Of a DNA stretch of 64,000 bases, positions 1 through 64,000 are shown piece after piece. Source of the DNA: Candidatus Heimdallarchaeota archaeon (lineage in GTDB: Archaea; Asgardarchaeota; Heimdallarchaeia; Heimdallarchaeales; Heimdallarchaeaceae); the NCBI GenBank assembly GCA_021399345.1, contig JAAFKI010000094.1:32001-96000 (forward strand). The letters run 5' to 3'. Below the pieces are notes generated by a model. The model worked only from the letters and a program-made list of their open reading frames with translations, ran no database searches and was not told the DNA's origin. Made by a program: the position numbers and the translations under genes. Position 1 is the first letter of the stretch, and each line of letters begins with the position of its first letter.

Positions 1-1
1 A

Positions 2-946
2 ATCAGAGATATAGCCAATCAAACGGATATCACAGAACAATCTTTCATCACGATTTCGTGGGGACAAGGATTCTCTATTCCTTTCTTCGTAGCTTATCCT
101 TTCATAAATAATGTAAATGATACAACATACTACTCTGAAAGTGCAATCTTGTATAGAGAAATGATTTTCAATAGATATACTAACGGAGACAATTCCACAG
201 TTATGATTGATGTACAACCAAGTTTCGATCCATTTGGAAGTTATGTAGAAGATTGGATAAAAGCTACAAGAGAAATAATGACTGATTATGAAGATTCTTC
301 TGGGTTTAAATTCCATCTAGCAGGATCAAGTACTGAAATAGTTGATTCAGTAGATTTAGTTTACGAAATGTTTCCCTTGATGATTGGAATTATTGTAATC
401 ATAGTTTATGTTATAATAGCATTAATGTTTAAATCGGTCTTTATACCACTTCGTCTGATAATAACAATAGGATTAACACTTTCTTGGATTTATGGTTTAA
501 CGGCATTAATCTTTGATGTAGGAATATTTGATGGCATTATTCCTGTTTTACAAGACATCAACCATCTCTACTGGGCAACACCTGTAATGTCATTTTCAAT
601 TCTTATAGGCCTAGGTTTAGACTATGACATCTTCCTCTTATCCAGGGTGTCAGAATATCGAAATAATGGTTATACTGAAAGAGCATCTGTAATTAAAGGA
701 TTGTACAGAACAGGTGGAATCATAAGTATGGCTGGTGTAATTATGGCAATTGCATTTAGTGGGATGATTTTCAGCAGCGTAATGATTCTAAATGAATTTG
801 GATTTATATTAGCATTAGCAGTTCTTGTTGATACTTTCATTATTAGAACTATTTTAGTTCCAGCAATTATGAGTTTAGCCTCTAAATGGAATTGGTGGCC
901 GAGGAAACTTAAACCACCTACGAAAGATCTCAATGATATTGAGTAG
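2..946 (+). CDS. MMPL/RND-family membrane transporter, C-terminal part (5' truncated by window edge)
   Basis: The frame is open from base 2. Motifs ILIGLGLDYDIFLLSRVSE, TGGIISMAG and DTFIIRTILVPA are typical of MMPL C-terminal helices. Confidence 0.9.
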   Translation: MRDIANQTDITEQSFITISWGQGFSIPFFVAYPFINNVNDTTYYSESAILYREMIFNRYTNGDNSTVMIDVQPSFDPFGSYVEDWIKATREIMTDYEDSSGFKFHLAGSSTEIVDSVDLVYEMFPLMIGIIVIIVYVIIALMFKSVFIPLRLIITIGLTLSWIYGLTALIFDVGIFDGIIPVLQDINHLYWATPVMSFSILIGLGLDYDIFLLSRVSEYRNNGYTERASVIKGLYRTGGIISMAGVIMAIAFSGMIFSSVMILNEFGFILALAVLVDTFIIRTILVPAIMSLASKWNWWPRKLKPPTKDLNDIE

Positions 947-950
947 AGAC

Positions 951-974
951 TTTTCTTTCTTTTTCTTCTTTTTC
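951..974 (+). terminator. oligo-T tract, probable archaeal intrinsic terminator
   Basis: ttttctttctttttcttctttttc lies directly after the stop codon at 946. Confidence 0.55.
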
Positions 975-1163
975 ACTAATAATCTAGACTTCAATAAAAT
1001 AGTACGTAAAGTGATTGTAAAATTTTGAAGAAATATTCATTCCAATATAAAAAAATCATTTGTCTTATTTAATACTTCAAGAAAATTTATTAGTCATTAA
1101 AACTTACTTTACCATAACATTCTAGGAAAGGAAGTCATATTTCTCTATTAGTGGTGATTAACT

Positions 1164-1844
1164 ATGTTCGGAGTATATCTTGATGGGTTGAGACAAGCGG
1201 AGGATTTGTTTGGGAAAGGGGATTATGATGAAGCAATGAACCAGCTTAATTTGTTGGAAAAAGGTGTTGAGTTAAACGATATAGAAAAACTAGCTGCTAT
1301 GTTGCTAAATTGTCAGATCATGATTAAGAAAGGAGATTATGAAAAAAGTTTCCTTCTTGCTAAAACAGCCTTTAGAAAAAGCATGGCAATTTCTCATCCA
1401 CTTCTTGTTATTGATTCAACTATCACATTCTTAGATGCAATAAATGGGTTAGGACTGCTTTATGATGCTTCAAATAAAGACCAAAAAGAATTTGTTCAAA
1501 TGATTAATCAAAGTGAAGATATTCTAAAAACCATTACAGATCTAAGTAAGAAGAATAAGGATATTAGGACTGAACATTTAGGAAGAATAAAAGGAATTAT
1601 TGAGTATACCAAAATTAAAACAGTTCCAGTGAAAAAAGATAAAACAAAAGCTAAAATTGCAAGTTTTCCAATTGAGAAAGTGAAAGGAGTTGGTCAAAAA
1701 GCTGTAGAACTAAGGAAAGAAGGTTTCAAGGATGCGAGTCAACTGGCACTTGCAAAAGTAGAAGAACTTACTCCAATAAAAGGTATAGGACCAGCTTCAG
1801 CGAAAAAACTCATTGAAAGTGCTAAAGAACTTCTCAATAAATAA
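1164..1844 (+). CDS. TPR-like helical protein with C-terminal tandem helix-hairpin-helix (HhH) domain
   Basis: The N-terminal AEDLFGKGDYDEA and KKGDYEKSF segments are TPR-like. The C-terminal IEKVKGVGQK...LTPIKGIGPASAKKLIE is an HhH pair. GGTGA SD upstream. Confidence 0.7.
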   Translation: MFGVYLDGLRQAEDLFGKGDYDEAMNQLNLLEKGVELNDIEKLAAMLLNCQIMIKKGDYEKSFLLAKTAFRKSMAISHPLLVIDSTITFLDAINGLGLLYDASNKDQKEFVQMINQSEDILKTITDLSKKNKDIRTEHLGRIKGIIEYTKIKTVPVKKDKTKAKIASFPIEKVKGVGQKAVELRKEGFKDASQLALAKVEELTPIKGIGPASAKKLIESAKELLNK

Positions 1845-1945
1845 AAATTTCTCTCTTTTTTATCTTCTATCAAAAATTGGTGTAGTATCAGCAAAAAAAA
1901 GATATACTGATACACATAATCAACTTAAGAAGTTAGGTAAGAAAG

Positions 1946-4744
1946 ATGAAAGAAGAGAAAAGAGAAGTTTTTATTGTTCCTCATGCACATTGGGATCGTG
2001 AATGGTATCTCCCATTTCAGAGTTTCAGAGTTCAGTTAGTCAAACTTATTGATGATTTGCTTGAAATAACTAAGAAGAAAGATTATTTTTTCATGCTTGA
2101 TGGTCAAACGGTAGTTTTAGAAGATTATTTTGAAATTCGTCCTGAGAAAAAAGATGAGCTTCTAGACTTGATTAGAGAAGGTAAAATTGCTCTTGGTCCA
2201 TGGTATTTACTTCCTGACGAATGGTTGATAGGTCAAGAAAGTTTCATTCGTAATTTAGAAATAAGTATTGATTTAGCTAAGGAATTAAACATACCTTTAA
2301 TGCAGATTGGATATCTTCCAGATCAATTTGGACATACAAGAGCCATTCCTCAAATCCTTTCAAATCTTACTTCGTTCAAAGCAGCTGTTATTTGGAGAGG
2401 GGTAGGTCCTGAAATAATTACTGTGCCTTTCAAATGGAAAAGTGATTATTACTCTCACGATTCAATTCTTGGAGTGTACATGCCAAAAGGTTATGGTAAT
2501 GCTGCAGACTTACCTGATAATGAAACTGATCTAAAAGATTCAATTGTTAACAAAATAGAACAATTAAAGCAATTTTCCCCTGTTCCTTTGTATCTCCTTA
2601 TGTATGGAACTGATCATCAGTTTCCTAATCCAAATATGAATATCTTAACAAAACTTGTAGATATTGAAAACACTGAAATCAACCTCAGTTTGTTAGATAA
2701 TTATGTTACAGAATTGCAAGATTCACTTCAAAGAACAAACTATTTAATACCTGAATATTCTGGTGAATTTCGCTCATCTGCAAGGGCTCATCTTCTTCAA
2801 GATACCTATTCCATGAGGATGTGGATAAAACAGTGGAACCAGAAAATTGAAGATTTACTTGTTCACTATGTGGAACCTTTAATCACTTATTTTTGGTTAT
2901 TCAACAACTATGATTATCCAACATCCTATCTGAATCTAGCATGGAAATGGTTATTGAAAAACCAAACCCATGATGGTATTTGTGGTTGTTCAATAGATCA
3001 AACACATGAAGAAATGAAATCAAGGTTTTATTGGGCTGAAAGCATAGGAGAATCTCAGTTAAATGAATTAAAGGAAGAGTTAGATAAGCTTGAAATTGAG
3101 GGAGATGAATCAAAACTATATGTTTTTAATCCAACTAATAATTCTGACAATCTATCTTTCTTTGATTTCTCTACCCCTGCAAAACAACCGATAGTTGGAT
3201 TACAGGATAGTTTAGGTAACAATTATATGGTTCAATCCTTAAATCCCTCTGAGGAAATTTTGTTTGAAAACACCTTTTCCCCTCTTGTGCTAAAATCAGG
3301 TTTCAGATTGTTACCTGGAAGAAAGATTCTAGATTATTACCTTAACGAGGTATATATCTCTGATAATATTAATCCTGAGATATGTGATGTAACTCTTTTA
3401 TGTGGAAATGTTCCTCTTGGAGATTTCGATGTAGATGAATTTAAGGAGCAAGCAGCTGAAATAATAAACAGTAAGAAATACAAAAAGTATCATGTTAAAG
3501 CATCCTTAGGGTCAAAACAAAACTATGGTGTTCTAGCACCTCTCAATAGTTGGAATTTCAACGAATTTACACTTCTAGAAAAAATGGATTATCTAGAAAA
3601 TGATGCTGAATTCTTATCATCGAAAAATAAGATTACAACCAAATTTTATGAGCTTAAATTTAATTCAGATGGGACTTTCAATTACTTAGATAAAAGAACG
3701 AATACAGAATTTACTCAGCTTCATAAATTTGAAGATTATGGTGATAAGGGAGATGAATATACTTTTGGAAGAATAGGTCCTGAAATTGTAAAAATAAAGA
3801 AAGTGAAAAGAAAACTAACTATTAAAGGACCTCTATTCAGCGAAATTGTACAGGATATGACACTAGAACTTTTTGAACATTTAAATGAGAATCGAGATAA
3901 AAGGGCAGGTAAAGTTACTATTCCTGTTAAAACAGTTTTTCGATTTTATAGAGATATTCCAAGAATAGATATACAAACAACTTTGACCAATTATGCAAAA
4001 GATCACCGTTTGAGAATATGTTTTGACTTACCTTATTCCTCTTTGGAAACACTTACTTCAACACATTTTGGAGTAGTAAAACGTAAAAGTGATCCTATTA
4101 GTTATGATAGTTATGAAGAACAACCTTCTGGTATTCAAGCTCAGAAGAGATTTATTAGAATAGAAGATAGCAGCTCAGATATAGCTTTCTCACTAATGAA
4201 TAAAGGGTTACCTGAAGTTGAACTAGCTAATAATTCCAGAGTAGCGTTAACACTTTTAAGATGTGTAGGTTTTCTTTCCAGAGCAGATTATGATGAAAGA
4301 CCAATGCATGCTGGACCATTTTTAGAGACACCTGGAGCTCAAGAAATTGGTGAAAAATATACCTTTGAATATGGTTTTGTCATTCATTCTAGAGAAGAAC
4401 CTATGTATGAAAGTGATAATCATTCTGAATCATTCTGCTTAAAACCTTGGTCTATCTTAATTCGGAATAGGAATCTTCAGAAACAAATATCTGAATCAAT
4501 TTTACATGTTGTTAATCCATGGATAAGAATCTCTTCAATGCGGAAAAGAAATGACAAGTTATGTATAACTTTCTACAATTTGAACTCAGAGAGTGAATCA
4601 TCAACTTTTCAAGTAAATTCTATATTTACAAAGTTTGAGCAACTCAAAATAGATGGTAAAATAATAGAAAAAGATGATATAAAAGACAATCAGTTTGAAA
4701 TGAGCTTCAAACCTTATGAGATAAAAATGTGTTTCTTCTCCTAA
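1946..4744 (+). CDS. GH38 alpha-mannosidase / mannosylglycerate hydrolase-like
   Basis: HAHWDREWY, LDGQ, PDQFGH and HDGICGCS are GH38 motifs. Confidence 0.92.
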   Translation: MKEEKREVFIVPHAHWDREWYLPFQSFRVQLVKLIDDLLEITKKKDYFFMLDGQTVVLEDYFEIRPEKKDELLDLIREGKIALGPWYLLPDEWLIGQESFIRNLEISIDLAKELNIPLMQIGYLPDQFGHTRAIPQILSNLTSFKAAVIWRGVGPEIITVPFKWKSDYYSHDSILGVYMPKGYGNAADLPDNETDLKDSIVNKIEQLKQFSPVPLYLLMYGTDHQFPNPNMNILTKLVDIENTEINLSLLDNYVTELQDSLQRTNYLIPEYSGEFRSSARAHLLQDTYSMRMWIKQWNQKIEDLLVHYVEPLITYFWLFNNYDYPTSYLNLAWKWLLKNQTHDGICGCSIDQTHEEMKSRFYWAESIGESQLNELKEELDKLEIEGDESKLYVFNPTNNSDNLSFFDFSTPAKQPIVGLQDSLGNNYMVQSLNPSEEILFENTFSPLVLKSGFRLLPGRKILDYYLNEVYISDNINPEICDVTLLCGNVPLGDFDVDEFKEQAAEIINSKKYKKYHVKASLGSKQNYGVLAPLNSWNFNEFTLLEKMDYLENDAEFLSSKNKITTKFYELKFNSDGTFNYLDKRTNTEFTQLHKFEDYGDKGDEYTFGRIGPEIVKIKKVKRKLTIKGPLFSEIVQDMTLELFEHLNENRDKRAGKVTIPVKTVFRFYRDIPRIDIQTTLTNYAKDHRLRICFDLPYSSLETLTSTHFGVVKRKSDPISYDSYEEQPSGIQAQKRFIRIEDSSSDIAFSLMNKGLPEVELANNSRVALTLLRCVGFLSRADYDERPMHAGPFLETPGAQEIGEKYTFEYGFVIHSREEPMYESDNHSESFCLKPWSILIRNRNLQKQISESILHVVNPWIRISSMRKRNDKLCITFYNLNSESESSTFQVNSIFTKFEQLKIDGKIIEKDDIKDNQFEMSFKPYEIKMCFFS

Positions 4745-4755
4745 CCAGTTCATCT

Positions 4756-5307
4756 TTATCTTTTATCTTCAGGATTTCCGACTAGGTATAATTCATTTTT
4801 TGGTTCATCACTTACCCATATTTCACAATTACAATCTTTGAGTTTCTCACTATTCATGATCCAAGACCACCCCTTAGGTCCTTGAAGTATTAATGAAAAG
4901 CTTAACTTATCTGTTATGTTTATAAGGGGATAATAAGCAGCGGATAAACCCAATTTAACACCTTTTGCTGTTAAATAGTTAGTTGAACCCGAATCAGGTT
5001 CTATTTGACCAGAATATCTTACTGAAAGCAGCAATTCATCAAGATTTTGCATTTCTTCAGGAAGTTCTACTGACCAAACCTTTACAGACTTGAGAAAGTG
5101 ATTTTCAAGAACAGATTTCTCTTCAGGCGTAAAATAAGTTTTTTTACCTTTAAACTCAGATGTAACCTCCAACCACTGGAGTTCATTATTTATCATTAAA
5201 TCTATGATAGGTGAAGGATTCCTTATTGTTAAAAAAGCTGAAGCATACATGTTTTGCTCCCGGGGGTTCAATTTTAGTTTTAGATCGACTCTTGTGATTT
5301 TCATCAT
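4756..5307 (-). CDS. hypothetical protein resembling the N-terminal beta domain of M1 aminopeptidases, without catalytic domain
   Basis: Contains LSVRYSGQI, AYYP and FSLILQGPKGW-type motifs. No HEXXH. Confidence 0.5.
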   Translation of the reverse strand: MMKITRVDLKLKLNPREQNMYASAFLTIRNPSPIIDLMINNELQWLEVTSEFKGKKTYFTPEEKSVLENHFLKSVKVWSVELPEEMQNLDELLLSVRYSGQIEPDSGSTNYLTAKGVKLGLSAAYYPLINITDKLSFSLILQGPKGWSWIMNSEKLKDCNCEIWVSDEPKNELYLVGNPEDKR

Positions 5308-5320
5308 TACAACATCTCAG

Positions 5321-6058
5321 TTATGAATTTACTTTACCTAAAATTGCGATATAAGATGCTGAACCTTCTTGTTCCTGCAGAATATGTTTAAGCTTCCATC
5401 CAGTCCCTTTAAGAATCTCTTCCATTTCTTCTTGCGATACTAACAACAAATCCATCCAAGAACTTATTAGTTTCCTGAATCTAGTTCTTATAATAACTTG
5501 TCCTCCAATTCTACCTCTAGATATATTCGATTCAATATAATCTAAATGGTCTTTATTTTTAGTGTTATAAGTATTTACAGAGGGCGCAACTATAGCGGCT
5601 TCATCTGAAGTAATTTTGTAAAATATTTTCAAAAGTCTTTTTGCATTTGTAGGATTTCCAAAGAGCCCAAAATTGTTCCCCATCATTATTATTGTATCAA
5701 ACATACCTAAATTTGGTTGAATATCATTTAAAGATAATAATTTGGCATTTTTTGTTCCACGTAACTTACATACTTTTATTGCTTCTGGGGAGTTGTCAAT
5801 TGATAGAACGTTGAACTTGTTTTTTTGGAGGTAAAGACTATGTCTTCCTGCTCCACAACCAACATCTAAAATTTTACCTCCTACATAGTACATAGCTTCT
5901 TTTTCTAAATCTGACCAATCTTTAAATTCTCTAAAATAGAAAGAAGCTGATTCGTATATACTTAGGTAACCATCATCTCTCTCAATGACATGAGCACTAT
6001 CTTCACCTTTATAGTGGGCATACAAAATTTCACCAAACAGGTCTTCTTCATCCATCAT
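5321..6058 (-). CDS. class I SAM-dependent methyltransferase
   Basis: ILDVGCGAGRH motif I, with IERDDG and MGNNFGLFG family motifs. Confidence 0.9.
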   Translation of the reverse strand: MMDEEDLFGEILYAHYKGEDSAHVIERDDGYLSIYESASFYFREFKDWSDLEKEAMYYVGGKILDVGCGAGRHSLYLQKNKFNVLSIDNSPEAIKVCKLRGTKNAKLLSLNDIQPNLGMFDTIIMMGNNFGLFGNPTNAKRLLKIFYKITSDEAAIVAPSVNTYNTKNKDHLDYIESNISRGRIGGQVIIRTRFRKLISSWMDLLLVSQEEMEEILKGTGWKLKHILQEQEGSASYIAILGKVNS

Positions 6059-6172
6059 ATATGTCCCAGTTTTTGTTATGTTTTACAATTTCATTGAATA
6101 ATAAATAGTTTTCTCGAAAGAATAAATGATTGATTCTGAGAAAAGTTTAAAATACACGATTTCTTTTAGAGC

Positions 6173-6343
6173 ATGATGGAAGAAACTTCTGAAGTAAAAT
6201 TGATTCATAAAATTATTGACATTCTTGGAGGAGGGGCTTTAGGTACAGCTATTATTTTAGGATATATTCTTGCAAGTGTAGGAGTTGTTCTGTTACTGCT
6301 TTATCTAATTAAGTTATTGCATCAGATAATAGTAGGGAGTTAA
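6173..6343 (+). CDS. small membrane protein (56 aa), not in the ORF track
   Basis: Hand translation gives MMEETSEVKLIHKIIDILGGGALGTAIILGYILASVGVVLLLLYLIKLLHQIIVGS*, with a long hydrophobic stretch. TTTAAAA TATA-like box at about 6146. Confidence 0.55.
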   Translation: MMEETSEVKLIHKIIDILGGGALGTAIILGYILASVGVVLLLLYLIKLLHQIIVGS

Positions 6344-6567
6344 CTTTCTTCTTTACCCTTATGGAAGTAAAGCAAGGTTCCAATAATTGTTATAATTGCC
6401 ATAAATATTCCGAAAACTATTACCCATTGCCACCAGGCATAACCATTAGCCCAACATAAACAAACAGCGGAAACTGAAAGTGTCATTAGAAATGCAACAG
6501 GAGCAGCTTTTTTAATCACTTCTCCTTCTATACCAACTTTATCAATTACAGCTGCAGCTAAACTCAT
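6340..6567 (-). pseudogene. probable 3' remnant of an L-lactate permease (LctP-like) gene
   Basis: AAAVIDKVGIEGEVIKK followed by TM helices resembles the conserved LctP C-terminus. There is no room upstream for the rest of the gene (the neighbouring gene ends at 6651). Confidence 0.5.
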
Positions 6568-6650
6568 ACAAGAAGAAGAAATGTACTGACTAAAAATTTT
6601 TCAATAATATCGAAAGAAAAGAAAAATATAGAAAAAAAATGAAGAAATAA

Positions 6651-7433
6651 CTACTGTAAAGTAGCACCGCATTCTGGACAAAATTTACTATCTTCACCTA
6701 ATTTGCTTCCACAATTTGGACAAAATATTTCTTCTTTTAGTTCTTCAGTTCCAGTATAATATTTAGCACTAGGTGTATCTGAAGGTACAGTAGTTGGAGC
6801 TATTGTTGCTCCCTCAATATATTTTAGTAGTTTATTTGAATTTAATATTAAGACTATACCCAATGCAAGCATCAGAATGAATGAAAGAATAGTATTTATC
6901 CATAAAAATGCGTATATTAATCCAAAATTTCCTGAAAAACTAAGTATCAAAGCTACTATAAATTCAAATAAGCCAAAACAGCCATAGATTACAAAAACTG
7001 GTGAATCTATCTTATCTGCTGGTGTTAGTAATTCACTAAATCTCTTGAATGCTACATTTAGTGCAACAAAAGCAACTAACTGTGCCACAATTTGCAAGAC
7101 AGCTGTTACTATCGTAGAAACACCTGGTATAATAAATAGACCTCCAATATTTGCTACAAAAAGAATTATCAGGTAGAAGATAAATCCAAATCGTGCGATA
7201 TTGATTGGAGTACTAGCATCTGGCTTTAATTCTAATACGTTTGTTAAGAAAAACACTATAAAACCTATAGCTAATAGAATCAAGACTAAACCTATGATCA
7301 ATAGAGCTAGGAATGCACTTACGTATATCATAAAGGAACCAACAAGTAAAATCAAAGCTGCGAAAATGAACATAAGTCCAGCATATTTCTGTTGGTTAGC
7401 CGTAGTTTCTTTAATTTTGATTTTATTTAACAT
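6651..7433 (-). CDS. multi-pass membrane protein with C-terminal zinc ribbon
   Basis: About 6 hydrophobic segments and C-terminal CPNC...CPEC. Start moved to ATG 7433, which has a GGAGAG SD-like element upstream. Confidence 0.8.
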   Translation of the reverse strand: MLNKIKIKETTANQQKYAGLMFIFAALILLVGSFMIYVSAFLALLIIGLVLILLAIGFIVFFLTNVLELKPDASTPINIARFGFIFYLIILFVANIGGLFIIPGVSTIVTAVLQIVAQLVAFVALNVAFKRFSELLTPADKIDSPVFVIYGCFGLFEFIVALILSFSGNFGLIYAFLWINTILSFILMLALGIVLILNSNKLLKYIEGATIAPTTVPSDTPSAKYYTGTEELKEEIFCPNCGSKLGEDSKFCPECGATLQ

Positions 7434-7537
7434 GTGAACTCTCTCCAAAAAGAACGAACACAAGGAGAGTATTTAATGGTTTCTGAATAAGAATCACTTA
7501 TGTTATGAAATTCAATTTGATGAATTGGTGTTCAAAA

Positions 7538-7553
7538 AATTGACTGCTCAATT
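7538..7553. promoter_or_regulatory. inverted repeat AATTGA-N4-TCAATT in divergent intergenic region
   Basis: Perfect 6-4-6 palindrome, overlapped by TGTTCAA (7529)...TTGAACA (7552). Confidence 0.35.
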
Positions 7554-7664
7554 GAACATTCAAAAAAGAATCTGATATTCGTACCTTTTTATTGATTCTT
7601 GTGAATATTTATATAATGTTAAGTTAAGGAAATTCCAAGTTTATCCAAACTACTGGTGTAATTA

Positions 7665-8147
7665 ATGAGTGAAAAAGAAAGAATTGAGTTTTTTAAAGAT
7701 CAAATTGAAGTTGAAAAGAAAATCATTGCAGCTGCCCAAAAAGCTGTAAAAGGTCTTAAAAATCCATTAATAAGGGAGATGATTCTTGCTGTAGCTTTAG
7801 ATTCCCAAAAACACGAAACTATGCTGCAAGCTTTACTTGATAGATTAACCGGACCAAGTCCAGCAATTGATGAGAAGGTATCTGAGGAGATTGCTCATGC
7901 AATACACGAACATATGGAACTTGAAGCTCTAGCAATAAAGAAATATAAAGAATATCTAGACGGTCTATGCTGTATTGATAATAAAGAAAAGATTGTAATA
8001 AAAGCAATCTATGAGGATGAACTTAGACATCATGAATTAATGAAGTGGATCTATAAAACTATAGTTGAAAAAGAGACACTCATTGAAGAAGACATCTGGG
8101 ATCATATGTGGAATGATGCCTTTTCACATGGAACACCAGGTGGATAA
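7665..8147 (+). CDS. ferritin-like / rubrerythrin-like four-helix diiron protein
   Basis: Repeated E...(D/E)xxxH pattern (IEVE..DSQKHE and MELE..EDELRHH), with C-terminal HGTPGG. Confidence 0.8.
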   Translation: MSEKERIEFFKDQIEVEKKIIAAAQKAVKGLKNPLIREMILAVALDSQKHETMLQALLDRLTGPSPAIDEKVSEEIAHAIHEHMELEALAIKKYKEYLDGLCCIDNKEKIVIKAIYEDELRHHELMKWIYKTIVEKETLIEEDIWDHMWNDAFSHGTPGG

Positions 8148-8244
8148 GATTAATTTTCACTAAATAGATTTTAGTTGGTTTTTTATACTTTTATTTGTAG
8201 AAAAATTAAATAATATGCTGGTCATAGCTAGTAGATGATAGAAT

Positions 8245-8940
8245 ATGAAGATTAATCTTGATTCCGATAATGAATGGGGTCATTTTATTGATCCTGATTC
8301 ATTTCAAATTGTAGAAATTACTGATGAAGTTCCAGATAAATCCTTTGTTGTTTTCAAAGAACGTGAGTACATTAGTGACATAGATAGAACAGTCATTCAG
8401 ACCACTTATGGGATAATTGATGGCAATAAGCTACAAACAATGAGTAAAAGAGAACTGAGTAAACTAATGTCAAAAGCTTGTGCAAAATATATTATTGATT
8501 TCGAAAAATTGCCTCCAAAAATAATGGTGGAGAAAAAGCTTATTATTGATAAACCCGCACAATTGGGTTTCATTCTGTCCAATCACGATACATTCCACTT
8601 GAAGATAGACAAAACTGCGTTAGAAGGAGGGAATCCCTTTGAGATTATTAATTCTATCATGGAAAATCAGGACTTTAAAACTACTATGTACGATAGAGAA
8701 GAGAAGTGGAAAATTGAATATGCAAAAAGTAGTCGTGCTAAATGCAGAAAGTGTGGTTCAAATATTGAGAAGGATACAATAAGAATAGGCGAACCTCATT
8801 ATTTTGAAGATCACTTAAACTATAGATGGCATCATGAGAAATGCGTATTCCTTCAAAGATTTGAGAAGAAAAATATTAAGGGACTTGATCTTCTAGAAGA
8901 AAAAGATAGAAAGAGGATAGAAGAGATATTGGATTCTTAA
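8245..8940 (+). CDS. hypothetical protein with C-terminal PARP-type zinc finger
   Basis: IEYAKSSRAKCRKC...IEKDTIRIG...RWHHEKC...IKGLDLL matches the zf-PARP consensus (C-x2-C...H-x2-C). Confidence 0.85.
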   Translation: MKINLDSDNEWGHFIDPDSFQIVEITDEVPDKSFVVFKEREYISDIDRTVIQTTYGIIDGNKLQTMSKRELSKLMSKACAKYIIDFEKLPPKIMVEKKLIIDKPAQLGFILSNHDTFHLKIDKTALEGGNPFEIINSIMENQDFKTTMYDREEKWKIEYAKSSRAKCRKCGSNIEKDTIRIGEPHYFEDHLNYRWHHEKCVFLQRFEKKNIKGLDLLEEKDRKRIEEILDS

Positions 8941-8950
8941 ATAAACTCAA

Positions 8951-10663
8951 CTATTTCTTAATGACTTCTTGTTTAATGTCAGGCCCTCTAGTAGTAACTC
9001 TAGAAGTAGTATCAGTTTGTCGTAAATCTTTTCGTGAGACTTTTCCAACAGCAGTTCTTGGTAAATCTTCCTTGTACTCAATAATTGTTGGTATTTTGTA
9101 AGGAGCTAATTTATCTTTGCTGTAAGCTTTGATTTCATCACGAGATAATTCTTTAGATCCTGGTTCAGCAACTAGAAAAGCTTTAACTTTCTCAGTATTT
9201 CCATCTTTGACTTGAACGACTCCAGCCATATTGATATCGGGATGTGCATAAAGAACTTCTTCAACATCACTAGGCCAAACTTTGTAACCAGACACGATAA
9301 TCATATCTTTTGCTCTGTCTACAACTGAGAAGAAACCTTCTTCATCCATAGTAACAATGTCACCAGTTCTTAACCAACCCTTAACTAGAACTGCATCTGA
9401 AGCTTCTTTGTTATTCCAGTATCCTTTCATGACACTAGGACCACGAATCCAAAGTTCTCCTTCCTTACCATGGTCACTGATTTCTTCTTGGGTATCAAGA
9501 TCAACAACCATTGCTAAAGTGTTAGGAATTGGAATACCAATAGCATTAAGCTTACGTAATTCCTTATTTCCAGGATTGACATGAGTTACCGGAGAACTTT
9601 CACTAAGTCCATATCCTTCAATTAATAATCCTTTACTAACTTCTTCAAACTTCTCGCAAGTTGATTTTGGCAGACCTTCACCACCAGAAATACACATGTA
9701 AAGGGATGAAAGGTCATATTTGGCTATATTAGGATGTTCAGCTATTTTTTGATAGAGAATAGGGACAGCAAACATGAAATGAATCTTGTGTTTGGATACG
9801 CTCTGCATAACTTCCTCAAGTTGCCTTGGATCGGGAATGAGATAAAGTAATCCTCCAACGGCTATGGTCCAGAGAAAAGAGGTCGAAAATCCAAAAATAT
9901 GGGACATGGGAAGACAACCAGATATTCGATACTGACCTTCAGGGCGAGAAGGTAACCATATGTCCCAATAAGGTAAAATAGTAGCTTGAGCCATAAGATT
10001 GTAATTTGTGAGCATGGCGCCCTTCATGATTCCAGTAGTACCTCCTGTATACTGGAGCAAAGCTACATCTTCTTTTACATCGATTTTTGTTTCTATTCTC
10101 TTATTTTCTCCTTTCTTAAGAAGATCTTTGTAAACCAGTTCATCTTTTACTTTAGGATTTTTCCTTGCAATTACATTCTTATACAGAAAAGCTGTAATTC
10201 CTGGTAGCTCATCTCCTACCGAAGATACTATGACGTGCTCAAGTTTGGTATCATCTTGTACTTCTCTTATTTTGTCTAGAAAAAGGTCAAGTGTAACTAT
10301 AACTTTTGCTTCACTATCTTGTAGTTGATATCTTATTTCCTTTGGAGTATACAAGGAGCTTATCGCTGTAAATATTGCTCCTAATGTATTTGTTGCGAAA
10401 AATGTCACAATATATTGTGGGCAATTTGGCATCAAACAAGCTACTCTGTCTCCTTTTTTAACTCCTAAATCCTTAAGAGAATTTGCGAACCTATTCACTT
10501 CTTCTTCCATCTCTGAATATTTCTTATATTTTCCCTTAAATTCTGTTAAATCTCTATTAGGAAACTCTTCAGCTGTTTTCCAAAACATTTCTACTACGCT
10601 GGTTAGTGGTACTTCTATCTGATCAGGAATACCTTCACAATAGCTCCATATCTTTTCTGGCAT
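8951..10663 (-). CDS. long-chain fatty acid-CoA ligase
   Basis: AMP-binding motifs LQYTGGTTGIMKG, EGYGLSE, WLRTGD and PRTAVGK. Confidence 0.93.
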   Translation of the reverse strand: MPEKIWSYCEGIPDQIEVPLTSVVEMFWKTAEEFPNRDLTEFKGKYKKYSEMEEEVNRFANSLKDLGVKKGDRVACLMPNCPQYIVTFFATNTLGAIFTAISSLYTPKEIRYQLQDSEAKVIVTLDLFLDKIREVQDDTKLEHVIVSSVGDELPGITAFLYKNVIARKNPKVKDELVYKDLLKKGENKRIETKIDVKEDVALLQYTGGTTGIMKGAMLTNYNLMAQATILPYWDIWLPSRPEGQYRISGCLPMSHIFGFSTSFLWTIAVGGLLYLIPDPRQLEEVMQSVSKHKIHFMFAVPILYQKIAEHPNIAKYDLSSLYMCISGGEGLPKSTCEKFEEVSKGLLIEGYGLSESSPVTHVNPGNKELRKLNAIGIPIPNTLAMVVDLDTQEEISDHGKEGELWIRGPSVMKGYWNNKEASDAVLVKGWLRTGDIVTMDEEGFFSVVDRAKDMIIVSGYKVWPSDVEEVLYAHPDINMAGVVQVKDGNTEKVKAFLVAEPGSKELSRDEIKAYSKDKLAPYKIPTIIEYKEDLPRTAVGKVSRKDLRQTDTTSRVTTRGPDIKQEVIKK

Positions 10664-10893
10664 ATTTCTTCACTACTTTAATTTAGTAAGCTCTGTTAAT
10701 ACTCCTTTAAAATATTTTCTATAAATCAACACTGTTCATTAAAGAAAATTGGAAAAAGCGATTGGAATTAGTCACTAAGTCTTAGTTTAGCTTCTTTACC
10801 CAATCTGGGAATATGTATCCCGAATATCCACAAAGTCTATAATTATTGCTAATATTGGCATTTGATTCCTAATTGATATCCAAACTATTGAGT

Positions 10894-11340
10894 TCACCAA
10901 AATGATTCTTTTATTTTCTTTAGAGCTGAGCTATCTTTAGCTGATTCATCCCATTTTATCATGAGCTCATCTATAATAGTCGTCATCTTTTCTTCTTCCT
11001 CAGCATTTAGTATTCCTGCTTCTGGAAGTTCTTCAAAATTAAAAGTAATCTGTGTTATCACATCTGCAATCATTGCGTTAATTGCTTCTGATTCAAATTC
11101 ATCCTTTATATCTTTTACAAGAGATACAACAAAATTGTTGGTAGCTTCTATATAGACTTCATGGGTTTGAGTTGTAAAGTAATTTGCTTCCCCTGCATCT
11201 AATTCAATCAATGCTGAACGTATTGCAGAAATTACTCCAGAAAATAAAGTAATTTTGGTTACATCATCTTCTTCTGGTATCCTTTCCTTAAAATATAGCG
11301 GAATACCCGTTCTTGAAATAATGTAAACAGCTTGAATCAT
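10894..11340 (-). CDS. stand-alone longin-like domain protein (eukaryotic signature protein)
   Basis: The N-terminal IQAVYIISRTGIPLY and LFSGVISAI are typical of Asgard longin/roadblock-superfamily proteins. Confidence 0.75.
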   Translation of the reverse strand: MIQAVYIISRTGIPLYFKERIPEEDDVTKITLFSGVISAIRSALIELDAGEANYFTTQTHEVYIEATNNFVVSLVKDIKDEFESEAINAMIADVITQITFNFEELPEAGILNAEEEEKMTTIIDELMIKWDESAKDSSALKKIKESFW

Positions 11341-11464
11341 TACAAATGACCTTCGTTAATATGATTTTTAAATCTGATGAGACTGACAAAAGAAAACTAT
11401 TAACTTACTTTCCGTTCTTTTTGATTTCAGAAAGATTTTTGTTTAATGAAAATACAATGAAGCT

Positions 11465-11659
11465 ATGCACATTGTAGTAAATTCAAAGCAAGAAAGAGAT
11501 ATTCTTATACAGTTATTCAACAGCTTAGAGAAGAAAGATATGAACTTTTTTTTGGATTTTGAAGATCCTTTATCTCTTCAAATTGAATCAATTTTTGATG
11601 ATCTATGTTCATGCGAGATACTAATAGACAAAGATGAAGAACCGTCCGGTATTGTCTGA
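11465..11659 (+). CDS. small acidic hypothetical protein
   Basis: 64-aa ORF with ATG start that fills the gap between genes. No motif recognised. Confidence 0.45.
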   Translation: MHIVVNSKQERDILIQLFNSLEKKDMNFFLDFEDPLSLQIESIFDDLCSCEILIDKDEEPSGIV

Positions 11660-11707
11660 AGAGCAAATACAATACAGTTATAATAGCTTTTTACCTATTA
11701 TTTTTAG

Positions 11708-13051
11708 ATGTGGAAAAAACCAGATAGTTGTCAAGAGTGCGGAAGTTTGCTTATAGGGGATTCATTACGTTGTCCTACTTGTGAGAAACTGCTATCTGTA
11801 ACTCCAATTCGAGGTCCATCTAAATCTGATATTTCTCTCACATCTATGTGGTCATTTAGAGATTTTCTTCCAGAATACCCAAAGCCTATTTCTTTGTATG
11901 AAGGTAACACACCACTTATTGAAGTTAAGAATATAGAGAATCTTGCAGATTTAAGTTTGAAGTTAGAATTCCGAAATCCTACTGGTTCTTTTCGAGATAG
12001 AGCTAGTTCTCTAATCATTTCAGATGTTGTTAAGAAAAAATACTCTCAAGTAATTGGTGCAAGTACAGGATCCTTTAGCATCAGTTTATCTGCTTATGCT
12101 GCAAAAGCAGGAATAAAATCTTTAAGTGTTGTTCCCCAGAATTTGGAACTATCTAAAATTGAACAATTGAAGGTCTATGGTAGTAATGTAATTGAAAAAG
12201 GTGATTCTGTAGAAGAATCTATTGCTGAAGCTGAAAGACTTAGTAAAGAAACCTCTGCTTATCTTGCAACTCCTGAAAATAATCTCTTAGCTATTGAAGG
12301 ACAGAAAACCTTAGGACTAGAAATTGTCTTGCAAAAAGAGTTATTTGATGCTTTAATTGTTCCAAGAGGTTCTGGATCTCTTATTTATTCTATCTATAGA
12401 GGATTAGAAGATGCACTTGCTTCAGGATGGATAGAAGAACTACCCAGAATCTATGCAATATCTTTAGAGAAAACAAAGAGTGCTTACATGGCTGAATCCT
12501 TAGAAATTGAGCAACCCTTTCTTTTGAAGGAAGTACAAGAAACAATTAAGTTTTCTAAAGGAAAAGAGATAGAAATTGATGCTCAACAGATGATTGAGGA
12601 AGCATTGAATCTTTCTAAAAAGGAAGGATTATTTATTGAACCAGCTTCAGCTTCTGTTTTAGCAGCTGCTGATGAGTTGATTAAAGAAGAAGAAATAAAT
12701 CCTCAACATAGTGTTGCGATTCTTTCTGGATCCGGTTTTAATGCACTTAATATATATGCTACTCAATTGAGAGATAAAAGAAAAGTTGTCTGGGGATTAT
12801 CTGAAAGTTCTACAACTAAATTCGAGATATTGAATCTTATTTCAGAAGGTAAAGCAACGTATGGAATTTCTCTATGGGAATCCTTAGGGCGAGCTAAATC
12901 TAAACAATCTATTTATCAGCATCTAAATGAACTTAAAGAGAAAGGGTTGATAGTTTTATCTGAACAAGACACCAAAATTAAGCAGTTCAAAGTAACAAAG
13001 AAAGGTTTTGAAACCTTAGAAAAAATGAGAAATCTCATAGATTTTCTTTAA
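11708..13051 (+). CDS. threonine-synthase-like fold type II PLP protein with active-site Lys->Arg, fused to C-terminal winged HTH
   Basis: N-terminal CxxC...CxxC, then EGNTPL and NPTGSFRDR (canonical FKDR), then EGLFIEPASA. The C-terminal SKQSIYQHLNELKEKGLI...VTKKG is a wHTH. Confidence 0.85.
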   Translation: MWKKPDSCQECGSLLIGDSLRCPTCEKLLSVTPIRGPSKSDISLTSMWSFRDFLPEYPKPISLYEGNTPLIEVKNIENLADLSLKLEFRNPTGSFRDRASSLIISDVVKKKYSQVIGASTGSFSISLSAYAAKAGIKSLSVVPQNLELSKIEQLKVYGSNVIEKGDSVEESIAEAERLSKETSAYLATPENNLLAIEGQKTLGLEIVLQKELFDALIVPRGSGSLIYSIYRGLEDALASGWIEELPRIYAISLEKTKSAYMAESLEIEQPFLLKEVQETIKFSKGKEIEIDAQQMIEEALNLSKKEGLFIEPASASVLAAADELIKEEEINPQHSVAILSGSGFNALNIYATQLRDKRKVVWGLSESSTTKFEILNLISEGKATYGISLWESLGRAKSKQSIYQHLNELKEKGLIVLSEQDTKIKQFKVTKKGFETLEKMRNLIDFL

Positions 13052-13122
13052 AAATATTCAATTTTCACTAAAAAGAAACTAAGTGTAAATTTATCAAAAA
13101 AAGTACATAAGTGGATAATGTT

Positions 13123-13437
13123 CTAATCTGAACAGCTTCCATCTTGTAATTTATCTTTAATTCTGTCTCTAATCATGTCTTGAATTTGATCACACAAATT
13201 ATCACAATCGCAATCGCCATCACCATCGCAATCACCATCACAATCCCCTAAACGATTGTTTAGTTGATATCTTTCATGGATTTGCTCATGATCAGTATCT
13301 CCCGAACTGAAGAATGAGAAATATTCGTTACCAGTGCTAACTGTCTGATTTGAGGATGCGAGTTGCATTGTAAAAATCAGAAGAACAGCTAGACTAAAGC
13401 CGATAAATAGGTTCTTTGCCTTCATAGATTTCGCCAA
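13123..13437 (-). CDS. small secreted/membrane-anchored protein with Cys/Asp-rich repeat
   Basis: N-terminal basic plus hydrophobic signal, GDCDGDCDGDGDCDCD repeat, and C-terminal QDGSCSD. Confidence 0.65.
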   Translation of the reverse strand: MAKSMKAKNLFIGFSLAVLLIFTMQLASSNQTVSTGNEYFSFFSSGDTDHEQIHERYQLNNRLGDCDGDCDGDGDCDCDNLCDQIQDMIRDRIKDKLQDGSCSD

Positions 13438-13585
13438 GATGCTATGCTGTACGTATTTATTAATACTTAATGCTTTAGAAAACTAAAGTAATCGTAAAAA
13501 TCTATTATAGATTTTTTTTAGACTTACTGCGCACCAAAAAAGTTATAATGAGTTATTCAAGTTGTAACTTGAATATACGTTAGAT

Positions 13586-14398
13586 GTGATGATTATGGAG
13601 AAGGAAGCAGGATTAGGAGAAGTCTTCTTGAGAGAAGTTACTTCAATAAGAAATTTAGCATTAATTGTGACTTTTACTGGATTGGTCTTTCTTTCAACTT
13701 CGATATTCTTTATTGCAATTCCAACCTCTAGTGGATTTTTCAATATTGGTGAAGTATTTATCTATCTAGCTGCTTTAATTGGAGGACCAATAACTGGCGC
13801 TATTGCTGGAGGTGTGGGGGCTTCAATGGCCGATTTAGCACTTGGTTATGGTTTCTTTGCACCAGGAACAGCTGTTATAAAATTAGTTGAAGGATTTTTA
13901 GTAGGCTTGATTTTCCATTATGGTCGCAAATTGCCGAGTCAGATGAAAAACTTCTTCATGGGAGTTTCCAGCGGTGTATTAGTTAGTATCTCAGCTTTTT
14001 ATGTGAAAGAGGATTTTGTATTTGGCTTTTCATTTTATACTACTAAAACATTTGAAATAACTGTACCAGGTTATGTTTTTCTAATAATCTCTCTTTTCTT
14101 GAGCATATTAGTTTTGATAGTTATTACTTTTTTAAAAGAGAAAGGGGAAATGGCTCTTGCGTGTATTGTTGGTGGGGCATTTATGGTAATTGGATATTTC
14201 ATATATGAGAGATATATCTTAGGATATCCTATTGGAGCTGCTGCATCCGAAATACCATTCAACATTGCACAAGTAGTACTAAGTGCTTCACTTGTGATTC
14301 CAATTGTATCCTATCTAAGTGATCTAGGAATTTTAAGACGCTCTCTGAAGGTAGATATTGAAGAGGAAATAGTGAGTCTGGATGAAGAAGAAGACTAG
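13586..14398 (+). CDS. ECF transporter substrate-binding (S) component
   Basis: IPTSSGFFNIGE, GGVGASMADL and EIPFNIAQ. Adjacent to EcfA and EcfT genes. Confidence 0.88.
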   Translation: MMIMEKEAGLGEVFLREVTSIRNLALIVTFTGLVFLSTSIFFIAIPTSSGFFNIGEVFIYLAALIGGPITGAIAGGVGASMADLALGYGFFAPGTAVIKLVEGFLVGLIFHYGRKLPSQMKNFFMGVSSGVLVSISAFYVKEDFVFGFSFYTTKTFEITVPGYVFLIISLFLSILVLIVITFLKEKGEMALACIVGGAFMVIGYFIYERYILGYPIGAAASEIPFNIAQVVLSASLVIPIVSYLSDLGILRRSLKVDIEEEIVSLDEEED

Positions 14399-14421
14399 TA
14401 CTCAAACAACTTGGTGCAACA

Positions 14422-16059
14422 ATGCTAAAGATAGAGAATCTAAATGTAAAATATCCAACTAGTAAAGAATATGCTTTGGAAAACATCAATTTAGAAGCTT
14501 CTAGAGGAGAATTCATTGTTGTAGCAGGCCCTAGCGGGAGTGGTAAGAGCACCCTTGCTCAAGTTCTAATGACTTTAATCCCCAATTTCACTGAAGCTAG
14601 GATTTCTGGTGAAATCTCCTATAATGGAATTTCCTTTAAGGAGTTGACAAGAGATAAACTTGTTAGCTTACTAGGTTATGTTCCTCAATATCCAAGTGAT
14701 TTTACAACATCATTATTAGTTGAGGAAGAAATTGTTTTTCTGTTAGAAAATCTTGCTCTAGATTCGGAAGAAATTATATCTAGACTTAATCAAGTTTTGA
14801 CTGAACTTGAAATAAGTTCACTACAAAGAAGAGTAATTCCTGAGCTAAGTTCTGGTGAATTGCAAAGAGTTTTTTTAGCATCTGCTCTAGCCTTTGCTCC
14901 CCCTATCATTATATTAGATGAACCTATAGCAAGGATTGATCCAAAAACAGAAGTCAAACTGGTTGAACTTCTGCGAAAACTGGCTAATAATGGCCATTTA
15001 GTTATTGCATTTGAGCACCGCCTTGATTATATTGTGACAAAAGCTGATAGGTTAGTTATTTTAAAAAAGGGAGAGATAGTTAGTGATGGACATCCATCTA
15101 ATAATATTGATCTGTTAGAAGATATTGACCCACCAGAACTATCTCTGATAGATTTCAAAGATAAAGAAAAAATAATTTCTCTTGAAGATCAAGTAGATTT
15201 GAAAAGAATAATCTCAAGAATTAAAAATATGGATATCTCAAAGCTGTATAAGTTAGATAATGAAACATCTAGTGATACAACCATTTCTTTGAATCAAGTG
15301 AATTTTAGATATAACAACAAAACTAACTGGATATTGAAGGATGTAAATCTTCAATTCAAGAAAGGAGAATCTATAGGATTAATGGGGATAAATGGTTGTG
15401 GTAAATCTACTTTGATGAAGGTCATCTTGGGAATTGAAAAAACAAGAAAAGGTGAAGTCTGGATAAAAGGAAGAAAAATCAAGAATGTCAGAAAGGGAAA
15501 AAAAGATTGCATATATGTTCCTGAAAACGCAAAACTATTTCTAGTTGGACCTACGCCCATAAGAGATTTAGAAAGACAGCTTAGAAATAATGAGGAAGTT
15601 ATAGAAATTTATAACAATTTCAAAATGCAAAAGCTGATGAAAAGGAAACTCTATCATTTGAGTGAAGGAGAGAGGAGACTTTTTGCTTTGATAAATTCAT
15701 TTCACTTTCACAAAGATATTATTTTGTTGGATGAACCTACAATTGCTTTGGACAAAAAGGGTCGAAGAATTCTACTTGAACTAGTTGAAACAGCAAAAGA
15801 AAATGGAAACACTGTCATTCTTGCAACTAATGATCCTAGAATTGTAACATCTTTGGATAGATTGGTTGTTATAGAAAATGGAGATATATGTTTAGATGGG
15901 CTTCCTCGAGATGTTCTATATGAGTTGGAAAAACAAACAAATCTGATACCTAATCAAACTGTAAGATTGATTCAAAAACTGGAAAAAGAAACAGGTATCT
16001 CTCTTCCTAAAATTCTAAATCCCGAAGAATTCAATTTATTACTTAAGGAGGTTGAATAG
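14422..16059 (+). CDS. ECF transporter fused double ATPase (EcfA-A')
   Basis: Two Walker A motifs (GPSGSGKST, GINGCGKST) and two LDEP Walker B motifs. Confidence 0.9.
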   Translation: MLKIENLNVKYPTSKEYALENINLEASRGEFIVVAGPSGSGKSTLAQVLMTLIPNFTEARISGEISYNGISFKELTRDKLVSLLGYVPQYPSDFTTSLLVEEEIVFLLENLALDSEEIISRLNQVLTELEISSLQRRVIPELSSGELQRVFLASALAFAPPIIILDEPIARIDPKTEVKLVELLRKLANNGHLVIAFEHRLDYIVTKADRLVILKKGEIVSDGHPSNNIDLLEDIDPPELSLIDFKDKEKIISLEDQVDLKRIISRIKNMDISKLYKLDNETSSDTTISLNQVNFRYNNKTNWILKDVNLQFKKGESIGLMGINGCGKSTLMKVILGIEKTRKGEVWIKGRKIKNVRKGKKDCIYVPENAKLFLVGPTPIRDLERQLRNNEEVIEIYNNFKMQKLMKRKLYHLSEGERRLFALINSFHFHKDIILLDEPTIALDKKGRRILLELVETAKENGNTVILATNDPRIVTSLDRLVVIENGDICLDGLPRDVLYELEKQTNLIPNQTVRLIQKLEKETGISLPKILNPEEFNLLLKEVE

Positions 16060-16785
16060 ATGTCCTTTATGTTAAAGAGAATCTATGATGGTTTTCTGTA
16101 CAAACCTGATAAACTTCAAATTCACCCATTAATTGGAATTATTATCATATCAATTCAATTTGGATTTCTAATTCTAAATAAAAACTGGGTGTTAGCACTT
16201 TTGTTGATATTCATAATTTTTGAAAATGTAATTTTTAGAAATATTAGAGGATCCTTAAGCATTTTATGGGCTCTTTTACCAATTATGATATTTCTAGGAG
16301 GGTTAACTTACCTCTTTGGAGGTTGGGAAATTACATATCGTGTTTTAATGCGTTTGCTTGTTGGTGGTCTAGGTTTTTCCTTTTTCTTTTCTATTATTAA
16401 TCCTTCAGACTTGACAAGAAGTCTTGAAAAATTAAAAATCCCCACCAAAATCGCATTGATTCCTTCTCTAGCTTTAATGATGATTCCTAGAATAGCTAAA
16501 GATGCTGAAGATACTTTTACAACTCTTAAAATTCGAGGTGAAATCAAAGGTTTCTTTCTGAGATGGTTACCAAGAGTATTAGCAATCTTTATTGCTTCAG
16601 TAATCTATAGATCAGAATTTCTAGCACAATCTTTATACTTCAAAGGTTTAGGAATTCAAAAGAGAACTCACTATAGAAAACTTCCATTTAGGTGGGTTGA
16701 TTTTTTTAGATTATTTATCTGGAGTAGCTTTATAGTTTGCTTTATTTTGATAGATAAATATGATTTGTTTTATTTCTTCGTTTAG
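16060..16785 (+). CDS. ECF transporter transmembrane (T) component
   Basis: PSDLTRSLEKLKIP and KIRG coupling motif. Operonic with the S and A components. Confidence 0.85.
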   Translation: MSFMLKRIYDGFLYKPDKLQIHPLIGIIIISIQFGFLILNKNWVLALLLIFIIFENVIFRNIRGSLSILWALLPIMIFLGGLTYLFGGWEITYRVLMRLLVGGLGFSFFFSIINPSDLTRSLEKLKIPTKIALIPSLALMMIPRIAKDAEDTFTTLKIRGEIKGFFLRWLPRVLAIFIASVIYRSEFLAQSLYFKGLGIQKRTHYRKLPFRWVDFFRLFIWSSFIVCFILIDKYDLFYFFV

Positions 16786-18281
16786 AATAACTTAGACAGT
16801 TTCTTCCCATGCTTTTCTTCCAATCTTTTACGAGATAAGTCATAGAAGAATATCATAACAAGTATTCCACTAATAAAACAAAATGCAGGTACTCCAACCA
16901 GGAGTATTTTAATTCCTATTTTCGCTAATCTTGTTTGAGTTTCAGCACTTGGATCATACTTTGTAGCTTTTAGTATTATGGAAATTAGATATGATTGAAA
17001 AACAAGTGATATTCTTATCGCGAATCCATAAAAACCATAGAAGACTCCTTCTCTTCTTTTTCCAGTTTCTTTTCTATCTTTATCGATAATTTCTGATATC
17101 AGAACATCCGGAACTAGAAGTAGACCAGAGATTGAAAAACCTACAAAAAACATTACTATTAACACTATCCATTGCCAGCCTTGTTTTGCAAAAATTAATG
17201 GAAACAGAGCTGTAGAGAAAATAATTCCACTGACTATATATACAAACTTTGGTCCTTTTTTTATAGATATTTTTGCCCAAATTATAAACGTCAGTAAACC
17301 TACTCCAAATGCAATTCCATTGAAATACGTTTCAAATTGTGCATCTTCCATTAATATCCATTTGTTAACATATCTAACAACTGCCATTAAGGTAAGAAAA
17401 GCAATTTGAGATAAGCTAAAGGTTACCATAAAAGCTACAAAATTTTTGTTTTTCAGAATTGTAGAGAGAGATTTTCTAAAACTAATTTTTTCATTGTTGA
17501 TTATTTTTTCTATCTCAACATTTTCTTCATCTCTTTTTCTTTTATAATCACGAATTCCATAAATAGAAAAAAGAAAACCTACTAGAGCTACGCCAACTAG
17601 AATCATAATTGGAGTTCGATAAGAATCCACATTTCCATATTCTATTAATAACGGAGGAATAACAAGAGCTACTACTGAACCAAGCATATTGAGTGTTTGT
17701 CGAACAGCAGCAGCATGATTTCTTTGTTTATCTGTTTTAAATTTTTCAGGAAAGAGGGAACTCCATGATACGAATACAATAGTGTAAAGTGTATCAAAAA
17801 TTAAGAGAAAAGATAGCATATAAACAAACAAACTAAGTTGTATTGCTTTATTCAAGAAGGGAGCAAACATCTCGAATGGAGAGTAATGCATCCAAACATC
17901 ATATACAACATCCCTCCAAAATAGTGAAAAATTGTTTTTAGTTACAACTGAAACACTTTGATAGGTTAACGTTAAGGGTTGAGGAAGAAACCAGAGTGCT
18001 ATAAAAGCAGCTAATAGTGGTACAAATCCAAAGAATATATATGGAAATCTTCTCCCCAATTTTGTGTTTGTTCTATCTGAAATAGATCCAAAGAAAGGAT
18101 CATTTAGGGCATTCCAGATTGCATAAATTGTAATAACAATTGGAATGAAAATTATGTCTAGCATCACTTCGTCGGTGTAGAAATTGTAAATATTCACATT
18201 CAGAAAATTGATTAAAATTGCAGCAGACATCGATAATGAACAATAAGAAAACATTCCTAGCAATTTCTTTTCTCGTTTCAA
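16782..18281 (-). CDS. MFS transporter, glycoside-pentoside-hexuronide (MelB-like) family
   Basis: WNALNDPFFGSISDRTNTKLGRRFPY and TGKRREGVFYG. Confidence 0.9.
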   Translation of the reverse strand: MKREKKLLGMFSYCSLSMSAAILINFLNVNIYNFYTDEVMLDIIFIPIVITIYAIWNALNDPFFGSISDRTNTKLGRRFPYIFFGFVPLLAAFIALWFLPQPLTLTYQSVSVVTKNNFSLFWRDVVYDVWMHYSPFEMFAPFLNKAIQLSLFVYMLSFLLIFDTLYTIVFVSWSSLFPEKFKTDKQRNHAAAVRQTLNMLGSVVALVIPPLLIEYGNVDSYRTPIMILVGVALVGFLFSIYGIRDYKRKRDEENVEIEKIINNEKISFRKSLSTILKNKNFVAFMVTFSLSQIAFLTLMAVVRYVNKWILMEDAQFETYFNGIAFGVGLLTFIIWAKISIKKGPKFVYIVSGIIFSTALFPLIFAKQGWQWIVLIVMFFVGFSISGLLLVPDVLISEIIDKDRKETGKRREGVFYGFYGFAIRISLVFQSYLISIILKATKYDPSAETQTRLAKIGIKILLVGVPAFCFISGILVMIFFYDLSRKRLEEKHGKKLSKLF

Positions 18282-18327
18282 GATAATACCATGAATGCTG
18301 TTAGTCGTTTAAAAGTTTTCGAGTAGC

Positions 18328-18786
18328 TTATGTAAGAAGTTTCATCACTTCATCTACAGCTTCATGAATTTCCAATGAAGGTTCTTGCATAAATTCGACT
18401 GATTTAGCTTGAGCACCTATAAACAAGAACTCCTTTTTTTGAATTTCAATTAAATCTTTTATCTGAGGTAAAGGAATTGAATGACTTGTTAAAGGTCTTA
18501 TATACTCTGATATATCAGTTGTTACCAACACTGAACCTGGTTTAGCACCATAATTTATAGCATCAATTATCACTACAGCATCATAGATGTCCTTAACTAT
18601 AATTTCTACAAGAAAAACCGATATGTCTTCAACTTCCTCAGAAAAAACATTCGTTGGATAGAATTTAACTAATTTTTCAGCCACCATCAAACCAAATGCA
18701 TCATCTGCTCTATCCCTATTACCAAAACAAAAAAAAGCAATTTTGGAGAGTTCTATATTATGAAAAAAAGGGTGGGAAGGTGACAA
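18328..18786 (-). CDS. hydrogenase maturation endopeptidase (HycI-like)
   Basis: GNRDRADDAFG, IIDA and TSHSIPL. Lies directly after the large-subunit gene. Confidence 0.88.
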   Translation of the reverse strand: MSPSHPFFHNIELSKIAFFCFGNRDRADDAFGLMVAEKLVKFYPTNVFSEEVEDISVFLVEIIVKDIYDAVVIIDAINYGAKPGSVLVTTDISEYIRPLTSHSIPLPQIKDLIEIQKKEFLFIGAQAKSVEFMQEPSLEIHEAVDEVMKLLT

Positions 18787-20076
18787 CTATTGTTTCACCA
18801 ATTTAACCATATGGCAACTACAAGAAATACATGGATCATATGCACGAGCAATCATTTCTAGTTGTAATTCTGTATCTGGGTTATCTTCAGCTAAAAGTTT
18901 ATCTGCAGCTGTTTTGATGAATTCTTCAACATCATCTAAGAACTGTGCAGTAGGAGTAATAATGTCTGCATGGACTATTTTATGATCCTTAATCTCATAA
19001 GAGTGGTACAAAGTTCCTCTTGGAGCTTCCACAGCAGCTGTTCCTTTACCATCCATTTCATAATCAGTTACAATTTCAGAATCTGGCAAAGCTTTGATTT
19101 GCTCTATCAATCCTGGTATTTGTTCAAAACACCAAAGTGCTTCTATTAATTGAGCCATATTGTTGTATATTGGATTAACTTTCCACTTGTCATTATAGTA
19201 TTTGTCAAACTTCTCTTTTGCTTCTCCAGTAAGTCTATCCCCAATGAGTATTAATCTGGCTAATGCACCAACAGTAAATGGTTTATCTTTGTATTTAGAT
19301 CTCTTAGCATAACTGTGTTCAACAACTCGCTCATTGGTCAGTTTTTTATAATCCTCAACAGGATATTTTTCCCCTGTTGAGATAAGAATTGTTTCTCCTT
19401 CAAAGCCAAATTTGCCATCAGCTGGGTTGCAGCACATGAATTGAGTTTCTCTTTCGCAATAATCAGGGATTGGTAATGTTCCCCAAACATCAATGAAAGC
19501 TGAAATCTTTTCCTTAAATTCAACTGCTTTTTCAGCAAAATAATCTAATTCTTCATCAGTTGGATTTCTTCCAAAACCGCCAATCAGAGCATTTTCTCCA
19601 TGGATTTTTCTTCCATGTAGAAGCTTCATCAACTCAGTTGCGTATTTCTTCATTACTACTGCTTCAACTACTGTGTCTGTGTGAGTAGGAAGCATTGCAA
19701 TAGCAGAAGCTTGTTTAAAGAAATCAGGTAGTGCAAGATAGTATACATGAAGCACATGGCTTTCTATAATTTCTGCATAATGCCAAAGATGTCTAAGTAA
19801 TTGAGTTTTTTCTGGAACTTTTACTTTGAGAGCTTTTTCAATCGCTCTAATTGAAGCATTTCTATGAGATACTGTACAAATTGCACAAATTCTAGCTACT
19901 AAAGAAATGTTTTCATGAATAGTTTTACCTCTAACAAGGGCTTCTATCATTCTTGGTCCCTCGAAAATATTCACAAGAACTTTGTCTACTTTTCCATCTT
20001 TTGAATAAACTTGAATTCCTCCATCCCCTTCAACTCTAGCTAATACATCTACACTAATTGTTTTTTCACCCATCAT
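18787..20076 (-). CDS. hydA: group 3b [NiFe]-hydrogenase (sulfhydrogenase) large/alpha subunit
   Basis: ARVEGDG, L1 RICAICTVSH, and L2 DPCISCSCH followed by a short cleavable tail. Confidence 0.93.
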   Translation of the reverse strand: MMGEKTISVDVLARVEGDGGIQVYSKDGKVDKVLVNIFEGPRMIEALVRGKTIHENISLVARICAICTVSHRNASIRAIEKALKVKVPEKTQLLRHLWHYAEIIESHVLHVYYLALPDFFKQASAIAMLPTHTDTVVEAVVMKKYATELMKLLHGRKIHGENALIGGFGRNPTDEELDYFAEKAVEFKEKISAFIDVWGTLPIPDYCERETQFMCCNPADGKFGFEGETILISTGEKYPVEDYKKLTNERVVEHSYAKRSKYKDKPFTVGALARLILIGDRLTGEAKEKFDKYYNDKWKVNPIYNNMAQLIEALWCFEQIPGLIEQIKALPDSEIVTDYEMDGKGTAAVEAPRGTLYHSYEIKDHKIVHADIITPTAQFLDDVEEFIKTAADKLLAEDNPDTELQLEMIARAYDPCISCSCHMVKLVKQ

Positions 20077-20867
20077 TTTTCACCCTTTAAAGCTAGCTCT
20101 GTAGCTTTACCTCCAAACATCATCAGCTTCCTTTTCGCATCTTCTTCAGTTAAACCAATTTCAACCAACTTCTCAATCATTGATTCAAAGTTTGCTCCTT
20201 CGTATGCTCCAAAGCATCCAACACAAGGAACTCCAAAGTTAGGACAACATGCATCACAACCTCCAGCTGTAACTGGACCTAAACAGAATTTTCCGTGTAA
20301 CAAGAAGCAATCATTTTCTTGGAATTTGCATTCAACGCATACAGGATAAGGATATTTAGTAGGTTTTAAGCCACTTATTAATTTAGTATATATTGGAATG
20401 AAATTTTCCTTGGCAATTGGACAACCTGGAATAGAATAATCGACTTCTATGAACTTATGGATAGGTTCTGCAGGTATTGGATTTCCAACTAATTCACTGA
20501 ATTCAGGAATCTTTCCATCTTTACCATATACAAGAAGCATCCTTTCTTTGAATTCTTTCTCGTTATCACCAAGATATTGAATTCCGCCATGAGTTGCACA
20601 GGTTCCAAGAGCTACAACAATGTCTGCCTTTTCTCTAATTTTTTTAAGTTCTGCAAGCTGTTTATCAGTGTTAATGCTGCCTTCAACAAGAGCAATATCT
20701 ACATGATCAACCTCTTGATGAGATTGAGCCATATGGAAGAATTTTATATCGGCACTTGTAAAGAAATCAACTAATTCGTCTTCCATGTGAAGAATAGCTA
20801 GTTGATCTCCAGCACAACCTGAAAATCCAAAAACTCCAACAACAGGTTTCTTTTCTCTTTGCCACAT
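20073..20867 (-). CDS. hydD: group 3b [NiFe]-hydrogenase small/delta subunit
   Basis: VEGS, GTCATHGG, IPGCP and C-terminal Cys clusters. The N-terminal motif is CAGD rather than CxxC. Confidence 0.92.
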   Translation of the reverse strand: MWQREKKPVVGVFGFSGCAGDQLAILHMEDELVDFFTSADIKFFHMAQSHQEVDHVDIALVEGSINTDKQLAELKKIREKADIVVALGTCATHGGIQYLGDNEKEFKERMLLVYGKDGKIPEFSELVGNPIPAEPIHKFIEVDYSIPGCPIAKENFIPIYTKLISGLKPTKYPYPVCVECKFQENDCFLLHGKFCLGPVTAGGCDACCPNFGVPCVGCFGAYEGANFESMIEKLVEIGLTEEDAKRKLMMFGGKATELALKGEK

Positions 20868-20868
20868 T

Positions 20869-21723
20869 TTAGATCAGCTCCTTTATATGCTGAACATCAT
20901 AAAATGTGAAGACTGGTCCTTCTAAACACGTATATCGACCGCCTATGGCGCAATGCCCACAATGCCCTTGTCCGCATTTCATCCTTCTTTCTAAAGTCAT
21001 CAAAATCTGGTCTTTTGGTATTTTCAGCTTAAGTAACTCTTGAATAACATATTTATACATGATTGGTGGTCCACAAATTATAGCTGTCGTTTTCTCGCTG
21101 ACTACTCTATCTGTAATCTTAGGGAATAATGTAGTTACAACACCTTCATGGTAAGGCCATTCTCCAGTATCATCTTTATCAACAGATAAATGGGATTCTA
21201 TGATCCCTCTTTGAGCCATAGCTATGATATCCTCTCTATATAACATATCAGCTGGACTTCTAGCGCCATTCAAGAAAAATACTTGATTAAATTCTTCTCT
21301 TCTGTCTTCTACGTAAAGAAGCACCGATCTTAATGGAATAGCTCCCAAACCACCTGAAATAATTATCAGATCTCTTCCCCTTAGACTCTCCATGTTAAAT
21401 CCATCTCCATAAGGACCTCGTAAATGGACTAAATCCCCTACTTTTAGTTTGAATAAAGCTTCTGTAAATGAACCTACTTTTCTCACTCCAAATTCAATGA
21501 AATCTGTTCTTGTTGGTGGGGAGGATATTGAAAATACTGCTTCACCAACACCTGGTAAAGACATAATTGCAAATTGTCCTGGTTTGTAATTTTCTTCCAC
21601 AATGCTTTCATCTAAGAATTTAAACTTGAAATATCTTGTATCTTCTGTTAAATCCTTCATAGCAAGAATTTTTGCTGGTTGTGTTACGTAAGAATGATCT
21701 CCTTCTCTAGTTGTTATTGCCAT
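20869..21723 (-). CDS. hydG: group 3b hydrogenase gamma subunit (FAD/NAD(P)-binding, 2Fe-2S)
   Basis: RGPYG, GGLGAIPLRS, CGPPIM and MKCGQGHCGHC...CLEGPVF. Confidence 0.92.
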   Translation of the reverse strand: MAITTREGDHSYVTQPAKILAMKDLTEDTRYFKFKFLDESIVEENYKPGQFAIMSLPGVGEAVFSISSPPTRTDFIEFGVRKVGSFTEALFKLKVGDLVHLRGPYGDGFNMESLRGRDLIIISGGLGAIPLRSVLLYVEDRREEFNQVFFLNGARSPADMLYREDIIAMAQRGIIESHLSVDKDDTGEWPYHEGVVTTLFPKITDRVVSEKTTAIICGPPIMYKYVIQELLKLKIPKDQILMTLERRMKCGQGHCGHCAIGGRYTCLEGPVFTFYDVQHIKELI

Positions 21724-22766
21724 TATTCACAAACCTCCTGATTTTCACATACTTCTTCATACAATGCTTTAGAAACTGTTATCACATTGATATCTACTGG
21801 ACAATAGGTTACACATCTTCCACATCCAACACAGCTTGGTTGTCCCCATCTCCCAATGTATTCTTTCAATTTGTGAGTGTAATATAATTTCAAACGAGAA
21901 GTTCTGTCTGGTCTGAAATCATGTCCACCTGCAACCATAGAATAACAAGGAAGTGTACAACTATCTAGAATTCTTTCTCTAAATCCATCTTCTGTGTTCA
22001 TACTTATTCTATCTTCAACATTGAAGCAATTACATGTTGGACATACTAGACTACATGTTCCACAAGATAGACATTTTTCGCCAAATTGATCCCATACTTT
22101 ACTATCGTAATTCAGATGAATTATGTCCGCTAAGTATTTGAACGAAGGTATTTCGCTCTTGAACATTTCTGACCTCTTTTGTTGCCATCTTACGTATTCC
22201 TGAATCTCTTCTTCTGAAATTTCTTCAGTTAGAATGTCTTCATTTTCGATTGCAATACTAAGACCTTTATCTGATCCTACCCACACAAGATAATGGTCAG
22301 CTAATTCAGTAAAGAACAAATCAAAACCGTCCTCTACCATATCAGTACCTGTTGATTGACAAATGCAATTTTCATCAGGTAAGCACGAATGACCTATTAT
22401 TATCAGATTATTTCTTCGTTTTTCGTAATATGGATCTTTAATGTTCCCTAGGAATAATCTATCCAAGATTTTAATTCCATGAATATCACAGGGATGTACT
22501 CCAATAACTATTTGAGTTTCATCACTGACAAACACATCAGTTTGACCAGACTTATCATAACGAAGAGTTTGATATCTAGGTGGTGTAAGGAATTTTTTTG
22601 GACCTATTACTGTCCTTTGATAATCGAAATCAAGATCTTCAAATTTCTCGATTTCTTCAAAGGAATATTTCCCGTTTCCCTTTACTGGTCCATAGAGCTG
22701 CCCTTTAGTTTTTATTTTCTCAATGAACTCTGGAAACCTATCCTTAGACATCTTATAAGTTTTCAT
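21723..22766 (-). CDS. hydB: group 3b hydrogenase beta subunit (Fe-S)
   Basis: GVHPCD, CLSCGTCSLVCPTCNC and CVGCGRCVTYCP. Start placed at ATG 22766 (MKTYK) because the track's extra 56 aa run through AT-rich promoter DNA. Confidence 0.9.
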   Translation of the reverse strand: MKTYKMSKDRFPEFIEKIKTKGQLYGPVKGNGKYSFEEIEKFEDLDFDYQRTVIGPKKFLTPPRYQTLRYDKSGQTDVFVSDETQIVIGVHPCDIHGIKILDRLFLGNIKDPYYEKRRNNLIIIGHSCLPDENCICQSTGTDMVEDGFDLFFTELADHYLVWVGSDKGLSIAIENEDILTEEISEEEIQEYVRWQQKRSEMFKSEIPSFKYLADIIHLNYDSKVWDQFGEKCLSCGTCSLVCPTCNCFNVEDRISMNTEDGFRERILDSCTLPCYSMVAGGHDFRPDRTSRLKLYYTHKLKEYIGRWGQPSCVGCGRCVTYCPVDINVITVSKALYEEVCENQEVCE

Positions 22767-23262
22767 GTCAAGAGAATTTTTAAAATTATACTTATAAGGT
22801 AATCTATAGGGATATCTTCTGAAAATGGAGAATTTTAGAGAGATGCAATAAAGTAATTTTGAGTTTAACTCCAAGATTTTTGATATTTGCAAAATTTTCA
22901 AAAAAGTACTTATCTGTGTGAATTTTTGACACATAAATTAATACAAAACTTAGTTATTAGTTGTTTGAAATATGTATTAACAATATGTATGATACCTTGT
23001 ACAATTAGTTTAAAACTACCTTTAACAGCCTATAAGTAACAACAAATGTTTGTTTAATTATTCAAACGTTTTATTTGTAAGAAAAACTTATAACACATTA
23101 TATAGATGATTTATTAATAAAACATTGATAAAATGCTTGAAAGAGCATCCTATACCCACTTTATAATACAAGTCACCTTTGTATTATAAGCCCTATAATT
23201 TCTTTGTTCCTTTGTTACTTCATTAGATTTACTAACCTCTATTACCTCCTAAAGGTGAATAA
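22767..23262. promoter_or_regulatory. divergent promoter region shared by the two hydrogenase operons
   Basis: About 500 bp of very AT-rich non-coding DNA with several TATA-like boxes, palindrome AACAAA-TG-TTTGTT at 23041-23054, and GGTGA SD before mvhG. Confidence 0.6.
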
Positions 23263-24276
23263 ATGAATAAAAAAGAAATTGAAGAGAATAATAGTTCTAA
23301 TAGTAATAGCAAGTTACAGATAGCATTTTATTGGGCTGCCAGTTGTGGTGGTTGTGAAATCGCTGTACTAGATATAAATGAAAAAATCTTGGATGTTGTT
23401 GCTCTTGCGGACATTCTTTTTTGGCCTGTAGCGTTAGATTTCAAGTATAAAGATGTTGAAGAAATGAAAGATAATCAGATAGATGTCTGTTTCTTCAACG
23501 GATCAGTTAGAACTTCTGAACAAAAATATCTAGCAGAATTACTTAGAAAAAAATCTAAGACTATGGTAGCTTTTGGTTCGTGTGCTGTTGCAGGAGGTAT
23601 TCCAGGTCTAGCTAATTTAACAAGTCGTGAGGAAATATTTCGTGTTGCTTACCTTGAGAATCCTTCTACCGCTAATCCTCAAGGAACCGTACCTAAAACT
23701 GAAGTTGAAGTAAAAGAAGGGATTTTGACTCTTCCTGAATTTTACGATGAGGTTAGGAGTCTCAACCAAGTTATTGATGTTGATTATTATTTGCCGGGGT
23801 GTCCTCCTCATCCTGATTTGATTATGACAGCTATTGAAGCTATAGTAGAAAACAATCTTCCTGAAAAAGGTTCAGTAATTGGGCCATTAAAATCTGTTTG
23901 TGATGAATGTAGATTTGAAAAATCAGAGAAGAAAATAGATTCCATTAAAAGAATTTACGAGCTTGAAACAATAGAAGATAAGTGTCTTCTAGAGCAAGGA
24001 ATTATTTGTTTAGGACCTGCTACACGTGGGGGGTGTGGTGCACAATGTCTAGATGCTAATATGCCCTGTACTGGATGTGGAGGACCAGCTCCTAATTCTA
24101 TTGATCAAGGTGCAAGTATGATGTCTGCTTTGGCTTCTATACTTGGACTAGAAGGAGAAGAGGAAATGAAAGAAGAAGAAGTAGAGAAGCTAATTGAACA
24201 AATAGTAGACCCAGTTGGTACTTTTTACAAATATGGCTTACCAACTGCTATAATCAATAGGAAGGCGAAAGAATGA
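23263..24276 (+). CDS. mvhG: group 3c [NiFe]-hydrogenase small subunit
   Basis: WAASCGGCE, FGSCAVAGG, LPGCPP and DPVGTFY. Confidence 0.93.
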   Translation: MNKKEIEENNSSNSNSKLQIAFYWAASCGGCEIAVLDINEKILDVVALADILFWPVALDFKYKDVEEMKDNQIDVCFFNGSVRTSEQKYLAELLRKKSKTMVAFGSCAVAGGIPGLANLTSREEIFRVAYLENPSTANPQGTVPKTEVEVKEGILTLPEFYDEVRSLNQVIDVDYYLPGCPPHPDLIMTAIEAIVENNLPEKGSVIGPLKSVCDECRFEKSEKKIDSIKRIYELETIEDKCLLEQGIICLGPATRGGCGAQCLDANMPCTGCGGPAPNSIDQGASMMSALASILGLEGEEEMKEEEVEKLIEQIVDPVGTFYKYGLPTAIINRKAKE

Positions 24277-25742
24277 CAAAAACTATTACAATTGATCCAG
24301 TAACAAGATTAGAGGGACACGGAAAGATAGTTATTTTTCTTACAGAAGAAGGAGATGTTGATAATGTTTATCTACAAATACCTGAGTTAAGAGGATTTGA
24401 ACGTTTTTCACAAGGAAGAAGAGCAGAAGACATGCCACAAATAACCTCTAGAATATGTGGTGTTTGTCCAGTAGCTCATCATTTCGCTTCAGCAAAAGCA
24501 TTAGATAGGGCTTTCAATGTCGACCCTCCTCCAGTTGCTAAAAAACTCAGAGAATTAATGTATTGTGGATATTTTATTTATGATCACATATTGCATTTTT
24601 ACTATTTAGGAGGGCCAGATTTTGTTGTAGGTCCAACTGCTCCAGCTGCTAAGAGAAACATATTAGGAGTCATTGAAAAAGCTGGAATTGAAATTGGGAA
24701 AGAAGTTATTAAACACAGAGCTTATGGACAAAAAATTACTGCTATCTTAGGTGGTAAAGCAACTCACCCAGTCTGTGGTTTGCCTGGAGGTGTATCTAAA
24801 TCACTTTCTTCAGATGAAGTTGCGGAAATCAAAACTATGGTCAAATCTTGTGTAGACTTTGCTCAATTCTCACTGAAACTCTTTGATGATATCGTTCTCA
24901 AAAATGAGGATTATGTTAATCTCATTCTAAGTGATCCTTATACTTTGAAGACTTACAACATGGGTTTGGTAGACGAAAACAACAAAGTAAATTTCTATGA
25001 TGGATTAATTCGTGTAACTGATACTCAAGGAAAAGAGTTTCTCAAATTTGATGTCAATGACTATTTCCAACATATAGACGAACATGTTGAAGAATGGAGT
25101 TATATTAAATTTCCATATCTGAAAAAGATTGGTTGGAATGGTTTCACTGATGGTCAAGAAAGCGGTGTTTATAGAGTAGGACCACTTGGAAGGTTAAATG
25201 CAGCAGATGGAATGGCAACTCCTTTAGCAGAAGCAGAAAACAAAAGGATGTATGAAACTCTAGGAGGAAAACCTATCAATTCTACATTAGCTTTTCATTG
25301 GGCAAGACTAATAGAACTATTATATGCAACAGAAAGAGCTCAAGAGCTGATAAATGAACCAGATATCACTTCCAAAAAAATCAGGAACCCAGTTGGACAA
25401 CCTGGTGAAGGAATAGGAGTAACTGAAGCAGCTCGGGGAACACTTATTCATCATTATAAGCTAGATGAGAAGGCTTTAATCGAAAAAGTAAATCTAGTTG
25501 TAGCTACAACTAATAATGCTGCAGCAATTAGTATGTCTATCAGAGAAGCTGCTAAAGGACTTATCAAGAAAGGGGTAGTCAATGATGGATTACTCAATAT
25601 GGTAGAAATGGCATTTAGGGCATATGATCCTTGTTTTGCATGTGCTACGCATTCACTTCCAGGTCAAATGCCTTTGGAAGTACAGATTTATTCACATGAA
25701 AAAAAATTACTCAAAACCATAAGGAGAGAAGATTCAAAATGA
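24273..25742 (+). CDS. mvhA: group 3c [NiFe]-hydrogenase large subunit
   Basis: TRLEGHG, L1 RICGVCPVAH, and L2 DPCFACATH followed by a SLPGQMPL extension. Confidence 0.94.
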   Translation: MTKTITIDPVTRLEGHGKIVIFLTEEGDVDNVYLQIPELRGFERFSQGRRAEDMPQITSRICGVCPVAHHFASAKALDRAFNVDPPPVAKKLRELMYCGYFIYDHILHFYYLGGPDFVVGPTAPAAKRNILGVIEKAGIEIGKEVIKHRAYGQKITAILGGKATHPVCGLPGGVSKSLSSDEVAEIKTMVKSCVDFAQFSLKLFDDIVLKNEDYVNLILSDPYTLKTYNMGLVDENNKVNFYDGLIRVTDTQGKEFLKFDVNDYFQHIDEHVEEWSYIKFPYLKKIGWNGFTDGQESGVYRVGPLGRLNAADGMATPLAEAENKRMYETLGGKPINSTLAFHWARLIELLYATERAQELINEPDITSKKIRNPVGQPGEGIGVTEAARGTLIHHYKLDEKALIEKVNLVVATTNNAAAISMSIREAAKGLIKKGVVNDGLLNMVEMAFRAYDPCFACATHSLPGQMPLEVQIYSHEKKLLKTIRREDSK

Positions 25743-26191
25743 CCGCAACTGAAACAAAAACTGAAATGGAGGAGTTTGAACCTAATATAATAGGTTTCTT
25801 ATGTAATTGGTGCAGTTATGCTGGAGCTGATTTAGCTGGAACCAGCAGGATACAATATCCCCCCAACATTAAGATTATCAAAGTGATGTGTTCTGGAAGA
25901 GTAAATCCAATGTATGTTGTTAATGCTCTTCAACAAGGAGCTGATGGTGTTTTAATCGGAGGTTGTCATCCTGGTGATTGTCATTATCAACATGGCAACT
26001 TGTTAGCTAGACGACGAATGGCAATTCTGAAGAATCTTCTGGAATTCATTGGGATAGATTCGAGGAGGGTTCGAATGACCTGGGTTAGCGCAGCTGAAGG
26101 TAGGAAATTTGCTGAAGTAATTAAAGAAGTTACTGAGGAGATAAAAAAGATTGGTCCAATGAAAGATATTCAGAGGGTGAATGAATGGTAG
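25739..26191 (+). CDS. mvhD: MvhD/FlxD [2Fe-2S] subunit
   Basis: FLCNWCSYAGADLAG, MCSGRV and GCHPGDCHY. Confidence 0.93.
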   Translation: MTATETKTEMEEFEPNIIGFLCNWCSYAGADLAGTSRIQYPPNIKIIKVMCSGRVNPMYVVNALQQGADGVLIGGCHPGDCHYQHGNLLARRRMAILKNLLEFIGIDSRRVRMTWVSAAEGRKFAEVIKEVTEEIKKIGPMKDIQRVNEW

Positions 26192-27168
26192 ATCAGCAAC
26201 TGCTTATAGAGGAAGTTAAGAAAGTTGTATCACGTGATGATGTTAAATATGTTATTGGCTATAAGAAAGGAACATCTGGTTTTGCAATAAGTCCAGCATT
26301 TGCTTATTCCACTGAATATGCAGATAAATTCATCTTTAACCCCTTATGCAAAAAGAATCTTGCTGCTTATCCCCTCTTAGAAGATAAACTTCCTTTGAAA
26401 CGAGGAGAAGAAGAGGATAAAAGAAAGATAGGCATTGTTGTAAAAGGGTGTGACTCTCGAGCATTGGTTCAGATTATCCAAGAGAAAGGTCTTAAACGTG
26501 AGGACTTAGTTATTATTGGCATTCCGTGTTCAGGTATTATTGATCACAAGAAAATTACAGCAAAATTCCCCAATGAAACATCTTATTCTGCGATAGAAGA
26601 AGAGCAAGGATTTTATAAAATTACTATTAATGGAGAAGTTCATGAAATTGCTAAAGAGGAACTGTTAGCCGATTACTGTACTAGTTGTATTGCTCCTAAT
26701 CCTGTAATTTATGATGTACTTATCGGGGAAGAGGTTGAACCTTGGAATTTAGAAGAGCATAAGAATCTTGATGTTCTAGAAGAAAAAGATGTTGGAGAGA
26801 GATGGGAATACTGGAAAGAACACTTTGATAGATGTATTCGATGCTATGCCTGTAGAGAAGCATGCCCATTGTGTTATTGTAAGGAATGTATGGCTGATCT
26901 TCTTAATCCTCAGTGGATTAGACGATCTGTAAATCTATCAGAAAATACTGCATGGAATATTATGCGAGCATATCATCTAGCAGGACGTTGCGTAGGGTGT
27001 GGAGAGTGTGAATCTGTTTGTCCTGTAAACATCCCTCTTATGGAACTAAACAAAGAGATTGAGAAAGACGTGAAAAATATGTTTGAATATTCTGCAGGTA
27101 TGGACTTGGAAGAAAAACCGTTGTTTGGTACCTTCCGACCTGATGATCCCGAGGAGTTTATTATGTGA
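26185..27168 (+). CDS. flxC: FlxC-like Fe-S protein
   Basis: KGCDSR, CIRCYACREACPLCYC, and HLAGRCVGCGECESVCP. Position fits flxDCBA order. Confidence 0.8.
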   Translation: MVDQQLLIEEVKKVVSRDDVKYVIGYKKGTSGFAISPAFAYSTEYADKFIFNPLCKKNLAAYPLLEDKLPLKRGEEEDKRKIGIVVKGCDSRALVQIIQEKGLKREDLVIIGIPCSGIIDHKKITAKFPNETSYSAIEEEQGFYKITINGEVHEIAKEELLADYCTSCIAPNPVIYDVLIGEEVEPWNLEEHKNLDVLEEKDVGERWEYWKEHFDRCIRCYACREACPLCYCKECMADLLNPQWIRRSVNLSENTAWNIMRAYHLAGRCVGCGECESVCPVNIPLMELNKEIEKDVKNMFEYSAGMDLEEKPLFGTFRPDDPEEFIM

Positions 27169-27174
27169 GGTGTT

Positions 27175-28206
27175 ATGATGGAAACATTAATTTTACAAAA
27201 AGACAAACTTACTAAACTGATTGAGAAACTCTCTTCCAGTCATGTTCTATATGGTCCTATTGAAGAAAATGGATTTTCATTGTTCAAGCAAATTAGGGAT
27301 TTCAAGGAACTAAACCTAAAATATCTTCTAACACGTGTCCCTCCAAAATCTCTTATCTTCAAACAGACAGAGACTCTATTCAAGTTTATACCAGGGAGAA
27401 AAGGCACAGTCACTTCGTCAGAAATAAATGAAGAGAAGAGTATAATTTTTGCAATTAGACCTTGTGATGCGCGTAGTTTTAAAATACTTGATCCAGTTTT
27501 CGAAGGGAATTTTGAAGATCCATTTTACATTTCAAAAAGGAAAAATACTGTTCTAATTGGATTAACTTGTAACTCTCCAGAGAAGAATTGTTTCTGCACT
27601 TCATTTGATGATAGTCCCGGTTCAACTGAAAATGTTGACATTCTTTTTACAGATTTAGATGATAAGTTCTTTGTAGAAGTAGTTACAGAAAAGGGTAAAA
27701 ATCTGATAAAATCAATAGAAGATGTATTTGAAAAATCTACAAAAAATGATGAAGATTCAAAGAGAAATATTGTGACCAATTCTGTTGAAAGTATCACAAG
27801 AAAAATGGATCTTGATGGATTAGTCCCTAAACTTGATAAGATGTTTGATCACGAATTATGGCATAATACTGCCCAAAAATGTATTGGATGTGGAATCTGT
27901 ACTTATTTGTGTCCGACATGTCATTGTTTTGATATGCAAGATGAATCTTCTCTGAGAGAAGGAGCAAGAATTCGTGTATGGGATTCGTGTATGTATCCTG
28001 AATACACTCATCATGCCTCAGGACACAATCCAAGAGCAATAAGAATGAGCAGAGTAAGAAATAGGGTTTATCACAAGTTCAGTTATTTCCCTAAGAATGA
28101 AGATATCACGGCTTGTACGGGTTGTGGGAGATGTATTGATTATTGTCCTGTAAATATTGATATAATTGATGTAATAGAAAAAGTGGGGGTCATAGCAAAT
28201 GAGTAA
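27175..28206 (+). CDS. flxB: FlxB-like (AsrA-like) Fe-S protein
   Basis: RPCDA, CFCTS, CIGCGICTYLCPTCHCF, WDSC and CTGCGRCIDYCP. Confidence 0.82.
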   Translation: MMETLILQKDKLTKLIEKLSSSHVLYGPIEENGFSLFKQIRDFKELNLKYLLTRVPPKSLIFKQTETLFKFIPGRKGTVTSSEINEEKSIIFAIRPCDARSFKILDPVFEGNFEDPFYISKRKNTVLIGLTCNSPEKNCFCTSFDDSPGSTENVDILFTDLDDKFFVEVVTEKGKNLIKSIEDVFEKSTKNDEDSKRNIVTNSVESITRKMDLDGLVPKLDKMFDHELWHNTAQKCIGCGICTYLCPTCHCFDMQDESSLREGARIRVWDSCMYPEYTHHASGHNPRAIRMSRVRNRVYHKFSYFPKNEDITACTGCGRCIDYCPVNIDIIDVIEKVGVIANE

Positions 28207-29038
28207 AAACCCATATAGTCCATGGTTAGCTACAATTTCTGGAATTAAACAAGAAGCTGTTGGTGAGAGACCTATTAAGACTTTCAAATTAGTTTTGGAA
28301 GACGAAGAAATAAGGAATAATTTCTCTTTTATTCCAGGTCAGTGTATTATGGTTAGTCTTTTTGGCACTGGTGAATGTTTCTTTGCTATTTCTTCTTCAC
28401 CAACTCAAAAGGAATACATAGAAGTGAGCGTTCTAAAATTGGGTAAAGTAACAACTGAGTTGCACCAATATGAACCTGGAGATTCAGTAGGATTGAGAGG
28501 TCCTTATGGTAATCACTTCAATGTGAAAGAGTGGGAAGGAAAGAATTTGTTATTTATTGGAGGAGGAATCGGTCAAGCTCCACTTCGTTCAATAATTAAT
28601 TTCGCTCTAGATAAACGAGAAAAATATGCAAATTTAGACATTATTTATGGAGCGAGAAGTACAAATGATTTGTGCTATAAAGAAGAATTCGCAGAATTAG
28701 GAAAGAGAGATGATGTAAATATCCATCTATCTATAGATGTTGAAGAAGAGGGGTGGAATGAATATGTTGGATTTGTTCCTGATAATCTAAAAAGATTGAA
28801 TCCAACTCCAGACAATACTATAGCGATAACGTGCGGACCTCCAATAATGATCAAATATGTAATTCAGAATTTAGAGGATCTTGGATTTGAAGATGACCAA
28901 ATTTTCACGACTCTAGAAATGAGAATGAAATGTGGAATAGGCATTTGTGGAAGATGTAACATAGGCAATCTCTATGTTTGTAAAGATGGTCCAGTATTTT
29001 CATATGGACAACTGAGAAATCTAGAAGGAGATATGTGA
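28199..29038 (+). CDS. flxA: FlxA-like FAD/NAD-binding oxidoreductase (AsrB-like)
   Basis: RGPYGN, GGGIGQAPLRS, TCGPPIM and MKCGIGICGRCNIG..VCKDGPVF. Confidence 0.85.
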   Translation: MSKNPYSPWLATISGIKQEAVGERPIKTFKLVLEDEEIRNNFSFIPGQCIMVSLFGTGECFFAISSSPTQKEYIEVSVLKLGKVTTELHQYEPGDSVGLRGPYGNHFNVKEWEGKNLLFIGGGIGQAPLRSIINFALDKREKYANLDIIYGARSTNDLCYKEEFAELGKRDDVNIHLSIDVEEEGWNEYVGFVPDNLKRLNPTPDNTIAITCGPPIMIKYVIQNLEDLGFEDDQIFTTLEMRMKCGIGICGRCNIGNLYVCKDGPVFSYGQLRNLEGDM

Positions 29039-29051
29039 AGGTGGTATAATA

Positions 29052-30998
29052 ATGAAGATAGGAGTTTACGTATGCGAATGTGGTATTAATATTAGTGCTA
29101 CAGTAAATGTACCTGAAGTTGTAGAGAGAATTAAAACACTCCCGAATGTAGAAAGCAGCCGTTATAGTAAGTACATTTGTTCTGATTCTGGGCAAGAGTT
29201 AATTAGAAAAGACATTAGAGAGCTGAATCTAGATAGAGTTGTGGTTGCTTCTTGTTCTCCTAGAATGCATGAACCAACATTTAGAGGAGTTGTTGAAGAA
29301 GAAGGAATGAATCCATATTGCCTTGAGATGGTTAATATTAGAGAACATGTTTCATGGGTACATTCTGATAAAGAAAGAGCTACAGAGAAAGCAATAAAAC
29401 TAATTTCTGGTGCTGTTGCTAGAGCACAATTTCTCGAACCATTAGAACGTAAGGAAGTAAGTGTTATTCCCAAATCATTGGTTATTGGTGGAGGTATAGC
29501 GGGTATTCAAGCTGCTTTAGAGATTGCAATTGATGGGTTTCAGGTCTATCTTGTTGATCGAAATCCAAGTATTGGCGGAAGAATGGCTCAATTAGATAAG
29601 ACTTTTCCAACCTTAGATTGTTCAGCATGTATTCTGGCACCTAAAATGGTGGATGCTGCAAGACACCCAAATATAGAACTCCTGACCTATTCAGAAATTG
29701 AGAAAGTTGATGGTTATATTGGTAATTTCAAAGTTACAGTCAAAAAGAAACCAAGATATGTAGATATCGAGAAATGTGTTGGGTGTGGACTCTGCGCTGA
29801 AGCATGTAGATTAAAAGGACGAGTTCTTAATGAATTTGATGAGAACCTAAGTAAAAGAAGCGCAATTTATATCCCATTTCCTCAAGCCGTTCCTTTTGTG
29901 TACACTATAGATCCGGAACGTTGCAATATGTTAAAATTTGGGAAATGTGGAGATGAACTACTTTGTGTTGGTGCTTGTGAACAAAATGCAATTAATTTTG
30001 ATCAGAAAGAAGAATTAGTGGAACTAGATGTTGGAACTATTGTTGTTGCAACAGGTTTTGATAATTTTGATCCATCATCAGAATTGAAGTATGGCTATAA
30101 GGAAAATGCAAGCGTAATAACAGGAATGGAATTTGAGAGAATTGTTAACGCTGCAGGTCCTACTGAAGGACATCTTGAAATTAATGGAAAAGAACCTGAG
30201 AATGTAGTATTTATCCAATGTGTTGGTTCTCGAGATAAAGAAGGACATGAATACTGCTCAAGAGTCTGCTGTATGTATACTGCTAAACAAGCACACATGG
30301 TCAGAGATAAATATCCCGATTCAAAAATAGCAGTTTATTTCACAGATGTTAGAGCTTTTGGTAAAGGGTTTGAGGAATTTTATAATAGAGTTAAAGATGA
30401 AGATGTTGAATACAGAAGAAGAGAATTAGATGATCCAATTCAAGTGGTCGGTAATGAAGGAGGAGTAATTGTTAAAGCTGAAGGTCATCCTGACATTCAT
30501 GCAGACTTGGTTGTGTTAGCAACAGGTTTGGTACCTAGAAAGGATAACAAAGAGCTAGCTAGAAAACTTAATATCAGCTTGAGCGCTGACGGTTTCCTTT
30601 TAGAAGCTCATCCAAAGCTCCGTCCTTTAGATACTTTTACAGATGGAATTTTCATAGCAGGTTGTTGTCAGAGTCCTAAAGACATACCAGATACAGTTGC
30701 ACAAGCAAGTGGAGCAGCAGTTAGAGCAGCAGCTCCTTTAGCTCAAGGTAAAGCTCAAGTTGAGGCCATTACTGCTACGATAAATGATGATTTGTGCAGT
30801 GGATGTCGTATTTGTGAGAAACTATGTGCTTATTCTGCTTTAGAATTTTCCAGTGATGATAAAATCATGAAGATAAATGATGTCTTGTGTAAAGGCTGTG
30901 GTTCATGTGCAGCTGCTTGTCCAACGGGTGCAATAAAAATGAAACACTATAGCAATAAGCAAGTCCTTGCTCAAATCGGGGGTATTTTAGCTAAATAG
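29052..30998 (+). CDS. hdrA: heterodisulfide reductase subunit A (flavin-based electron bifurcation)
   Basis: GVYVCECG, ASCSPRMHE, GGGIAG, DKTFPTLDCSACI, QCVGSRD, YCSRVCC and C-terminal ferredoxin. Confidence 0.95.
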   Translation: MKIGVYVCECGINISATVNVPEVVERIKTLPNVESSRYSKYICSDSGQELIRKDIRELNLDRVVVASCSPRMHEPTFRGVVEEEGMNPYCLEMVNIREHVSWVHSDKERATEKAIKLISGAVARAQFLEPLERKEVSVIPKSLVIGGGIAGIQAALEIAIDGFQVYLVDRNPSIGGRMAQLDKTFPTLDCSACILAPKMVDAARHPNIELLTYSEIEKVDGYIGNFKVTVKKKPRYVDIEKCVGCGLCAEACRLKGRVLNEFDENLSKRSAIYIPFPQAVPFVYTIDPERCNMLKFGKCGDELLCVGACEQNAINFDQKEELVELDVGTIVVATGFDNFDPSSELKYGYKENASVITGMEFERIVNAAGPTEGHLEINGKEPENVVFIQCVGSRDKEGHEYCSRVCCMYTAKQAHMVRDKYPDSKIAVYFTDVRAFGKGFEEFYNRVKDEDVEYRRRELDDPIQVVGNEGGVIVKAEGHPDIHADLVVLATGLVPRKDNKELARKLNISLSADGFLLEAHPKLRPLDTFTDGIFIAGCCQSPKDIPDTVAQASGAAVRAAAPLAQGKAQVEAITATINDDLCSGCRICEKLCAYSALEFSSDDKIMKINDVLCKGCGSCAAACPTGAIKMKHYSNKQVLAQIGGILAK

Positions 30999-31010
30999 GA
31001 GAGGAATATT

Positions 31011-34000
31011 ATGAAATTAGGAGTTTACGTATGCGAATGTGGTATTAACATTAGTGCAACAGTTGACGTTGAGAAAGTTGCTGAAGTTGCGAAAGATTTT
31101 CCGAATGTAGAAGTTAGTAGATTTTACAAGTACATGTGTTCAGAACCAGGTCAAGAACTTATCAAACAAGACATTGACAATCTTGGGTTAGATCGTATTG
31201 TAGTAGCTTCTTGTTCTCCTAGAATGCATGAACCAACATTTAGAGCTGTTGTTGAAGAAAAAGGAATGAATCCATATTGCCTTGAAATGGTTAATATTAG
31301 AGAACAAGATTCATGGGTACATAAAGATAAAGAAAAAGGAACGGAGAAAGCAATTTCATTGGTAAGAAGTGGAGTTCTCAAAGCATCTCTTCTAAAACCT
31401 CTGATTAAGAAAAAAGTAGGGGTAACTCCAAATGCTCTTGTTATAGGTGGTGGAATAGCAGGTATTCAAGCTGCTTTAGATATTGGAAATATGGGTTTTC
31501 ACACATATTTAGTCGAAAAAACACCTAGTATTGGAGGAAGAATGGCTCAATTAGATAAGACTTTTCCAACCTTAGATTGTTCAGCATGTATTTTAACACC
31601 AAAAATGGTAGATGTAGCTCGTCATCCAAATGTAGAGCTTATGACCTATTCTGAGATAGAAAAAGTTGAAGGATTTGCAGGTAATTTCAAAGTTTCAGTA
31701 AAAAAGAAGCCACGTTTTGTAGATGTAAACAAATGTACTGCGTGTGGTGACTGTGTAGAAAATTGTCCTGTAATAGAGCTGGATGATTATAATGAAAATA
31801 TGACGACTAGAAAAGCAATCTACATACCTTTTCCTCAAGCTGTTCCTAAGAAATACGTTATTGCTAAATTAGAGGAATACTCTCCATGTAAAGCAACATG
31901 TCCTGCAAGTAATAATGCTCAAGGATACGTTCAGCTTATAGGAGTGGGAAAATTTAAGGAATCTCTAGAAGTAATCCGCGATAAAAATCCCTTTCCCTCA
32001 GTTTGTGGTAGGGTTTGTCATCATCCTTGTGAAGAGGTTTGTAAAAGAGCCGAAATTGATGAACCTGTATCAATAATGCAATTAAAAAGATTCGCTGCAG
32101 ATTATAACAGATTACATGATGAACCTCCTCCAGAAGTTATAGAACCTACAAAAGAAGAGAAAATAGCTATTATTGGAGCTGGACCTTCAGGACTTTCCTG
32201 TGCTATTAGATTACTTGAGCAAGGATATCCTGTAACTGTCTATGATGAAGCAGATATACCTGGGGGGATTATGACAAGTTGTCTTCCTTCTTATCGTCTT
32301 CCTCCAGATTTAGCATTATATGATATAAACCGATTATTAGACCAAGGAATAGATTTGATAAAAAACATTAAAGTTGGAAAAGATATTTCTTTTGATGAAA
32401 TTAAGAATAAGTATGATGCTGTCTTCGTAGGAATTGGAGCTCAACTCCCTGCTGTTCTAGAAGTTGAAGGATCTGGTGTTTCAGGAATTCTAGAAGGAAT
32501 AACTTTCCTAAAGGATGCGAAAAAGGGGATAAAAACACCAGAATTTGGAGAAAAAATTATTGTTATTGGTGGTGGAAACGTAGCGATGGATAGTGCTAAA
32601 GTTGCACTACGAATGGGAGCAAAAGAAGTCAATGTTGTTTGTCTAGAGACGAGAGATTTAGCTTTGAAAGATAGAATGCCTGCTGACATATGGGAAATAG
32701 AAGAATCAGAAGAGGAAGGTGTAATTTTCTATAATGAACTAGGTCCCAAAAAGATACTTAGCAAGAAAGGAAAAGTTACAGGTTTAGAAACCATAATTTG
32801 TATTTCAGTTTATGAAGAAGATGGTTCATTCAGACCAGAATTTCATGATGATCCTTCTCCTGTTATTGAAGGTGATACTATTATCTTTGCTATAGGACAG
32901 AAATCTGATCTAACAGGTTTTGAGGAAATTGAGACAAATCCTGGTGGTAGAACAATAAAGATTGATCCTATAACCTTTGAAACAAATATTCCAGGAATAT
33001 TTGCAGGGGGAGACATTGTCCCAGGTGTACCATCTGTAGTCAATGCAATAGGAATGGGTGCCGAAGCTGCAATTTCAATTGACAGATATCTACGAAAAGT
33101 TGACATTAAGGAAGGTAGGGTTAGAGATATAACTAAGATAGATTTTGTCAGACTTGATAAAGAGAAACGTCCTAGAGCGAAAATGAAACGCGCTCCTGTT
33201 GAGGAAAGAATAAAGGATTTCCGAGAAATTGATTTAGGATATACTGAGGAAGAAGCTGTTCAAGAGGCACTAAGATGTATCTCTTGTTCGATCTGTTCTG
33301 AATGTATGCAATGTGTTGAAACATGTGAAGCAGAAGCTATAATTCATGATCAAGAAGTTGAATATGTTGAACTAGACATAGGAGCAATAGTTGTTGCAAC
33401 AGGATTTGACAATTATGACCCAAGTAACAAACCTGAATATGGATATGGTCAAACTTCAAATGTTCTTACAGGTATGGAATTTGAAAGATTAGTTTCAGCT
33501 TCAGGACCAACAGTTGGTCATATTGAGATCAATGGAAAAGAACCCGAGAATGTAGTTTTTATCCAATGCGTTGGTTCAAGGGATAAAGAAGGACATAAAT
33601 ACTGCTCAAGAGTCTGCTGTATGTATACAGCTAAACAAGCTCATATGGTAAGAGACAAATTACCAAATTCTAAATTGACTGTTTATAACACAGATGTTAG
33701 AGCATTTGGGAAAGGATTCGAGGAATTCTATAATAGAGTACAAGCTGAAGATGTTGAATACAGAAGAAGAGAATTAGATGATTCAATTCAAGTGGTCGGT
33801 AATGAAAAGGGAGTTATTGTCAAAGCAGAAGGACATCCAGATATTCATGCAGATCTTGTTGTATTAGCAACTGGTTTAATCCCTAGAGAAGATTCCAAAG
33901 AACTATCTAGGTTATTGAATATTAGCATGAGTGAAGATGGATTTTACTTAGAAGCTCATCCAAAGCTCCGACCTGTAGATACTTTTACAGATGGTGTTTT

Positions 34001-34364
34001 CTTAGCAGGATGCTGCCAAAGCCCCAAAGATATACCTGATACAGTAGCTCAAGCTAGTAGTGCTGCATCAAGAGCATGTAATATACTCTCACAAAAAGAA
34101 TTGGAAATAGAAGCAACAATTGCTCATGTTGATGAGAGTTTGTGTAGAGGATGTGGACTCTGCGTTGAATCATGTCCGTATTCAGCAATAGAACTCAAGA
34201 TAATTAATCAATTCGGATACGAAACTGAAGTGGCAAGTGTTAATGAAGCCTTATGTAAAGGATGTGGAAGTTGTGCAGCAGCTTGTTTGAATGGTGCGAT
34301 TAACCATCTTGGATACACTGATCATCAAATACTTGCACAAATAAAAGCATTAGGAGAAAAATAA
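31011..34364 (+). CDS. hdrL: large HdrA-like protein (HdrL) with inserted GltD-like NAD(P)H-binding flavin domain
   Basis: HdrA N- and C-terminal parts flank PCKATCP, VCGRVCHHPCE, GAGPSG and IGGGNVAMD. Confidence 0.9.
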   Translation: MKLGVYVCECGINISATVDVEKVAEVAKDFPNVEVSRFYKYMCSEPGQELIKQDIDNLGLDRIVVASCSPRMHEPTFRAVVEEKGMNPYCLEMVNIREQDSWVHKDKEKGTEKAISLVRSGVLKASLLKPLIKKKVGVTPNALVIGGGIAGIQAALDIGNMGFHTYLVEKTPSIGGRMAQLDKTFPTLDCSACILTPKMVDVARHPNVELMTYSEIEKVEGFAGNFKVSVKKKPRFVDVNKCTACGDCVENCPVIELDDYNENMTTRKAIYIPFPQAVPKKYVIAKLEEYSPCKATCPASNNAQGYVQLIGVGKFKESLEVIRDKNPFPSVCGRVCHHPCEEVCKRAEIDEPVSIMQLKRFAADYNRLHDEPPPEVIEPTKEEKIAIIGAGPSGLSCAIRLLEQGYPVTVYDEADIPGGIMTSCLPSYRLPPDLALYDINRLLDQGIDLIKNIKVGKDISFDEIKNKYDAVFVGIGAQLPAVLEVEGSGVSGILEGITFLKDAKKGIKTPEFGEKIIVIGGGNVAMDSAKVALRMGAKEVNVVCLETRDLALKDRMPADIWEIEESEEEGVIFYNELGPKKILSKKGKVTGLETIICISVYEEDGSFRPEFHDDPSPVIEGDTIIFAIGQKSDLTGFEEIETNPGGRTIKIDPITFETNIPGIFAGGDIVPGVPSVVNAIGMGAEAAISIDRYLRKVDIKEGRVRDITKIDFVRLDKEKRPRAKMKRAPVEERIKDFREIDLGYTEEEAVQEALRCISCSICSECMQCVETCEAEAIIHDQEVEYVELDIGAIVVATGFDNYDPSNKPEYGYGQTSNVLTGMEFERLVSASGPTVGHIEINGKEPENVVFIQCVGSRDKEGHKYCSRVCCMYTAKQAHMVRDKLPNSKLTVYNTDVRAFGKGFEEFYNRVQAEDVEYRRRELDDSIQVVGNEKGVIVKAEGHPDIHADLVVLATGLIPREDSKELSRLLNISMSEDGFYLEAHPKLRPVDTFTDGVFLAGCCQSPKDIPDTVAQASSAASRACNILSQKELEIEATIAHVDESLCRGCGLCVESCPYSAIELKIINQFGYETEVASVNEALCKGCGSCAAACLNGAINHLGYTDHQILAQIKALGEK

Positions 34365-34367
34365 AGG

Positions 34368-34862
34368 TTGAGATCAATAATAATAGGATTAGGAAACCCT
34401 ATAGTAGGAGACGATGCTATTGGCATCAAAGTTATGGAGCACATTAGGGACACGTTTTCTCCTATAAAAAATACTGAAATCTTGGCTGATATATCTATTG
34501 CAGGTTTGGGGTTAGTGGAATTGATTCGAGGATATGACAGCGTTATACTTGTAGATTCAATTCAAACAGGAAAGAATTCAGTAGGAACAGTAATACAGCT
34601 TCGACCTGAAGAATTTTCACTTGCTTCACATACTTCGCATTATCACAACATAGATATCTTTACAGCTTTGGAATTTAGTAATCAAATATATGACGATGTT
34701 CCAAAGGATATCAAAATCATCGGGATAGAAATCATGAATCCTATGGAGTTTAGTGATGAATTATCATTTGAACTCCAAAATAAGTTTGAAGGAATCGTTA
34801 ATCAAGTTTATCAAACAATCATTCAAGAATTAAAAGAGGAAATAACAGCAAATATCGTATGA
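34368..34862 (+). CDS. hydrogenase maturation endopeptidase
   Basis: IIGLGNPIVGDDAIG, LVDS and SHYH. TTG start. Confidence 0.88.
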   Translation: MRSIIIGLGNPIVGDDAIGIKVMEHIRDTFSPIKNTEILADISIAGLGLVELIRGYDSVILVDSIQTGKNSVGTVIQLRPEEFSLASHTSHYHNIDIFTALEFSNQIYDDVPKDIKIIGIEIMNPMEFSDELSFELQNKFEGIVNQVYQTIIQELKEEITANIV

Positions 34863-34901
34863 AGATAACAAATTCAGTATAAATAATAAAGGAGAAAAAA
34901 A

Positions 34902-35318
34902 ATGGAAGATTATGAACCCAATATTATCGGCTTTCTATGTAATTGGTGCGCATATGCTGGCGCCGATCTAGCTGGAACTAGTAGAATTAAATACCCGCCT
35001 AACATTAAAATAATCCGAGTCATGTGTTCAGGGAGAATTGATCCAGTATTTGTTCTAGAATCATTTAGAAAAGGAGCAGATGGCGTATTAATCGGAGCTT
35101 GTCATTTTGGTGAGTGCCACTATAAATCTGGAAATCATAAAGCTAGTCGACGAATAAAACTCACAAAGAAATTTTTGGAAGAGATGGGAATTAATCCTAA
35201 TAGAGTTAGATTTGAGTTTGTCTCTGCCTCAGAAGGACATAAATTTGCAGAAGTTGTAACAGAATTTGTAGACGAACTAAAAAAACTTGGCCCTCTTTCT
35301 CTACAGCTGATTCAATAA
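34902..35318 (+). CDS. mvhD: second MvhD [2Fe-2S] subunit
   Basis: FLCNWCAYAGADLAG, MCSGRID and ACHFGECHY. GGAG SD upstream. Confidence 0.93.
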   Translation: MEDYEPNIIGFLCNWCAYAGADLAGTSRIKYPPNIKIIRVMCSGRIDPVFVLESFRKGADGVLIGACHFGECHYKSGNHKASRRIKLTKKFLEEMGINPNRVRFEFVSASEGHKFAEVVTEFVDELKKLGPLSLQLIQ

Positions 35319-35497
35319 CTTAAGGTAATTGTTATAGATATAAATCACCAGTTTTTTACCTATATATTTCTGTTATTTTTATAACCTTACTTTTGTTTAA
35401 TTAGCGTCATCAACATTAGTATAGGCATGCTCAGACAATTACATTTATAGTATAATGCTTTGAGTTTGATACAATTTTGAAAAAAATCGGTGAACCT

Positions 35498-37207
35498 ATG
35501 ACTAAAAAAGTGTTGATTGTTGGTGGAGTGGCTGGTGGAGCTTCAACTGCTGCAAGACTAAGAAGACTAGAAGAAACTACAGAAATAGTTATGCTAGAAA
35601 AAGGACCATTTGTATCTTTCGCAAATTGTGGATTACCATATTATGTGGGAAAAGTGATTAAAGAAAAAGAAACATTGGAAGTAATGAAACCTGGTGATTT
35701 CAGAACTAAATTCAATATTGATGTTAGAACTAACTCTGAAGTATTATCAATTAATAGAGAGAAAAAACAGGTTATTGTTAAGAATCATAAAACAGAAGAA
35801 GAATACTCTCTTGATTATGACAATCTAGTTTTATCTCCTGGAGCTGAATGTTTAAGACCCAATTTTAAAGGGATAAACGACGTTCCTGTATTTACATTAA
35901 GAAACATTCCAGATACCTTGGCTATAGAGGATTTCATAACAAAGAATAATCCAACTACAGCTGTTGTTATCGGTGGAGGATATGTTGGCTTAGAGATGGC
36001 AGAAAATCTTTCTTTTAGAGGAATAAGAGTATCTTTAATTGAACTTCTTGATCAAGTTATGCCTACAATGGATAAAGATATGGCTCAATTTATAAACAAT
36101 GAAATAGTATTGAACCGTATTCAACTTATTCTCGGTGATGGTGTTAAATCCTTTAGCAAAACTAATTCAGGAAGTAAGAAATACATAGTTGCTACTCAAA
36201 GTGGGAAGAAATTAGAAACAGATTTGATTATTCTTTGTATTGGAGTAAGACCTCAAACTGAATTAGCTAAAGGTTGTGATCTAGAACTTACTGAACGTGG
36301 ATATATTGTTGTTAATGACAATATGAAGACATCTGATCCTGCTATATATGCTGTAGGTGATGCAATTCAAATTACCAACCTTATAACACATAAAAAAACT
36401 GCAGTACCTTTAGCTGGACCTGCAAATCGTCAGGGGAGAATTGCTGCTGATAACATAGCTGGAAGAGATTCAAAGTATAAGGGAGCATTAGGTACAGCAG
36501 TACTGCAAGTATTTAGTAAAACAGCTGCACAAACAGGTTTAACTGAAAGACAACTGAATGCCCTAGAAATAGAGTATGAAAAAATCTATGTTCATCCCAA
36601 AAACCATGCTGGGTATTATCCAGAAGCACAAGCTATAGCAATGAAATTGATTTTCGATAAGAAAAATGGAAAAATCTTGGGAGCTCAAGCTGTAGGAGGA
36701 CCTGGAACTGAAAAAAGGATAGATGTATTATCAACTGTTATCTACTTCGGTGGAACAGTATACGATTTACAAGATCTTGAATTGTGTTATGCTCCTCCAT
36801 TTAGTTGCGCAAGAGATTGTGTTAACATGGCTGGTTTTGTTGCTTCTAATGTTCATTCTGGTGAAGTGAAGTTGTGTCAATGGAATGAAACTGAAGAACT
36901 CAAATCAAATGGAGGAATCATAGTAGATGTAAGACCACCTGAAACTTTTGAGGAAGGACATATTGAAGATTCAATTAATATCCCCCTAGGTCAGCTAAGA
37001 TCTAGACTAGATGAACTTCCAAAGGATAAACAAATTTGTGTGCATTGTCAAGTTGGATTTTCATCTTATCTTGCATACAGAATTCTTACTCAAAATGGTT
37101 TCAATGTGATTAACCTTACTGGTGGATATGATACATACCAAATCTCCAATTTACCACCTGGTGGTCATGTAGGGGAACTCAAACCCTTTTCAGATCAAGG
37201 TTGTTAA
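35498..37207 (+). CDS. CoA-disulfide/persulfide reductase with C-terminal rhodanese domain (CoADR-RHD / Npsr-like)
   Basis: GGVAGGAS, SFANCGLPYY (redox Cys), GGGYVGLE, YAPPF and rhodanese VHCQVG. Start placed at ATG 35498 behind a GGTGA SD. Confidence 0.92.
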   Translation: MTKKVLIVGGVAGGASTAARLRRLEETTEIVMLEKGPFVSFANCGLPYYVGKVIKEKETLEVMKPGDFRTKFNIDVRTNSEVLSINREKKQVIVKNHKTEEEYSLDYDNLVLSPGAECLRPNFKGINDVPVFTLRNIPDTLAIEDFITKNNPTTAVVIGGGYVGLEMAENLSFRGIRVSLIELLDQVMPTMDKDMAQFINNEIVLNRIQLILGDGVKSFSKTNSGSKKYIVATQSGKKLETDLIILCIGVRPQTELAKGCDLELTERGYIVVNDNMKTSDPAIYAVGDAIQITNLITHKKTAVPLAGPANRQGRIAADNIAGRDSKYKGALGTAVLQVFSKTAAQTGLTERQLNALEIEYEKIYVHPKNHAGYYPEAQAIAMKLIFDKKNGKILGAQAVGGPGTEKRIDVLSTVIYFGGTVYDLQDLELCYAPPFSCARDCVNMAGFVASNVHSGEVKLCQWNETEELKSNGGIIVDVRPPETFEEGHIEDSINIPLGQLRSRLDELPKDKQICVHCQVGFSSYLAYRILTQNGFNVINLTGGYDTYQISNLPPGGHVGELKPFSDQGC

Positions 37208-37278
37208 TTCAACCTTTACTTACTTTTTATTTTTCAAAGGAGAAGATTTTTGTATGAGCTAGCTTTGTCTCTATTGTC

Positions 37279-38262
37279 ATGGTAGGCATACTAGTTACAG
37301 GTGCATCTGGATGTACAGGAATAGGCGTTTTACACTACCTTAAGGCAAAAGGTTATTCCAACATATATGGTATGGTAAGAAAAACTCCTCCAGATCCTTT
37401 ACCAAATGTTAATTATGTAACTGGTGACTTAACAGATAAACAATCAATTATTAAAATTCTAAAAGAAAATGAAATTGACACAATCTGGCATCTTGCAGCT
37501 GCTGTTCACAGAAATGTTAAGAAAAGGAATTTTGCCAAAGTAAATTTTGAAGGAACGAACAACATTATTCAAGCAGCTGTTGATTATGGAGTTAAGTCAA
37601 TTGTTTTTGCAAGCACAACTGCTGTTTATGGAAAAATTATTGAGTCTCCAGCATCAGAAAATCATCCAATCAAACCTAAAGGTCTTTATGCAAAATCAAA
37701 ATTAAATGCTGAAGTTTTGATAAAACTGATGTGTGAAAAGAATGGGATTAAAGGAAGTATCTTACGTATTCCTTTAATTTTGGGAAAACATGATCGTCAT
37801 TTCTATCCAGTAATAAGAAAGTTGGTAAAAACAAATATCATGCCTATTTTAGGAGATACCACACATGAAGTTTCAATAGTTCACCCATATGATATAGGTC
37901 AGGCTTTTGAGATTCTAAATCAAAATGGTAAAGAAGAAATTGAATGTTATAATATTGTTTCATGTAATAGATCATTCAAAGATTTGATACTAGTTATGGA
38001 GAAACATCTTGTTGGGAAAAAGAGATTCAAATATAATCTTCCTTACCCAATATTCTATGTAGGAGTTTGGATGTTTGAAAGGATTCACTGGTTCTTCTCA
38101 CCAAGGAAGCAACCATTAATCAATCGTGAATATGCAAGAATGGTGGGGAAAGAATGGATTTTCGCTACTGATAAACTTGAGCAGTTAGGGTATACCCCCA
38201 TGATGAATCTTGAAGAAATTGTAAAAGATACCGTTTTTGATGAAATATATCCTGTTCCATAG
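37279..38262 (+). CDS. NAD-dependent epimerase/dehydratase (extended SDR)
   Basis: VTGASGCTG, HLAA and YAKSK. Confidence 0.88.
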   Translation: MVGILVTGASGCTGIGVLHYLKAKGYSNIYGMVRKTPPDPLPNVNYVTGDLTDKQSIIKILKENEIDTIWHLAAAVHRNVKKRNFAKVNFEGTNNIIQAAVDYGVKSIVFASTTAVYGKIIESPASENHPIKPKGLYAKSKLNAEVLIKLMCEKNGIKGSILRIPLILGKHDRHFYPVIRKLVKTNIMPILGDTTHEVSIVHPYDIGQAFEILNQNGKEEIECYNIVSCNRSFKDLILVMEKHLVGKKRFKYNLPYPIFYVGVWMFERIHWFFSPRKQPLINREYARMVGKEWIFATDKLEQLGYTPMMNLEEIVKDTVFDEIYPVP

Positions 38263-38319
38263 AATAAACATATTTCTTACTCACAAAACTTTTGAAGAAG
38301 TCCAATAGATTCCATTTTA

Positions 38320-39204
38320 ATGAGTACTGAAATAATTTCTATTACAGAAGATTGTATAGGATGTGGAAGCTGTTCAAATGTTTGTCCTAGATATGTTTTT
38401 GATATAGTTGATAAGAAAGCTGTAACTAATCAAAATCTGTTCCGATGTCATGACTGTGGCCATTGCATCTCTGTATGTTCGGAAAATGCGATAATTAATC
38501 ACAGAATGATAGAAAAATCTTTGGATGAAGATTTCCCAAAGAAAGGAAAAACTTTATCTTACGATCAAATCCTAGAAACAATTCGTCAAAGAAGATCTAT
38601 TAGATATTTTTCAGATAAAAAAGTAACCAAAGAACAAATAAAACAGCTGATAGATTTAGGAAGATATGCTCCCACAGGACATAATGACAGAAAAGTTTCT
38701 TATACAATAATCAATGATAGAAAGGAACTTGAATATCTCCTTGATTCTATGATTGAACTTTTCAAGAAACTCAAAAAACAGCTGAATAGTATATTCTGGA
38801 ATGTTCTTGCTGTGTTAGCTGGTAAAAAGAAATTCTTCGACAAAGCTAGGAAAAGTCTTTATCGTTTAGAGAGCCATATTGAGCATTGGGAAAAAGGTAT
38901 AGACAAAGTTCTACATTATTCATCTACTCTATTGCTGATTCATGCAGATAATGAGACTTCTTCTCCAATTGAAGATTGTAACATAGCTGCTCAGAATATC
39001 GCTCTAGGAGCAATAACTCTTGGTTTAGGTGCTACATTTATAGGTTATGTTCAAAAGAGTTGGGAGAATTCTAAGAGAATTAGAGCGATAATTAACCTAC
39101 CAGATAAACATACTCTTCATGCTTGTTTAGCTGTAGGATATCCAAAAAATAATTACAGAAGATTAATTCCAAGACCAGTTGCAGAAGTAACTTACTTGAG
39201 ATAG
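38320..39204 (+). CDS. nitroreductase-family protein with N-terminal 2x[4Fe-4S] ferredoxin
   Basis: CIGCGSCSNVCP, CHDCGHCISVC, RRSIRYF, YAPTGHN and VGYP. Confidence 0.9.
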   Translation: MSTEIISITEDCIGCGSCSNVCPRYVFDIVDKKAVTNQNLFRCHDCGHCISVCSENAIINHRMIEKSLDEDFPKKGKTLSYDQILETIRQRRSIRYFSDKKVTKEQIKQLIDLGRYAPTGHNDRKVSYTIINDRKELEYLLDSMIELFKKLKKQLNSIFWNVLAVLAGKKKFFDKARKSLYRLESHIEHWEKGIDKVLHYSSTLLLIHADNETSSPIEDCNIAAQNIALGAITLGLGATFIGYVQKSWENSKRIRAIINLPDKHTLHACLAVGYPKNNYRRLIPRPVAEVTYLR

Positions 39205-39269
39205 AAACTTTGTACGTATCCATAAAAAGAGATAGATTTTAATAACACAATTAAAGCTTTTAAGGTGAT

Positions 39270-41108
39270 ATGTATTCTGTAGTGTGCGGATTTAGAAAAA
39301 AAATGATGATTTTGGTTTCGATTTGTTTAATACTGAGTATAATTATTAGTGTTAATGGTGAAGAGATAAATTTTTCGAGTCTTCTAACAAATCATCAGGA
39401 TTCATACCAATTATCTTCTCTAGCACCTCATAGTGCAATTATAATTGAAAATGATGATAATTTCACAGATTATGGTTTTGATGGAAATGGTTCTGAGAGT
39501 AATCCATACATAATTGAAAATTACAACATAACAGCTACAGGTTTAAGTGGTATATATGTAGGATTTACAGAGAAATACTTTGAGATTAGGAATTGTTTAA
39601 TTGATAGCTCTTCATTAGGGATAAGATTCGAGTATGTAACTTCAGGAACTGGAGCAATTTATAACAATACATTTGTGATTGGTCATGCTGATGGGATTCA
39701 AATTTTGAATTCAAATAACGTAACCATATCAAACAATACGTGTATTGGGAGATTTCTTGACGAGGGAGATAATGGAGGTATAGTTATAGCTAGATCTCAA
39801 TATTGTTTAATAGAAAATAATTCTGCATATAATAAAGGTATAAGGTTAATAGATTCATTTCATTGTATTGTAAGAAATAACAGTTTATACAACTGTGGAT
39901 TATCTTTTCTTCGACCAACATATGCTCAGTGTTTTAGTCATACAATTGAGAATAATACTGTTAATGGAAAACAATTGGGGTATTTTATTGATCAAAATAG
40001 TATTCACATTCAAAATTCATCTTTTGGTCAAATTGTACTTGTAAATTGTGATAACTCAATTATAGAAAACCAAAATATCTCAAAAACATTTAATGGGATT
40101 TCATTATTTTATACAGGAAATAGTTTCATTGGCAATAATACATGTAATAATAATATCGGGGATGGGATATATCTTTTCGAATCATCTGTAAACATTGTTC
40201 AAAACAACACATGTAAAGATAATCTTGAAAATGGTATTTTCTTTCATTTTTCAATCTGGAACACTGCATCAAAAAATCAGTTAATTAGCAATGGTCATCA
40301 TGGAATTTATCTAGTTTCAGCATCAGATTCATCTGTTTATGACAATTTGTGTATTTCGAATTCATGGACAGGAATATATGGATTTTATGCTAGTTCTGCG
40401 TCCATAGAAAACAATCTATGTGTTGGTAGTGCATTATATGGAATAAGTTTGTATAATTCACCATATTCGACAATATTGAATAACACCTGCTTATCAATCA
40501 GTAATCAAGGAATATTTTTACGAGCATCTGATGAAACCGATATAGCATTAAACAATGTAACAAATAACGGTGCAAGTGGTATTGAAGTTCAAATTAGTAG
40601 ATATATTCATATCTACAACAATTCTTGTTACAACAATAAATATGGTATAAGTGTTTGGGGGACAGATAGAATCATAATAGAAGCCAATTATATGATAAAT
40701 AATAGCTTAAATGGAATACAGATTTATGATTCGAGTAAGTGTATTTTAACCTATAATCGTTTAGAAAATAATACTGAATATGGCGTTTATCTGTTCGATT
40801 CTTCAAGTTGTACGATCCATCACAATAATTTTGTAAACAACAATGAATCAACTTCTCAAGCTTACGATAGTGGAGGTTTATCTAACACTTGGTATGATAT
40901 TTATACAGATGAAGGCAATTATTGGTCTGACCATCTAGGCTCAGGTTCCTATTTTATTGACGGAGATTCTAGTTCCTTTGATCCTTATCCATTGGAAAGC
41001 CAAAGTATCCCTCAATTAAATGAATTTAGAATAATTTTGATTATTCCTTTTATTGTATTATCTGCTATTGTTATCTTATTAGTTAGAAAGAAGAAAAAAA
41101 CATATTGA
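39270..41108 (+). CDS. cell-surface right-handed beta-helix (NosD/CASH-repeat) protein with C-terminal TM anchor
   Basis: Signal peptide, GNGSESNPYIIEN, many Asn-rich GI-x-L repeats, GNYWSD...DPYPL, and a TM plus RKKKK tail. Confidence 0.85.
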   Translation: MYSVVCGFRKKMMILVSICLILSIIISVNGEEINFSSLLTNHQDSYQLSSLAPHSAIIIENDDNFTDYGFDGNGSESNPYIIENYNITATGLSGIYVGFTEKYFEIRNCLIDSSSLGIRFEYVTSGTGAIYNNTFVIGHADGIQILNSNNVTISNNTCIGRFLDEGDNGGIVIARSQYCLIENNSAYNKGIRLIDSFHCIVRNNSLYNCGLSFLRPTYAQCFSHTIENNTVNGKQLGYFIDQNSIHIQNSSFGQIVLVNCDNSIIENQNISKTFNGISLFYTGNSFIGNNTCNNNIGDGIYLFESSVNIVQNNTCKDNLENGIFFHFSIWNTASKNQLISNGHHGIYLVSASDSSVYDNLCISNSWTGIYGFYASSASIENNLCVGSALYGISLYNSPYSTILNNTCLSISNQGIFLRASDETDIALNNVTNNGASGIEVQISRYIHIYNNSCYNNKYGISVWGTDRIIIEANYMINNSLNGIQIYDSSKCILTYNRLENNTEYGVYLFDSSSCTIHHNNFVNNNESTSQAYDSGGLSNTWYDIYTDEGNYWSDHLGSGSYFIDGDSSSFDPYPLESQSIPQLNEFRIILIIPFIVLSAIVILLVRKKKKTY

Positions 41109-41135
41109 TACGAAACAAACATGTTGATACGAAAC
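41098..41135 (+). repeat. 19-bp tandem duplication spanning a stop codon
   Basis: aaacatattgatacgaaac followed by aaacatgttgatacgaaac (18/19 identical). Confidence 0.7.
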
Positions 41136-41209
41136 GTTCCTAGGCTTGAAAATAATTGGTACTTACAACTAGCTAATAGCTAGATCTTTTCCTTTTTAGC
41201 AAATTATAT

Positions 41210-41809
41210 ATGTTCATTCTCACTATAGTACAATTCATGAAGCCTATAATTAAAAGATCTTTATCAATTTCTTTGTTATTGCTATGCATGTTATCATTAT
41301 TCTTAACTTCAGTTCAAGCCGCATCAGAAACATTCCATTATGATACTGCCTCAGGTACTCTATATGATATCATCGCTACCATTGACTCAACTAAGGTAGA
41401 AGATGGAAACAATACTTTTCAAGTTGAGATAAAAATAACAGATTTAGGACCTAATTCAGTTTATATTCACGAAATAAAAGTTTTCTTCAGAATAGACCCC
41501 TACATCACAGATTATGGATCAACTACAGATAATCTGACAGCTAATGGTATGTCCAGCATTGCAACTTTGACATTTGAATATAACTCAACTTGGGGAAATG
41601 TTGAATTAGACATTTTGATTAAATTCCAAGAAGAAGTCTATCATGGGGAAGATTTGATAACTCATTACTATGAAACAAATTGGATTTATATATTCACTCT
41701 AAAATCAGCAGCTGGAGCTAGCTGGTCATCAATATCACTAATTGTTGCGGTTGTTTCTTTAGGAAGTGGATGGTATATTCTAACTAAAAAACTTAAAATT
41801 AGAGCATAA
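41210..41809 (+). CDS. secreted, C-terminally anchored hypothetical protein (beta-rich ectodomain)
   Basis: Signal peptide ending VQA, and C-terminal TM plus KKLKIR. Confidence 0.75.
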   Translation: MFILTIVQFMKPIIKRSLSISLLLLCMLSLFLTSVQAASETFHYDTASGTLYDIIATIDSTKVEDGNNTFQVEIKITDLGPNSVYIHEIKVFFRIDPYITDYGSTTDNLTANGMSSIATLTFEYNSTWGNVELDILIKFQEEVYHGEDLITHYYETNWIYIFTLKSAAGASWSSISLIVAVVSLGSGWYILTKKLKIRA

Positions 41810-41820
41810 TAATTCTGCTT

Positions 41821-42789
41821 CTATTTTCCATTTTTTAAAATGAAATTAACTAAATTTGCTATTATAGAAGAATCAGATTCTGGATAGATAGTTATTTCTT
41901 CAGCTCTTTCTCTTCCTTTGACATTCAATTCAAGACGACCTTCGGAATTAACTGTACATGATTCTATTGCAAAAATAGGTACAGCATAGGTATCCTTACC
42001 AGGTATCTTGAGGAAAAATCGTTTATTAGATATCCATAATGTACCTTTTTCACCAAAAACGGTACCTTCAGCATGATGAATGGAATCTAAATAAAGAATG
42101 TTTTCTCCTTCAAGCTGTTGAATGTCAAGCATTTCTGTTGTAAGGGATCGATTGACTGAAGATAAAGCCATCAACTGATCTATTGTAGCTGCAAATAGAG
42201 GATCTTCAATTGAAACAAACTGAACTCTATCCACTTTATCAATGAGAATAATCATTCTATGACGTGCAAAGGCTACTAAAGCGTCAGATATTCCTCCCAC
42301 TCTATAGAAATTGTGAGAACTTTCAATTCCATCAACTTTAACCTTATTACCTGTAAAGAATTTCTTAAACAAATTATCATCTTTTGCGAAAATATAAACA
42401 AAATCCTCAGTATTGAGTTTTTCAGTAAAGTTACCAGATGAATAAAAACCATACTTATGTGCGCTACCAGCTGTCTCATAAAACTGTTCTAATGCATCAG
42501 AAACATTCGTAGACGCTACTGTAAACTGTTTAAGAAATTCCTTAAATCTCTTGATAGGTTTGTCTGCAAAGTATATAGCGGGTTTTTTATTTTCATCTTT
42601 ATACACAAAGCCTCTATTAGAGAGATCTTCTAAAACACCATAGATTTTTGCTTGAGGTATTTTTGTTTCTTCTGCTAGTTTAGGTGCAGTAGCACTACCC
42701 ATACGTACTATTTCTAAGAATGCTCTAGATTCATATTCTGATAATCCAAACAGCTTAAGATTATCTACTAAATCGCTTTGTTTTGACAT
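41821..42789 (-). CDS. TrmB-family transcriptional regulator with C-terminal PH/GRAM-like domain
   Basis: The N-terminal LKLFGLSEYESRAF...IPQAKIYGVLEDLSNRGFV is a TrmB wHTH. The C-terminal EGENILY...GTLWISNKRFFL...VPIFAIESC looks PH-like. Confidence 0.82.
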   Translation of the reverse strand: MSKQSDLVDNLKLFGLSEYESRAFLEIVRMGSATAPKLAEETKIPQAKIYGVLEDLSNRGFVYKDENKKPAIYFADKPIKRFKEFLKQFTVASTNVSDALEQFYETAGSAHKYGFYSSGNFTEKLNTEDFVYIFAKDDNLFKKFFTGNKVKVDGIESSHNFYRVGGISDALVAFARHRMIILIDKVDRVQFVSIEDPLFAATIDQLMALSSVNRSLTTEMLDIQQLEGENILYLDSIHHAEGTVFGEKGTLWISNKRFFLKIPGKDTYAVPIFAIESCTVNSEGRLELNVKGRERAEEITIYPESDSSIIANLVNFILKNGK

Positions 42790-42834
42790 TCTAATTCTTC
42801 TTAGTTGTATAAGTTTATAAAGTTTGGTATTTAA

Positions 42835-42961
42835 TTACTACCGCGGTGGTTACAAAAGCAAATATTTATATATGTCTGCGATTAACTACTGTAGTAGTAA
42901 CAAATAATTCGAGAGTTATAGTCCTCTAAGGGCAAACAAAAATTAACTATCTCGGTGGTAA
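42835..42961. promoter_or_regulatory. three 18-bp imperfect palindromes (TWACTAY-N4-GTRGTWA) around a TATA box; candidate TrmB-family operators
   Basis: TTACTACCGCGGTGGTTA at 42835-42852, TAACTACTGTAGTAGTAA at 42883-42900 and TAACTATCTCGGTGGTAA at 42944-42961. TTTATATA at 42865-42872. Confidence 0.7.
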
Positions 42962-42964
42962 AAA

Positions 42965-44371
42965 ATGGCAAAAACACGAATTTCATATCTGAACGGTCTG
43001 GCGATTGTTTGTATAGTCTTCATCAGTCTCTCAGTCGTTCCTGTTGGTGTAATTGCAGGTGTCGCGTTTAGTGAAGGTGGTTATAACAACCATGAATTCA
43101 CTGTCGATCCTGAAGCAAATTATACATTCTTACTGAACATTGAAGGAGATCTAGTCTTCTATTATGATATCTATGAATATCCTTTAAACACAAATGATTA
43201 CGAGATTCATTTAGTGGATGAGACTGATTATTTAGATTGGAACTCTTCTGTAGATCCTCGTCCTGACAATGAACTTGTAATATATGGTGCAGATGAGAAC
43301 TTTAAGTGGATAAGAACTTATGGTCAAGATAAATATCTCATATTCTACAATGATGATAATGCAACCAGCTTAACTGTTGAACTTCATTACTTTACAGCTG
43401 ATAGAGCTCTAATTATTGGTGGTTTAGCTGTAGGACTTATATTATCTACATTTACAACTATTCTAGCTTTACATACAGTATTTTATCTTCTACGAATACT
43501 TATCTTCATACCCATTTTTGGTTTTAGATATACAAATGGTGATGATAGAAGAAAGGGTAGAGACAGAAGATATAGTTATGACTATAGGTCACCTCCTGCA
43601 TCCCCAGCCGCTCCAGCAGCTCGTGCTGTTAAAGCTGCTCCAGCTGCCAAAGGTGTAAAAGCTGCACCTGCAGCCCCAGCTATTCCAGCTATTAGAAGAA
43701 CTCCTACTGCTCCTATTAAAAGAGGTCCAGCTATCCAAAACATCTCTTCAACTTATGTTGTTGCTGGTCAAGCTAAAGAATATCCCAAAAGTGAACTCAA
43801 GAGATTCTTAGTTAAAACATGGGATTCAACTTCTATAGCTGAAAGAGTCTTAGTAGTTATAGCCTTATTCTTCCTATTGACTGGAGCTGTTACAGGAACT
43901 TGGTATATAATTGTAGTATTTCCAATTACACTACTAGGCATATCTATCATAGTCTATTTTGCAGGTCGCAATAGACGAGAAAAACTCATTAGATTAGTTG
44001 AAAGTCACAAAGCAATCTACGTTACTGAAGCTGCAAGAATTCTAAGATCAGCTTCTGAAGTAATTCGCATGGATGCTTGGAAGATTATCAACCTTGGCCT
44101 TGGAACTATTGGTTTCGATACACAAAACAACATCTTATTTGACGCATCTCAAATTGATCCAAGTGAACTCCAAGATGTTTCTCCAGAAGCCAAGAAAATT
44201 CACGATGAGTTAGTAACTGAAGCTGCTGAAAAAGTAGATGTAAAAGAAGAAAAGAAAGTTGAGGAAGTTGTTGAAGGCGTAGAAGTTAAATGCCCATTCT
44301 GTGACAGCAATAACCCCCCTGACTCTTCATTCTGCATAAAATGTGGTGCAAGCTTAAAGCCTGCAAAATAA
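42965..44371 (+). CDS. multi-domain membrane protein: ectodomain, TM, Pro/Ala/Lys-rich linker, TM hairpin, wHTH-like segment, zinc ribbon
   Basis: Signal/TM, an acidic ectodomain, PAAPAARAVKAAPAAKGVKAAPAAPA, then IYVTEAARILRS...IINLGLG, and CPFC...CIKC. Confidence 0.8.
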   Translation: MAKTRISYLNGLAIVCIVFISLSVVPVGVIAGVAFSEGGYNNHEFTVDPEANYTFLLNIEGDLVFYYDIYEYPLNTNDYEIHLVDETDYLDWNSSVDPRPDNELVIYGADENFKWIRTYGQDKYLIFYNDDNATSLTVELHYFTADRALIIGGLAVGLILSTFTTILALHTVFYLLRILIFIPIFGFRYTNGDDRRKGRDRRYSYDYRSPPASPAAPAARAVKAAPAAKGVKAAPAAPAIPAIRRTPTAPIKRGPAIQNISSTYVVAGQAKEYPKSELKRFLVKTWDSTSIAERVLVVIALFFLLTGAVTGTWYIIVVFPITLLGISIIVYFAGRNRREKLIRLVESHKAIYVTEAARILRSASEVIRMDAWKIINLGLGTIGFDTQNNILFDASQIDPSELQDVSPEAKKIHDELVTEAAEKVDVKEEKKVEEVVEGVEVKCPFCDSNNPPDSSFCIKCGASLKPAK

Positions 44372-44414
44372 CCTCTCTTTCTTCTTCTTTCCTCATTTTT
44401 TTATTTTTTTTGTT
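44372..44414 (+). terminator. pyrimidine/T-rich tract, probable terminator
   Basis: cctctctttcttcttctttcctcatttttttattttttttg lies between convergent genes. Confidence 0.55.
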
Positions 44415-46214
44415 TTATCTTATATGTGGGTTTGGACAGTTAATGTAATCTTCATCTAGAACTCGTTCTATAGACTCCATAAATGCACTGTCAACCAATT
44501 TACCCTTTAGGTTATAATATCTCCACCAAATACAGGTCCTCATTTTTTCTATTATTTTTTCTTCGATAAATTTCTCTTTTAATCCTCTATTTACCATTAA
44601 TTCTTTATAATTATCTATTTCTTCCTCAGTTTCAAAGATATAGAAACTTGAAAGATCTGAATTCAAAATCTTATTTTTCACCGAAAATAACCATTCTTCA
44701 AATCTTATTTTCTCATCTTCAGACATATCTTCTACATTTGGTGCCACGTATGTTACTCCATACCCCCTAGCCTTTTCACCTTCTTCGTCTTTCATCACTT
44801 TATAATCTGTTCTATCTCTTAACCAATCAAAGTAATTAATTGACATCTTACCTGAGACACCAATGCACATGTACTGGGTACTTCTCCACAAGGACCTTTG
44901 ATAGAGATGATCATGTCCAAAAATTGCAGCACTAACACCATAATCATCAAACAAGGGTGTCAAACAGGATTGTGCAAGAGCATCAGAATTATTTCTAGCT
45001 CTTCCAAAGTAACCAATTGTGAAGATCGCTGAATGTAGGAAAACAATACAAAATTGAGGTCCTTGTTCTTCTATCGCTTTTCTTCTCCATTCTTTTAGCT
45101 CTTCATTCAACCAATTCCATTGTCTACTCTCACAAGCGATACTTTCATTTCCCCAATTCAAACCAATTGAATCCAGATGAATCATGTGAACATTACCTAC
45201 ATCTTGAGAGAAATAAGCTCCTCCTTTCGTTCTTGGAGTTTGAATGAACATGTGAAAGTGTTTCTGAGTTCTTGCTTTACCACCAAACCACGAAGCACGA
45301 CCCCAACCGCCATTGAAATAATCATGATTGCCTATTGTAGGAGTAAAAGGTATTCTTGCGAAATTTACATTACCACATGTAAAAAGATCTGCCCAATATT
45401 CATGATATGAGCCATTATCAACATTATCACCACTAGTTGTGAAAACTTGATAGCCTTTGTCAAAAGTATAATCTAACTCTTTGACATGAATGTGCTTCAT
45501 TAAACGTTCTAGTCTAGGATTTACCTTCGCTTTGAACCCCACAACTTTTCCTCTTTTGAATCTTGCTTTTGATCCTCCATGCAAATCTGATGTAGAAACA
45601 AAAAAGACTGGTTGTTTACCTGATTGAACACCAGCTGTGAACTCCCTTATTTTAGATGCACCTATTAATTCTTCATCTTTGTTGTAACATTCTATTCTAT
45701 AATGATAATTCTTGTTTTCAGCTAGATTTTCAATCAAACCCAAAAATAGCTGAGGTGCTGATGATACTGGATGGTAGGAGAAGGATGAAGAATGTTTCAT
45801 AGGAATTTCTGCTAATTCACAGAAATCATCGTTAAATAATCGGATAACGCATCTACCTTTAGGATTACTAAGGAAAGGTTTCTTCTTGTTTACATCAACA
45901 ACTTCCTTCACTCTATTAGTTTTAAGAAAACCATAATCAAGATATACTGAAACTAGAATCTTTGAAGCATCATTAGTGATTCTCATCATATAATACTTAT
46001 CGATAATGAATTTTACAGGAGGAATACTTTCATCTTCTTTCTCAGTTGTTGTATAAGGTTTATATTTAACCTCATCAAAATCTTCAAGTTCTAAAGGATA
46101 GAAATTCTCTTCTTCTGCTAATCTTCTGCGAATAGTTTCACGAATTTTTATTCTATATTTTGTAGAAGGTATCCTGTCTTCAGGAGGTGAGATTTTTTGT
46201 TTTTCTATAGACAT
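44415..46214 (-). CDS. calcineurin-like metallophosphoesterase (purple-acid-phosphatase-like architecture)
   Basis: SDLHG, SGDNVD, IGNHDY, VFLH and GHDHLYQR, preceded by an FN3-like YHYRIE segment. Confidence 0.85.
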   Translation of the reverse strand: MSIEKQKISPPEDRIPSTKYRIKIRETIRRRLAEEENFYPLELEDFDEVKYKPYTTTEKEDESIPPVKFIIDKYYMMRITNDASKILVSVYLDYGFLKTNRVKEVVDVNKKKPFLSNPKGRCVIRLFNDDFCELAEIPMKHSSSFSYHPVSSAPQLFLGLIENLAENKNYHYRIECYNKDEELIGASKIREFTAGVQSGKQPVFFVSTSDLHGGSKARFKRGKVVGFKAKVNPRLERLMKHIHVKELDYTFDKGYQVFTTSGDNVDNGSYHEYWADLFTCGNVNFARIPFTPTIGNHDYFNGGWGRASWFGGKARTQKHFHMFIQTPRTKGGAYFSQDVGNVHMIHLDSIGLNWGNESIACESRQWNWLNEELKEWRRKAIEEQGPQFCIVFLHSAIFTIGYFGRARNNSDALAQSCLTPLFDDYGVSAAIFGHDHLYQRSLWRSTQYMCIGVSGKMSINYFDWLRDRTDYKVMKDEEGEKARGYGVTYVAPNVEDMSEDEKIRFEEWLFSVKNKILNSDLSSFYIFETEEEIDNYKELMVNRGLKEKFIEEKIIEKMRTCIWWRYYNLKGKLVDSAFMESIERVLDEDYINCPNPHIR

Positions 46215-46264
46215 CTTAATTACGAATTCTAATTCAGTCTTTAAAATTTTACTACAAAGGTACG

Positions 46265-46876
46265 TTATTTCTTAGCAAAATGACATATATCATTAACTAA
46301 ATCGATTGAAAACTTTTCTTTTCCTTCTGATTCAATGTAATCAATGATATTAATACTGCAATTGTATTGTTTGATAGTATCAAATACTAACTTTGATGCA
46401 TCTAGAATTTTAGCTATTATTGAACGAATACACCCTCCATGTGTGACGATCAGAACATAGTCTTTTTCTTTATTTTCACGAGCTATGTTTCTAAACTCTT
46501 CCCATACTCTGTTCATGAAATCTTCTGCCTGTTCCCCATTGTGTTTAGTCATCAAGTCATCAAATTCTTTAAGGGAATCCATCTCATCCAGCAGTTCAGA
46601 AATACCCACTCCATCAAGATCTCCAAGAGTATGCTCTCGGAGTTTATCGGTATAATTAACAGGAAGATTCAATTCCGAACTGATAATTACAGCTGTTTCA
46701 GCAGCTCTAACTAAATCTGAGCTGTAGATTACTTGTATTCCTTTTCCCTTCAATTCTTCAGCTAAAATCTTTGCTTGATTTTTACCAGTTTCATTTAGAG
46801 GAGTAGGTAAATGACCCATAATTATACGATTCTTATTGTGATCAGTCTCTCCATGTCTAACAAGGAATATTCTCAT
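46265..46876 (-). CDS. histidine phosphatase (phosphoglycerate mutase) family protein
   Basis: LVRHGET, SSDLVRAAET and VTHGGCI. Confidence 0.92.
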   Translation of the reverse strand: MRIFLVRHGETDHNKNRIIMGHLPTPLNETGKNQAKILAEELKGKGIQVIYSSDLVRAAETAVIISSELNLPVNYTDKLREHTLGDLDGVGISELLDEMDSLKEFDDLMTKHNGEQAEDFMNRVWEEFRNIARENKEKDYVLIVTHGGCIRSIIAKILDASKLVFDTIKQYNCSINIIDYIESEGKEKFSIDLVNDICHFAKK

Positions 46877-46922
46877 GAAGGAAAAAAATGAAGTCTATTA
46901 AAAAAGGTTAGGGAAGGGAGTT

Positions 46923-47933
46923 TTATCTTACAACTCTAGTCAGTTTGGCTCCACATCTAGTACATGAGTAAACTCCCTTCGGAATATCTGCTCCGCAAGT
47001 AGGACATGTTTTGATTTTGCTTTCTGTGCTCGCATCAAGTTTCCTAAGAGGTTTTAAAAGCAATCCATCTTCAGTCATTGTCCAAGTATACAGTAAAGAC
47101 CCTCTAAGTTCTGAAATAGCTTTTTCAGGTAATGTTATTCTGTTTTGATTGTCTATAACCAGAAATCTAGAGCTATCCAAATCAGTCAAATCAATGTCCT
47201 GTAGATGCTCTCCAATAAGAATGCCATCTCTAATTTCTAAGGTTCTATCTGAGAAATCCCCAACTATAGGATCATGACTGCAGATTAAATAGGAAGTACC
47301 CATATCCTCTTTCAATTCCTTGAAAAGCTCAAGAATTTGAGTTGAGGTTTCAGTATCAACGTTTCCCGTTGGCTCATCAGCAAAAATCAGCCTAGGATTA
47401 TTTGCCAACGCTCTAGCTATTGAGACTCTTTGCTGTTCACCGCCTGAGATTCTTTTTGGAGTGTGGGTTCTTCTATGCCAAATACCTAAAATTTCCATCA
47501 GTTCTTTTACTCTTTGTTTTCTTCTTGAACGATTGAGATTGACTAACCTCATTGGCATCTCTATATTCTTTTCTGCGCTCAAATATGGAATTAGATTTTG
47601 TTCTTGGAAAACATATCCTATATTGTGTCTTCTATATTCGAATTGTTTCTCTTCAGCTAGTTTAGTTATATCTGTGCCATCAGAATAAAAAATCTGACCA
47701 GCAGAAGGTTTGAGCATTCCACCTAGAGATAATAATAAGGTGCTTTTTCCTGATCCCGAAGGGCCAATTATCCCCAAAATTTCACTTTTCTTGATGTCAA
47801 AACTTACACCTTTTAGAGCAACAACCTTGTTCTGATGTTCCAGACCGTATACATGATAGATATCAATGGCCTGTAAGGCTAAATCTTCAGGAAGTGGTTC
47901 CATTTGGAATGTTTTTGTTTTATCACTGTACAT
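46923..47933 (-). CDS. ABC ATPase (LolD/MacB type) with C-terminal AbrB-like segment and zinc ribbon
   Basis: GPSGSGKST, ISGGEQQRV and ADEPTGN, then VIDNQNRITLP and CPTC...CTRC. Confidence 0.9.
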   Translation of the reverse strand: MYSDKTKTFQMEPLPEDLALQAIDIYHVYGLEHQNKVVALKGVSFDIKKSEILGIIGPSGSGKSTLLLSLGGMLKPSAGQIFYSDGTDITKLAEEKQFEYRRHNIGYVFQEQNLIPYLSAEKNIEMPMRLVNLNRSRRKQRVKELMEILGIWHRRTHTPKRISGGEQQRVSIARALANNPRLIFADEPTGNVDTETSTQILELFKELKEDMGTSYLICSHDPIVGDFSDRTLEIRDGILIGEHLQDIDLTDLDSSRFLVIDNQNRITLPEKAISELRGSLLYTWTMTEDGLLLKPLRKLDASTESKIKTCPTCGADIPKGVYSCTRCGAKLTRVVR

Positions 47934-47942
47934 AAAATCACC

Positions 47943-50744
47943 TCAAAATGCTCTCATTTCCTCCACAACTTTTGTTTTTGAAGCTATAATAGCAGGAATT
48001 AATGTTGCAAGTATTATGATCACAAAAGAACCAATTATTGTAGCTATTAGAATTCCAGGTGGGAATATCAGTAGTCTGTTAAATGAAGAAGAACTAAAGA
48101 CATCAAAAAATCCATTGAACTGGTACCCTAAAATGAAACCAATAAAAGTACCAAACAGAGTAGCAAATAGTGCCATAGATATTACTTCACTTAGGACCAA
48201 TTTGATTAATTGACCCCGCGAAGCCCCTTCTGATATCAGTACAGCAAATTCTTTCTTCCGTTGATTAACAATCATAAACATGAAAATTGAAACACCGATT
48301 ACAATGGCAATGAGTGAGATAAGATAGTTTATTGTTAATAATCCAGGAAATCCAAAACGTAATCCTTCTCGTTGTCTAATTTCTGCTAATTCTTCTTCAA
48401 AGGATTGAGAGTAAACAATCCAATCAAATTGTGAATCAAACTCAAAAGCAAGATTTTCTTCAACTGGATCAACTTCAGGTTTCAAATTGATTATTGCTCT
48501 AGTAATTTCATATGTATAAGGAGCATAGGTGAAAATAAACTGCTTATCGACTAGTAGGGTAAAAACGAAATCAAATTCAATGAAATCAAAAATTTCACCT
48601 AAAGATCCTAATCCTAAGTCCATTATCTCTCCAGGAGCATGATCTACAATTATTGTTGCTTCTGCTGTATACTTAGTCTGATTGAAAATTGTAAATTCAA
48701 AAGTAGGATCATTTTGTATATCTAATGTTCTTGCTGTCTCTACTCCAACACCTACATTTCTAAGAGGATTATTTTGAAGAGTCTGCAGACCTTCCTTCCA
48801 TTCAGGATAATCTTCTATTGAGTCTTTGTGCCATATTGCATTATTTCCATATTCCGTCAAATCTACTCCATAGCATACAACTGGCGTTGACCCAACATAG
48901 AAAAATGAATAATAAATAGGAATTATAGTTTCTATTTTATCCTCAAAACCAACAAAATCAGTAGGTGACAAAGTTTGGTATCCACCTAAGATATCTACTC
49001 TCATATCACCTCCAATAGTAAATTCAGCTCTACGAATCAATTCAGCTGAACCAGTTTCACCTTGAATAACTGCAAACACCCCTAATGAAACAGATAAACA
49101 GAGTAAAACAGTCATTCTTGGAAAGTTTTGATGTCTGCGAGATAAACTTCCTTTAAGTAAGACTCCGATGTCTTTGAAGATCTTAACAAGAACCTTATCT
49201 AATTTTTCAGGTACCTTGGTTGATAATCTACTAACTATAGAAGCTCCTCCATACCAAAGCAATATTGGAGCGAATATTTGAAGTAAAATAACAGCAAAAC
49301 CAAAAGAAACATTTGGTCTTGTATTTTCAATAAATGTTAGGAGAACACCAATTAATCCTACCATGAAGAACAAAACATCACCATATACTGCTTTAAACCA
49401 CTTTTTCTTTTCTTTTTCAACAGTTTTAGCGATAGCTACTTCTTGTTGAATGAAGTTATTTGTTTTCTTTCTGGTTGTGAAAAAGAGAATTCCTAAAGTT
49501 ACAATAAGGGTTGTTAAAATAGTCCAAGGTTTAATGTTCAAAGATGAGTAAGCATTAGTAATAGTTGGAAAATCTATGCCCATAAACTGATAAGTAGACA
49601 GTACCATTGCTGCACCGAATGTACCAAGAGAAATCCCTATAGCTTCCCCTAATAATGCAATTAAGATAACCTCAGTATATATCATACTCCGTATCTGTTT
49701 TGGACTAGCTCCCTGAGCCTTTAGAACAGAAATTTCAAATTTTCTCTCTCTTAAAGCTAAATCTGCTCCTAAACTGATAAGAATAATTGATAAAACAATA
49801 GCAGGAATATACAAAACAGTATCAATTAACTGCATTGTGATAATCAACCCTTGGTATGCGAACAACGTGCCAGAGATTAAGTTTCTACCATCCAGATTGT
49901 GAATTTGTTCCTTCCTGTTCAAAACTATGTTAATATACTCATTTAAATCAAGAAGATTGTTTAGAGGGAATTGAGTTAGATCTAATTTTGTAGGAAGCTG
50001 CCATAATTTGTTAACGGTTAAATTTCCAATAATACTGGAATTAAAATTATCACTGCTAACAATTAAGAAATCATCATCTAGTAGAAGACCAGGTTGGAAG
50101 AATCCTCTTACTGTCAGATTTAACGTTGTTGAAATTATAATGACTTCATTAGCATCAACAGTTTTATTCAACCCAAAAATAAAAGCTAGAGTATCGTTTA
50201 ATTGTACACCTAACTTCTTGTATGTACCAATAGGTAGTAGGATACTATTACTCTGAAGATTGTTTTCACCAGCAACAACATTAATCTTTTCAACTATTGA
50301 ATGATTAAGTGAGGATGAATCAACAATCAATGGTTCAAAGGAAGGTTGTTCTACATTAAAGCCAGCATATTCAGAAAAATTAAAATCGGGAGTGAAATAA
50401 GAATGATATCGATTATCTCTGTTTGTTATATCATAGTGAAAACGTCTCCCATAGGTAACAATACAATCCTCAAATTCTATTTCTTGAGAGAGTAAATCTG
50501 CTAATTCTGGGAGAGTGCCAACCAAATTCGTTTCTATTAGAGGTCTGAAAGTTACTTCAGCTTCAACATTTTCTATCATATCTTGAACAGTAATTGTGTT
50601 AATTATTGAACCATAGAAGAATATGCTTGAAAAAATAGCAGCTCCTAGAATCATACCAGCACCTATCGAGATACTTCTTCTTCGGTTTGAGTACATGGAT
50701 TTAAAAGAAAGTCCAATGAATGAGAAGAATTTTGGACGCTTCAT
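47943..50744 (-). CDS. FtsX/MacB-like ABC permease (two FtsX repeats)
   Basis: ERKFEISVLKAQGAS and QRKKEFAVLISEGAS repeats, with large extracellular loops. Confidence 0.9.
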   Translation of the reverse strand: MKRPKFFSFIGLSFKSMYSNRRRSISIGAGMILGAAIFSSIFFYGSIINTITVQDMIENVEAEVTFRPLIETNLVGTLPELADLLSQEIEFEDCIVTYGRRFHYDITNRDNRYHSYFTPDFNFSEYAGFNVEQPSFEPLIVDSSSLNHSIVEKINVVAGENNLQSNSILLPIGTYKKLGVQLNDTLAFIFGLNKTVDANEVIIISTTLNLTVRGFFQPGLLLDDDFLIVSSDNFNSSIIGNLTVNKLWQLPTKLDLTQFPLNNLLDLNEYINIVLNRKEQIHNLDGRNLISGTLFAYQGLIITMQLIDTVLYIPAIVLSIILISLGADLALRERKFEISVLKAQGASPKQIRSMIYTEVILIALLGEAIGISLGTFGAAMVLSTYQFMGIDFPTITNAYSSLNIKPWTILTTLIVTLGILFFTTRKKTNNFIQQEVAIAKTVEKEKKKWFKAVYGDVLFFMVGLIGVLLTFIENTRPNVSFGFAVILLQIFAPILLWYGGASIVSRLSTKVPEKLDKVLVKIFKDIGVLLKGSLSRRHQNFPRMTVLLCLSVSLGVFAVIQGETGSAELIRRAEFTIGGDMRVDILGGYQTLSPTDFVGFEDKIETIIPIYYSFFYVGSTPVVCYGVDLTEYGNNAIWHKDSIEDYPEWKEGLQTLQNNPLRNVGVGVETARTLDIQNDPTFEFTIFNQTKYTAEATIIVDHAPGEIMDLGLGSLGEIFDFIEFDFVFTLLVDKQFIFTYAPYTYEITRAIINLKPEVDPVEENLAFEFDSQFDWIVYSQSFEEELAEIRQREGLRFGFPGLLTINYLISLIAIVIGVSIFMFMIVNQRKKEFAVLISEGASRGQLIKLVLSEVISMALFATLFGTFIGFILGYQFNGFFDVFSSSSFNRLLIFPPGILIATIIGSFVIIILATLIPAIIASKTKVVEEMRAF

Positions 50745-51484
50745 TTGATTCCCTCCTTTTTGTGCGTCTTCTTAGCAACTTTCTTTGTTTGTTCTTGAAT
50801 TAAGTTACCTTTCTGCAAAATCAAAATTTTATCAGCTTCTTTTGCATTTTCAGAATCATGAGTAACCATAATCACAGTAATCTTCTTCTCTTGAGCAAGC
50901 TGTTTGAAAAGAAAAATAATTTCTTTACCTATATGAGTGTCCAGATTTCCAGTAGGTTCATCAGCATAGATGATGGCTGGATTGTGAGCTAAAGCTCTGG
51001 CAATTGCAACTCTTTGTTGCTCTCCCCCGGACAATTCTTCAGGTAGATGATCCATCCGTACATATAATCCAACGGATTCTAGATAATCTATTGCTTTCTG
51101 TTCAGCTTCCATTTCTGGAACTTTACGTAATTTCATAGGCAGTTTAACGTTTTCTTTAGCTGTAAGATAAGGAATTAAAGCAAAATTCTGAAATACAACA
51201 GAAGTCTTGGTTCTTCTAATTTCTAGATTCTCTTTGTAGGAAGTTTCACTTAGGTTTATTCCAGCAACCAATACTTCTCCAGAAGTAATGCTTTCAAGCG
51301 TTGAAAGTATATTTAAGAGAGTAGATTTACCAGATCCGCTTGGACCCATGATCGCAATGAATTCTCCTCTTTTTATCTTAAGATCAACTCCTGTAAGAAC
51401 ATGGACTACTTCTCCACCTGGAAGATTGAAATTTTTTATCAGCTCTTTAGTGTTTATTGAGACTGAACTTGCTTTTTTTGACAT
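50741..51484 (-). CDS. ABC ATPase (LolD/MacB type)
   Basis: GPSGSGKST, LSGGEQQRV, ADEPTGNLD and VTHD. Confidence 0.93.
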   Translation of the reverse strand: MSKKASSVSINTKELIKNFNLPGGEVVHVLTGVDLKIKRGEFIAIMGPSGSGKSTLLNILSTLESITSGEVLVAGINLSETSYKENLEIRRTKTSVVFQNFALIPYLTAKENVKLPMKLRKVPEMEAEQKAIDYLESVGLYVRMDHLPEELSGGEQQRVAIARALAHNPAIIYADEPTGNLDTHIGKEIIFLFKQLAQEKKITVIMVTHDSENAKEADKILILQKGNLIQEQTKKVAKKTHKKEGIK

Positions 51485-51557
51485 TACAAGTAGGTTAAAA
51501 GCTTCATCTAATTAAAGCTAACTGAAAGAAGAAATAGAGAAAAAAGGAGTGAACAGA

Positions 51558-53306
51558 CTAATCATCAACTACTCCTGAATTTTTCATATCATTCAGTATA
51601 AGTTCAATCATCTCTTTTTGGTTTGTTTCTACATTAGATGTTTCAATTTCAATACTTAATAACAGGGAACTTGTTTCATTATAGGTTATACTTAAATGGT
51701 CAACATCCAAGTCTTTCAAATCCGGATCATTACTAATATCCCAGACAAAGGTTGTAATTGTATTATCTTTATCATATTCAACATACTTTGTTAGAATCTC
51801 TTTCTCGGACATATAATTGTCTAGGTTCTCTACATTGATGCTGCGATTCAAGGACATTGTTATAACAAAATCTTTCAAGGCTTTTAGCTCCATTCTACTC
51901 TTACTCCAACGCAGATAAACAACAATAGCAATCCAGCAAACAATACTGATAATGAACATAATCAGAGTACCGTATTTGTTCATTACACCTCCAAAGATGG
52001 TATCAGTCGCCCCATATTCACCAACAGCAAAAGCGAAAACCTCTAGAATGATACTTCCTGCAAGAATAAGTTCAATCATATCTATAGCTTCACCAGTTCT
52101 AGTATTAGCTTGTAGAACTTGATTCATACTTTTAGTGTTTCTGGTCATTGTTTTGGACATATTCCTCATCTGAAGTTCAGAGAGAGTAGCTATGTAATTT
52201 CTGATTCCGTCTAGTTCTGTTAATAGACCATTAATTATCTTGTTTGCGTCTTTTACTCTATCCCTTGAAGTTTCGAGACCTTTATCAGCTTCATAGAAAT
52301 CAATCAGATTAGAGATATTGTTTTCTTTATAAATTTTCAGTAAATCAAAAGTTGAATCTTTTAGAAATTCTTGAATTTGACTGACCAAACTTATTGTACT
52401 TGAAAGAAGTGTTATTTGTTCTTGAACACTATTAAGTGCATCAGTATTACCCTTTGCAGCTTCTTCTACAAGGAGTTTAATGTTATCAGATTGATCATAA
52501 AGTTCCCAAATTCTAGACATGAAACAATCCACGAAATTACTAATTGCATGTTGAATACCCCAGAATGTTAGTTGATATTCACTTTCTTCAGTAAAATCAT
52601 CGAAGATAGCAAGAGTCCCTCGAGAACCTTTGAAGAACAGATTAGAACCAACTTGATGAGGCTTATGTCCTTCACCTAAAAGTTGGTTAATTTCTATTTC
52701 GCAGTCTTCACCATCATAATATTCAGCAATATTGTTATGCTTAATATTTATTTCCTCACCTATATAACAGATAGTTTTTGGTCTGTGCATAGGATTCCCA
52801 AAGATGATTTTAATAAAATTTCTTTGAAATTCTGTTAATAGACTGTCAATTACCATAGAACTGTCTTGAGATAAATCTGCTACCACTCTAGAAAGTTTGT
52901 CTAAAGACATGAAACTGTTTTGTCCTTCAATCTCATCAAGATCTAGGGAATAAACAATGAAACCAGATTTTGAAATAAATATGGCCATTTCTTCGATTTG
53001 AACAACACCTTCCTCTTCTGGTAAATCTATAACTGCCTCAAGATTAACGAAACTATCTAGGATATAATCATTTACAAGTACCTTTGTGTGTTTTCCAGTT
53101 GACGTGAAAATTGGAACATCAGGTGACCTATCGATTATCCCAGTCAATAATGTTTTATGAGCTCCTTTTTCGATATCAAGTTTCTTATTTAACTCTCTTA
53201 GCTGATTGGAGTCAAAAGGAAGCCACTCAATAACAAAAACCTTTGGGTTTTTTATACAAAGAACTTCTGACAATTCATCTTTAATATTATGCGAACTTCG
53301 TGCCAT
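51558..53306 (-). CDS. hypothetical membrane protein with CorA-like architecture (alpha/beta domain, long helices, two C-proximal TMs), no GMN motif
   Basis: Long amphipathic helices from about aa 250-405, TM1 LILAGSIILEVFAFAV, TM2 LIMFIISIVCWIAIVVYL, and a soluble C-terminal tail. Confidence 0.65.
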   Translation of the reverse strand: MARSSHNIKDELSEVLCIKNPKVFVIEWLPFDSNQLRELNKKLDIEKGAHKTLLTGIIDRSPDVPIFTSTGKHTKVLVNDYILDSFVNLEAVIDLPEEEGVVQIEEMAIFISKSGFIVYSLDLDEIEGQNSFMSLDKLSRVVADLSQDSSMVIDSLLTEFQRNFIKIIFGNPMHRPKTICYIGEEINIKHNNIAEYYDGEDCEIEINQLLGEGHKPHQVGSNLFFKGSRGTLAIFDDFTEESEYQLTFWGIQHAISNFVDCFMSRIWELYDQSDNIKLLVEEAAKGNTDALNSVQEQITLLSSTISLVSQIQEFLKDSTFDLLKIYKENNISNLIDFYEADKGLETSRDRVKDANKIINGLLTELDGIRNYIATLSELQMRNMSKTMTRNTKSMNQVLQANTRTGEAIDMIELILAGSIILEVFAFAVGEYGATDTIFGGVMNKYGTLIMFIISIVCWIAIVVYLRWSKSRMELKALKDFVITMSLNRSINVENLDNYMSEKEILTKYVEYDKDNTITTFVWDISNDPDLKDLDVDHLSITYNETSSLLLSIEIETSNVETNQKEMIELILNDMKNSGVVDD

Positions 53307-53307
53307 T

Positions 53308-53937
53308 TTATCGCCTCACAAGTTTATTTGAAATTCTTAGAAAATATGGTTTGGAGATGTAACTTACATCCTCGCTTTCTAAGAAATCTAGCTGAAAATC
53401 AGAAACGTCACAATCAGGACAATCAATCTTGATATCAGGATGATCACTCATATTCATATGGAAGTCTAAATGAGTTTTGCAATGCTCACAGTAGAATAGA
53501 TTATGCACTTCTTCTTGTACATCTTGAGGAATCAGTTTTAAAAAATTAAGACCAATATCTGTTATTCGATAAGCTGTAACAAAACCATGTTGAGACGTAC
53601 TTAAACGTATTTTATCTAAAATATCTAGTTCTCTCAAATCCTCTATATCATCTACACCTTCATAGGACAAGTTAACTGTGAAGCTACTTCTACCGAAAAA
53701 TTGGATGGAAGTTGGAGCATAGTCATATGTTTCATACGTTCCTTTTACAATTTGATAATACATTACAGCCCATAAAGGTAGTTCCTTTACCCAAACCTTC
53801 TCACTATCTGTTTCCAGATAATGATCTCCACCCCTTACCCATTTTGTTAGATAATCGATTGTATAAAGTAATAACTGTTGATCTCTTGTTAAGTTATTAA
53901 TATCTATCCTATCCCCTTTTGATGGTTCTAAAGTCAT
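53308..53937 (-). CDS. hypothetical protein, winged-helix-like with C-terminal zinc ribbon
   Basis: WVKELPL, YDYAP, EGVDDIEDLRE...YRITDIG (wHTH-like wing) and CEHC...CPDC. Its stop lies 1 nt from the next start. Confidence 0.7.
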   Translation of the reverse strand: MTLEPSKGDRIDINNLTRDQQLLLYTIDYLTKWVRGGDHYLETDSEKVWVKELPLWAVMYYQIVKGTYETYDYAPTSIQFFGRSSFTVNLSYEGVDDIEDLRELDILDKIRLSTSQHGFVTAYRITDIGLNFLKLIPQDVQEEVHNLFYCEHCKTHLDFHMNMSDHPDIKIDCPDCDVSDFQLDFLESEDVSYISKPYFLRISNKLVRR

Positions 53938-54030
53938 ACTTTAGATGGGAATCCTAAAGATATTTTAATGTTTCTCAAAAAATTAAGATTCAATTAAAAA
54001 ATATATTTACTTAACTTTGTACTAACTCCA

Positions 54031-55037
54031 CTATATCTTTTTAAGTACTTTCCACAGACGAATCTTTTTAATTTGATTTCTTGCCCCTGGTCCCAATTCT
54101 ACGAAACAATAGCCCACGCATTCATTTTTGGGATTTATTATTTCTGCCATTATTTCGAAATATGCTATATTGTATTGTCCCTCCATAATCGGGTGGATCT
54201 CGTACTGCTCTTCCTTGATACCTGGTAAAACTAAGTCCCACCCCTTAGAAAATGTAAAATTATCTACCTCAATAAACTCCTTGGGTGTATAAGTACAATC
54301 CCGAATGAGTTGGCTATTACCCACTTTGTTGATATAGGTTCCATCATAATAGGAATTCTGGGGAAAGGCAAAAAGCATGATTTCCTCTTCATCAAAAAAT
54401 CTAAGAGAGAACCATTCTCAATGAGACGCTGGATCAAATAATCTAAAGGGACCCCATTGTCTATCAAACCAAGATTTTCCGGTGACATTCATAATAGTCT
54501 TTTCTTTCGAATTATTAAGCAAAATCATCTTTCCAGTTGTAGGCATGTTTGGATAGGAGTAATAAACTGTCCGTTGTTGAGGATCATTTGGTAATCCCAT
54601 GGCTAATACTCCATCATCTGCATGCCAGAAAGCCCCTTTACCTTTATTTAGATCAAGTTGGAGTTCAAAATCATCATTTTTTATAGAGAGATTTAATTTG
54701 TCTTTCTCTCGTTTTAAAGAGGCGAATGGTGAGAATACTACGCTATCCTGATTGCCATAAACATTTTTCCTCTTCAGTATACTTAACCTTTGTTTGAAGA
54801 GATGTTTTCGTTTTTGGAAATCAGTAAAAGCCATATGAAGTATATAGAAATTAATTCTAAAAATCCTTAAATTAAAAATTGTAAACTGGTAAGAATAGAA
54901 ATTTTCTATGTTTTCCTGATCTGTAAGATACCCGGTTATATACCACCAACCAGATACTTTCTTAGCGGTAGCCACTCTGCATCAAAATCACCATGATTTG
55001 CTTCTCTATAAGAAATTCTGAAACTTTTCTTTTTCAT
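54031..55037 (-). pseudogene. disrupted lipocalin-like AttH/CrtC (carotenoid 1,2-hydratase-like) gene
   Basis: WWYITG, YYSYP, GKSWFDRQWG and xEWFSL motifs. There is a frameshift near 54964 and an in-frame TGA at 54418-54420. Confidence 0.82.
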
Positions 55038-55084
55038 AACAAATCATACCGCTGATAGTTAATAAGAAGAATTTGCGAAGAAAA

Positions 55085-55711
55085 TTATTTCTTCTTCTCA
55101 AGTTTTTTATCTTCTTTAGCAATTGTTTCTACAAGATTCTTGAAATTTTTAGGTTCTTGTTCTTCTTCTATTGTAAAAACCACAGGACGTCTTTTCCTTT
55201 CAACATCAAGAGCTCTAGCTATTTTGCCAGCTTCGTATTTTTCTTTAACTTGAGATTTCTTTCCAATCCACACATAGATTTCATCATAAGCATCAATTAC
55301 AAATGAATCATTAGATTTGAGATTCTTATACTTAATAGGTATCTCCTTAGTTTGTATAGTGCCATCATCTTTCTGGATGATTTGAAGAAGTTTATAATCA
55401 ACATCAAGTTTCTTTTCAAAATGTTTTAGGAAACCAGGTGTATCCCCTTCAACAACCTCAAAACTCACTAGATTTTTGAATTCTTCAGGTTCATCCCCGT
55501 CCATGACTGTTTTGATGAGTAAATCCTTGTTGTCTTCTTCCACAACTTTTGCTGTCCATGCGCCTACGGCTTTATCATCACAGTAAGATTTCTTTCCTAG
55601 CCAAATCCAAATATGAGTAGTAGATACAACTAGATAGACATCCCCATTAAGGAATTTGTAGGGTTCCTTCATTGGCATTAGTCTTTTTCTAACAACGTGG
55701 TAAACATTCAT
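55085..55711 (-). CDS. two-domain gelsolin-like actin regulator (Asgard 2DGel type)
   Basis: Two gelsolin repeats: GDVYLV..IWIWLGKKS..GDEPEEF and NDSFVID..IYVWIGKKS..EQEPKNF. Confidence 0.9.
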   Translation of the reverse strand: MNVYHVVRKRLMPMKEPYKFLNGDVYLVVSTTHIWIWLGKKSYCDDKAVGAWTAKVVEEDNKDLLIKTVMDGDEPEEFKNLVSFEVVEGDTPGFLKHFEKKLDVDYKLLQIIQKDDGTIQTKEIPIKYKNLKSNDSFVIDAYDEIYVWIGKKSQVKEKYEAGKIARALDVERKRRPVVFTIEEEQEPKNFKNLVETIAKEDKKLEKKK

Positions 55712-55868
55712 AGTATAAGGAAATAAGAACCGAATTAAAAGATTTATGATTGAATTTTGTCAAGTTTTAATATTAAACTGCACCGGAAGAAATAGGTTAG
55801 CAATATTTTTGTTCAAAAAAGTTGCTTATCTAGTAAAATTTTAATAGTTTCAATCTTATAAAATCCTC

Positions 55869-56537
55869 ATGAGTAATTCTACTGATGAAGAATCTATATT
55901 CGATGAAGAGGAAACTGAACCTCTATGGAAGAAAATTATCGAAAAGATAAAACCTTACTTAACTCGTGAAGATATCGTAAATATGGATTTGGACAGTTTT
56001 TCAGCTTTAATTAATCGATTATATACAATTAAGGAGATTACTGAGCAAGAGCAGAGTTATGCTAAGAAAAACAGAGATTTGATTCTAATTCGAATGGGTT
56101 TACTACACAATATTCCCGATTTGAGTGAATCTGATCTTGAACTTGCTCTTAAGCAAATAGCTGTTCGTTTAACTACACATTATTTCCAAAATAGTGATGT
56201 CAAGTCTCTTGAAGAAGCAGAAAACAAGGTTTTAAAGATGATGAGACTAGGCTTTGCATCTAATGTTACAGTAAGCTTGAATCCAGAAGAGGAGATTATC
56301 AAACTTAGAGAAAAATTATCCATAATTTCCAGAGTAACTCTTGATAATGCTAAAGACATTGCCACATTACTGACAAAAACAAAAGATAGTCTCATGAATA
56401 TAGGTATATCTGGTTCTGTTTTCTATGAAATAGAAAAATTGTGTCAAATGCTAAAAAGACAGAAAGAAGAAGATCTACCAACAAAAAATGATATCGTTGA
56501 AGCTTCTTTTGAATGGCAACTTAAAATTCAAAAGTGA
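55869..56537 (+). CDS. helical hypothetical protein
   Basis: 222-aa ORF overlapping the next gene by 4 nt. No motif recognised. Confidence 0.7.
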   Translation: MSNSTDEESIFDEEETEPLWKKIIEKIKPYLTREDIVNMDLDSFSALINRLYTIKEITEQEQSYAKKNRDLILIRMGLLHNIPDLSESDLELALKQIAVRLTTHYFQNSDVKSLEEAENKVLKMMRLGFASNVTVSLNPEEEIIKLREKLSIISRVTLDNAKDIATLLTKTKDSLMNIGISGSVFYEIEKLCQMLKRQKEEDLPTKNDIVEASFEWQLKIQK

Positions 56538-57277
56538 GAATAATGGAAGAAGATTCAAAAATTTCTGAAATACCTAAAATCGAATCTACAGAAGAAATAA
56601 CTAAAGAAGATCCTTCTAAGAAATTTGATGAACAAGTGTCAGATACCTTACAAACAGTTACTACAAAATTAAAAGAAGTTGTAAATATCGATCTTTTTTT
56701 ACCTGACATATATGAATGGATCTTAGAAAAGCTAAAACAAGGTCCAACTTTAATCATAGGAGAAAATATAGGAAACTTTTCTGGGGAAGTTTCAAAGTAT
56801 GTTCCAAGTGTAATAGCAAGAGAAACAATTTCTACTTATGTGAGCCCCAAAATCGAAGTCAGTGATGAAGCTATGCTTTCTAAAATAGATTTAAAAGCAT
56901 TTGATATTGCAAAGCTAAAAACTCAACAAGGACCTTTTCTGAATATTATAATAATTTTCTCACTCAAAAAGTTGGAAAAAACTGCTCAATATGAATTACT
57001 CAAAGAGTGCAAGAGAATGCTATCTAGAGAGGGGCAACTAATTCTAGTAGGGGAGTTTTATCCTAAATCTATTCTGCTGTATCCAGTAACACTTACAAAA
57101 GAAGGAGTTAAAATATTCAAATCTAAGATTCTTAAAAAGAAAGTTACTAAACCAATTTCAAATTTCGACAAGATAGCAAATGATCTTGAACTCAAATTCT
57201 TTGATATTAAACACGATGCAGGTGGGAGAATACGTACCTATGTTTTAACTAAACGCTGGGGAGCTCTTCTAACCTAA
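56534..57277 (+). CDS. degenerate class I methyltransferase-like protein
   Basis: LLKECKRMLSREGQLILVGE resembles the MTase post-II motif. Motif I is degenerate (LIIGENIG). Confidence 0.55.
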   Translation: MRIMEEDSKISEIPKIESTEEITKEDPSKKFDEQVSDTLQTVTTKLKEVVNIDLFLPDIYEWILEKLKQGPTLIIGENIGNFSGEVSKYVPSVIARETISTYVSPKIEVSDEAMLSKIDLKAFDIAKLKTQQGPFLNIIIIFSLKKLEKTAQYELLKECKRMLSREGQLILVGEFYPKSILLYPVTLTKEGVKIFKSKILKKKVTKPISNFDKIANDLELKFFDIKHDAGGRIRTYVLTKRWGALLT

Positions 57278-57627
57278 TTATTTGCTTTTCCCCATTTTAT
57301 TTCTTCATCAGTAAGAGAACCAACGGGATATTTTTTCCAATTTTTATCTATTTTCTGAAGTATTGCATCATTCAAGTTGATATTTAATTCATGGGCAAGC
57401 AAGAATAAATAGATTGCAACATCAGCAAGTTCATCAGTTAAGGAGTCTTGAATTTTGTGGATTTCATCTTTAATCTCTGAATCAGTTTGCCATTGAATTA
57501 ATTCGAACAGTTCTCCGATTTCGACAATTAGTGAAAGAGCTAAATTCTTAGGAGTATGATATTTTTTCCACTTTCTTGCATCTCTAAAATCTAGTACTTT
57601 TTTAGTAATTTCTTCTATAGAACTCAC
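57274..57627 (-). CDS. MazG-like nucleotide pyrophosphohydrolase
   Basis: FRDARKWKKYHTPKNLALSL..EIGELFE, DELADV and KKYP. Confidence 0.9.
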   Translation of the reverse strand: MSSIEEITKKVLDFRDARKWKKYHTPKNLALSLIVEIGELFELIQWQTDSEIKDEIHKIQDSLTDELADVAIYLFLLAHELNINLNDAILQKIDKNWKKYPVGSLTDEEIKWGKANN

Positions 57628-57669
57628 AAAAATTAGAAAGAAGGAGAATAATTAACTCTTTCTCTTTAA

Positions 57670-58749
57670 TCAAGCAACTTTGTATGTCCAGTTATATTCA
57701 TCTTGAACTTTACCTGTTTGAATACCTACTAGCTCATCATAAAGCCGTTGAGTAATATCCCCAACTTCATCGTCATTAATTACATATTCCTGATCTTTGT
57801 AGAATATTTTACCAATAGGAGTAATTGATGCAGCAGTTCCTACAAAAAATGCTTCTGAACAAGCTCCATCTTTAATTTGATTGACAAGGATATTTATGTC
57901 AATGCTTTCTTCATGTGTTCTATAACCCATCTTGTTTGCTAATTCAATGACAGATCTTCTTGTTATACCATTAAGGATTGTTCCGTCTAATATAGGAGTG
58001 TAAATTTCTCCATCAATAACAAACATAATATTCATTCCACTACCTTCCTCAACATACTTTCTTTCTATTGCATCAAGCCAGATAACCATTGGATAACCCA
58101 GCTCTTTTGCTTTTTTAGTTTCATAAAGAGTTGCAGCATAATTCCCACCTGTTTTAGCTTCACCTGTTCCACCAGGAGTAGCTCTAACATTTTCAACTGC
58201 TACATATGCTTTAGTAGGCTGAAAACCATCCTTGAAAAAAGGTCCTACAGCAGCTAAAATTACATAGAAATAAAATTCGTCACTTGGTCTTAGACCAATG
58301 AAGGTTTCTGAAGCAATCATTGTTGGTCGGATATACAAGGAAGTTCCTGGTGAATTTGGAACCCATTCATTGTCTACTCTAATCAACTCGGTTATAGCTT
58401 TAACAAAAAGATCTTTGTTAATTTTAGGCATGCACATTCGTTCAGCTGAAAAATTCATCCGTTCTGCATTTTCATAAGGTCTAAACATATGTATTGACCC
58501 ATCTGGATGACGAAATGCTTTCATTCCTTCAAAAATTTCTTGACTATAATGCAAAACTGAACATGCTGGATCCATCTCAAATGGTTGATAAGGGATAATT
58601 CTTGGATCTTGCCACTTACCCTCTTTAAAGTGCATGAAAAACATATGATCAGTAAAATCTTTTCCAAAGGTTAAACTAGAATCTTCATGTTTTTGTTTTC
58701 TCTCTTTTTCTTTACATAAAAGAATTGGAATATCCATAAATTCACTCAT
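57670..58749 (-). CDS. ilvE: branched-chain amino acid aminotransferase
   Basis: FTDHMF, LHYSQEIFEGMKA, LYIRP, AKTGGNYA and ILNGITR. Confidence 0.95.
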   Translation of the reverse strand: MSEFMDIPILLCKEKERKQKHEDSSLTFGKDFTDHMFFMHFKEGKWQDPRIIPYQPFEMDPACSVLHYSQEIFEGMKAFRHPDGSIHMFRPYENAERMNFSAERMCMPKINKDLFVKAITELIRVDNEWVPNSPGTSLYIRPTMIASETFIGLRPSDEFYFYVILAAVGPFFKDGFQPTKAYVAVENVRATPGGTGEAKTGGNYAATLYETKKAKELGYPMVIWLDAIERKYVEEGSGMNIMFVIDGEIYTPILDGTILNGITRRSVIELANKMGYRTHEESIDINILVNQIKDGACSEAFFVGTAASITPIGKIFYKDQEYVINDDEVGDITQRLYDELVGIQTGKVQDEYNWTYKVA

Positions 58750-58827
58750 TGTAGCGTTAAAATAGATGATTAGTTTAAAAGATTTGTCGATGAACCTTAA
58801 TCAAGAATATAAATAGAGTGTAACTAA

Positions 58828-59841
58828 CTATTTCTTCTTTCTAATTTCCATCAAATCAGTGTAATGTTGTCTCATTGTCTTTCTAGATGGCCAAAGCCTC
58901 AAAGATCTTGCAATAAAATACCTTCCTCCCCGTAGTAGAATCACATCAGGCTTTAGCATTGGTGCCCAGATATGAGCAATCTCGAAAGAAATGGATGCTT
59001 TTAATGATTGCTTAAATTTGGTTTTATTTATCTTGACTTTGTTCTTTTCTAGTTCATCAAAATAAATATCTTGTAATTCTTCTAGAGTAAATGGTCTTTC
59101 TGAAAATCTTACTCTAAAACCTTCTGCATGAATTGGCAAGAAATCATAGAAATGGACAAAATCCAATGCTGGAGAAGCTATCATACTCTCTTGCCAATCT
59201 AGTAGATAAGTCTGTGTAGATGTTTGAAGAAAGTTATATGTCCATGTTCCACCATGAACTAGAGTTCTTCCAGCAGCTAAAAATCTTACTAAGAAATCTT
59301 TGGAGTTGATGTCTTTTCTAACAGTTTCAAGATCTGTTTTTGTTAGAGGTGTTTTACCTTTATGACTTTCTGTAATCTTTAGTGCTTTCTTAATATTATT
59401 TTGAAGTTTTCTCTTGATATCCATCCAATTTTCTTCATTAACATTGGGAAGATTTTCTAATGTATCAAGTATGGGGTCGTTATAGAATTTTGAATTAATC
59501 TTTGCAACTTCCCGTAGAGCAGCTTCAATATTATTTTTTTTCCAATTTTTTGGATGGATATTTTTAGGAATTTTTTCTAGCAATATCCAAGGAATTTCGC
59601 TTGTTTTAGAAATGGCAATTATCTTTGGAACTGGAAGCTTATACTTCTTAGCTAAACTCGAGTAAATAATCCATTCTTCTTTTGTAGTATTTTGCTTAAG
59701 AATACCTTCTTTTTCTTTACCCCAAGAAATTTCAGTCACCTTGGCAGTAGAAGTTCCTGCTAGTTCTCTTCGAAATCTTATTTGATCTGAGGATGTCTTA
59801 AGTTTTTGAGCTACCTCATCTAAAATGGAAAGATTACTCAA
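58828..59841 (-). CDS. aminoglycoside/choline phosphotransferase-fold protein (HGD motif altered to HGG)
   Basis: ILK, LPVPKI, WILLE and TLVHGGTWTYNFL..LLDWQ...PALDF. Confidence 0.78.
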   Translation of the reverse strand: MSNLSILDEVAQKLKTSSDQIRFRRELAGTSTAKVTEISWGKEKEGILKQNTTKEEWIIYSSLAKKYKLPVPKIIAISKTSEIPWILLEKIPKNIHPKNWKKNNIEAALREVAKINSKFYNDPILDTLENLPNVNEENWMDIKRKLQNNIKKALKITESHKGKTPLTKTDLETVRKDINSKDFLVRFLAAGRTLVHGGTWTYNFLQTSTQTYLLDWQESMIASPALDFVHFYDFLPIHAEGFRVRFSERPFTLEELQDIYFDELEKNKVKINKTKFKQSLKASISFEIAHIWAPMLKPDVILLRGGRYFIARSLRLWPSRKTMRQHYTDLMEIRKKK

Positions 59842-59968
59842 TCAATCACCGGTTAAATGTTCTTGTTCATTACTCTTTTTAACTATTTCTGCTAAAAATT
59901 CTGTTAGTTTTGGCTCAGTAGCAAGTGATTGTTTATAAATAAGTTTAGTTTCACTTAAGCTGTTAGAG

Positions 59969-60898
59969 GTGTTTCTTATGGGTAAACATGTAGTTTCTGT
60001 ATCATTAGGTTCTTCAACAAGAGATTATAAGCGCGAATATACTCTAGGGGATGAAGTTGTCATTGTTGAACGAATCGGAACCGATGGAGATATGAAAAAA
60101 TACAAGGAATTGATTGAGAGTTTAGATGGCAAAGTTGATGCTTTTGGAGTCGGGGGAGCTGACTTGTATTTAGTTAGAGGAGAAAAAAAGTATAAGATCA
60201 GAGATGTTTGGAAGAAATTAATTAAAAATGTTAAAGATACACCTATTGTAGATGGAGGAGGGATAAAAAGTACTTTGGAGGGGAGAATTATGCAGTTTGC
60301 TGAAGAAAAACTTCCTGAAGAAGTAGAAGAAAGCAGAGCAACTTTAGTGACTGCTGCAGTAGATCGCTGGTATCAAGCAGAAAGTGCATGGGAATTTGTT
60401 GGAAGAAAAAGGAAACTAATTACATTTGGAGATTTATTGTGGGGATTTAAGTTAGGTATTCCTTTGCACACTATAAAAAGTGTAAATAGAATAGGAATTG
60501 TTCTCTTACCAATTGTCAGCAGACTACCTTTTAGTTGGATTTATCCAACAGGTGAAAAACAAGAACTACATAGTCCATCATTCACCAAATATTTTAAGAA
60601 AGCAAAGTGGGTTGTCGGAGATTTTCTTTTCATTAAAAGACATATGCCCCTTGATGGAATGAAGAACAAAGTTGTTATAACCAATACAACAACCGCATCT
60701 GATGTTGACCAATTGAGAGAGATAGGCGTTAAATATATTATTACTTCTACACCAAGAGTAGGAGGACGATCTTTTGGAACTAATGCCTTAGAAGCAGCTA
60801 TTGTTGCAATTAGTGGAGAAAAAAGAGAATTAACAACAGACGAATATGAGGAATTTCTAAAGAAATTTAGTATAGAGCCAATTCTACAGAAGTTATAA
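59969..60898 (+). CDS. uncharacterised protein of the family often auto-annotated 'quinate 5-dehydrogenase'
   Basis: VVSVSLGSSTRD, ERIGTDGD, PIVDGGGIK, IYPTGEKQ, TNTTT and GRSFGTNALEA, recognised from memory. Confidence 0.7.
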   Translation: MFLMGKHVVSVSLGSSTRDYKREYTLGDEVVIVERIGTDGDMKKYKELIESLDGKVDAFGVGGADLYLVRGEKKYKIRDVWKKLIKNVKDTPIVDGGGIKSTLEGRIMQFAEEKLPEEVEESRATLVTAAVDRWYQAESAWEFVGRKRKLITFGDLLWGFKLGIPLHTIKSVNRIGIVLLPIVSRLPFSWIYPTGEKQELHSPSFTKYFKKAKWVVGDFLFIKRHMPLDGMKNKVVITNTTTASDVDQLREIGVKYIITSTPRVGGRSFGTNALEAAIVAISGEKRELTTDEYEEFLKKFSIEPILQKL

Positions 60899-60912
60899 GG
60901 TTAGGTGCTATA

Positions 60913-61728
60913 ATGGAAAAATATAATGCAATAATCTTAGCAGGATATACTGAAAGAGATAATGTTATTTGTGAGATGGAAAATGTTCCTAAAAAGGGGT
61001 TAGTCAAACTAGGAGAGAAGATTTTTCTAGAAAGAATCGTAAAGGTAATTTTAAAATGTGAAAAGATTGGAGATATTTACATAAGTGGCATGTCTGAAGA
61101 TGAATGGAAAACTGATCTACCAGTGATTTTCAATGAAGATACAAGTAATATGTTCAGAAAGGTTGTCAACATTTATGATAAATTTATTGTTAAAAAAGAA
61201 ACTTACTCAGAAATAGTTATTCTCCTTGCCAGTGATATTCCTTTGATAACTCCTGAGATATTGACAAGAGCTATTGAAAAATGCGAAGCAGTTTCAGGTG
61301 AAGGCTTAGATGGTGTTTTTTACTATTCTATTGTTCCAAGAGAATTTATGGAAGCGAAATTTCCTAATTCAAACAGGACCTATGCTAAATTTAAAAACAA
61401 ATTCCAAGTTTGCGGAGCGGATATCTCTATGTTCAATGTAAGAAAAATGCTGAATTATGAAAAACTCATGGATGATTTAACAGATAAACGAAAGAATGTA
61501 CTATCACAACTAATTGTTCTTAATCCTTTTCTAGTTGTCCGATTTTTACTCAATAGATTAACTCTAGATAAATTTATGAAATCAATTAATAGAAGGGTGT
61601 TTAAGGTTAAGGATGGCGTTCATGCTGTCATAAATGAAGATGCAGAAATAGCAATGGATGTGGATAAACCTCATCAACTAGAGGAAGTTAGAAGATATTA
61701 CAATGAGAATAAAGATATCTATGATTAG
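60913..61728 (+). CDS. MobA-like nucleotidyltransferase (NTP_transf_3 fold)
   Basis: AIILAG, KKGLV, SDIPL, RTYAK and AMDVDKP. Confidence 0.85.
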   Translation: MEKYNAIILAGYTERDNVICEMENVPKKGLVKLGEKIFLERIVKVILKCEKIGDIYISGMSEDEWKTDLPVIFNEDTSNMFRKVVNIYDKFIVKKETYSEIVILLASDIPLITPEILTRAIEKCEAVSGEGLDGVFYYSIVPREFMEAKFPNSNRTYAKFKNKFQVCGADISMFNVRKMLNYEKLMDDLTDKRKNVLSQLIVLNPFLVVRFLLNRLTLDKFMKSINRRVFKVKDGVHAVINEDAEIAMDVDKPHQLEEVRRYYNENKDIYD

Positions 61729-61782
61729 AAGGTCTAATGCAGTAATGTTTATACTTAAATACAATTTTGAAAGGTAATTTTT

Positions 61783-62349
61783 ATGGTAGAGCTATTCAAG
61801 AAAATGGATGAATGGGATAAGAAAATATCTAAAAGAATAGCTCAAAAATCTCAAAAGAATCTCAAGATAGCAAGTTTTTTTGCTCTTTCTGGGAATGCAC
61901 AACCTTGGTTTGTAATTTCAATCTTATTTTTCTTTTTAGATGTCTTTATGGAAAGGTCAGATAATCTAATTCAGATGACGTTAGCTGGAGCTGTTGGACT
62001 AACTACTACTACTATAAAATACCTTACTAAACGAAAAAGACCCAATGAACAAGTAGCTCTAAAATACATCGCAACTGGAGATCATTTTAGTTTTCCAAGT
62101 GGTCATGCTTCAAGAATGGGAAGCTTAGCAATGTTTATGACACTTATTTTCCCAACATTTGGTTGGATTTTCATTCTATGGGCAATAGCTGTTTGTTTCG
62201 GAAGAATAGCATTAGAAGTACATTATTTTGGGGATATTGTAGGAGGAGTAATTTTGGGGGCAATTATAGGAGTAATTTTTTATGCACTTAGAAATTACTT
62301 TTACATCATTTTTGATCCAGTATCAAACTGGATTCCAACAATATTGTGA
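61783..62349 (+). CDS. PAP2-family membrane phosphatase
   Basis: KYLTKRKRP, SFPSGH and GRIALEVHYFGD. Confidence 0.92.
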   Translation: MVELFKKMDEWDKKISKRIAQKSQKNLKIASFFALSGNAQPWFVISILFFFLDVFMERSDNLIQMTLAGAVGLTTTTIKYLTKRKRPNEQVALKYIATGDHFSFPSGHASRMGSLAMFMTLIFPTFGWIFILWAIAVCFGRIALEVHYFGDIVGGVILGAIIGVIFYALRNYFYIIFDPVSNWIPTIL

Positions 62350-62403
62350 GTAAAGCTTTATTAGTGTTTGATTCAATAATATTATGCTTAGACGCCAAAG
62401 AGA

Positions 62404-63681
62404 GTGATTAGGATATCCTTCATTAAGAACAAAATTCTCTTGATATTCATATCTACATTAGTGGTGAGTGGAATTGTAACTAGTACGATTTTATTTACAG
62501 TTTACTTTCCATCTAAAAGAGAGTATAAAAAACATAATCCAATTATCATATTGAATGATCAAGAATTTGAGAATTATCGTTTTTCAGGATCAGGAGAAGA
62601 GAATGATCCTTACATAATTGAGGGTCTGGATATCAATTCTAGCATAGAAGAAGCTATAAGAATACAAGGTACAACAAGATATTTTGAAATAAAGAATTGT
62701 AAACTTGAATCTAATGAAACAGCAGTTTACATCAACTCTGCTGCTCAAGGAACTGTACATATAAAAGACAATGTTATTGTAAAGGGATCTATTTCTGTAA
62801 CAGGAAGTGATAAAGCAATTATAGAAAACAATGTTATGTTTGAGGGAAGTTGGTACGTAATTGGGTTGGTAGATAGTGTTCTTTCTCTGATTCGAAATAA
62901 TACAATCTTAAATAATAATATTGGAGTATTTTTGGTAGATACAAGCTATATTATTATTGAAGAAAATTATATCTATTCAGAGCAAGTTATAGAACAAAAC
63001 TTAGGCTTTCTTGACTTTGGTAATGTAGGAATTTTATCACAAGGAGTGTATAATACAATTAGAAATAACACAATACTCCGACAAGATCTGGGTTTGTACC
63101 AGAAGGGAAGCTACTCCTCAATTACAAATAATAGTGTTAGAGAATGTTCAGAAGGAATTCATACTCGAGATATGATCGCTTCAAATATAACTGATAACAA
63201 AATTATTAATAACACTGCAATTGGGATGCATATTTTCCATACAGGATATACCAATGTTTATCATAATTATTTTGAAGGAAACAACATTAGTTTACAGATT
63301 TCTGAAAGTTACTTGAATTATGCTGCAAACAATTCCTTCTTTTTCAATACGATAGGTTTAGAAATAAAAGTATATTGTCCTGCATGTTTGGGTTATATTA
63401 ATTCATATAATAACACTGTCAAATTCAATCTTTTTCAAAATAACACATTATATGGAGTAAAGAATAGTTGGTTAAGCAAATACTCAAAAATATATCTAAA
63501 TTCATTCTATTTCAACAATTTATCTGGGACATCTCAAGCCTATGATGAAGGAAAATACAGTGAATGGTCAGATTTATTTTCTTCAGGAAATTTCTATAAC
63601 GACTGGACCTCAGGAGACTATATTATTGATGGGAATAGTAATTCTACTGATTCCTATCCATTATCAGTTCCACCAGTTTAA
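62404..63681 (+). CDS. right-handed beta-helix (NosD/CASH-repeat) surface protein with N-terminal anchor
   Basis: N-terminal TM, GSGEENDPYIIEGL, Asn-rich repeats, and SQAYDEG...DSYPL. Confidence 0.82.
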   Translation: MIRISFIKNKILLIFISTLVVSGIVTSTILFTVYFPSKREYKKHNPIIILNDQEFENYRFSGSGEENDPYIIEGLDINSSIEEAIRIQGTTRYFEIKNCKLESNETAVYINSAAQGTVHIKDNVIVKGSISVTGSDKAIIENNVMFEGSWYVIGLVDSVLSLIRNNTILNNNIGVFLVDTSYIIIEENYIYSEQVIEQNLGFLDFGNVGILSQGVYNTIRNNTILRQDLGLYQKGSYSSITNNSVRECSEGIHTRDMIASNITDNKIINNTAIGMHIFHTGYTNVYHNYFEGNNISLQISESYLNYAANNSFFFNTIGLEIKVYCPACLGYINSYNNTVKFNLFQNNTLYGVKNSWLSKYSKIYLNSFYFNNLSGTSQAYDEGKYSEWSDLFSSGNFYNDWTSGDYIIDGNSNSTDSYPLSVPPV

Positions 63682-63743
63682 GAATGGAATTAGAACTTCT
63701 TATCATTGAAAAAGGTTAAATTGTAGTAATTTTTGTCTTCCTC

Positions 63744-64000
63744 ATGACAGAGAAGCACAAGATTGATCCATGGGAAATGGCAGTTAAGCAGTTAGAGAAA
63801 ATGGGTGAGATTCTCAAGATTGATGAGAACATAATCAAAATATTAAAGCACCCTATCAGAATCATTGAGACCAACTTCCCAGTAGTTATGGACGATGGAA
63901 GGCTCGAAATATTCACTGGATTTCGTGTTCATCATAATGAAAACCTACCAACTAAAGGTGGAATCAGATTTAGTCCAGAAGTTACTAAAGAAGAAGTTAT
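63744..64000 (+). CDS. gdhA: Glu/Leu/Phe/Val dehydrogenase, probably glutamate dehydrogenase (3' truncated by window edge; not in the ORF track)
   Basis: Hand translation gives [17 protein letters not shown]...[37 protein letters not shown]. Confidence 0.9.

Follow-up and report, generated by a model that had tools for sequence, protein, structure and literature searches.

The operon and its products

The window analysed here is a 64,000-nucleotide stretch of contig C21 of a Candidatus Heimdallarchaeota archaeon. Ten consecutive plus-strand open reading frames at 23263-35318 read mvhG-mvhA-flxD-flxC-flxB-flxA-hdrA-hdrL-protease-mvhD (ORF listing, Pfam, NCBIfam; Table 1). From mvhG to the protease gene, neighbours overlap by 4-8 nt or are separated by 3-13 nt, and mvhD2 is flanked by gaps of 39 nt upstream and 158 nt downstream. 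The tightly packed ten-gene operon of the first-pass annotation is confirmed, and the gene identities are borne out by the Pfam and NCBIfam calls. The kinds to which the operon belongs, Mvh-Hdr, Flx-Hdr and HdrL, are already known. Divergently upstream lies a true group 3b hydrogenase operon with the same module types.

Table 1. Features of the operon (window positions)
Feature	Product	Position	Strand	Length	Matches and residues
mvhG	[NiFe] hydrogenase small subunit	23263-24276	+	337 aa	Pfam Oxidored_q6 (1.8e-26); 13 Cys
mvhA	group 3c-like [NiFe] hydrogenase large subunit	24273-25742	+	489 aa	Pfam NiFeSe_Hases
flxD (MvhD1)	[2Fe-2S] adaptor	25739-26191	+	150 aa	Pfam FlpD (8.7e-58); five conserved Cys
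flxC	Fe-S protein	26185-27168	+	327 aa	Pfam Fer4 families; 16 Cys
flxB	AsrA/sulfhydrogenase-beta-like Fe-S protein	27175-28206	+	343 aa	Pfam Fer4_22 (4.5e-34)
flxA	FAD/NAD(P)H-binding [2Fe-2S] flavoprotein	28199-29038	+	279 aa	Pfam FAD_binding_6, NAD_binding_1, DHODB_Fe-S_bind
hdrA	complete HdrA	29052-30998	+	648 aa	full-length match to HdrA of 8rvu (8.8e-226) and 5odc (2.8e-220)
hdrL	HdrA with NfnB/GltD-like module in inserted ferredoxin domain	31011-34364	+	1117 aa
insert in hdrL	NfnB/GltD-like module	31854-33278	+	about residues 282-756 (PDB matches about 289-768)	Pfam Fer4_20, Pyr_redox_2
protease gene	hydrogenase maturation endopeptidase, HycI/HyaD family	34368-34862	+	164 aa	Pfam HycI (1.2e-08)
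mvhD2	second [2Fe-2S] adaptor	34902-35318	+	138 aa	Pfam FlpD (1.1e-56)

The best NCBIfam models are VhuG for MvhG (2.7e-64, under the model cut-off) and VhuA for MvhA (5e-126). Among solved structures MvhA matches 7t2r_D best (4e-117), followed by the MvhA chain 5odc_F (3e-111). It carries the L1 motif RICGVCPVAH at 60 and the L2 motif DPCFACATH at 452. The 29 aa beyond L2 form a tail that would be the substrate of the protease, whose TIGR00072 match (1.9e-24) passes the model cut-off.

The Flx module has a close relative in the same genome. Contig C112 carries flxDCBA-hdrA-hdrC-hdrB followed by fer4-FAD_binding_2; its Flx module, which serves HdrA there, is 62-76% identical to that of the window, and in both an HdrA gene follows. 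The window operon differs in having mvhGA, hdrL, the protease gene and mvhD2, whereas the C112 cluster has hdrC-hdrB-fer4-FAD_binding_2 and no hydrogenase. By identity the window FlxD (76% to C112 FlxD, 64% to MvhD2) is the orthologue of FlxD from the canonical flx-hdr cluster. FlxC is 65% identical to its C112 counterpart and FlxB 62%, the latter also matching ShyB (NCBIfam, 1.4e-66). FlxA, of the sulfhydrogenase-gamma/PyrK/NfnA superfamily (NCBIfam PRK08345, 1.8e-76; HydG, 1.9e-63), has a CxxxxCxxC...C motif at its C terminus. Both MvhD copies keep five Cys. MvhD2 is of the type that adjoins mvhG or hdrL in related operons: for the mvhD beside mvhG in genomes G007 and G003 it is the better window MvhD query (55-58% identity), while for mvhD in G004 and G021 the C112 FlxD query is slightly ahead (51-54%).

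HdrA, HdrL and the inserted module

The six-cluster Cys patterns and the lysine at FAD-N5 are intact in both HdrA paralogues. In HdrA, K412 aligns with Lys409 of 5ODC and all cluster motifs are kept; the inserted ferredoxin domain has its second motif oddly spaced (Cx7Cx5Cx3C). HdrL, which matches HdrA 8rvu_a over residues 2-281 and 757-1113, keeps every HdrA Cys motif and the lysine of CCMYTAK, so that a check on this bifurcating-FAD residue, proposed earlier, is positive for both proteins. The insert contains two [4Fe-4S] motifs together with FAD and NAD(P)H Rossmann motifs; its best PDB matches are 9bov_A (7.5e-103), 8oh5_C, 9n5u_A, 5jca_L (NfnI) and 4ylf_B (NfnB). The arginine of its PSYRLP motif aligns with NfnB Arg187, the b-FAD arginine.

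The first-pass annotation had suggested that this GltD-like domain serves as the high-potential branch in place of HdrB. The suggestion fits poorly with the position of the insert, which interrupts the inserted ferredoxin domain, the low-potential ferredoxin exit of HdrA in the structural literature (PMC9012536, PMC13518236). HdrL-type subunits also directly adjoin hdrC-hdrB in G007 and G004 of the same genus and in one Stahlbacteria MAG. The insert therefore does not stand in for HdrB. HdrA and HdrL both keep the Cys197 motif as well as the N-terminal domain; a heterodimer of the two is thus plausible from the sequences but not forced. In the HdrA tree, where the window HdrA belongs to clade B, HdrA and HdrL of the window fall in a fully supported clade apart from the HdrAs that lie beside hdrCB (types II, IV and bacteria).

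Distribution and the location of HdrBC

Of the 25 genomes in this Heimdallarchaeota genus, 12 have the window operon without hdrBC (type I: flxDCBA+hdrA+hdrL+mvhDGA). The window gene order recurs in G001, G006, G013, G011, G014, G012, G015 and 8H_bin2, and no CCG genes are found on the contigs of these eight, of which one is 134 kb and another 59 kb long. Within the genus at least seven further genomes match the window order gene by gene, far beyond chance. HdrBC-less operons also occur as hdrA-hdrL(split)-flxDCBA-mvhD-mvhGA-hycI (L050) and hdrA-flxDCBA-hdrL (L053). The parts are conserved as a set, and their persistence in several gene orders argues for a functional unit. As the earlier annotation had noted, hdrB and hdrC are missing in cis: the CCG domain PF02754, searched for across the whole genome, has no match on C21, and every orthologous operon seen likewise lacks the two genes.

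The same annotation envisaged a complex without any heterodisulfide module, and for the organism as a whole this does not hold. The genome-wide search for HdrB, HdrC and HdrD that it had suggested found hdrC-hdrB on C112, the genomic half of what it had named as telling against its idea, and an HdrD-like CCG protein on C182. The window operon may then be one part of a split-encoded but conventional heterodisulfide complex, in which Mvh/Flx-HdrA-HdrL recruits HdrC and HdrB of the flx-hdrACB cluster on the other contig and H2 and/or NAD(P)H reduce an unknown disulfide and ferredoxin. In at least 10 of the 12 type I genomes hdrC-hdrB lie beside a type II or IV HdrA; the other two have obvious assembly gaps. 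Some relatives in the genus carry hdrCB-hdrL-mvhDGA (type III: hdrCB+hdrL+mvhDGA), in which HdrL-type subunits adjoin hdrCB, and a single operon of the same genus, G004:C76, combines Mvh, Flx, two HdrA and two MvhD with HdrCB. The type I modules are therefore compatible with HdrBC. In Mvh-Hdr the cluster of the HdrA thioredoxin-reductase domain hands electrons to HdrC (PMC9012536), and this cluster is kept in both window paralogues. We nevertheless regard such a complex as unlikely. The hdrCB genes always come with their own HdrA, in a flx-hdrACB cluster present in 23 of the 25 genomes irrespective of type I, and no type I orthologue seen, whatever its genome or gene order, includes them; HdrA and HdrL of type I are separated in the tree from the hdrCB-adjoining HdrAs of types II and IV and of bacteria; and G015 has both a type I operon and a complete Mvh-HdrA2-HdrCB operon, which suggests distinct roles.

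The gene 158 nt after mvhD2 has Pyr_redox_2, Pyr_redox_dim and Rhodanese domains, and G009 and G011 have it likewise. It could mark a third substrate, the candidate being an NAD(P)H persulfide/CoA-disulfide system, with the flavin modules only tuning electron input; the literature assigns no substrate to Asgard Hdr (PMC11291895). This is very improbable, since the gene is missing after mvhD2 in G001, G006 and G013 and inverted in G012 and G014, and no other conserved partner gene is seen in type I neighbourhoods.

Probable coupling of H2 to NAD(P)H and ferredoxin

In sister operons a NuoE/NuoF/NuoG-N (Bfu-type) NADH module splits HdrA and takes the place of the NfnB-like insert, an exchange that has happened at least twice. 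Over its full length the flavin subunit of that module matches HydB and also 7t2r_B (3.6e-232), which is subunit B of the NiFe-HydABCSL entry and couples NADH and ferredoxin there; the large subunit of that entry is 7t2r_D, the top match of MvhA. That two unrelated NAD(P)H/ferredoxin modules occupy one HdrA site suggests NAD(P)H and low-potential electrons as substrates.

The products of the operon might still belong to two enzymes that are merely co-transcribed. MvhAG with FlxBA (and FlxC/FlxD) would then form an NAD(P)-linked hydrogenase built like a group 3b sulfhydrogenase, and HdrA-HdrL-MvhD2 an Nfn-type NAD(P)H:ferredoxin oxidoreductase or transhydrogenase. FlxB and FlxA are homologous to sulfhydrogenase beta and gamma, the 3b operon upstream uses the same module types, the b-FAD arginine and clusters of NfnB are kept in the HdrL insert, and in D. 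autotrophicum and S. fumaroxidans MvhD follows HdrL at loci that have no hydrogenase (PMC2702500, PMC5947623). Against this, the window Flx proteins resemble a module that serves HdrA in the canonical cluster, the four modules stay together in three different gene orders, and hdrL-mvhD-mvhGA are directly linked in type III. FlxD/MvhD-type adaptors are, to our knowledge, solely connectors to HdrA-type subunits. Two separate enzymes are thus quite improbable.

We give an even chance to a hydrogenase that is self-contained and reversible and depends on NAD(P)H and ferredoxin; that the operon links H2 directly to these two carriers is probable. In outline the earlier proposal, in which two HdrA paralogues and two MvhD adaptors couple a hydrogenase to NAD(P)H and ferredoxin, is supported, as is the Asgard origin that it assumed. 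The self-contained reading is favored by the intact cofactor motifs (L1/L2 and cleavable tail, MvhD Cys, HdrA/HdrL, insert), by the own HdrA of flx-hdrACB, the separate clades and the presence of both operons in G015, and by 7t2r_D as the best solved relative of MvhA. It is weakened by HdrBC and an HdrD-like protein being encoded in this genome and by the same finding in nearly all type I genomes, with possible supply in trans. Known bifurcating hydrogenases use H2, NAD+ and ferredoxin (potentials in PMC9304861), and coupling of this kind needs no unknown heterodisulfide, unlike current Asgard models (PMC11291895).

We infer subunit contacts, substrates, stoichiometry and direction. The products would form one soluble multi-flavin [NiFe]-hydrogenase complex that operates without a thiol/disulfide partner and works reversibly between H2/H+ on one side and NAD(P)H/NAD(P)+ plus ferredoxin on the other. 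Its dimeric core would be HdrA plus HdrL, as HdrA is in Mvh-Hdr, with MvhAG-MvhD2 docked on HdrL and FlxABC-FlxD on HdrA. The Flx branch to NAD(P)+ would stand in the position of HdrCB of related operons; replacement of HdrB by Flx, also proposed earlier, is compatible with the gene content of type I versus type III, by which Flx and the second HdrA appear to occupy the place of HdrCB. In canonical complexes MvhD and FlxD both pass electrons into the HdrA flavin, whereas we infer an electron exit for Flx here. The NfnB-like flavin module in the low-potential exit of HdrL would be a second on-board site coupling NAD(P)H to low-potential electrons. In a Heimdall archaeon that lives syntrophically by peptide fermentation, the direction would most likely be toward H2, with NAD(P)H and reduced ferredoxin confurcated. 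H2 oxidation is the in vivo role of every group 3c hydrogenase characterised (PMC11216029), which counts against H2 production. The genome also encodes a NuoD/group 4-like large subunit, so the complex need not be the sole ferredoxin outlet.

Comparison with known systems

Like MvhAGD-HdrABC of hydrogenotrophic methanogens (5ODC, 8RVU), the operon encodes MvhG, a group 3c-like MvhA, an adaptor of the MvhD type and an HdrA of full length in which the lysine at FAD-N5 and the motifs for all six clusters are present. It differs in having no HdrB/HdrC but a second HdrA paralogue with the NfnB-like insert, a second MvhD and the NAD(P)H module FlxABC; CoM-S-S-CoB is not to be expected as its substrate in an organism that is no methanogen. 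FlxABCD-HdrABC, represented here by C112, has been proposed for Asgard archaea (PMC7015854).

HdrL is known as an HdrA/glutamate-synthase fusion in Desulfobacterium autotrophicum and from an HdrABC/HdrL locus in Syntrophobacter fumaroxidans (PMC2702500, PMC5947623). Like the window HdrL, these proteins consist of a large HdrA to which a GltD-like part that binds NAD(P)H is added, and mvhD follows, an order that is the rule in D. autotrophicum (PMC2702500), which also shares a tandem hdrL/hdrA locus. The sulfate-reducer loci have no MvhA, and their neighbours are hdrABC, dsr or fdh genes, whereas the window HdrL is in an archaeon, with a [NiFe] hydrogenase and Flx. In ANME-1, the inserted ferredoxin domain of HdrA9-11 is interrupted by an NfnB-like insertion of ~500 aa (PMC9012536). 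The kind of insertion, the HdrA domain, the idea of two bifurcation sites per polypeptide and the suggestion of HdrA-paralogue heterodimers are common to both. The ANME-1 clusters belong to another lineage, contain genes for FdhB-like proteins and HdrBC but lack an Mvh-Flx operon, and differ from the window in that HdrA and HdrL of the latter both retain Cys197 and the N-terminal domain.

NiFe-HydABCSL and other Bfu-family bifurcating hydrogenases (7T2R; PMC9304861) share the proposed H2/NAD(H)/ferredoxin chemistry and the likeness of MvhA to 7t2r_D, and the sister operons also share the complete NuoE/NuoF/NuoG-N core. HydABCSL lacks HdrA-type subunits, while the window operon lacks the BfuBC core and has HdrA-type and NfnB-type FAD sites instead. 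A precedent for joining Bfu to an HdrA-type module is Bam-Bfu, the class II benzoyl-CoA reductase BamBCDEFGHI, for which tandem bifurcation is proposed (PMC9304861). There the enzyme is a tungsten benzoyl-CoA reductase and the modules are separate subunits, whereas the Heimdall operons have a hydrogenase and an NAD(P)H module spliced into or splitting HdrA.

The Mvh-Flx-HdrA-HdrL operon

The first-pass annotation described a ten-gene Mvh-Flx-HdrA-HdrL operon, and ORF coordinates together with Pfam and NCBIfam assignments bear it out (see the table). From mvhG to the protease gene, neighboring genes overlap by 4-8 nt or are separated by 3-13 nt; mvhD2, the last gene, has 39 nt on its 5' side and 158 nt on its 3' side. 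That HdrB and HdrC are missing from the window also proved correct: a search for CCG domains in the whole assembly (3.27 Mb, 199 contigs, 88.6% complete) gave no match on the window contig, C21.

The hydrogenase is of the Mvh/Vhu kind. As in MvhAGD-HdrABC, a small subunit accompanies a large subunit with the L1 (RxCGxC) and L2 (DPCxxC) motifs, here RICGVCPVAH at 60 and DPCFACATH at 452 of MvhA, and the 29-residue tail after L2 suits the operon's own protease. The top NCBIfam models for MvhA and MvhG are VhuA and VhuG, each scoring under its equivalog cut-off; the VhuA score of MvhA is far above its HydA or ShyA scores, and its identity to the 3b-type HydA orthologues adjoining sister operons is only ~27%. 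FlxB and FlxA resemble the beta and gamma subunits of the group 3b sulfhydrogenases, but a 3b-type pair of large and small subunits is not part of the operon. Both MvhD copies, FlxD and MvhD2, are FlpD proteins with five conserved cysteines at equivalent positions.

The operon has most, but not all, of two known complexes. Like MvhAGD-HdrABC, it has an MvhD adaptor and an HdrA whose Cys motifs and Lys409 equivalent mark the sites for six [4Fe-4S] clusters and FAD. Like FlxABCD-HdrABC, it has FlxA (FAD/NAD(P)H, [2Fe-2S]), FlxB, FlxC, and the FlxD adaptor beside hdrA. However, by gene content it lacks HdrB (two CCG domains, non-cubane clusters) and HdrC of the former and the HdrBC found in the same cluster in the latter.

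Features of the window, the source genome (G000) and related loci

Feature	Description	Location	Strand	Basis
Mvh-Flx-HdrA-HdrL operon	ten ORFs	window 23263-35318	+	ORF call
mvhG	VhuG-like [NiFe] small subunit		+	Pfam/NCBIfam
mvhA	VhuA-like [NiFe] large subunit		+	Pfam/NCBIfam
flxD	MvhD/FlpD protein		+	Pfam/NCBIfam
flxC	FlxC-like Fe-S protein		+	Pfam/NCBIfam
flxB	FlxB-like Fe-S protein, resembles sulfhydrogenase beta and AsrA		+	Pfam/NCBIfam
flxA	FlxA-like FAD/NAD(P)H/[2Fe-2S] protein, resembles sulfhydrogenase gamma		+	Pfam/NCBIfam
hdrA	HdrA, 648 aa	window 29052-30998	+	Pfam/NCBIfam
hdrL	HdrA with GltD/NfnB-like insert, 1117 aa		+	Pfam/NCBIfam
protease gene	HycI/HyaD-type endopeptidase		+	Pfam/NCBIfam
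mvhD2	second MvhD		+	Pfam/NCBIfam
3b-type sulfhydrogenase operon	HydB 403 aa, HydG 284 aa, HydD 264 aa, HydA 429 aa, HycI-type protease 152 aa	window 18328-22934	minus	
CoADR-rhodanese gene	Pyr_redox_2, Pyr_redox_dim and Rhodanese flavoprotein	window 35477-37207		
HdrD-like locus	397-aa HdrD-like protein, GlcD-like FAD_binding_4 flavoprotein, GcvH lipoyl carrier protein	L005 (G000:C182) 9483-12519		
Fer4/FAD_binding_2 pair	238 aa and 557 aa, the latter SdhA/FrdA/AprA-like	L006 (G000:C112) 7894-10280		
Type III HdrL' of G007		L024 (G007:C56) 7047-10424		
Split HdrA and NuoE/NuoF/NuoG-N (Bfu-type) module		L049:10001-14938		
Split HdrA and NuoE/NuoF/NuoG-N (Bfu-type) module		L025:2975-7930	minus	
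Split HdrA and NuoE/NuoF/NuoG-N (Bfu-type) module		L033:6492-11450		
Split HdrA and NuoE/NuoF/NuoG-N (Bfu-type) module		L050:10001-14973		
Split HdrA and NuoE/NuoF/NuoG-N (Bfu-type) module		L074:10001-14321		
NuoE-like, NuoF-like and ~1160-aa ORFs		L029 (G025:C151) ~8312-12261	minus	
NuoD/group 4 [NiFe]-like large subunit (putative)	448 aa, NiFeSe_Hases N-terminus and Complex1_49kDa	G000:C135:32145-33113		domains

HdrBC elsewhere in the genome and in the genus

A genome devoid of HdrBC had to be rejected, as CCG proteins are encoded on two other contigs, C112 and C182. C112 has the order flxD-flxC-flxB-flxA-hdrA-hdrC-hdrB, with 2-oxoacid:ferredoxin oxidoreductase genes upstream and genes for a Fer4 protein and an FAD_binding_2 flavoprotein downstream. 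The Flx proteins encoded there share 62-76% identity with those of the window. On C182, an HdrD-like protein (Fer4_8 and two CCG domains) adjoins a GlcD-like flavoprotein and GcvH. Nearly every genome of the genus keeps the HdrD-like gene, and two Arf-family GTPase genes lie ~1 kb downstream of the locus.

The Fer4/FAD_binding_2 pair follows hdrB or flxA/flxD in Heimdall clusters of types II and IV (defined below), and has the same placement in many bacterial hdrCB-hdrA-flx clusters (Aminicenantes, Eubacteriales, Stahlbacteria). Loci with the pair are L034-L036, L052, and L055-L077. The pair may be the acceptor module of those Flx-Hdr complexes.

Four arrangements were distinguished among 25 genomes of the genus. 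Type I has the window order and no hdrBC. MvhA at 83% identity or more is present in 12 of the 25 genomes, and the order, full or truncated by contig ends, in G001, G006, G013, G011, G014, G012, G015, G024, G009, and the MAG 8H_bin2. Type II is flxDCBA-hdrACB-fer4-FADb2, as on C112. Type III is hdrC-hdrB-hdrL'-mvhD-mvhG-mvhA (G007 and G004), and type IV is hdrA'-mvhD-mvhG-mvhA-hdrA-hycI-hdrC-hdrB-fer4-FADb2 (G003 and G021). The fullest type IV, contig C76 of G004, has flxDCBA inserted after mvhA, so that its part list includes all of the window's (Mvh, Flx, two HdrA, two MvhD, protease) in addition to HdrCB, with a plain HdrA' in place of HdrL. On gene content, flxDCBA and hdrA in type I occupy the place of hdrCB in type III. 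That the type I genes encode two separate enzymes, merely co-transcribed, is improbable in our estimate.

No CCG gene was found on any of the orthologous type I operon contigs. Of the 25 genomes, 23 have an HdrACB core of type II or IV and 24 have CCG proteins, as do all three non-Heimdall genomes tested; no type I genome without any CCG protein was found. In the source genome hdrC-hdrB occur only on C112, beside their own HdrA. Supply of HdrBC to the type I complex in trans is a somewhat better candidate than two separate enzymes, but still an unlikely one.

Outside the genus, the HdrBC-less part list recurs in other orders, as hdrA-hdrL(split)-flxDCBA-mvhD-mvhGA-hycI at locus L050 and hdrA-flxDCBA-hdrL at L053 (labelled Archaeoglobales); both genomes have CCG proteins elsewhere. 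The label of L050, Undinarchaeota, is doubtful for a 3.6-Mb genome. The hdrA-hdrL sets of L050 and L045 (labelled Thermoplasmatales), the latter adjoined by a 3b-type operon, are 63-76% identical to the Heimdall ones, and wrong taxonomic labels or operon transfer may be responsible.

Cofactor sites of HdrA and HdrL

HdrA aligns end to end with solved HdrA structures (8rvu, 8.8e-226; 5odc, 2.8e-220). Its K412 aligns with Lys409 of 5ODC, which hydrogen-bonds to N5 of the bifurcating FAD (PMC6405883). HdrL, like HdrA, keeps every HdrA Cys motif and the lysine, including the Cys197 motif and the cluster motif of the thioredoxin-reductase domain. The prospect that both copies had lost the bifurcating-FAD residues, which would have undone the first-pass proposal, is therefore removed. 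The window HdrA is 69% identical to each HdrA half of HdrL and 51% to the C112 HdrA. In type I HdrA the first inserted-ferredoxin motif ends in CR instead of CP, and the second (residues 291-309, RCNMLKFGKCGDELLCVGAC) has the odd spacing Cx7Cx5Cx3C. All seven Heimdall type I orthologues inspected share this spacing, and L050 has a similar non-canonical motif; in HdrL the canonical CxxCxxCxxxC is retained.

A lack of the thioredoxin-reductase-domain cluster and lysine in the HdrA of types II, IV, and G007 was considered and rejected, the motif being present there, with small differences, on direct inspection. A pattern scan found the DCSxC (Cys197) motif in all paralogues other than the type III HdrL' of G007.

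In HdrL, HdrA residues 2-281 and 757-1113 flank the insert. The closest solved relatives of the insert are NfnB-like modules (9bov_A, 8oh5_C, 9n5u_A), followed by NfnI (5jca_L) and NfnB of T. maritima (4ylf_B). Both Rossmann motifs and the cluster cysteines are retained, and PSYRLP aligns with PEFRLP of 4ylf_B, so that the arginine contacting N5 in NfnB (Arg187 in T. maritima; PMC6405883) has its equivalent. The insert therefore has the b-FAD site and two [4Fe-4S] clusters of the NfnAB transhydrogenase. NfnAB also has a dedicated NfnA (FAD and [2Fe-2S]) bound to NfnB; FlxA, which weakly matches NF004862, belongs to the NfnA superfamily, but is orthologous to the Flx subunit of the C112 cluster, which has no NfnB-like part. 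HdrL also resembles known HdrL/HdrA-NfnB fusions, in which a GltD/NfnB-like FAD/NAD(P)H module with two [4Fe-4S] motifs lies in the inserted ferredoxin domain. ANME-1 HdrA9-11 have the same kind of ~500-aa insertion (Chadwick et al.; PMC9012536). The rule that mvhD follows hdrL (PMC2702500) holds here, with mvhD2 coming after the protease gene.

The HdrA sequence is interrupted after IYIPFPQAVPKK, so that the module lies between the two cluster motifs of the inserted ferredoxin domain. This domain is assigned as the low-potential exit to ferredoxin, with HdrBC fed via the thioredoxin-reductase-domain cluster (PMC9012536; 2026 structure paper, PMC13518236). The GltD-like domain had been proposed as a replacement for HdrB. 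Because it sits in the low-potential exit and HdrL-type subunits adjoin hdrCB in type III operons, this role is unlikely.

HdrA split by a Bfu-type module

In G012, 8H_bin2, L050, contig C107 of G004, and a Stahlbacteria MAG, the HdrL position is taken by three ORFs. In the first, a NuoE-like [2Fe-2S] domain is fused to the HdrA N-half. The second is NuoF-like, an FMN/NADH subunit ending in a ferredoxin domain, and matches 9bov_B, 7t2r_B, 9n5u_B, 8oh5_B, and the HydB chains over its full length. The third starts with a Fer2_4 [2Fe-2S] domain of NuoG-N type, has further Cys motifs, and ends with the HdrA C-half. The BfuB (NuoF-like, FMN) and BfuC (NuoE-like) core of the Bfu family (HydABC/NiFe-HydABCSL) is absent from the window operon but present at the equivalent position in sister operons (L049, L025, L050, L033, and L074). 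The Bfu-type break lies directly past the first cluster motif and the NfnB-type entry point ~28 residues further downstream, and a cassette swap at one junction was rejected for this reason.

A maximum-likelihood tree of the concatenated HdrA halves of 30 sequences, with a midpoint root only, divides into two clades, both supported at 100/100. All HdrA proteins adjoining hdrCB, whether in types II and IV or in the bacterial loci, fall in clade A. The type I HdrA, the proteins at the HdrL position, and, on a long branch, the type III pair make up clade B. In that clade the type I split forms are sister to the type I NfnB-type forms, and the two type III forms are sisters (100/100). On these pairings, module type (NfnB-like or Bfu-like) was exchanged at least twice; the direction is not inferred, given the midpoint root.

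The HdrA-N::NuoE fusion is common in public proteins, with at least 120 matches at ~100% query cover and 53-95% identity among those listed, which are Asgard, Euryarchaeota, Planctomycetes/Phycisphaerae, and Spirochaetales records under generic names. The literature searched holds no description of a NuoEF-split HdrA, the precedent for joining Bfu and HdrA modules being Bam-Bfu, for which tandem bifurcation was proposed (PMC9304861). In a same-order relative (L029), NuoE-like and NuoF-like genes precede an ORF joining a NuoG-N-like part to an NfnB-like module; the set resembles Stn/NfnABC-type transhydrogenases (8oh5, 9bov).

Proposed mechanism and significance

Two unrelated NAD(P)H/ferredoxin flavin modules alternate at one site, and the type I operons have Flx, an intact 3c-like hydrogenase, and, consistently, no hdrCB in cis. 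These features favor a reversible hydrogenase that is self-contained and depends on NAD(P)H and ferredoxin, the most likely reading, to which we give about even odds. Adjacency in related operons suggests that MvhAG-MvhD2 would pair with HdrL, and FlxABCD with HdrA; contacts, stoichiometry, and direction of the complex we infer. More tentatively, two kinds of bifurcating center might stand back to back, joined through low-potential Fe-S chains in one subunit, with NAD(P)+ (through Flx) replacing the heterodisulfide as high-potential partner. One center would be the HdrA-type FAD; in the place of the other, an NfnB-type FAD and a Bfu-type FMN core would be interchangeable.

Models of Asgard metabolism and of a syntrophic origin of eukaryotes invoke H2 exchange via "MvhADG-HdrABC" with a heterodisulfide unidentified in these archaea (PMC7015854, PMC11291895), and this enzyme type oxidizes H2 in all characterized cases (PMC11216029). 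The Heimdall operon, with the same type of hydrogenase, two NAD(P)H modules, two HdrA flavoproteins, and no adjacent HdrBC, offers a concrete alternative, direct H2/NAD(P)H/ferredoxin coupling. If the more tentative back-to-back arrangement is real, a group 3c enzyme could let Heimdall archaea produce H2 from NAD(P)H and ferredoxin, or use it, without any thiol cofactor, and the "unidentified heterodisulfide" would drop out of syntrophy models.

HdrL, NfnB-inserted HdrA, Flx-Hdr, and Mvh-Hdr are already described, and a 2025 preprint reports COG0543, HdrB, or HdrA genes as neighbors of Asgard [NiFe] clusters (10.1101/2025.02.26.640444). The literature searched has no description of the Mvh-Flx-HdrA-HdrL architecture without HdrBC, nor of the set of Mvh/Flx/Hdr arrangements within the genus. 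The genus is a natural experiment, with at least six different combinations of Mvh, Flx, HdrA, HdrCB, NfnB-like, and Bfu-like modules, revealing interchangeable parts and a widespread, generically annotated HdrA-Bfu chimera.

Neighboring genes and other hydrogenases

A CoA-disulfide/persulfide reductase-like flavoprotein gene starts 158 nt past mvhD2. G009 and G011 have the gene too, in G012 and G014 its orientation is reversed, and G001, G006, and G013 lack it there. It was therefore rejected as an operon member, and the conserved unit ends at mvhD2. That the complex serves a further, third substrate seems very improbable.

Upstream, a 328-bp intergenic region separates mvhG from the divergent 3b-type operon, which has its own protease. 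The two operons are likewise paired in G001, G006, G013, G024, G009, and 8H_bin2. No [FeFe] hydrogenase or RnfD was found in the 88.6% complete assembly, and one NuoD/group 4-like large subunit was. This putative protein, on contig C135, is the only other hydrogenase-like catalytic subunit found there.

Follow-up and report, generated by a model that had tools for sequence, protein, structure and literature searches.

A TrmB-family regulator with a C-terminal PH-superfold domain and its linked membrane protein, a candidate membrane-signal/repressor pair in Heimdallarchaeia

Membrane-to-gene signalling is little known in Asgard archaea, and the Heimdall archaea are close relatives of eukaryotes. 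Among the closest described systems, TrmB-family regulators bind DNA through a winged helix in which Tyr50 is a contact residue, and the six sugar contacts of TrmB sit in its second effector subdomain (PMC4158304). In Bacillus subtilis, the autorepressor SdpR is linked to the membrane protein SdpI, and its signal-induced sequestration derepresses the membrane gene (PMC2910880). The HAAS-PadR dyad, in which a membrane sensor with a variable domain is always coupled to a winged helix-turn-helix factor, has been proposed as an alternative to two-component systems (PMC11237479). In addition, the prokaryotic PH superfold (bPH/PHb) has been tied to envelope stress and protein-protein contacts (PMC2817789).

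The window analysed here is a stretch of 64,000 nucleotides from a Candidatus Heimdallarchaeota archaeon (assembly GCA_021399345.1, contig JAAFKI010000094.1, positions 32,001 to 96,000). A preliminary description, made from the letters alone, had proposed that a transcription factor encoded there may be sequestered at or released from the membrane, possibly by the product of a divergent gene. Both open reading frames were found where it had placed them, and with slightly less than even confidence we read the locus as a dedicated membrane-signal/repressor pair. The literature searched, in which few subscription journals were covered, gave no paper on a TrmB-PH fusion, on this pair or on a Heimdallarchaeum TrmB, in line with the earlier remark that no description was known; as far as the searchable literature shows, both the architecture and the pair are undescribed.

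The three-domain regulator

The regulator gene and its domains are as follows.

41821..42789, minus strand: TrmB-PH regulator gene, 322 aa (open reading frame; homologues found)
42520..42789, minus strand: TrmB winged-helix DNA-binding domain, residues 1-90, with invariant Tyr50 (PF01978; TrmBL2 5bpi)
42166..42447, minus strand: middle domain, residues 115-208, resembling a shortened first effector subdomain of TrmBL2/TrmB (TrmBL2 alignment)
41824..42156, minus strand: PH-superfold domain, residues 212-322, net charge -5 (structure match, Atlas features)

The TrmB winged helix recognized in the preliminary description was borne out by PF01978 (TrmB HTH), which matched residues 11-75 (E 1e-17, 64 bits against a cut-off of 25.6), and by the superposition on TrmBL2 5bpi (Z 12.9, rmsd 1.5, 82 residues); Tyr50 was invariant among homologues, so that the winged helix and contact tyrosine characteristic of the family are both present. 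The predicted model has three domains, of which the winged helix had been recognized and the C-terminal PH superfold suspected earlier, and the middle domain had been missed. Because residues 3-210, taken as one query on which this reading rests, aligned with TrmBL2 2-257 (177 residues, with a high rmsd that fits a differing domain orientation), the middle part most probably represents a first effector subdomain in shortened form. Against the NCBIfam equivalogs TrmB, TrmBL1 and TrmBL2, the regulator reached 24-44 bits, below cut-offs of 500-650, and PF11495 was neither among its matches nor one of the 25 families most common in 22 members. The second effector subdomain of the sugar-sensing TrmB and TrmBL1, a beta-barrel with Gly320/Glu326, was not found in the regulator, and since a PH fold replaces this subdomain with its sugar contacts, TrmB-type sugar sensing appears to have been lost. 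The regulator is a TrmB-family member, yet no sugar-sensing TrmB, TrmBL1 or TrmBL2; an Atlas shape search gave no full-length match.

The C-terminus had been suspected of a PH/GRAM fold, with the proviso that it should not model as a standard TrmB effector domain, and the structure search revealed a PH superfold instead of a sugar barrel. In the predicted model, residues 212-322 form the seven-stranded sandwich closed by a C-terminal helix that characterizes this superfold (pLDDT 77-92 over 221-320), with 4tyz as the best match (Z 12.2, rmsd 2.3, 101 residues), and Lam6 PH-like at Z 11.6; about 48 of the top 50 structure matches were PH-like (PH, PTB, GRAM, GLUE and FERM). The Atlas feature score for bPH_3/GRAM was 0.91 with a low shared count, and the bPH_3 profile matched one distant homologue under the cut-off (E 0.065). 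The domain might bind membrane lipids directly, needing no protein partner, and lipid-associated folds (Lam6, Vps36 GLUE and myotubularin GRAM) are indeed among its top matches; however, peptide-binding PTB and FERM domains match equally well, and function does not follow from a common fold. All 21 copies of the domain are acidic (net charge -1 to -7), and their alignment holds no basic strand 1-2 motif, so that phosphoinositide-type binding is unlikely and the direct-lipid explanation as a whole is very improbable. The acidity would instead favour binding to a protein.

The membrane partner and its linkage to the regulator

The divergent gene encodes a membrane protein with the following parts.

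42965..44371, plus strand: membrane partner gene, 468 aa (open reading frame, predicted model)
43082..43399, plus strand: acidic jelly-roll ectodomain, residues 40-145, between TM1 and TM2, GOLD/PPC-like, hypervariable
43526..43834, plus strand: basic Pro/Ala-rich cytoplasmic linker, residues 188-290, net charge +14
43835..44149, plus strand: TM3-TM4 hairpin and cytoplasmic PCI-like winged helix, residues 291-395
44291..44368, plus strand: C-terminal four-cysteine zinc ribbon (PF13240, E 2.6e-5)

The ectodomain, Pro/Ala linker, winged helix-like segment and zinc ribbon had all been anticipated, and the earlier count of three to four transmembrane helices was settled at four by the model and hydropathy, in the order TM1, ectodomain, long TM2, linker, TM hairpin, winged helix and zinc ribbon. 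The ectodomain (net charge -19, three sequons) was matched by the GPR180 N-domain (Z 11.0) and p24 GOLD domains (Z 10.2-10.6) and, slightly below these, by PPC and collagen-binding domains (Z 8.6-9.5). With a mean identity of 34%, it is the most variable region of the partner, and its two allele types assort independently of regulator type among close relatives. In the mosaic partners L040, L041 and L012, the ectodomain is 44% identical to that of the window and the C-terminal half more than 90%, a pattern that suggests ectodomain swapping between paralogues. Residues 188-250 of the linker have pLDDT under 50. The winged helix was matched by known winged helices at Z 8-9; as for a PCI domain, Atlas leads were under 0.9 and PF01399 gave no match. 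A P(S/T)AP late-domain motif was also considered and rejected, being present in 3/32 partners and lying within the Pro/Ala tract. The zinc ribbon is the most conserved segment of either protein (85% mean identity vs 60% for the regulator HTH). Against a dedicated pair, ribbons of this family turn up in twelve or more further proteins of the window's genome.

Named homologues of both proteins came from Heimdallarchaeaceae, including Ca. Heimdallarchaeum aukensis. A distribution restricted to this family, as given by the first searches, was overturned by iterated profiles, which found the two genes side by side at 46 loci distributed among five families within the class Heimdallarchaeia; the preliminary description would have fallen had the genes not been neighbours in related genomes, and on this point it stands. 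The orientation is divergent in two families and a single operon in three. In the window's own family, the divergent pair was found at 24 loci in 23 genomes, and in family f7, which belongs to another order, distant regulators detected through the PH profile are divergent from a short partner in 9/9 cases, this partner consisting of TM, ectodomain, TM and zinc ribbon with neither TM hairpin nor winged helix. Same-strand operons of partner followed by regulator were found at one locus of f2, three of f3 and nine of f4 (total 13, one being cut by a contig end), and the PH fold of these f2-f4 regulators is given by profile matches, some from profiles built including such regulators. Six f4 partners have no ectodomain, so that a signal common to all partners cannot be a ligand from outside. 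The linkage persists through rearrangement. Among folded cytoplasmic elements, the zinc ribbon is the sole one that every partner type has. Neither gene was detected in four own-family and three f7 genomes, all incomplete, and these profiles did not find the pair in f5, f6 or about 317 other genomes of the phylum, a result that does not imply absence. Since the PH superfold was confirmed and the gene neighbourhood holds in five families, functional coupling of regulator and partner is well supported by genomic comparison.

The surroundings of the pair were also inspected. On the minus strand at 44415-50744, the window encodes a metallophosphoesterase, a histidine phosphatase, an ABC ATPase with a C-terminal zinc ribbon and an FtsX-type permease; the phosphoesterase gene is convergent on the partner in 18/21 own-family loci and is not so placed in the other families examined. 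Directly downstream of the regulator (39270-41809 of the window, and L036, L038 and L041-L043) lie variable insertions with beta-helix surface-protein and long TPR-like genes. The window's genome (G000) carries a second pair (contig C66:1-1881), counted among the 24 family loci, with a regulator 67% identical to the first, the other ectodomain allele and its own operators.

Predicted operators and the wider regulon

The 175 bp between the two open reading frames hold the following elements.

42814..42821, minus strand: probable TATA box of the regulator gene, with short or no leader (conserved in relatives)
42836..42851, no strand: predicted operator 1, between both TATA boxes (conserved)
42865..42872, plus strand: probable TATA box for the partner gene, preceded by purine-rich, BRE-like bases
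42884..42899, no strand: predicted operator 2, 11 bp beyond the TATA box and covering the expected start of transcription
42945..42960, no strand: predicted operator 3, overlapping the GGTG ribosome-binding site, lineage-limited

The three related palindromes noted earlier are present at 42836, 42884 and 42945, although the third overlaps the ribosome-binding site and is confined to a sub-lineage, the family norm being one or two operators. Three were seen vs 0.05 expected by shuffling, with a test pattern derived from these same sites, and independent support therefore lies in their conservation in relatives. Operator 1 is the genome's best matrix match (score 24.6). The consensus is TACYAC-N4-GTRGTA, and among 31 family genomes 27 of the 30 strict-consensus sites lie at the partner promoter, vs 11 for a reversed control pattern. 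The predicted operator follows the partner TATA box by 3-14 bp in 20/21 loci, and in f7 and f3 by about 3-4 bp, covering or abutting the expected start; in the one own-family genome where the partner is unlinked, its TATA box is still followed, at 9 bp, by a perfect operator. The operator matrix gave no site before f4 partners, which weighs against the proposed circuit. Judged computationally, the location near BRE, TATA and start is that of TrmB-family operators, and following the partner TATA box it is, as far as site placement tells, a repressor's position. Very probably, TACYAC-N4-GTRGTA is the binding site of a TrmB-PH dimer, which would repress the partner gene by occluding the start of transcription there. 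The regulator may also tune its own promoter. In a single lineage (L006:195-308), variant operators with a CACCAC half-site adjoin a regulator with an altered recognition helix, which would count for the pairing of regulator and operator and is a candidate natural specificity switch.

In the window's own genome, convincing intergenic sites were found only in the two pair spacers, and a wide regulon was rejected there, the other matrix matches being coding or at chance level; the TFB and Toastrack-like promoters of this genome have no site. In three other own-family genera and eight f7 genomes, the same TFB paralogue has a site 11-22 bp after its TATA box, at a score reached by about 0.3% of promoters. 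A site is likewise present, in three own-family and five f7 genomes, at a zinc-ribbon/TM gene whose Toastrack match is weak (E 0.007, under the cut-off). These other apparent targets resemble parts of envelope-stress systems (PMC11237479). Single strong sites were also seen before an ABC exporter gene in one genome of genus g3 (L138:1032), before a gene in f2 for a probable FtsX-type permease (L185:3391) and, in f3, upstream of a TFB gene's TATA box (L188:3072). In one complete genome (L054:3928-3984 and L093), the zinc-ribbon/Toastrack-like gene is broken, the operator and the initial 19 codons being separated from the rest by about 7 kb.

A 265-aa TrmB paralogue of f7 (L165, L169, L171 and L203-L205), situated between coiled-coil and small GTPase genes, has the motif across its start codon. 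Both there and before TFB, the motif persists in f7 genomes without detected TrmB-PH (64-86% complete), so that the f7 sites may have another reader. The wider regulon might be read, at least in f7, by such a paralogue of similar specificity, an explanation that concerns the regulon only and is compatible with any reading of the pair itself. We consider it fairly unlikely, given that the f7 absences may be assembly gaps and that the sole motif-bearing TrmB gene found in the own family is TrmB-PH, yet three genera there have the TFB site.

Proposed mechanism and relation to known systems

Computation establishes the domain make-up, the linkage and the placement of the operators. In the mechanism that we tentatively prefer beyond this, the PH fold would have exchanged sugar sensing for protein binding and would dock on the cytoplasmic tail of the partner, for which we see an even chance. 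The zinc ribbon, which is kept in every partner type, would be the best docking candidate. More weakly, a membrane or envelope signal might cause the partner to capture the repressor at the membrane, which would derepress the partner in a positive feedback as for SdpI-SdpR and, in lineages with a wider regulon, the TFB paralogue and the zinc-ribbon/Toastrack-like gene as well. Physical sequestration is plausible from genomic context, whereas a complete receptor-to-gene pathway, in which a transcription factor gating an alternative TFB would be docked through its PH/PTB-like domain to the zinc-ribbon tail, is doubtful. Complex prediction for regulator 108-322 with partner 334-468 gave 0.25 against a mark of 0.32, which is evidence neither way.

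The partner could also be merely the main target of the regulator, with the PH or middle domain sensing another protein, a peptide or a small molecule. Linkage and operator position are equally expected of such a pair, the middle domain is conserved much like the HTH (57% vs 60% mean identity) and could hold a ligand, and the free assortment of regulator types and partner alleles gives no sign of allele-matched co-evolution among close relatives. However, conservation is higher in the zinc-ribbon tail than in the DNA-binding domain, the tail has been retained through every rearrangement of the partner, and the apparent regulon in the window's genus is the pair alone, as expected of a closed sensing loop; we hold the main-target explanation to be somewhat unlikely. 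The opposite polarity, in which the partner holds the regulator at rest until a conformational change or proteolysis releases it to repress the partner and maybe activate its own gene from operator 1, draws on the position of operator 1 upstream of both TATA boxes, which is compatible with activation, and on the ability of TrmB proteins both to repress and to activate (PMC4158304). Nevertheless, no protease is linked in any locus examined, and because the sites follow the TATA box, release would switch off the TFB paralogue and Toastrack-like gene, which fits a stress output less well; this polarity is improbable.

If docking by the zinc ribbon and PH domain is real, prokaryotes closely related to eukaryotes would be using a PH fold to recognize a receptor tail, and membrane state would be linked to TFB choice, placing a general-factor cascade under membrane control. 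If it is false, what remains is a TrmB architecture not described before, whose operator occurs across the class. The locus offers a well-delimited system of two genes, whose soluble domains are small and for which an operator and targets have been predicted. The 'eukaryote-like signalling logic' of the preliminary description was overstated, because PH folds are widespread in prokaryotes (PMC2817789), membrane sequestration has a bacterial precedent in SdpI-SdpR (PMC2910880), and a similar dyad, HAAS-PadR, has been proposed (PMC11237479).

With TrmB, TrmBL1, Tgr and VNG1451C, the regulator shares the winged helix with Tyr50, the dimer helix, a middle part like the first effector subdomain and a palindromic operator near the TATA box, and its operator resembles the Halobacterium TrmB motif TACT-N7-8-GAGTA (PMC4158304). 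It differs from this sugar-sensing group in having a PH fold in place of the second subdomain, and its apparent targets are membrane and transcription genes rather than sugar metabolism. TrmBL2 (5bpd, 5bqt) is the best sequence and structure match for residues 3-210; however, TrmBL2 is chromatin-like, binds widely and has no extra domain, whereas the regulator appears sequence-specific and adds a PH domain. The bPH/PHb domains are standalone or membrane-associated, with no helix-turn-helix fusion reported in the accessible part of that survey (PMC2817789), while the regulator is such a fusion.

SdpR-SdpI provides a model of how the pair might work without being homologous to it. SdpR is an ArsR-type repressor and the regulator is of TrmB type; SdpI is a multi-TM protein of different architecture to which the partner has no match, and sequestration, shown in that system (PMC2910880), is inferred here. 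The HAAS-PadR dyad and the related Toastrack/Lia systems share with this locus the membrane sensor with a variable domain coupled to a winged helix-turn-helix factor, as well as Toastrack and zinc-ribbon partners (PMC11237479). The window's pair is distinguished from HAAS-PadR by its three-domain TrmB regulator and by a partner whose N-terminus is a TM helix; moreover, the docking module of HAAS-PadR is the HAAS domain on the membrane protein, whereas here it would be a PH fold on the regulator together with a zinc ribbon on the membrane protein.
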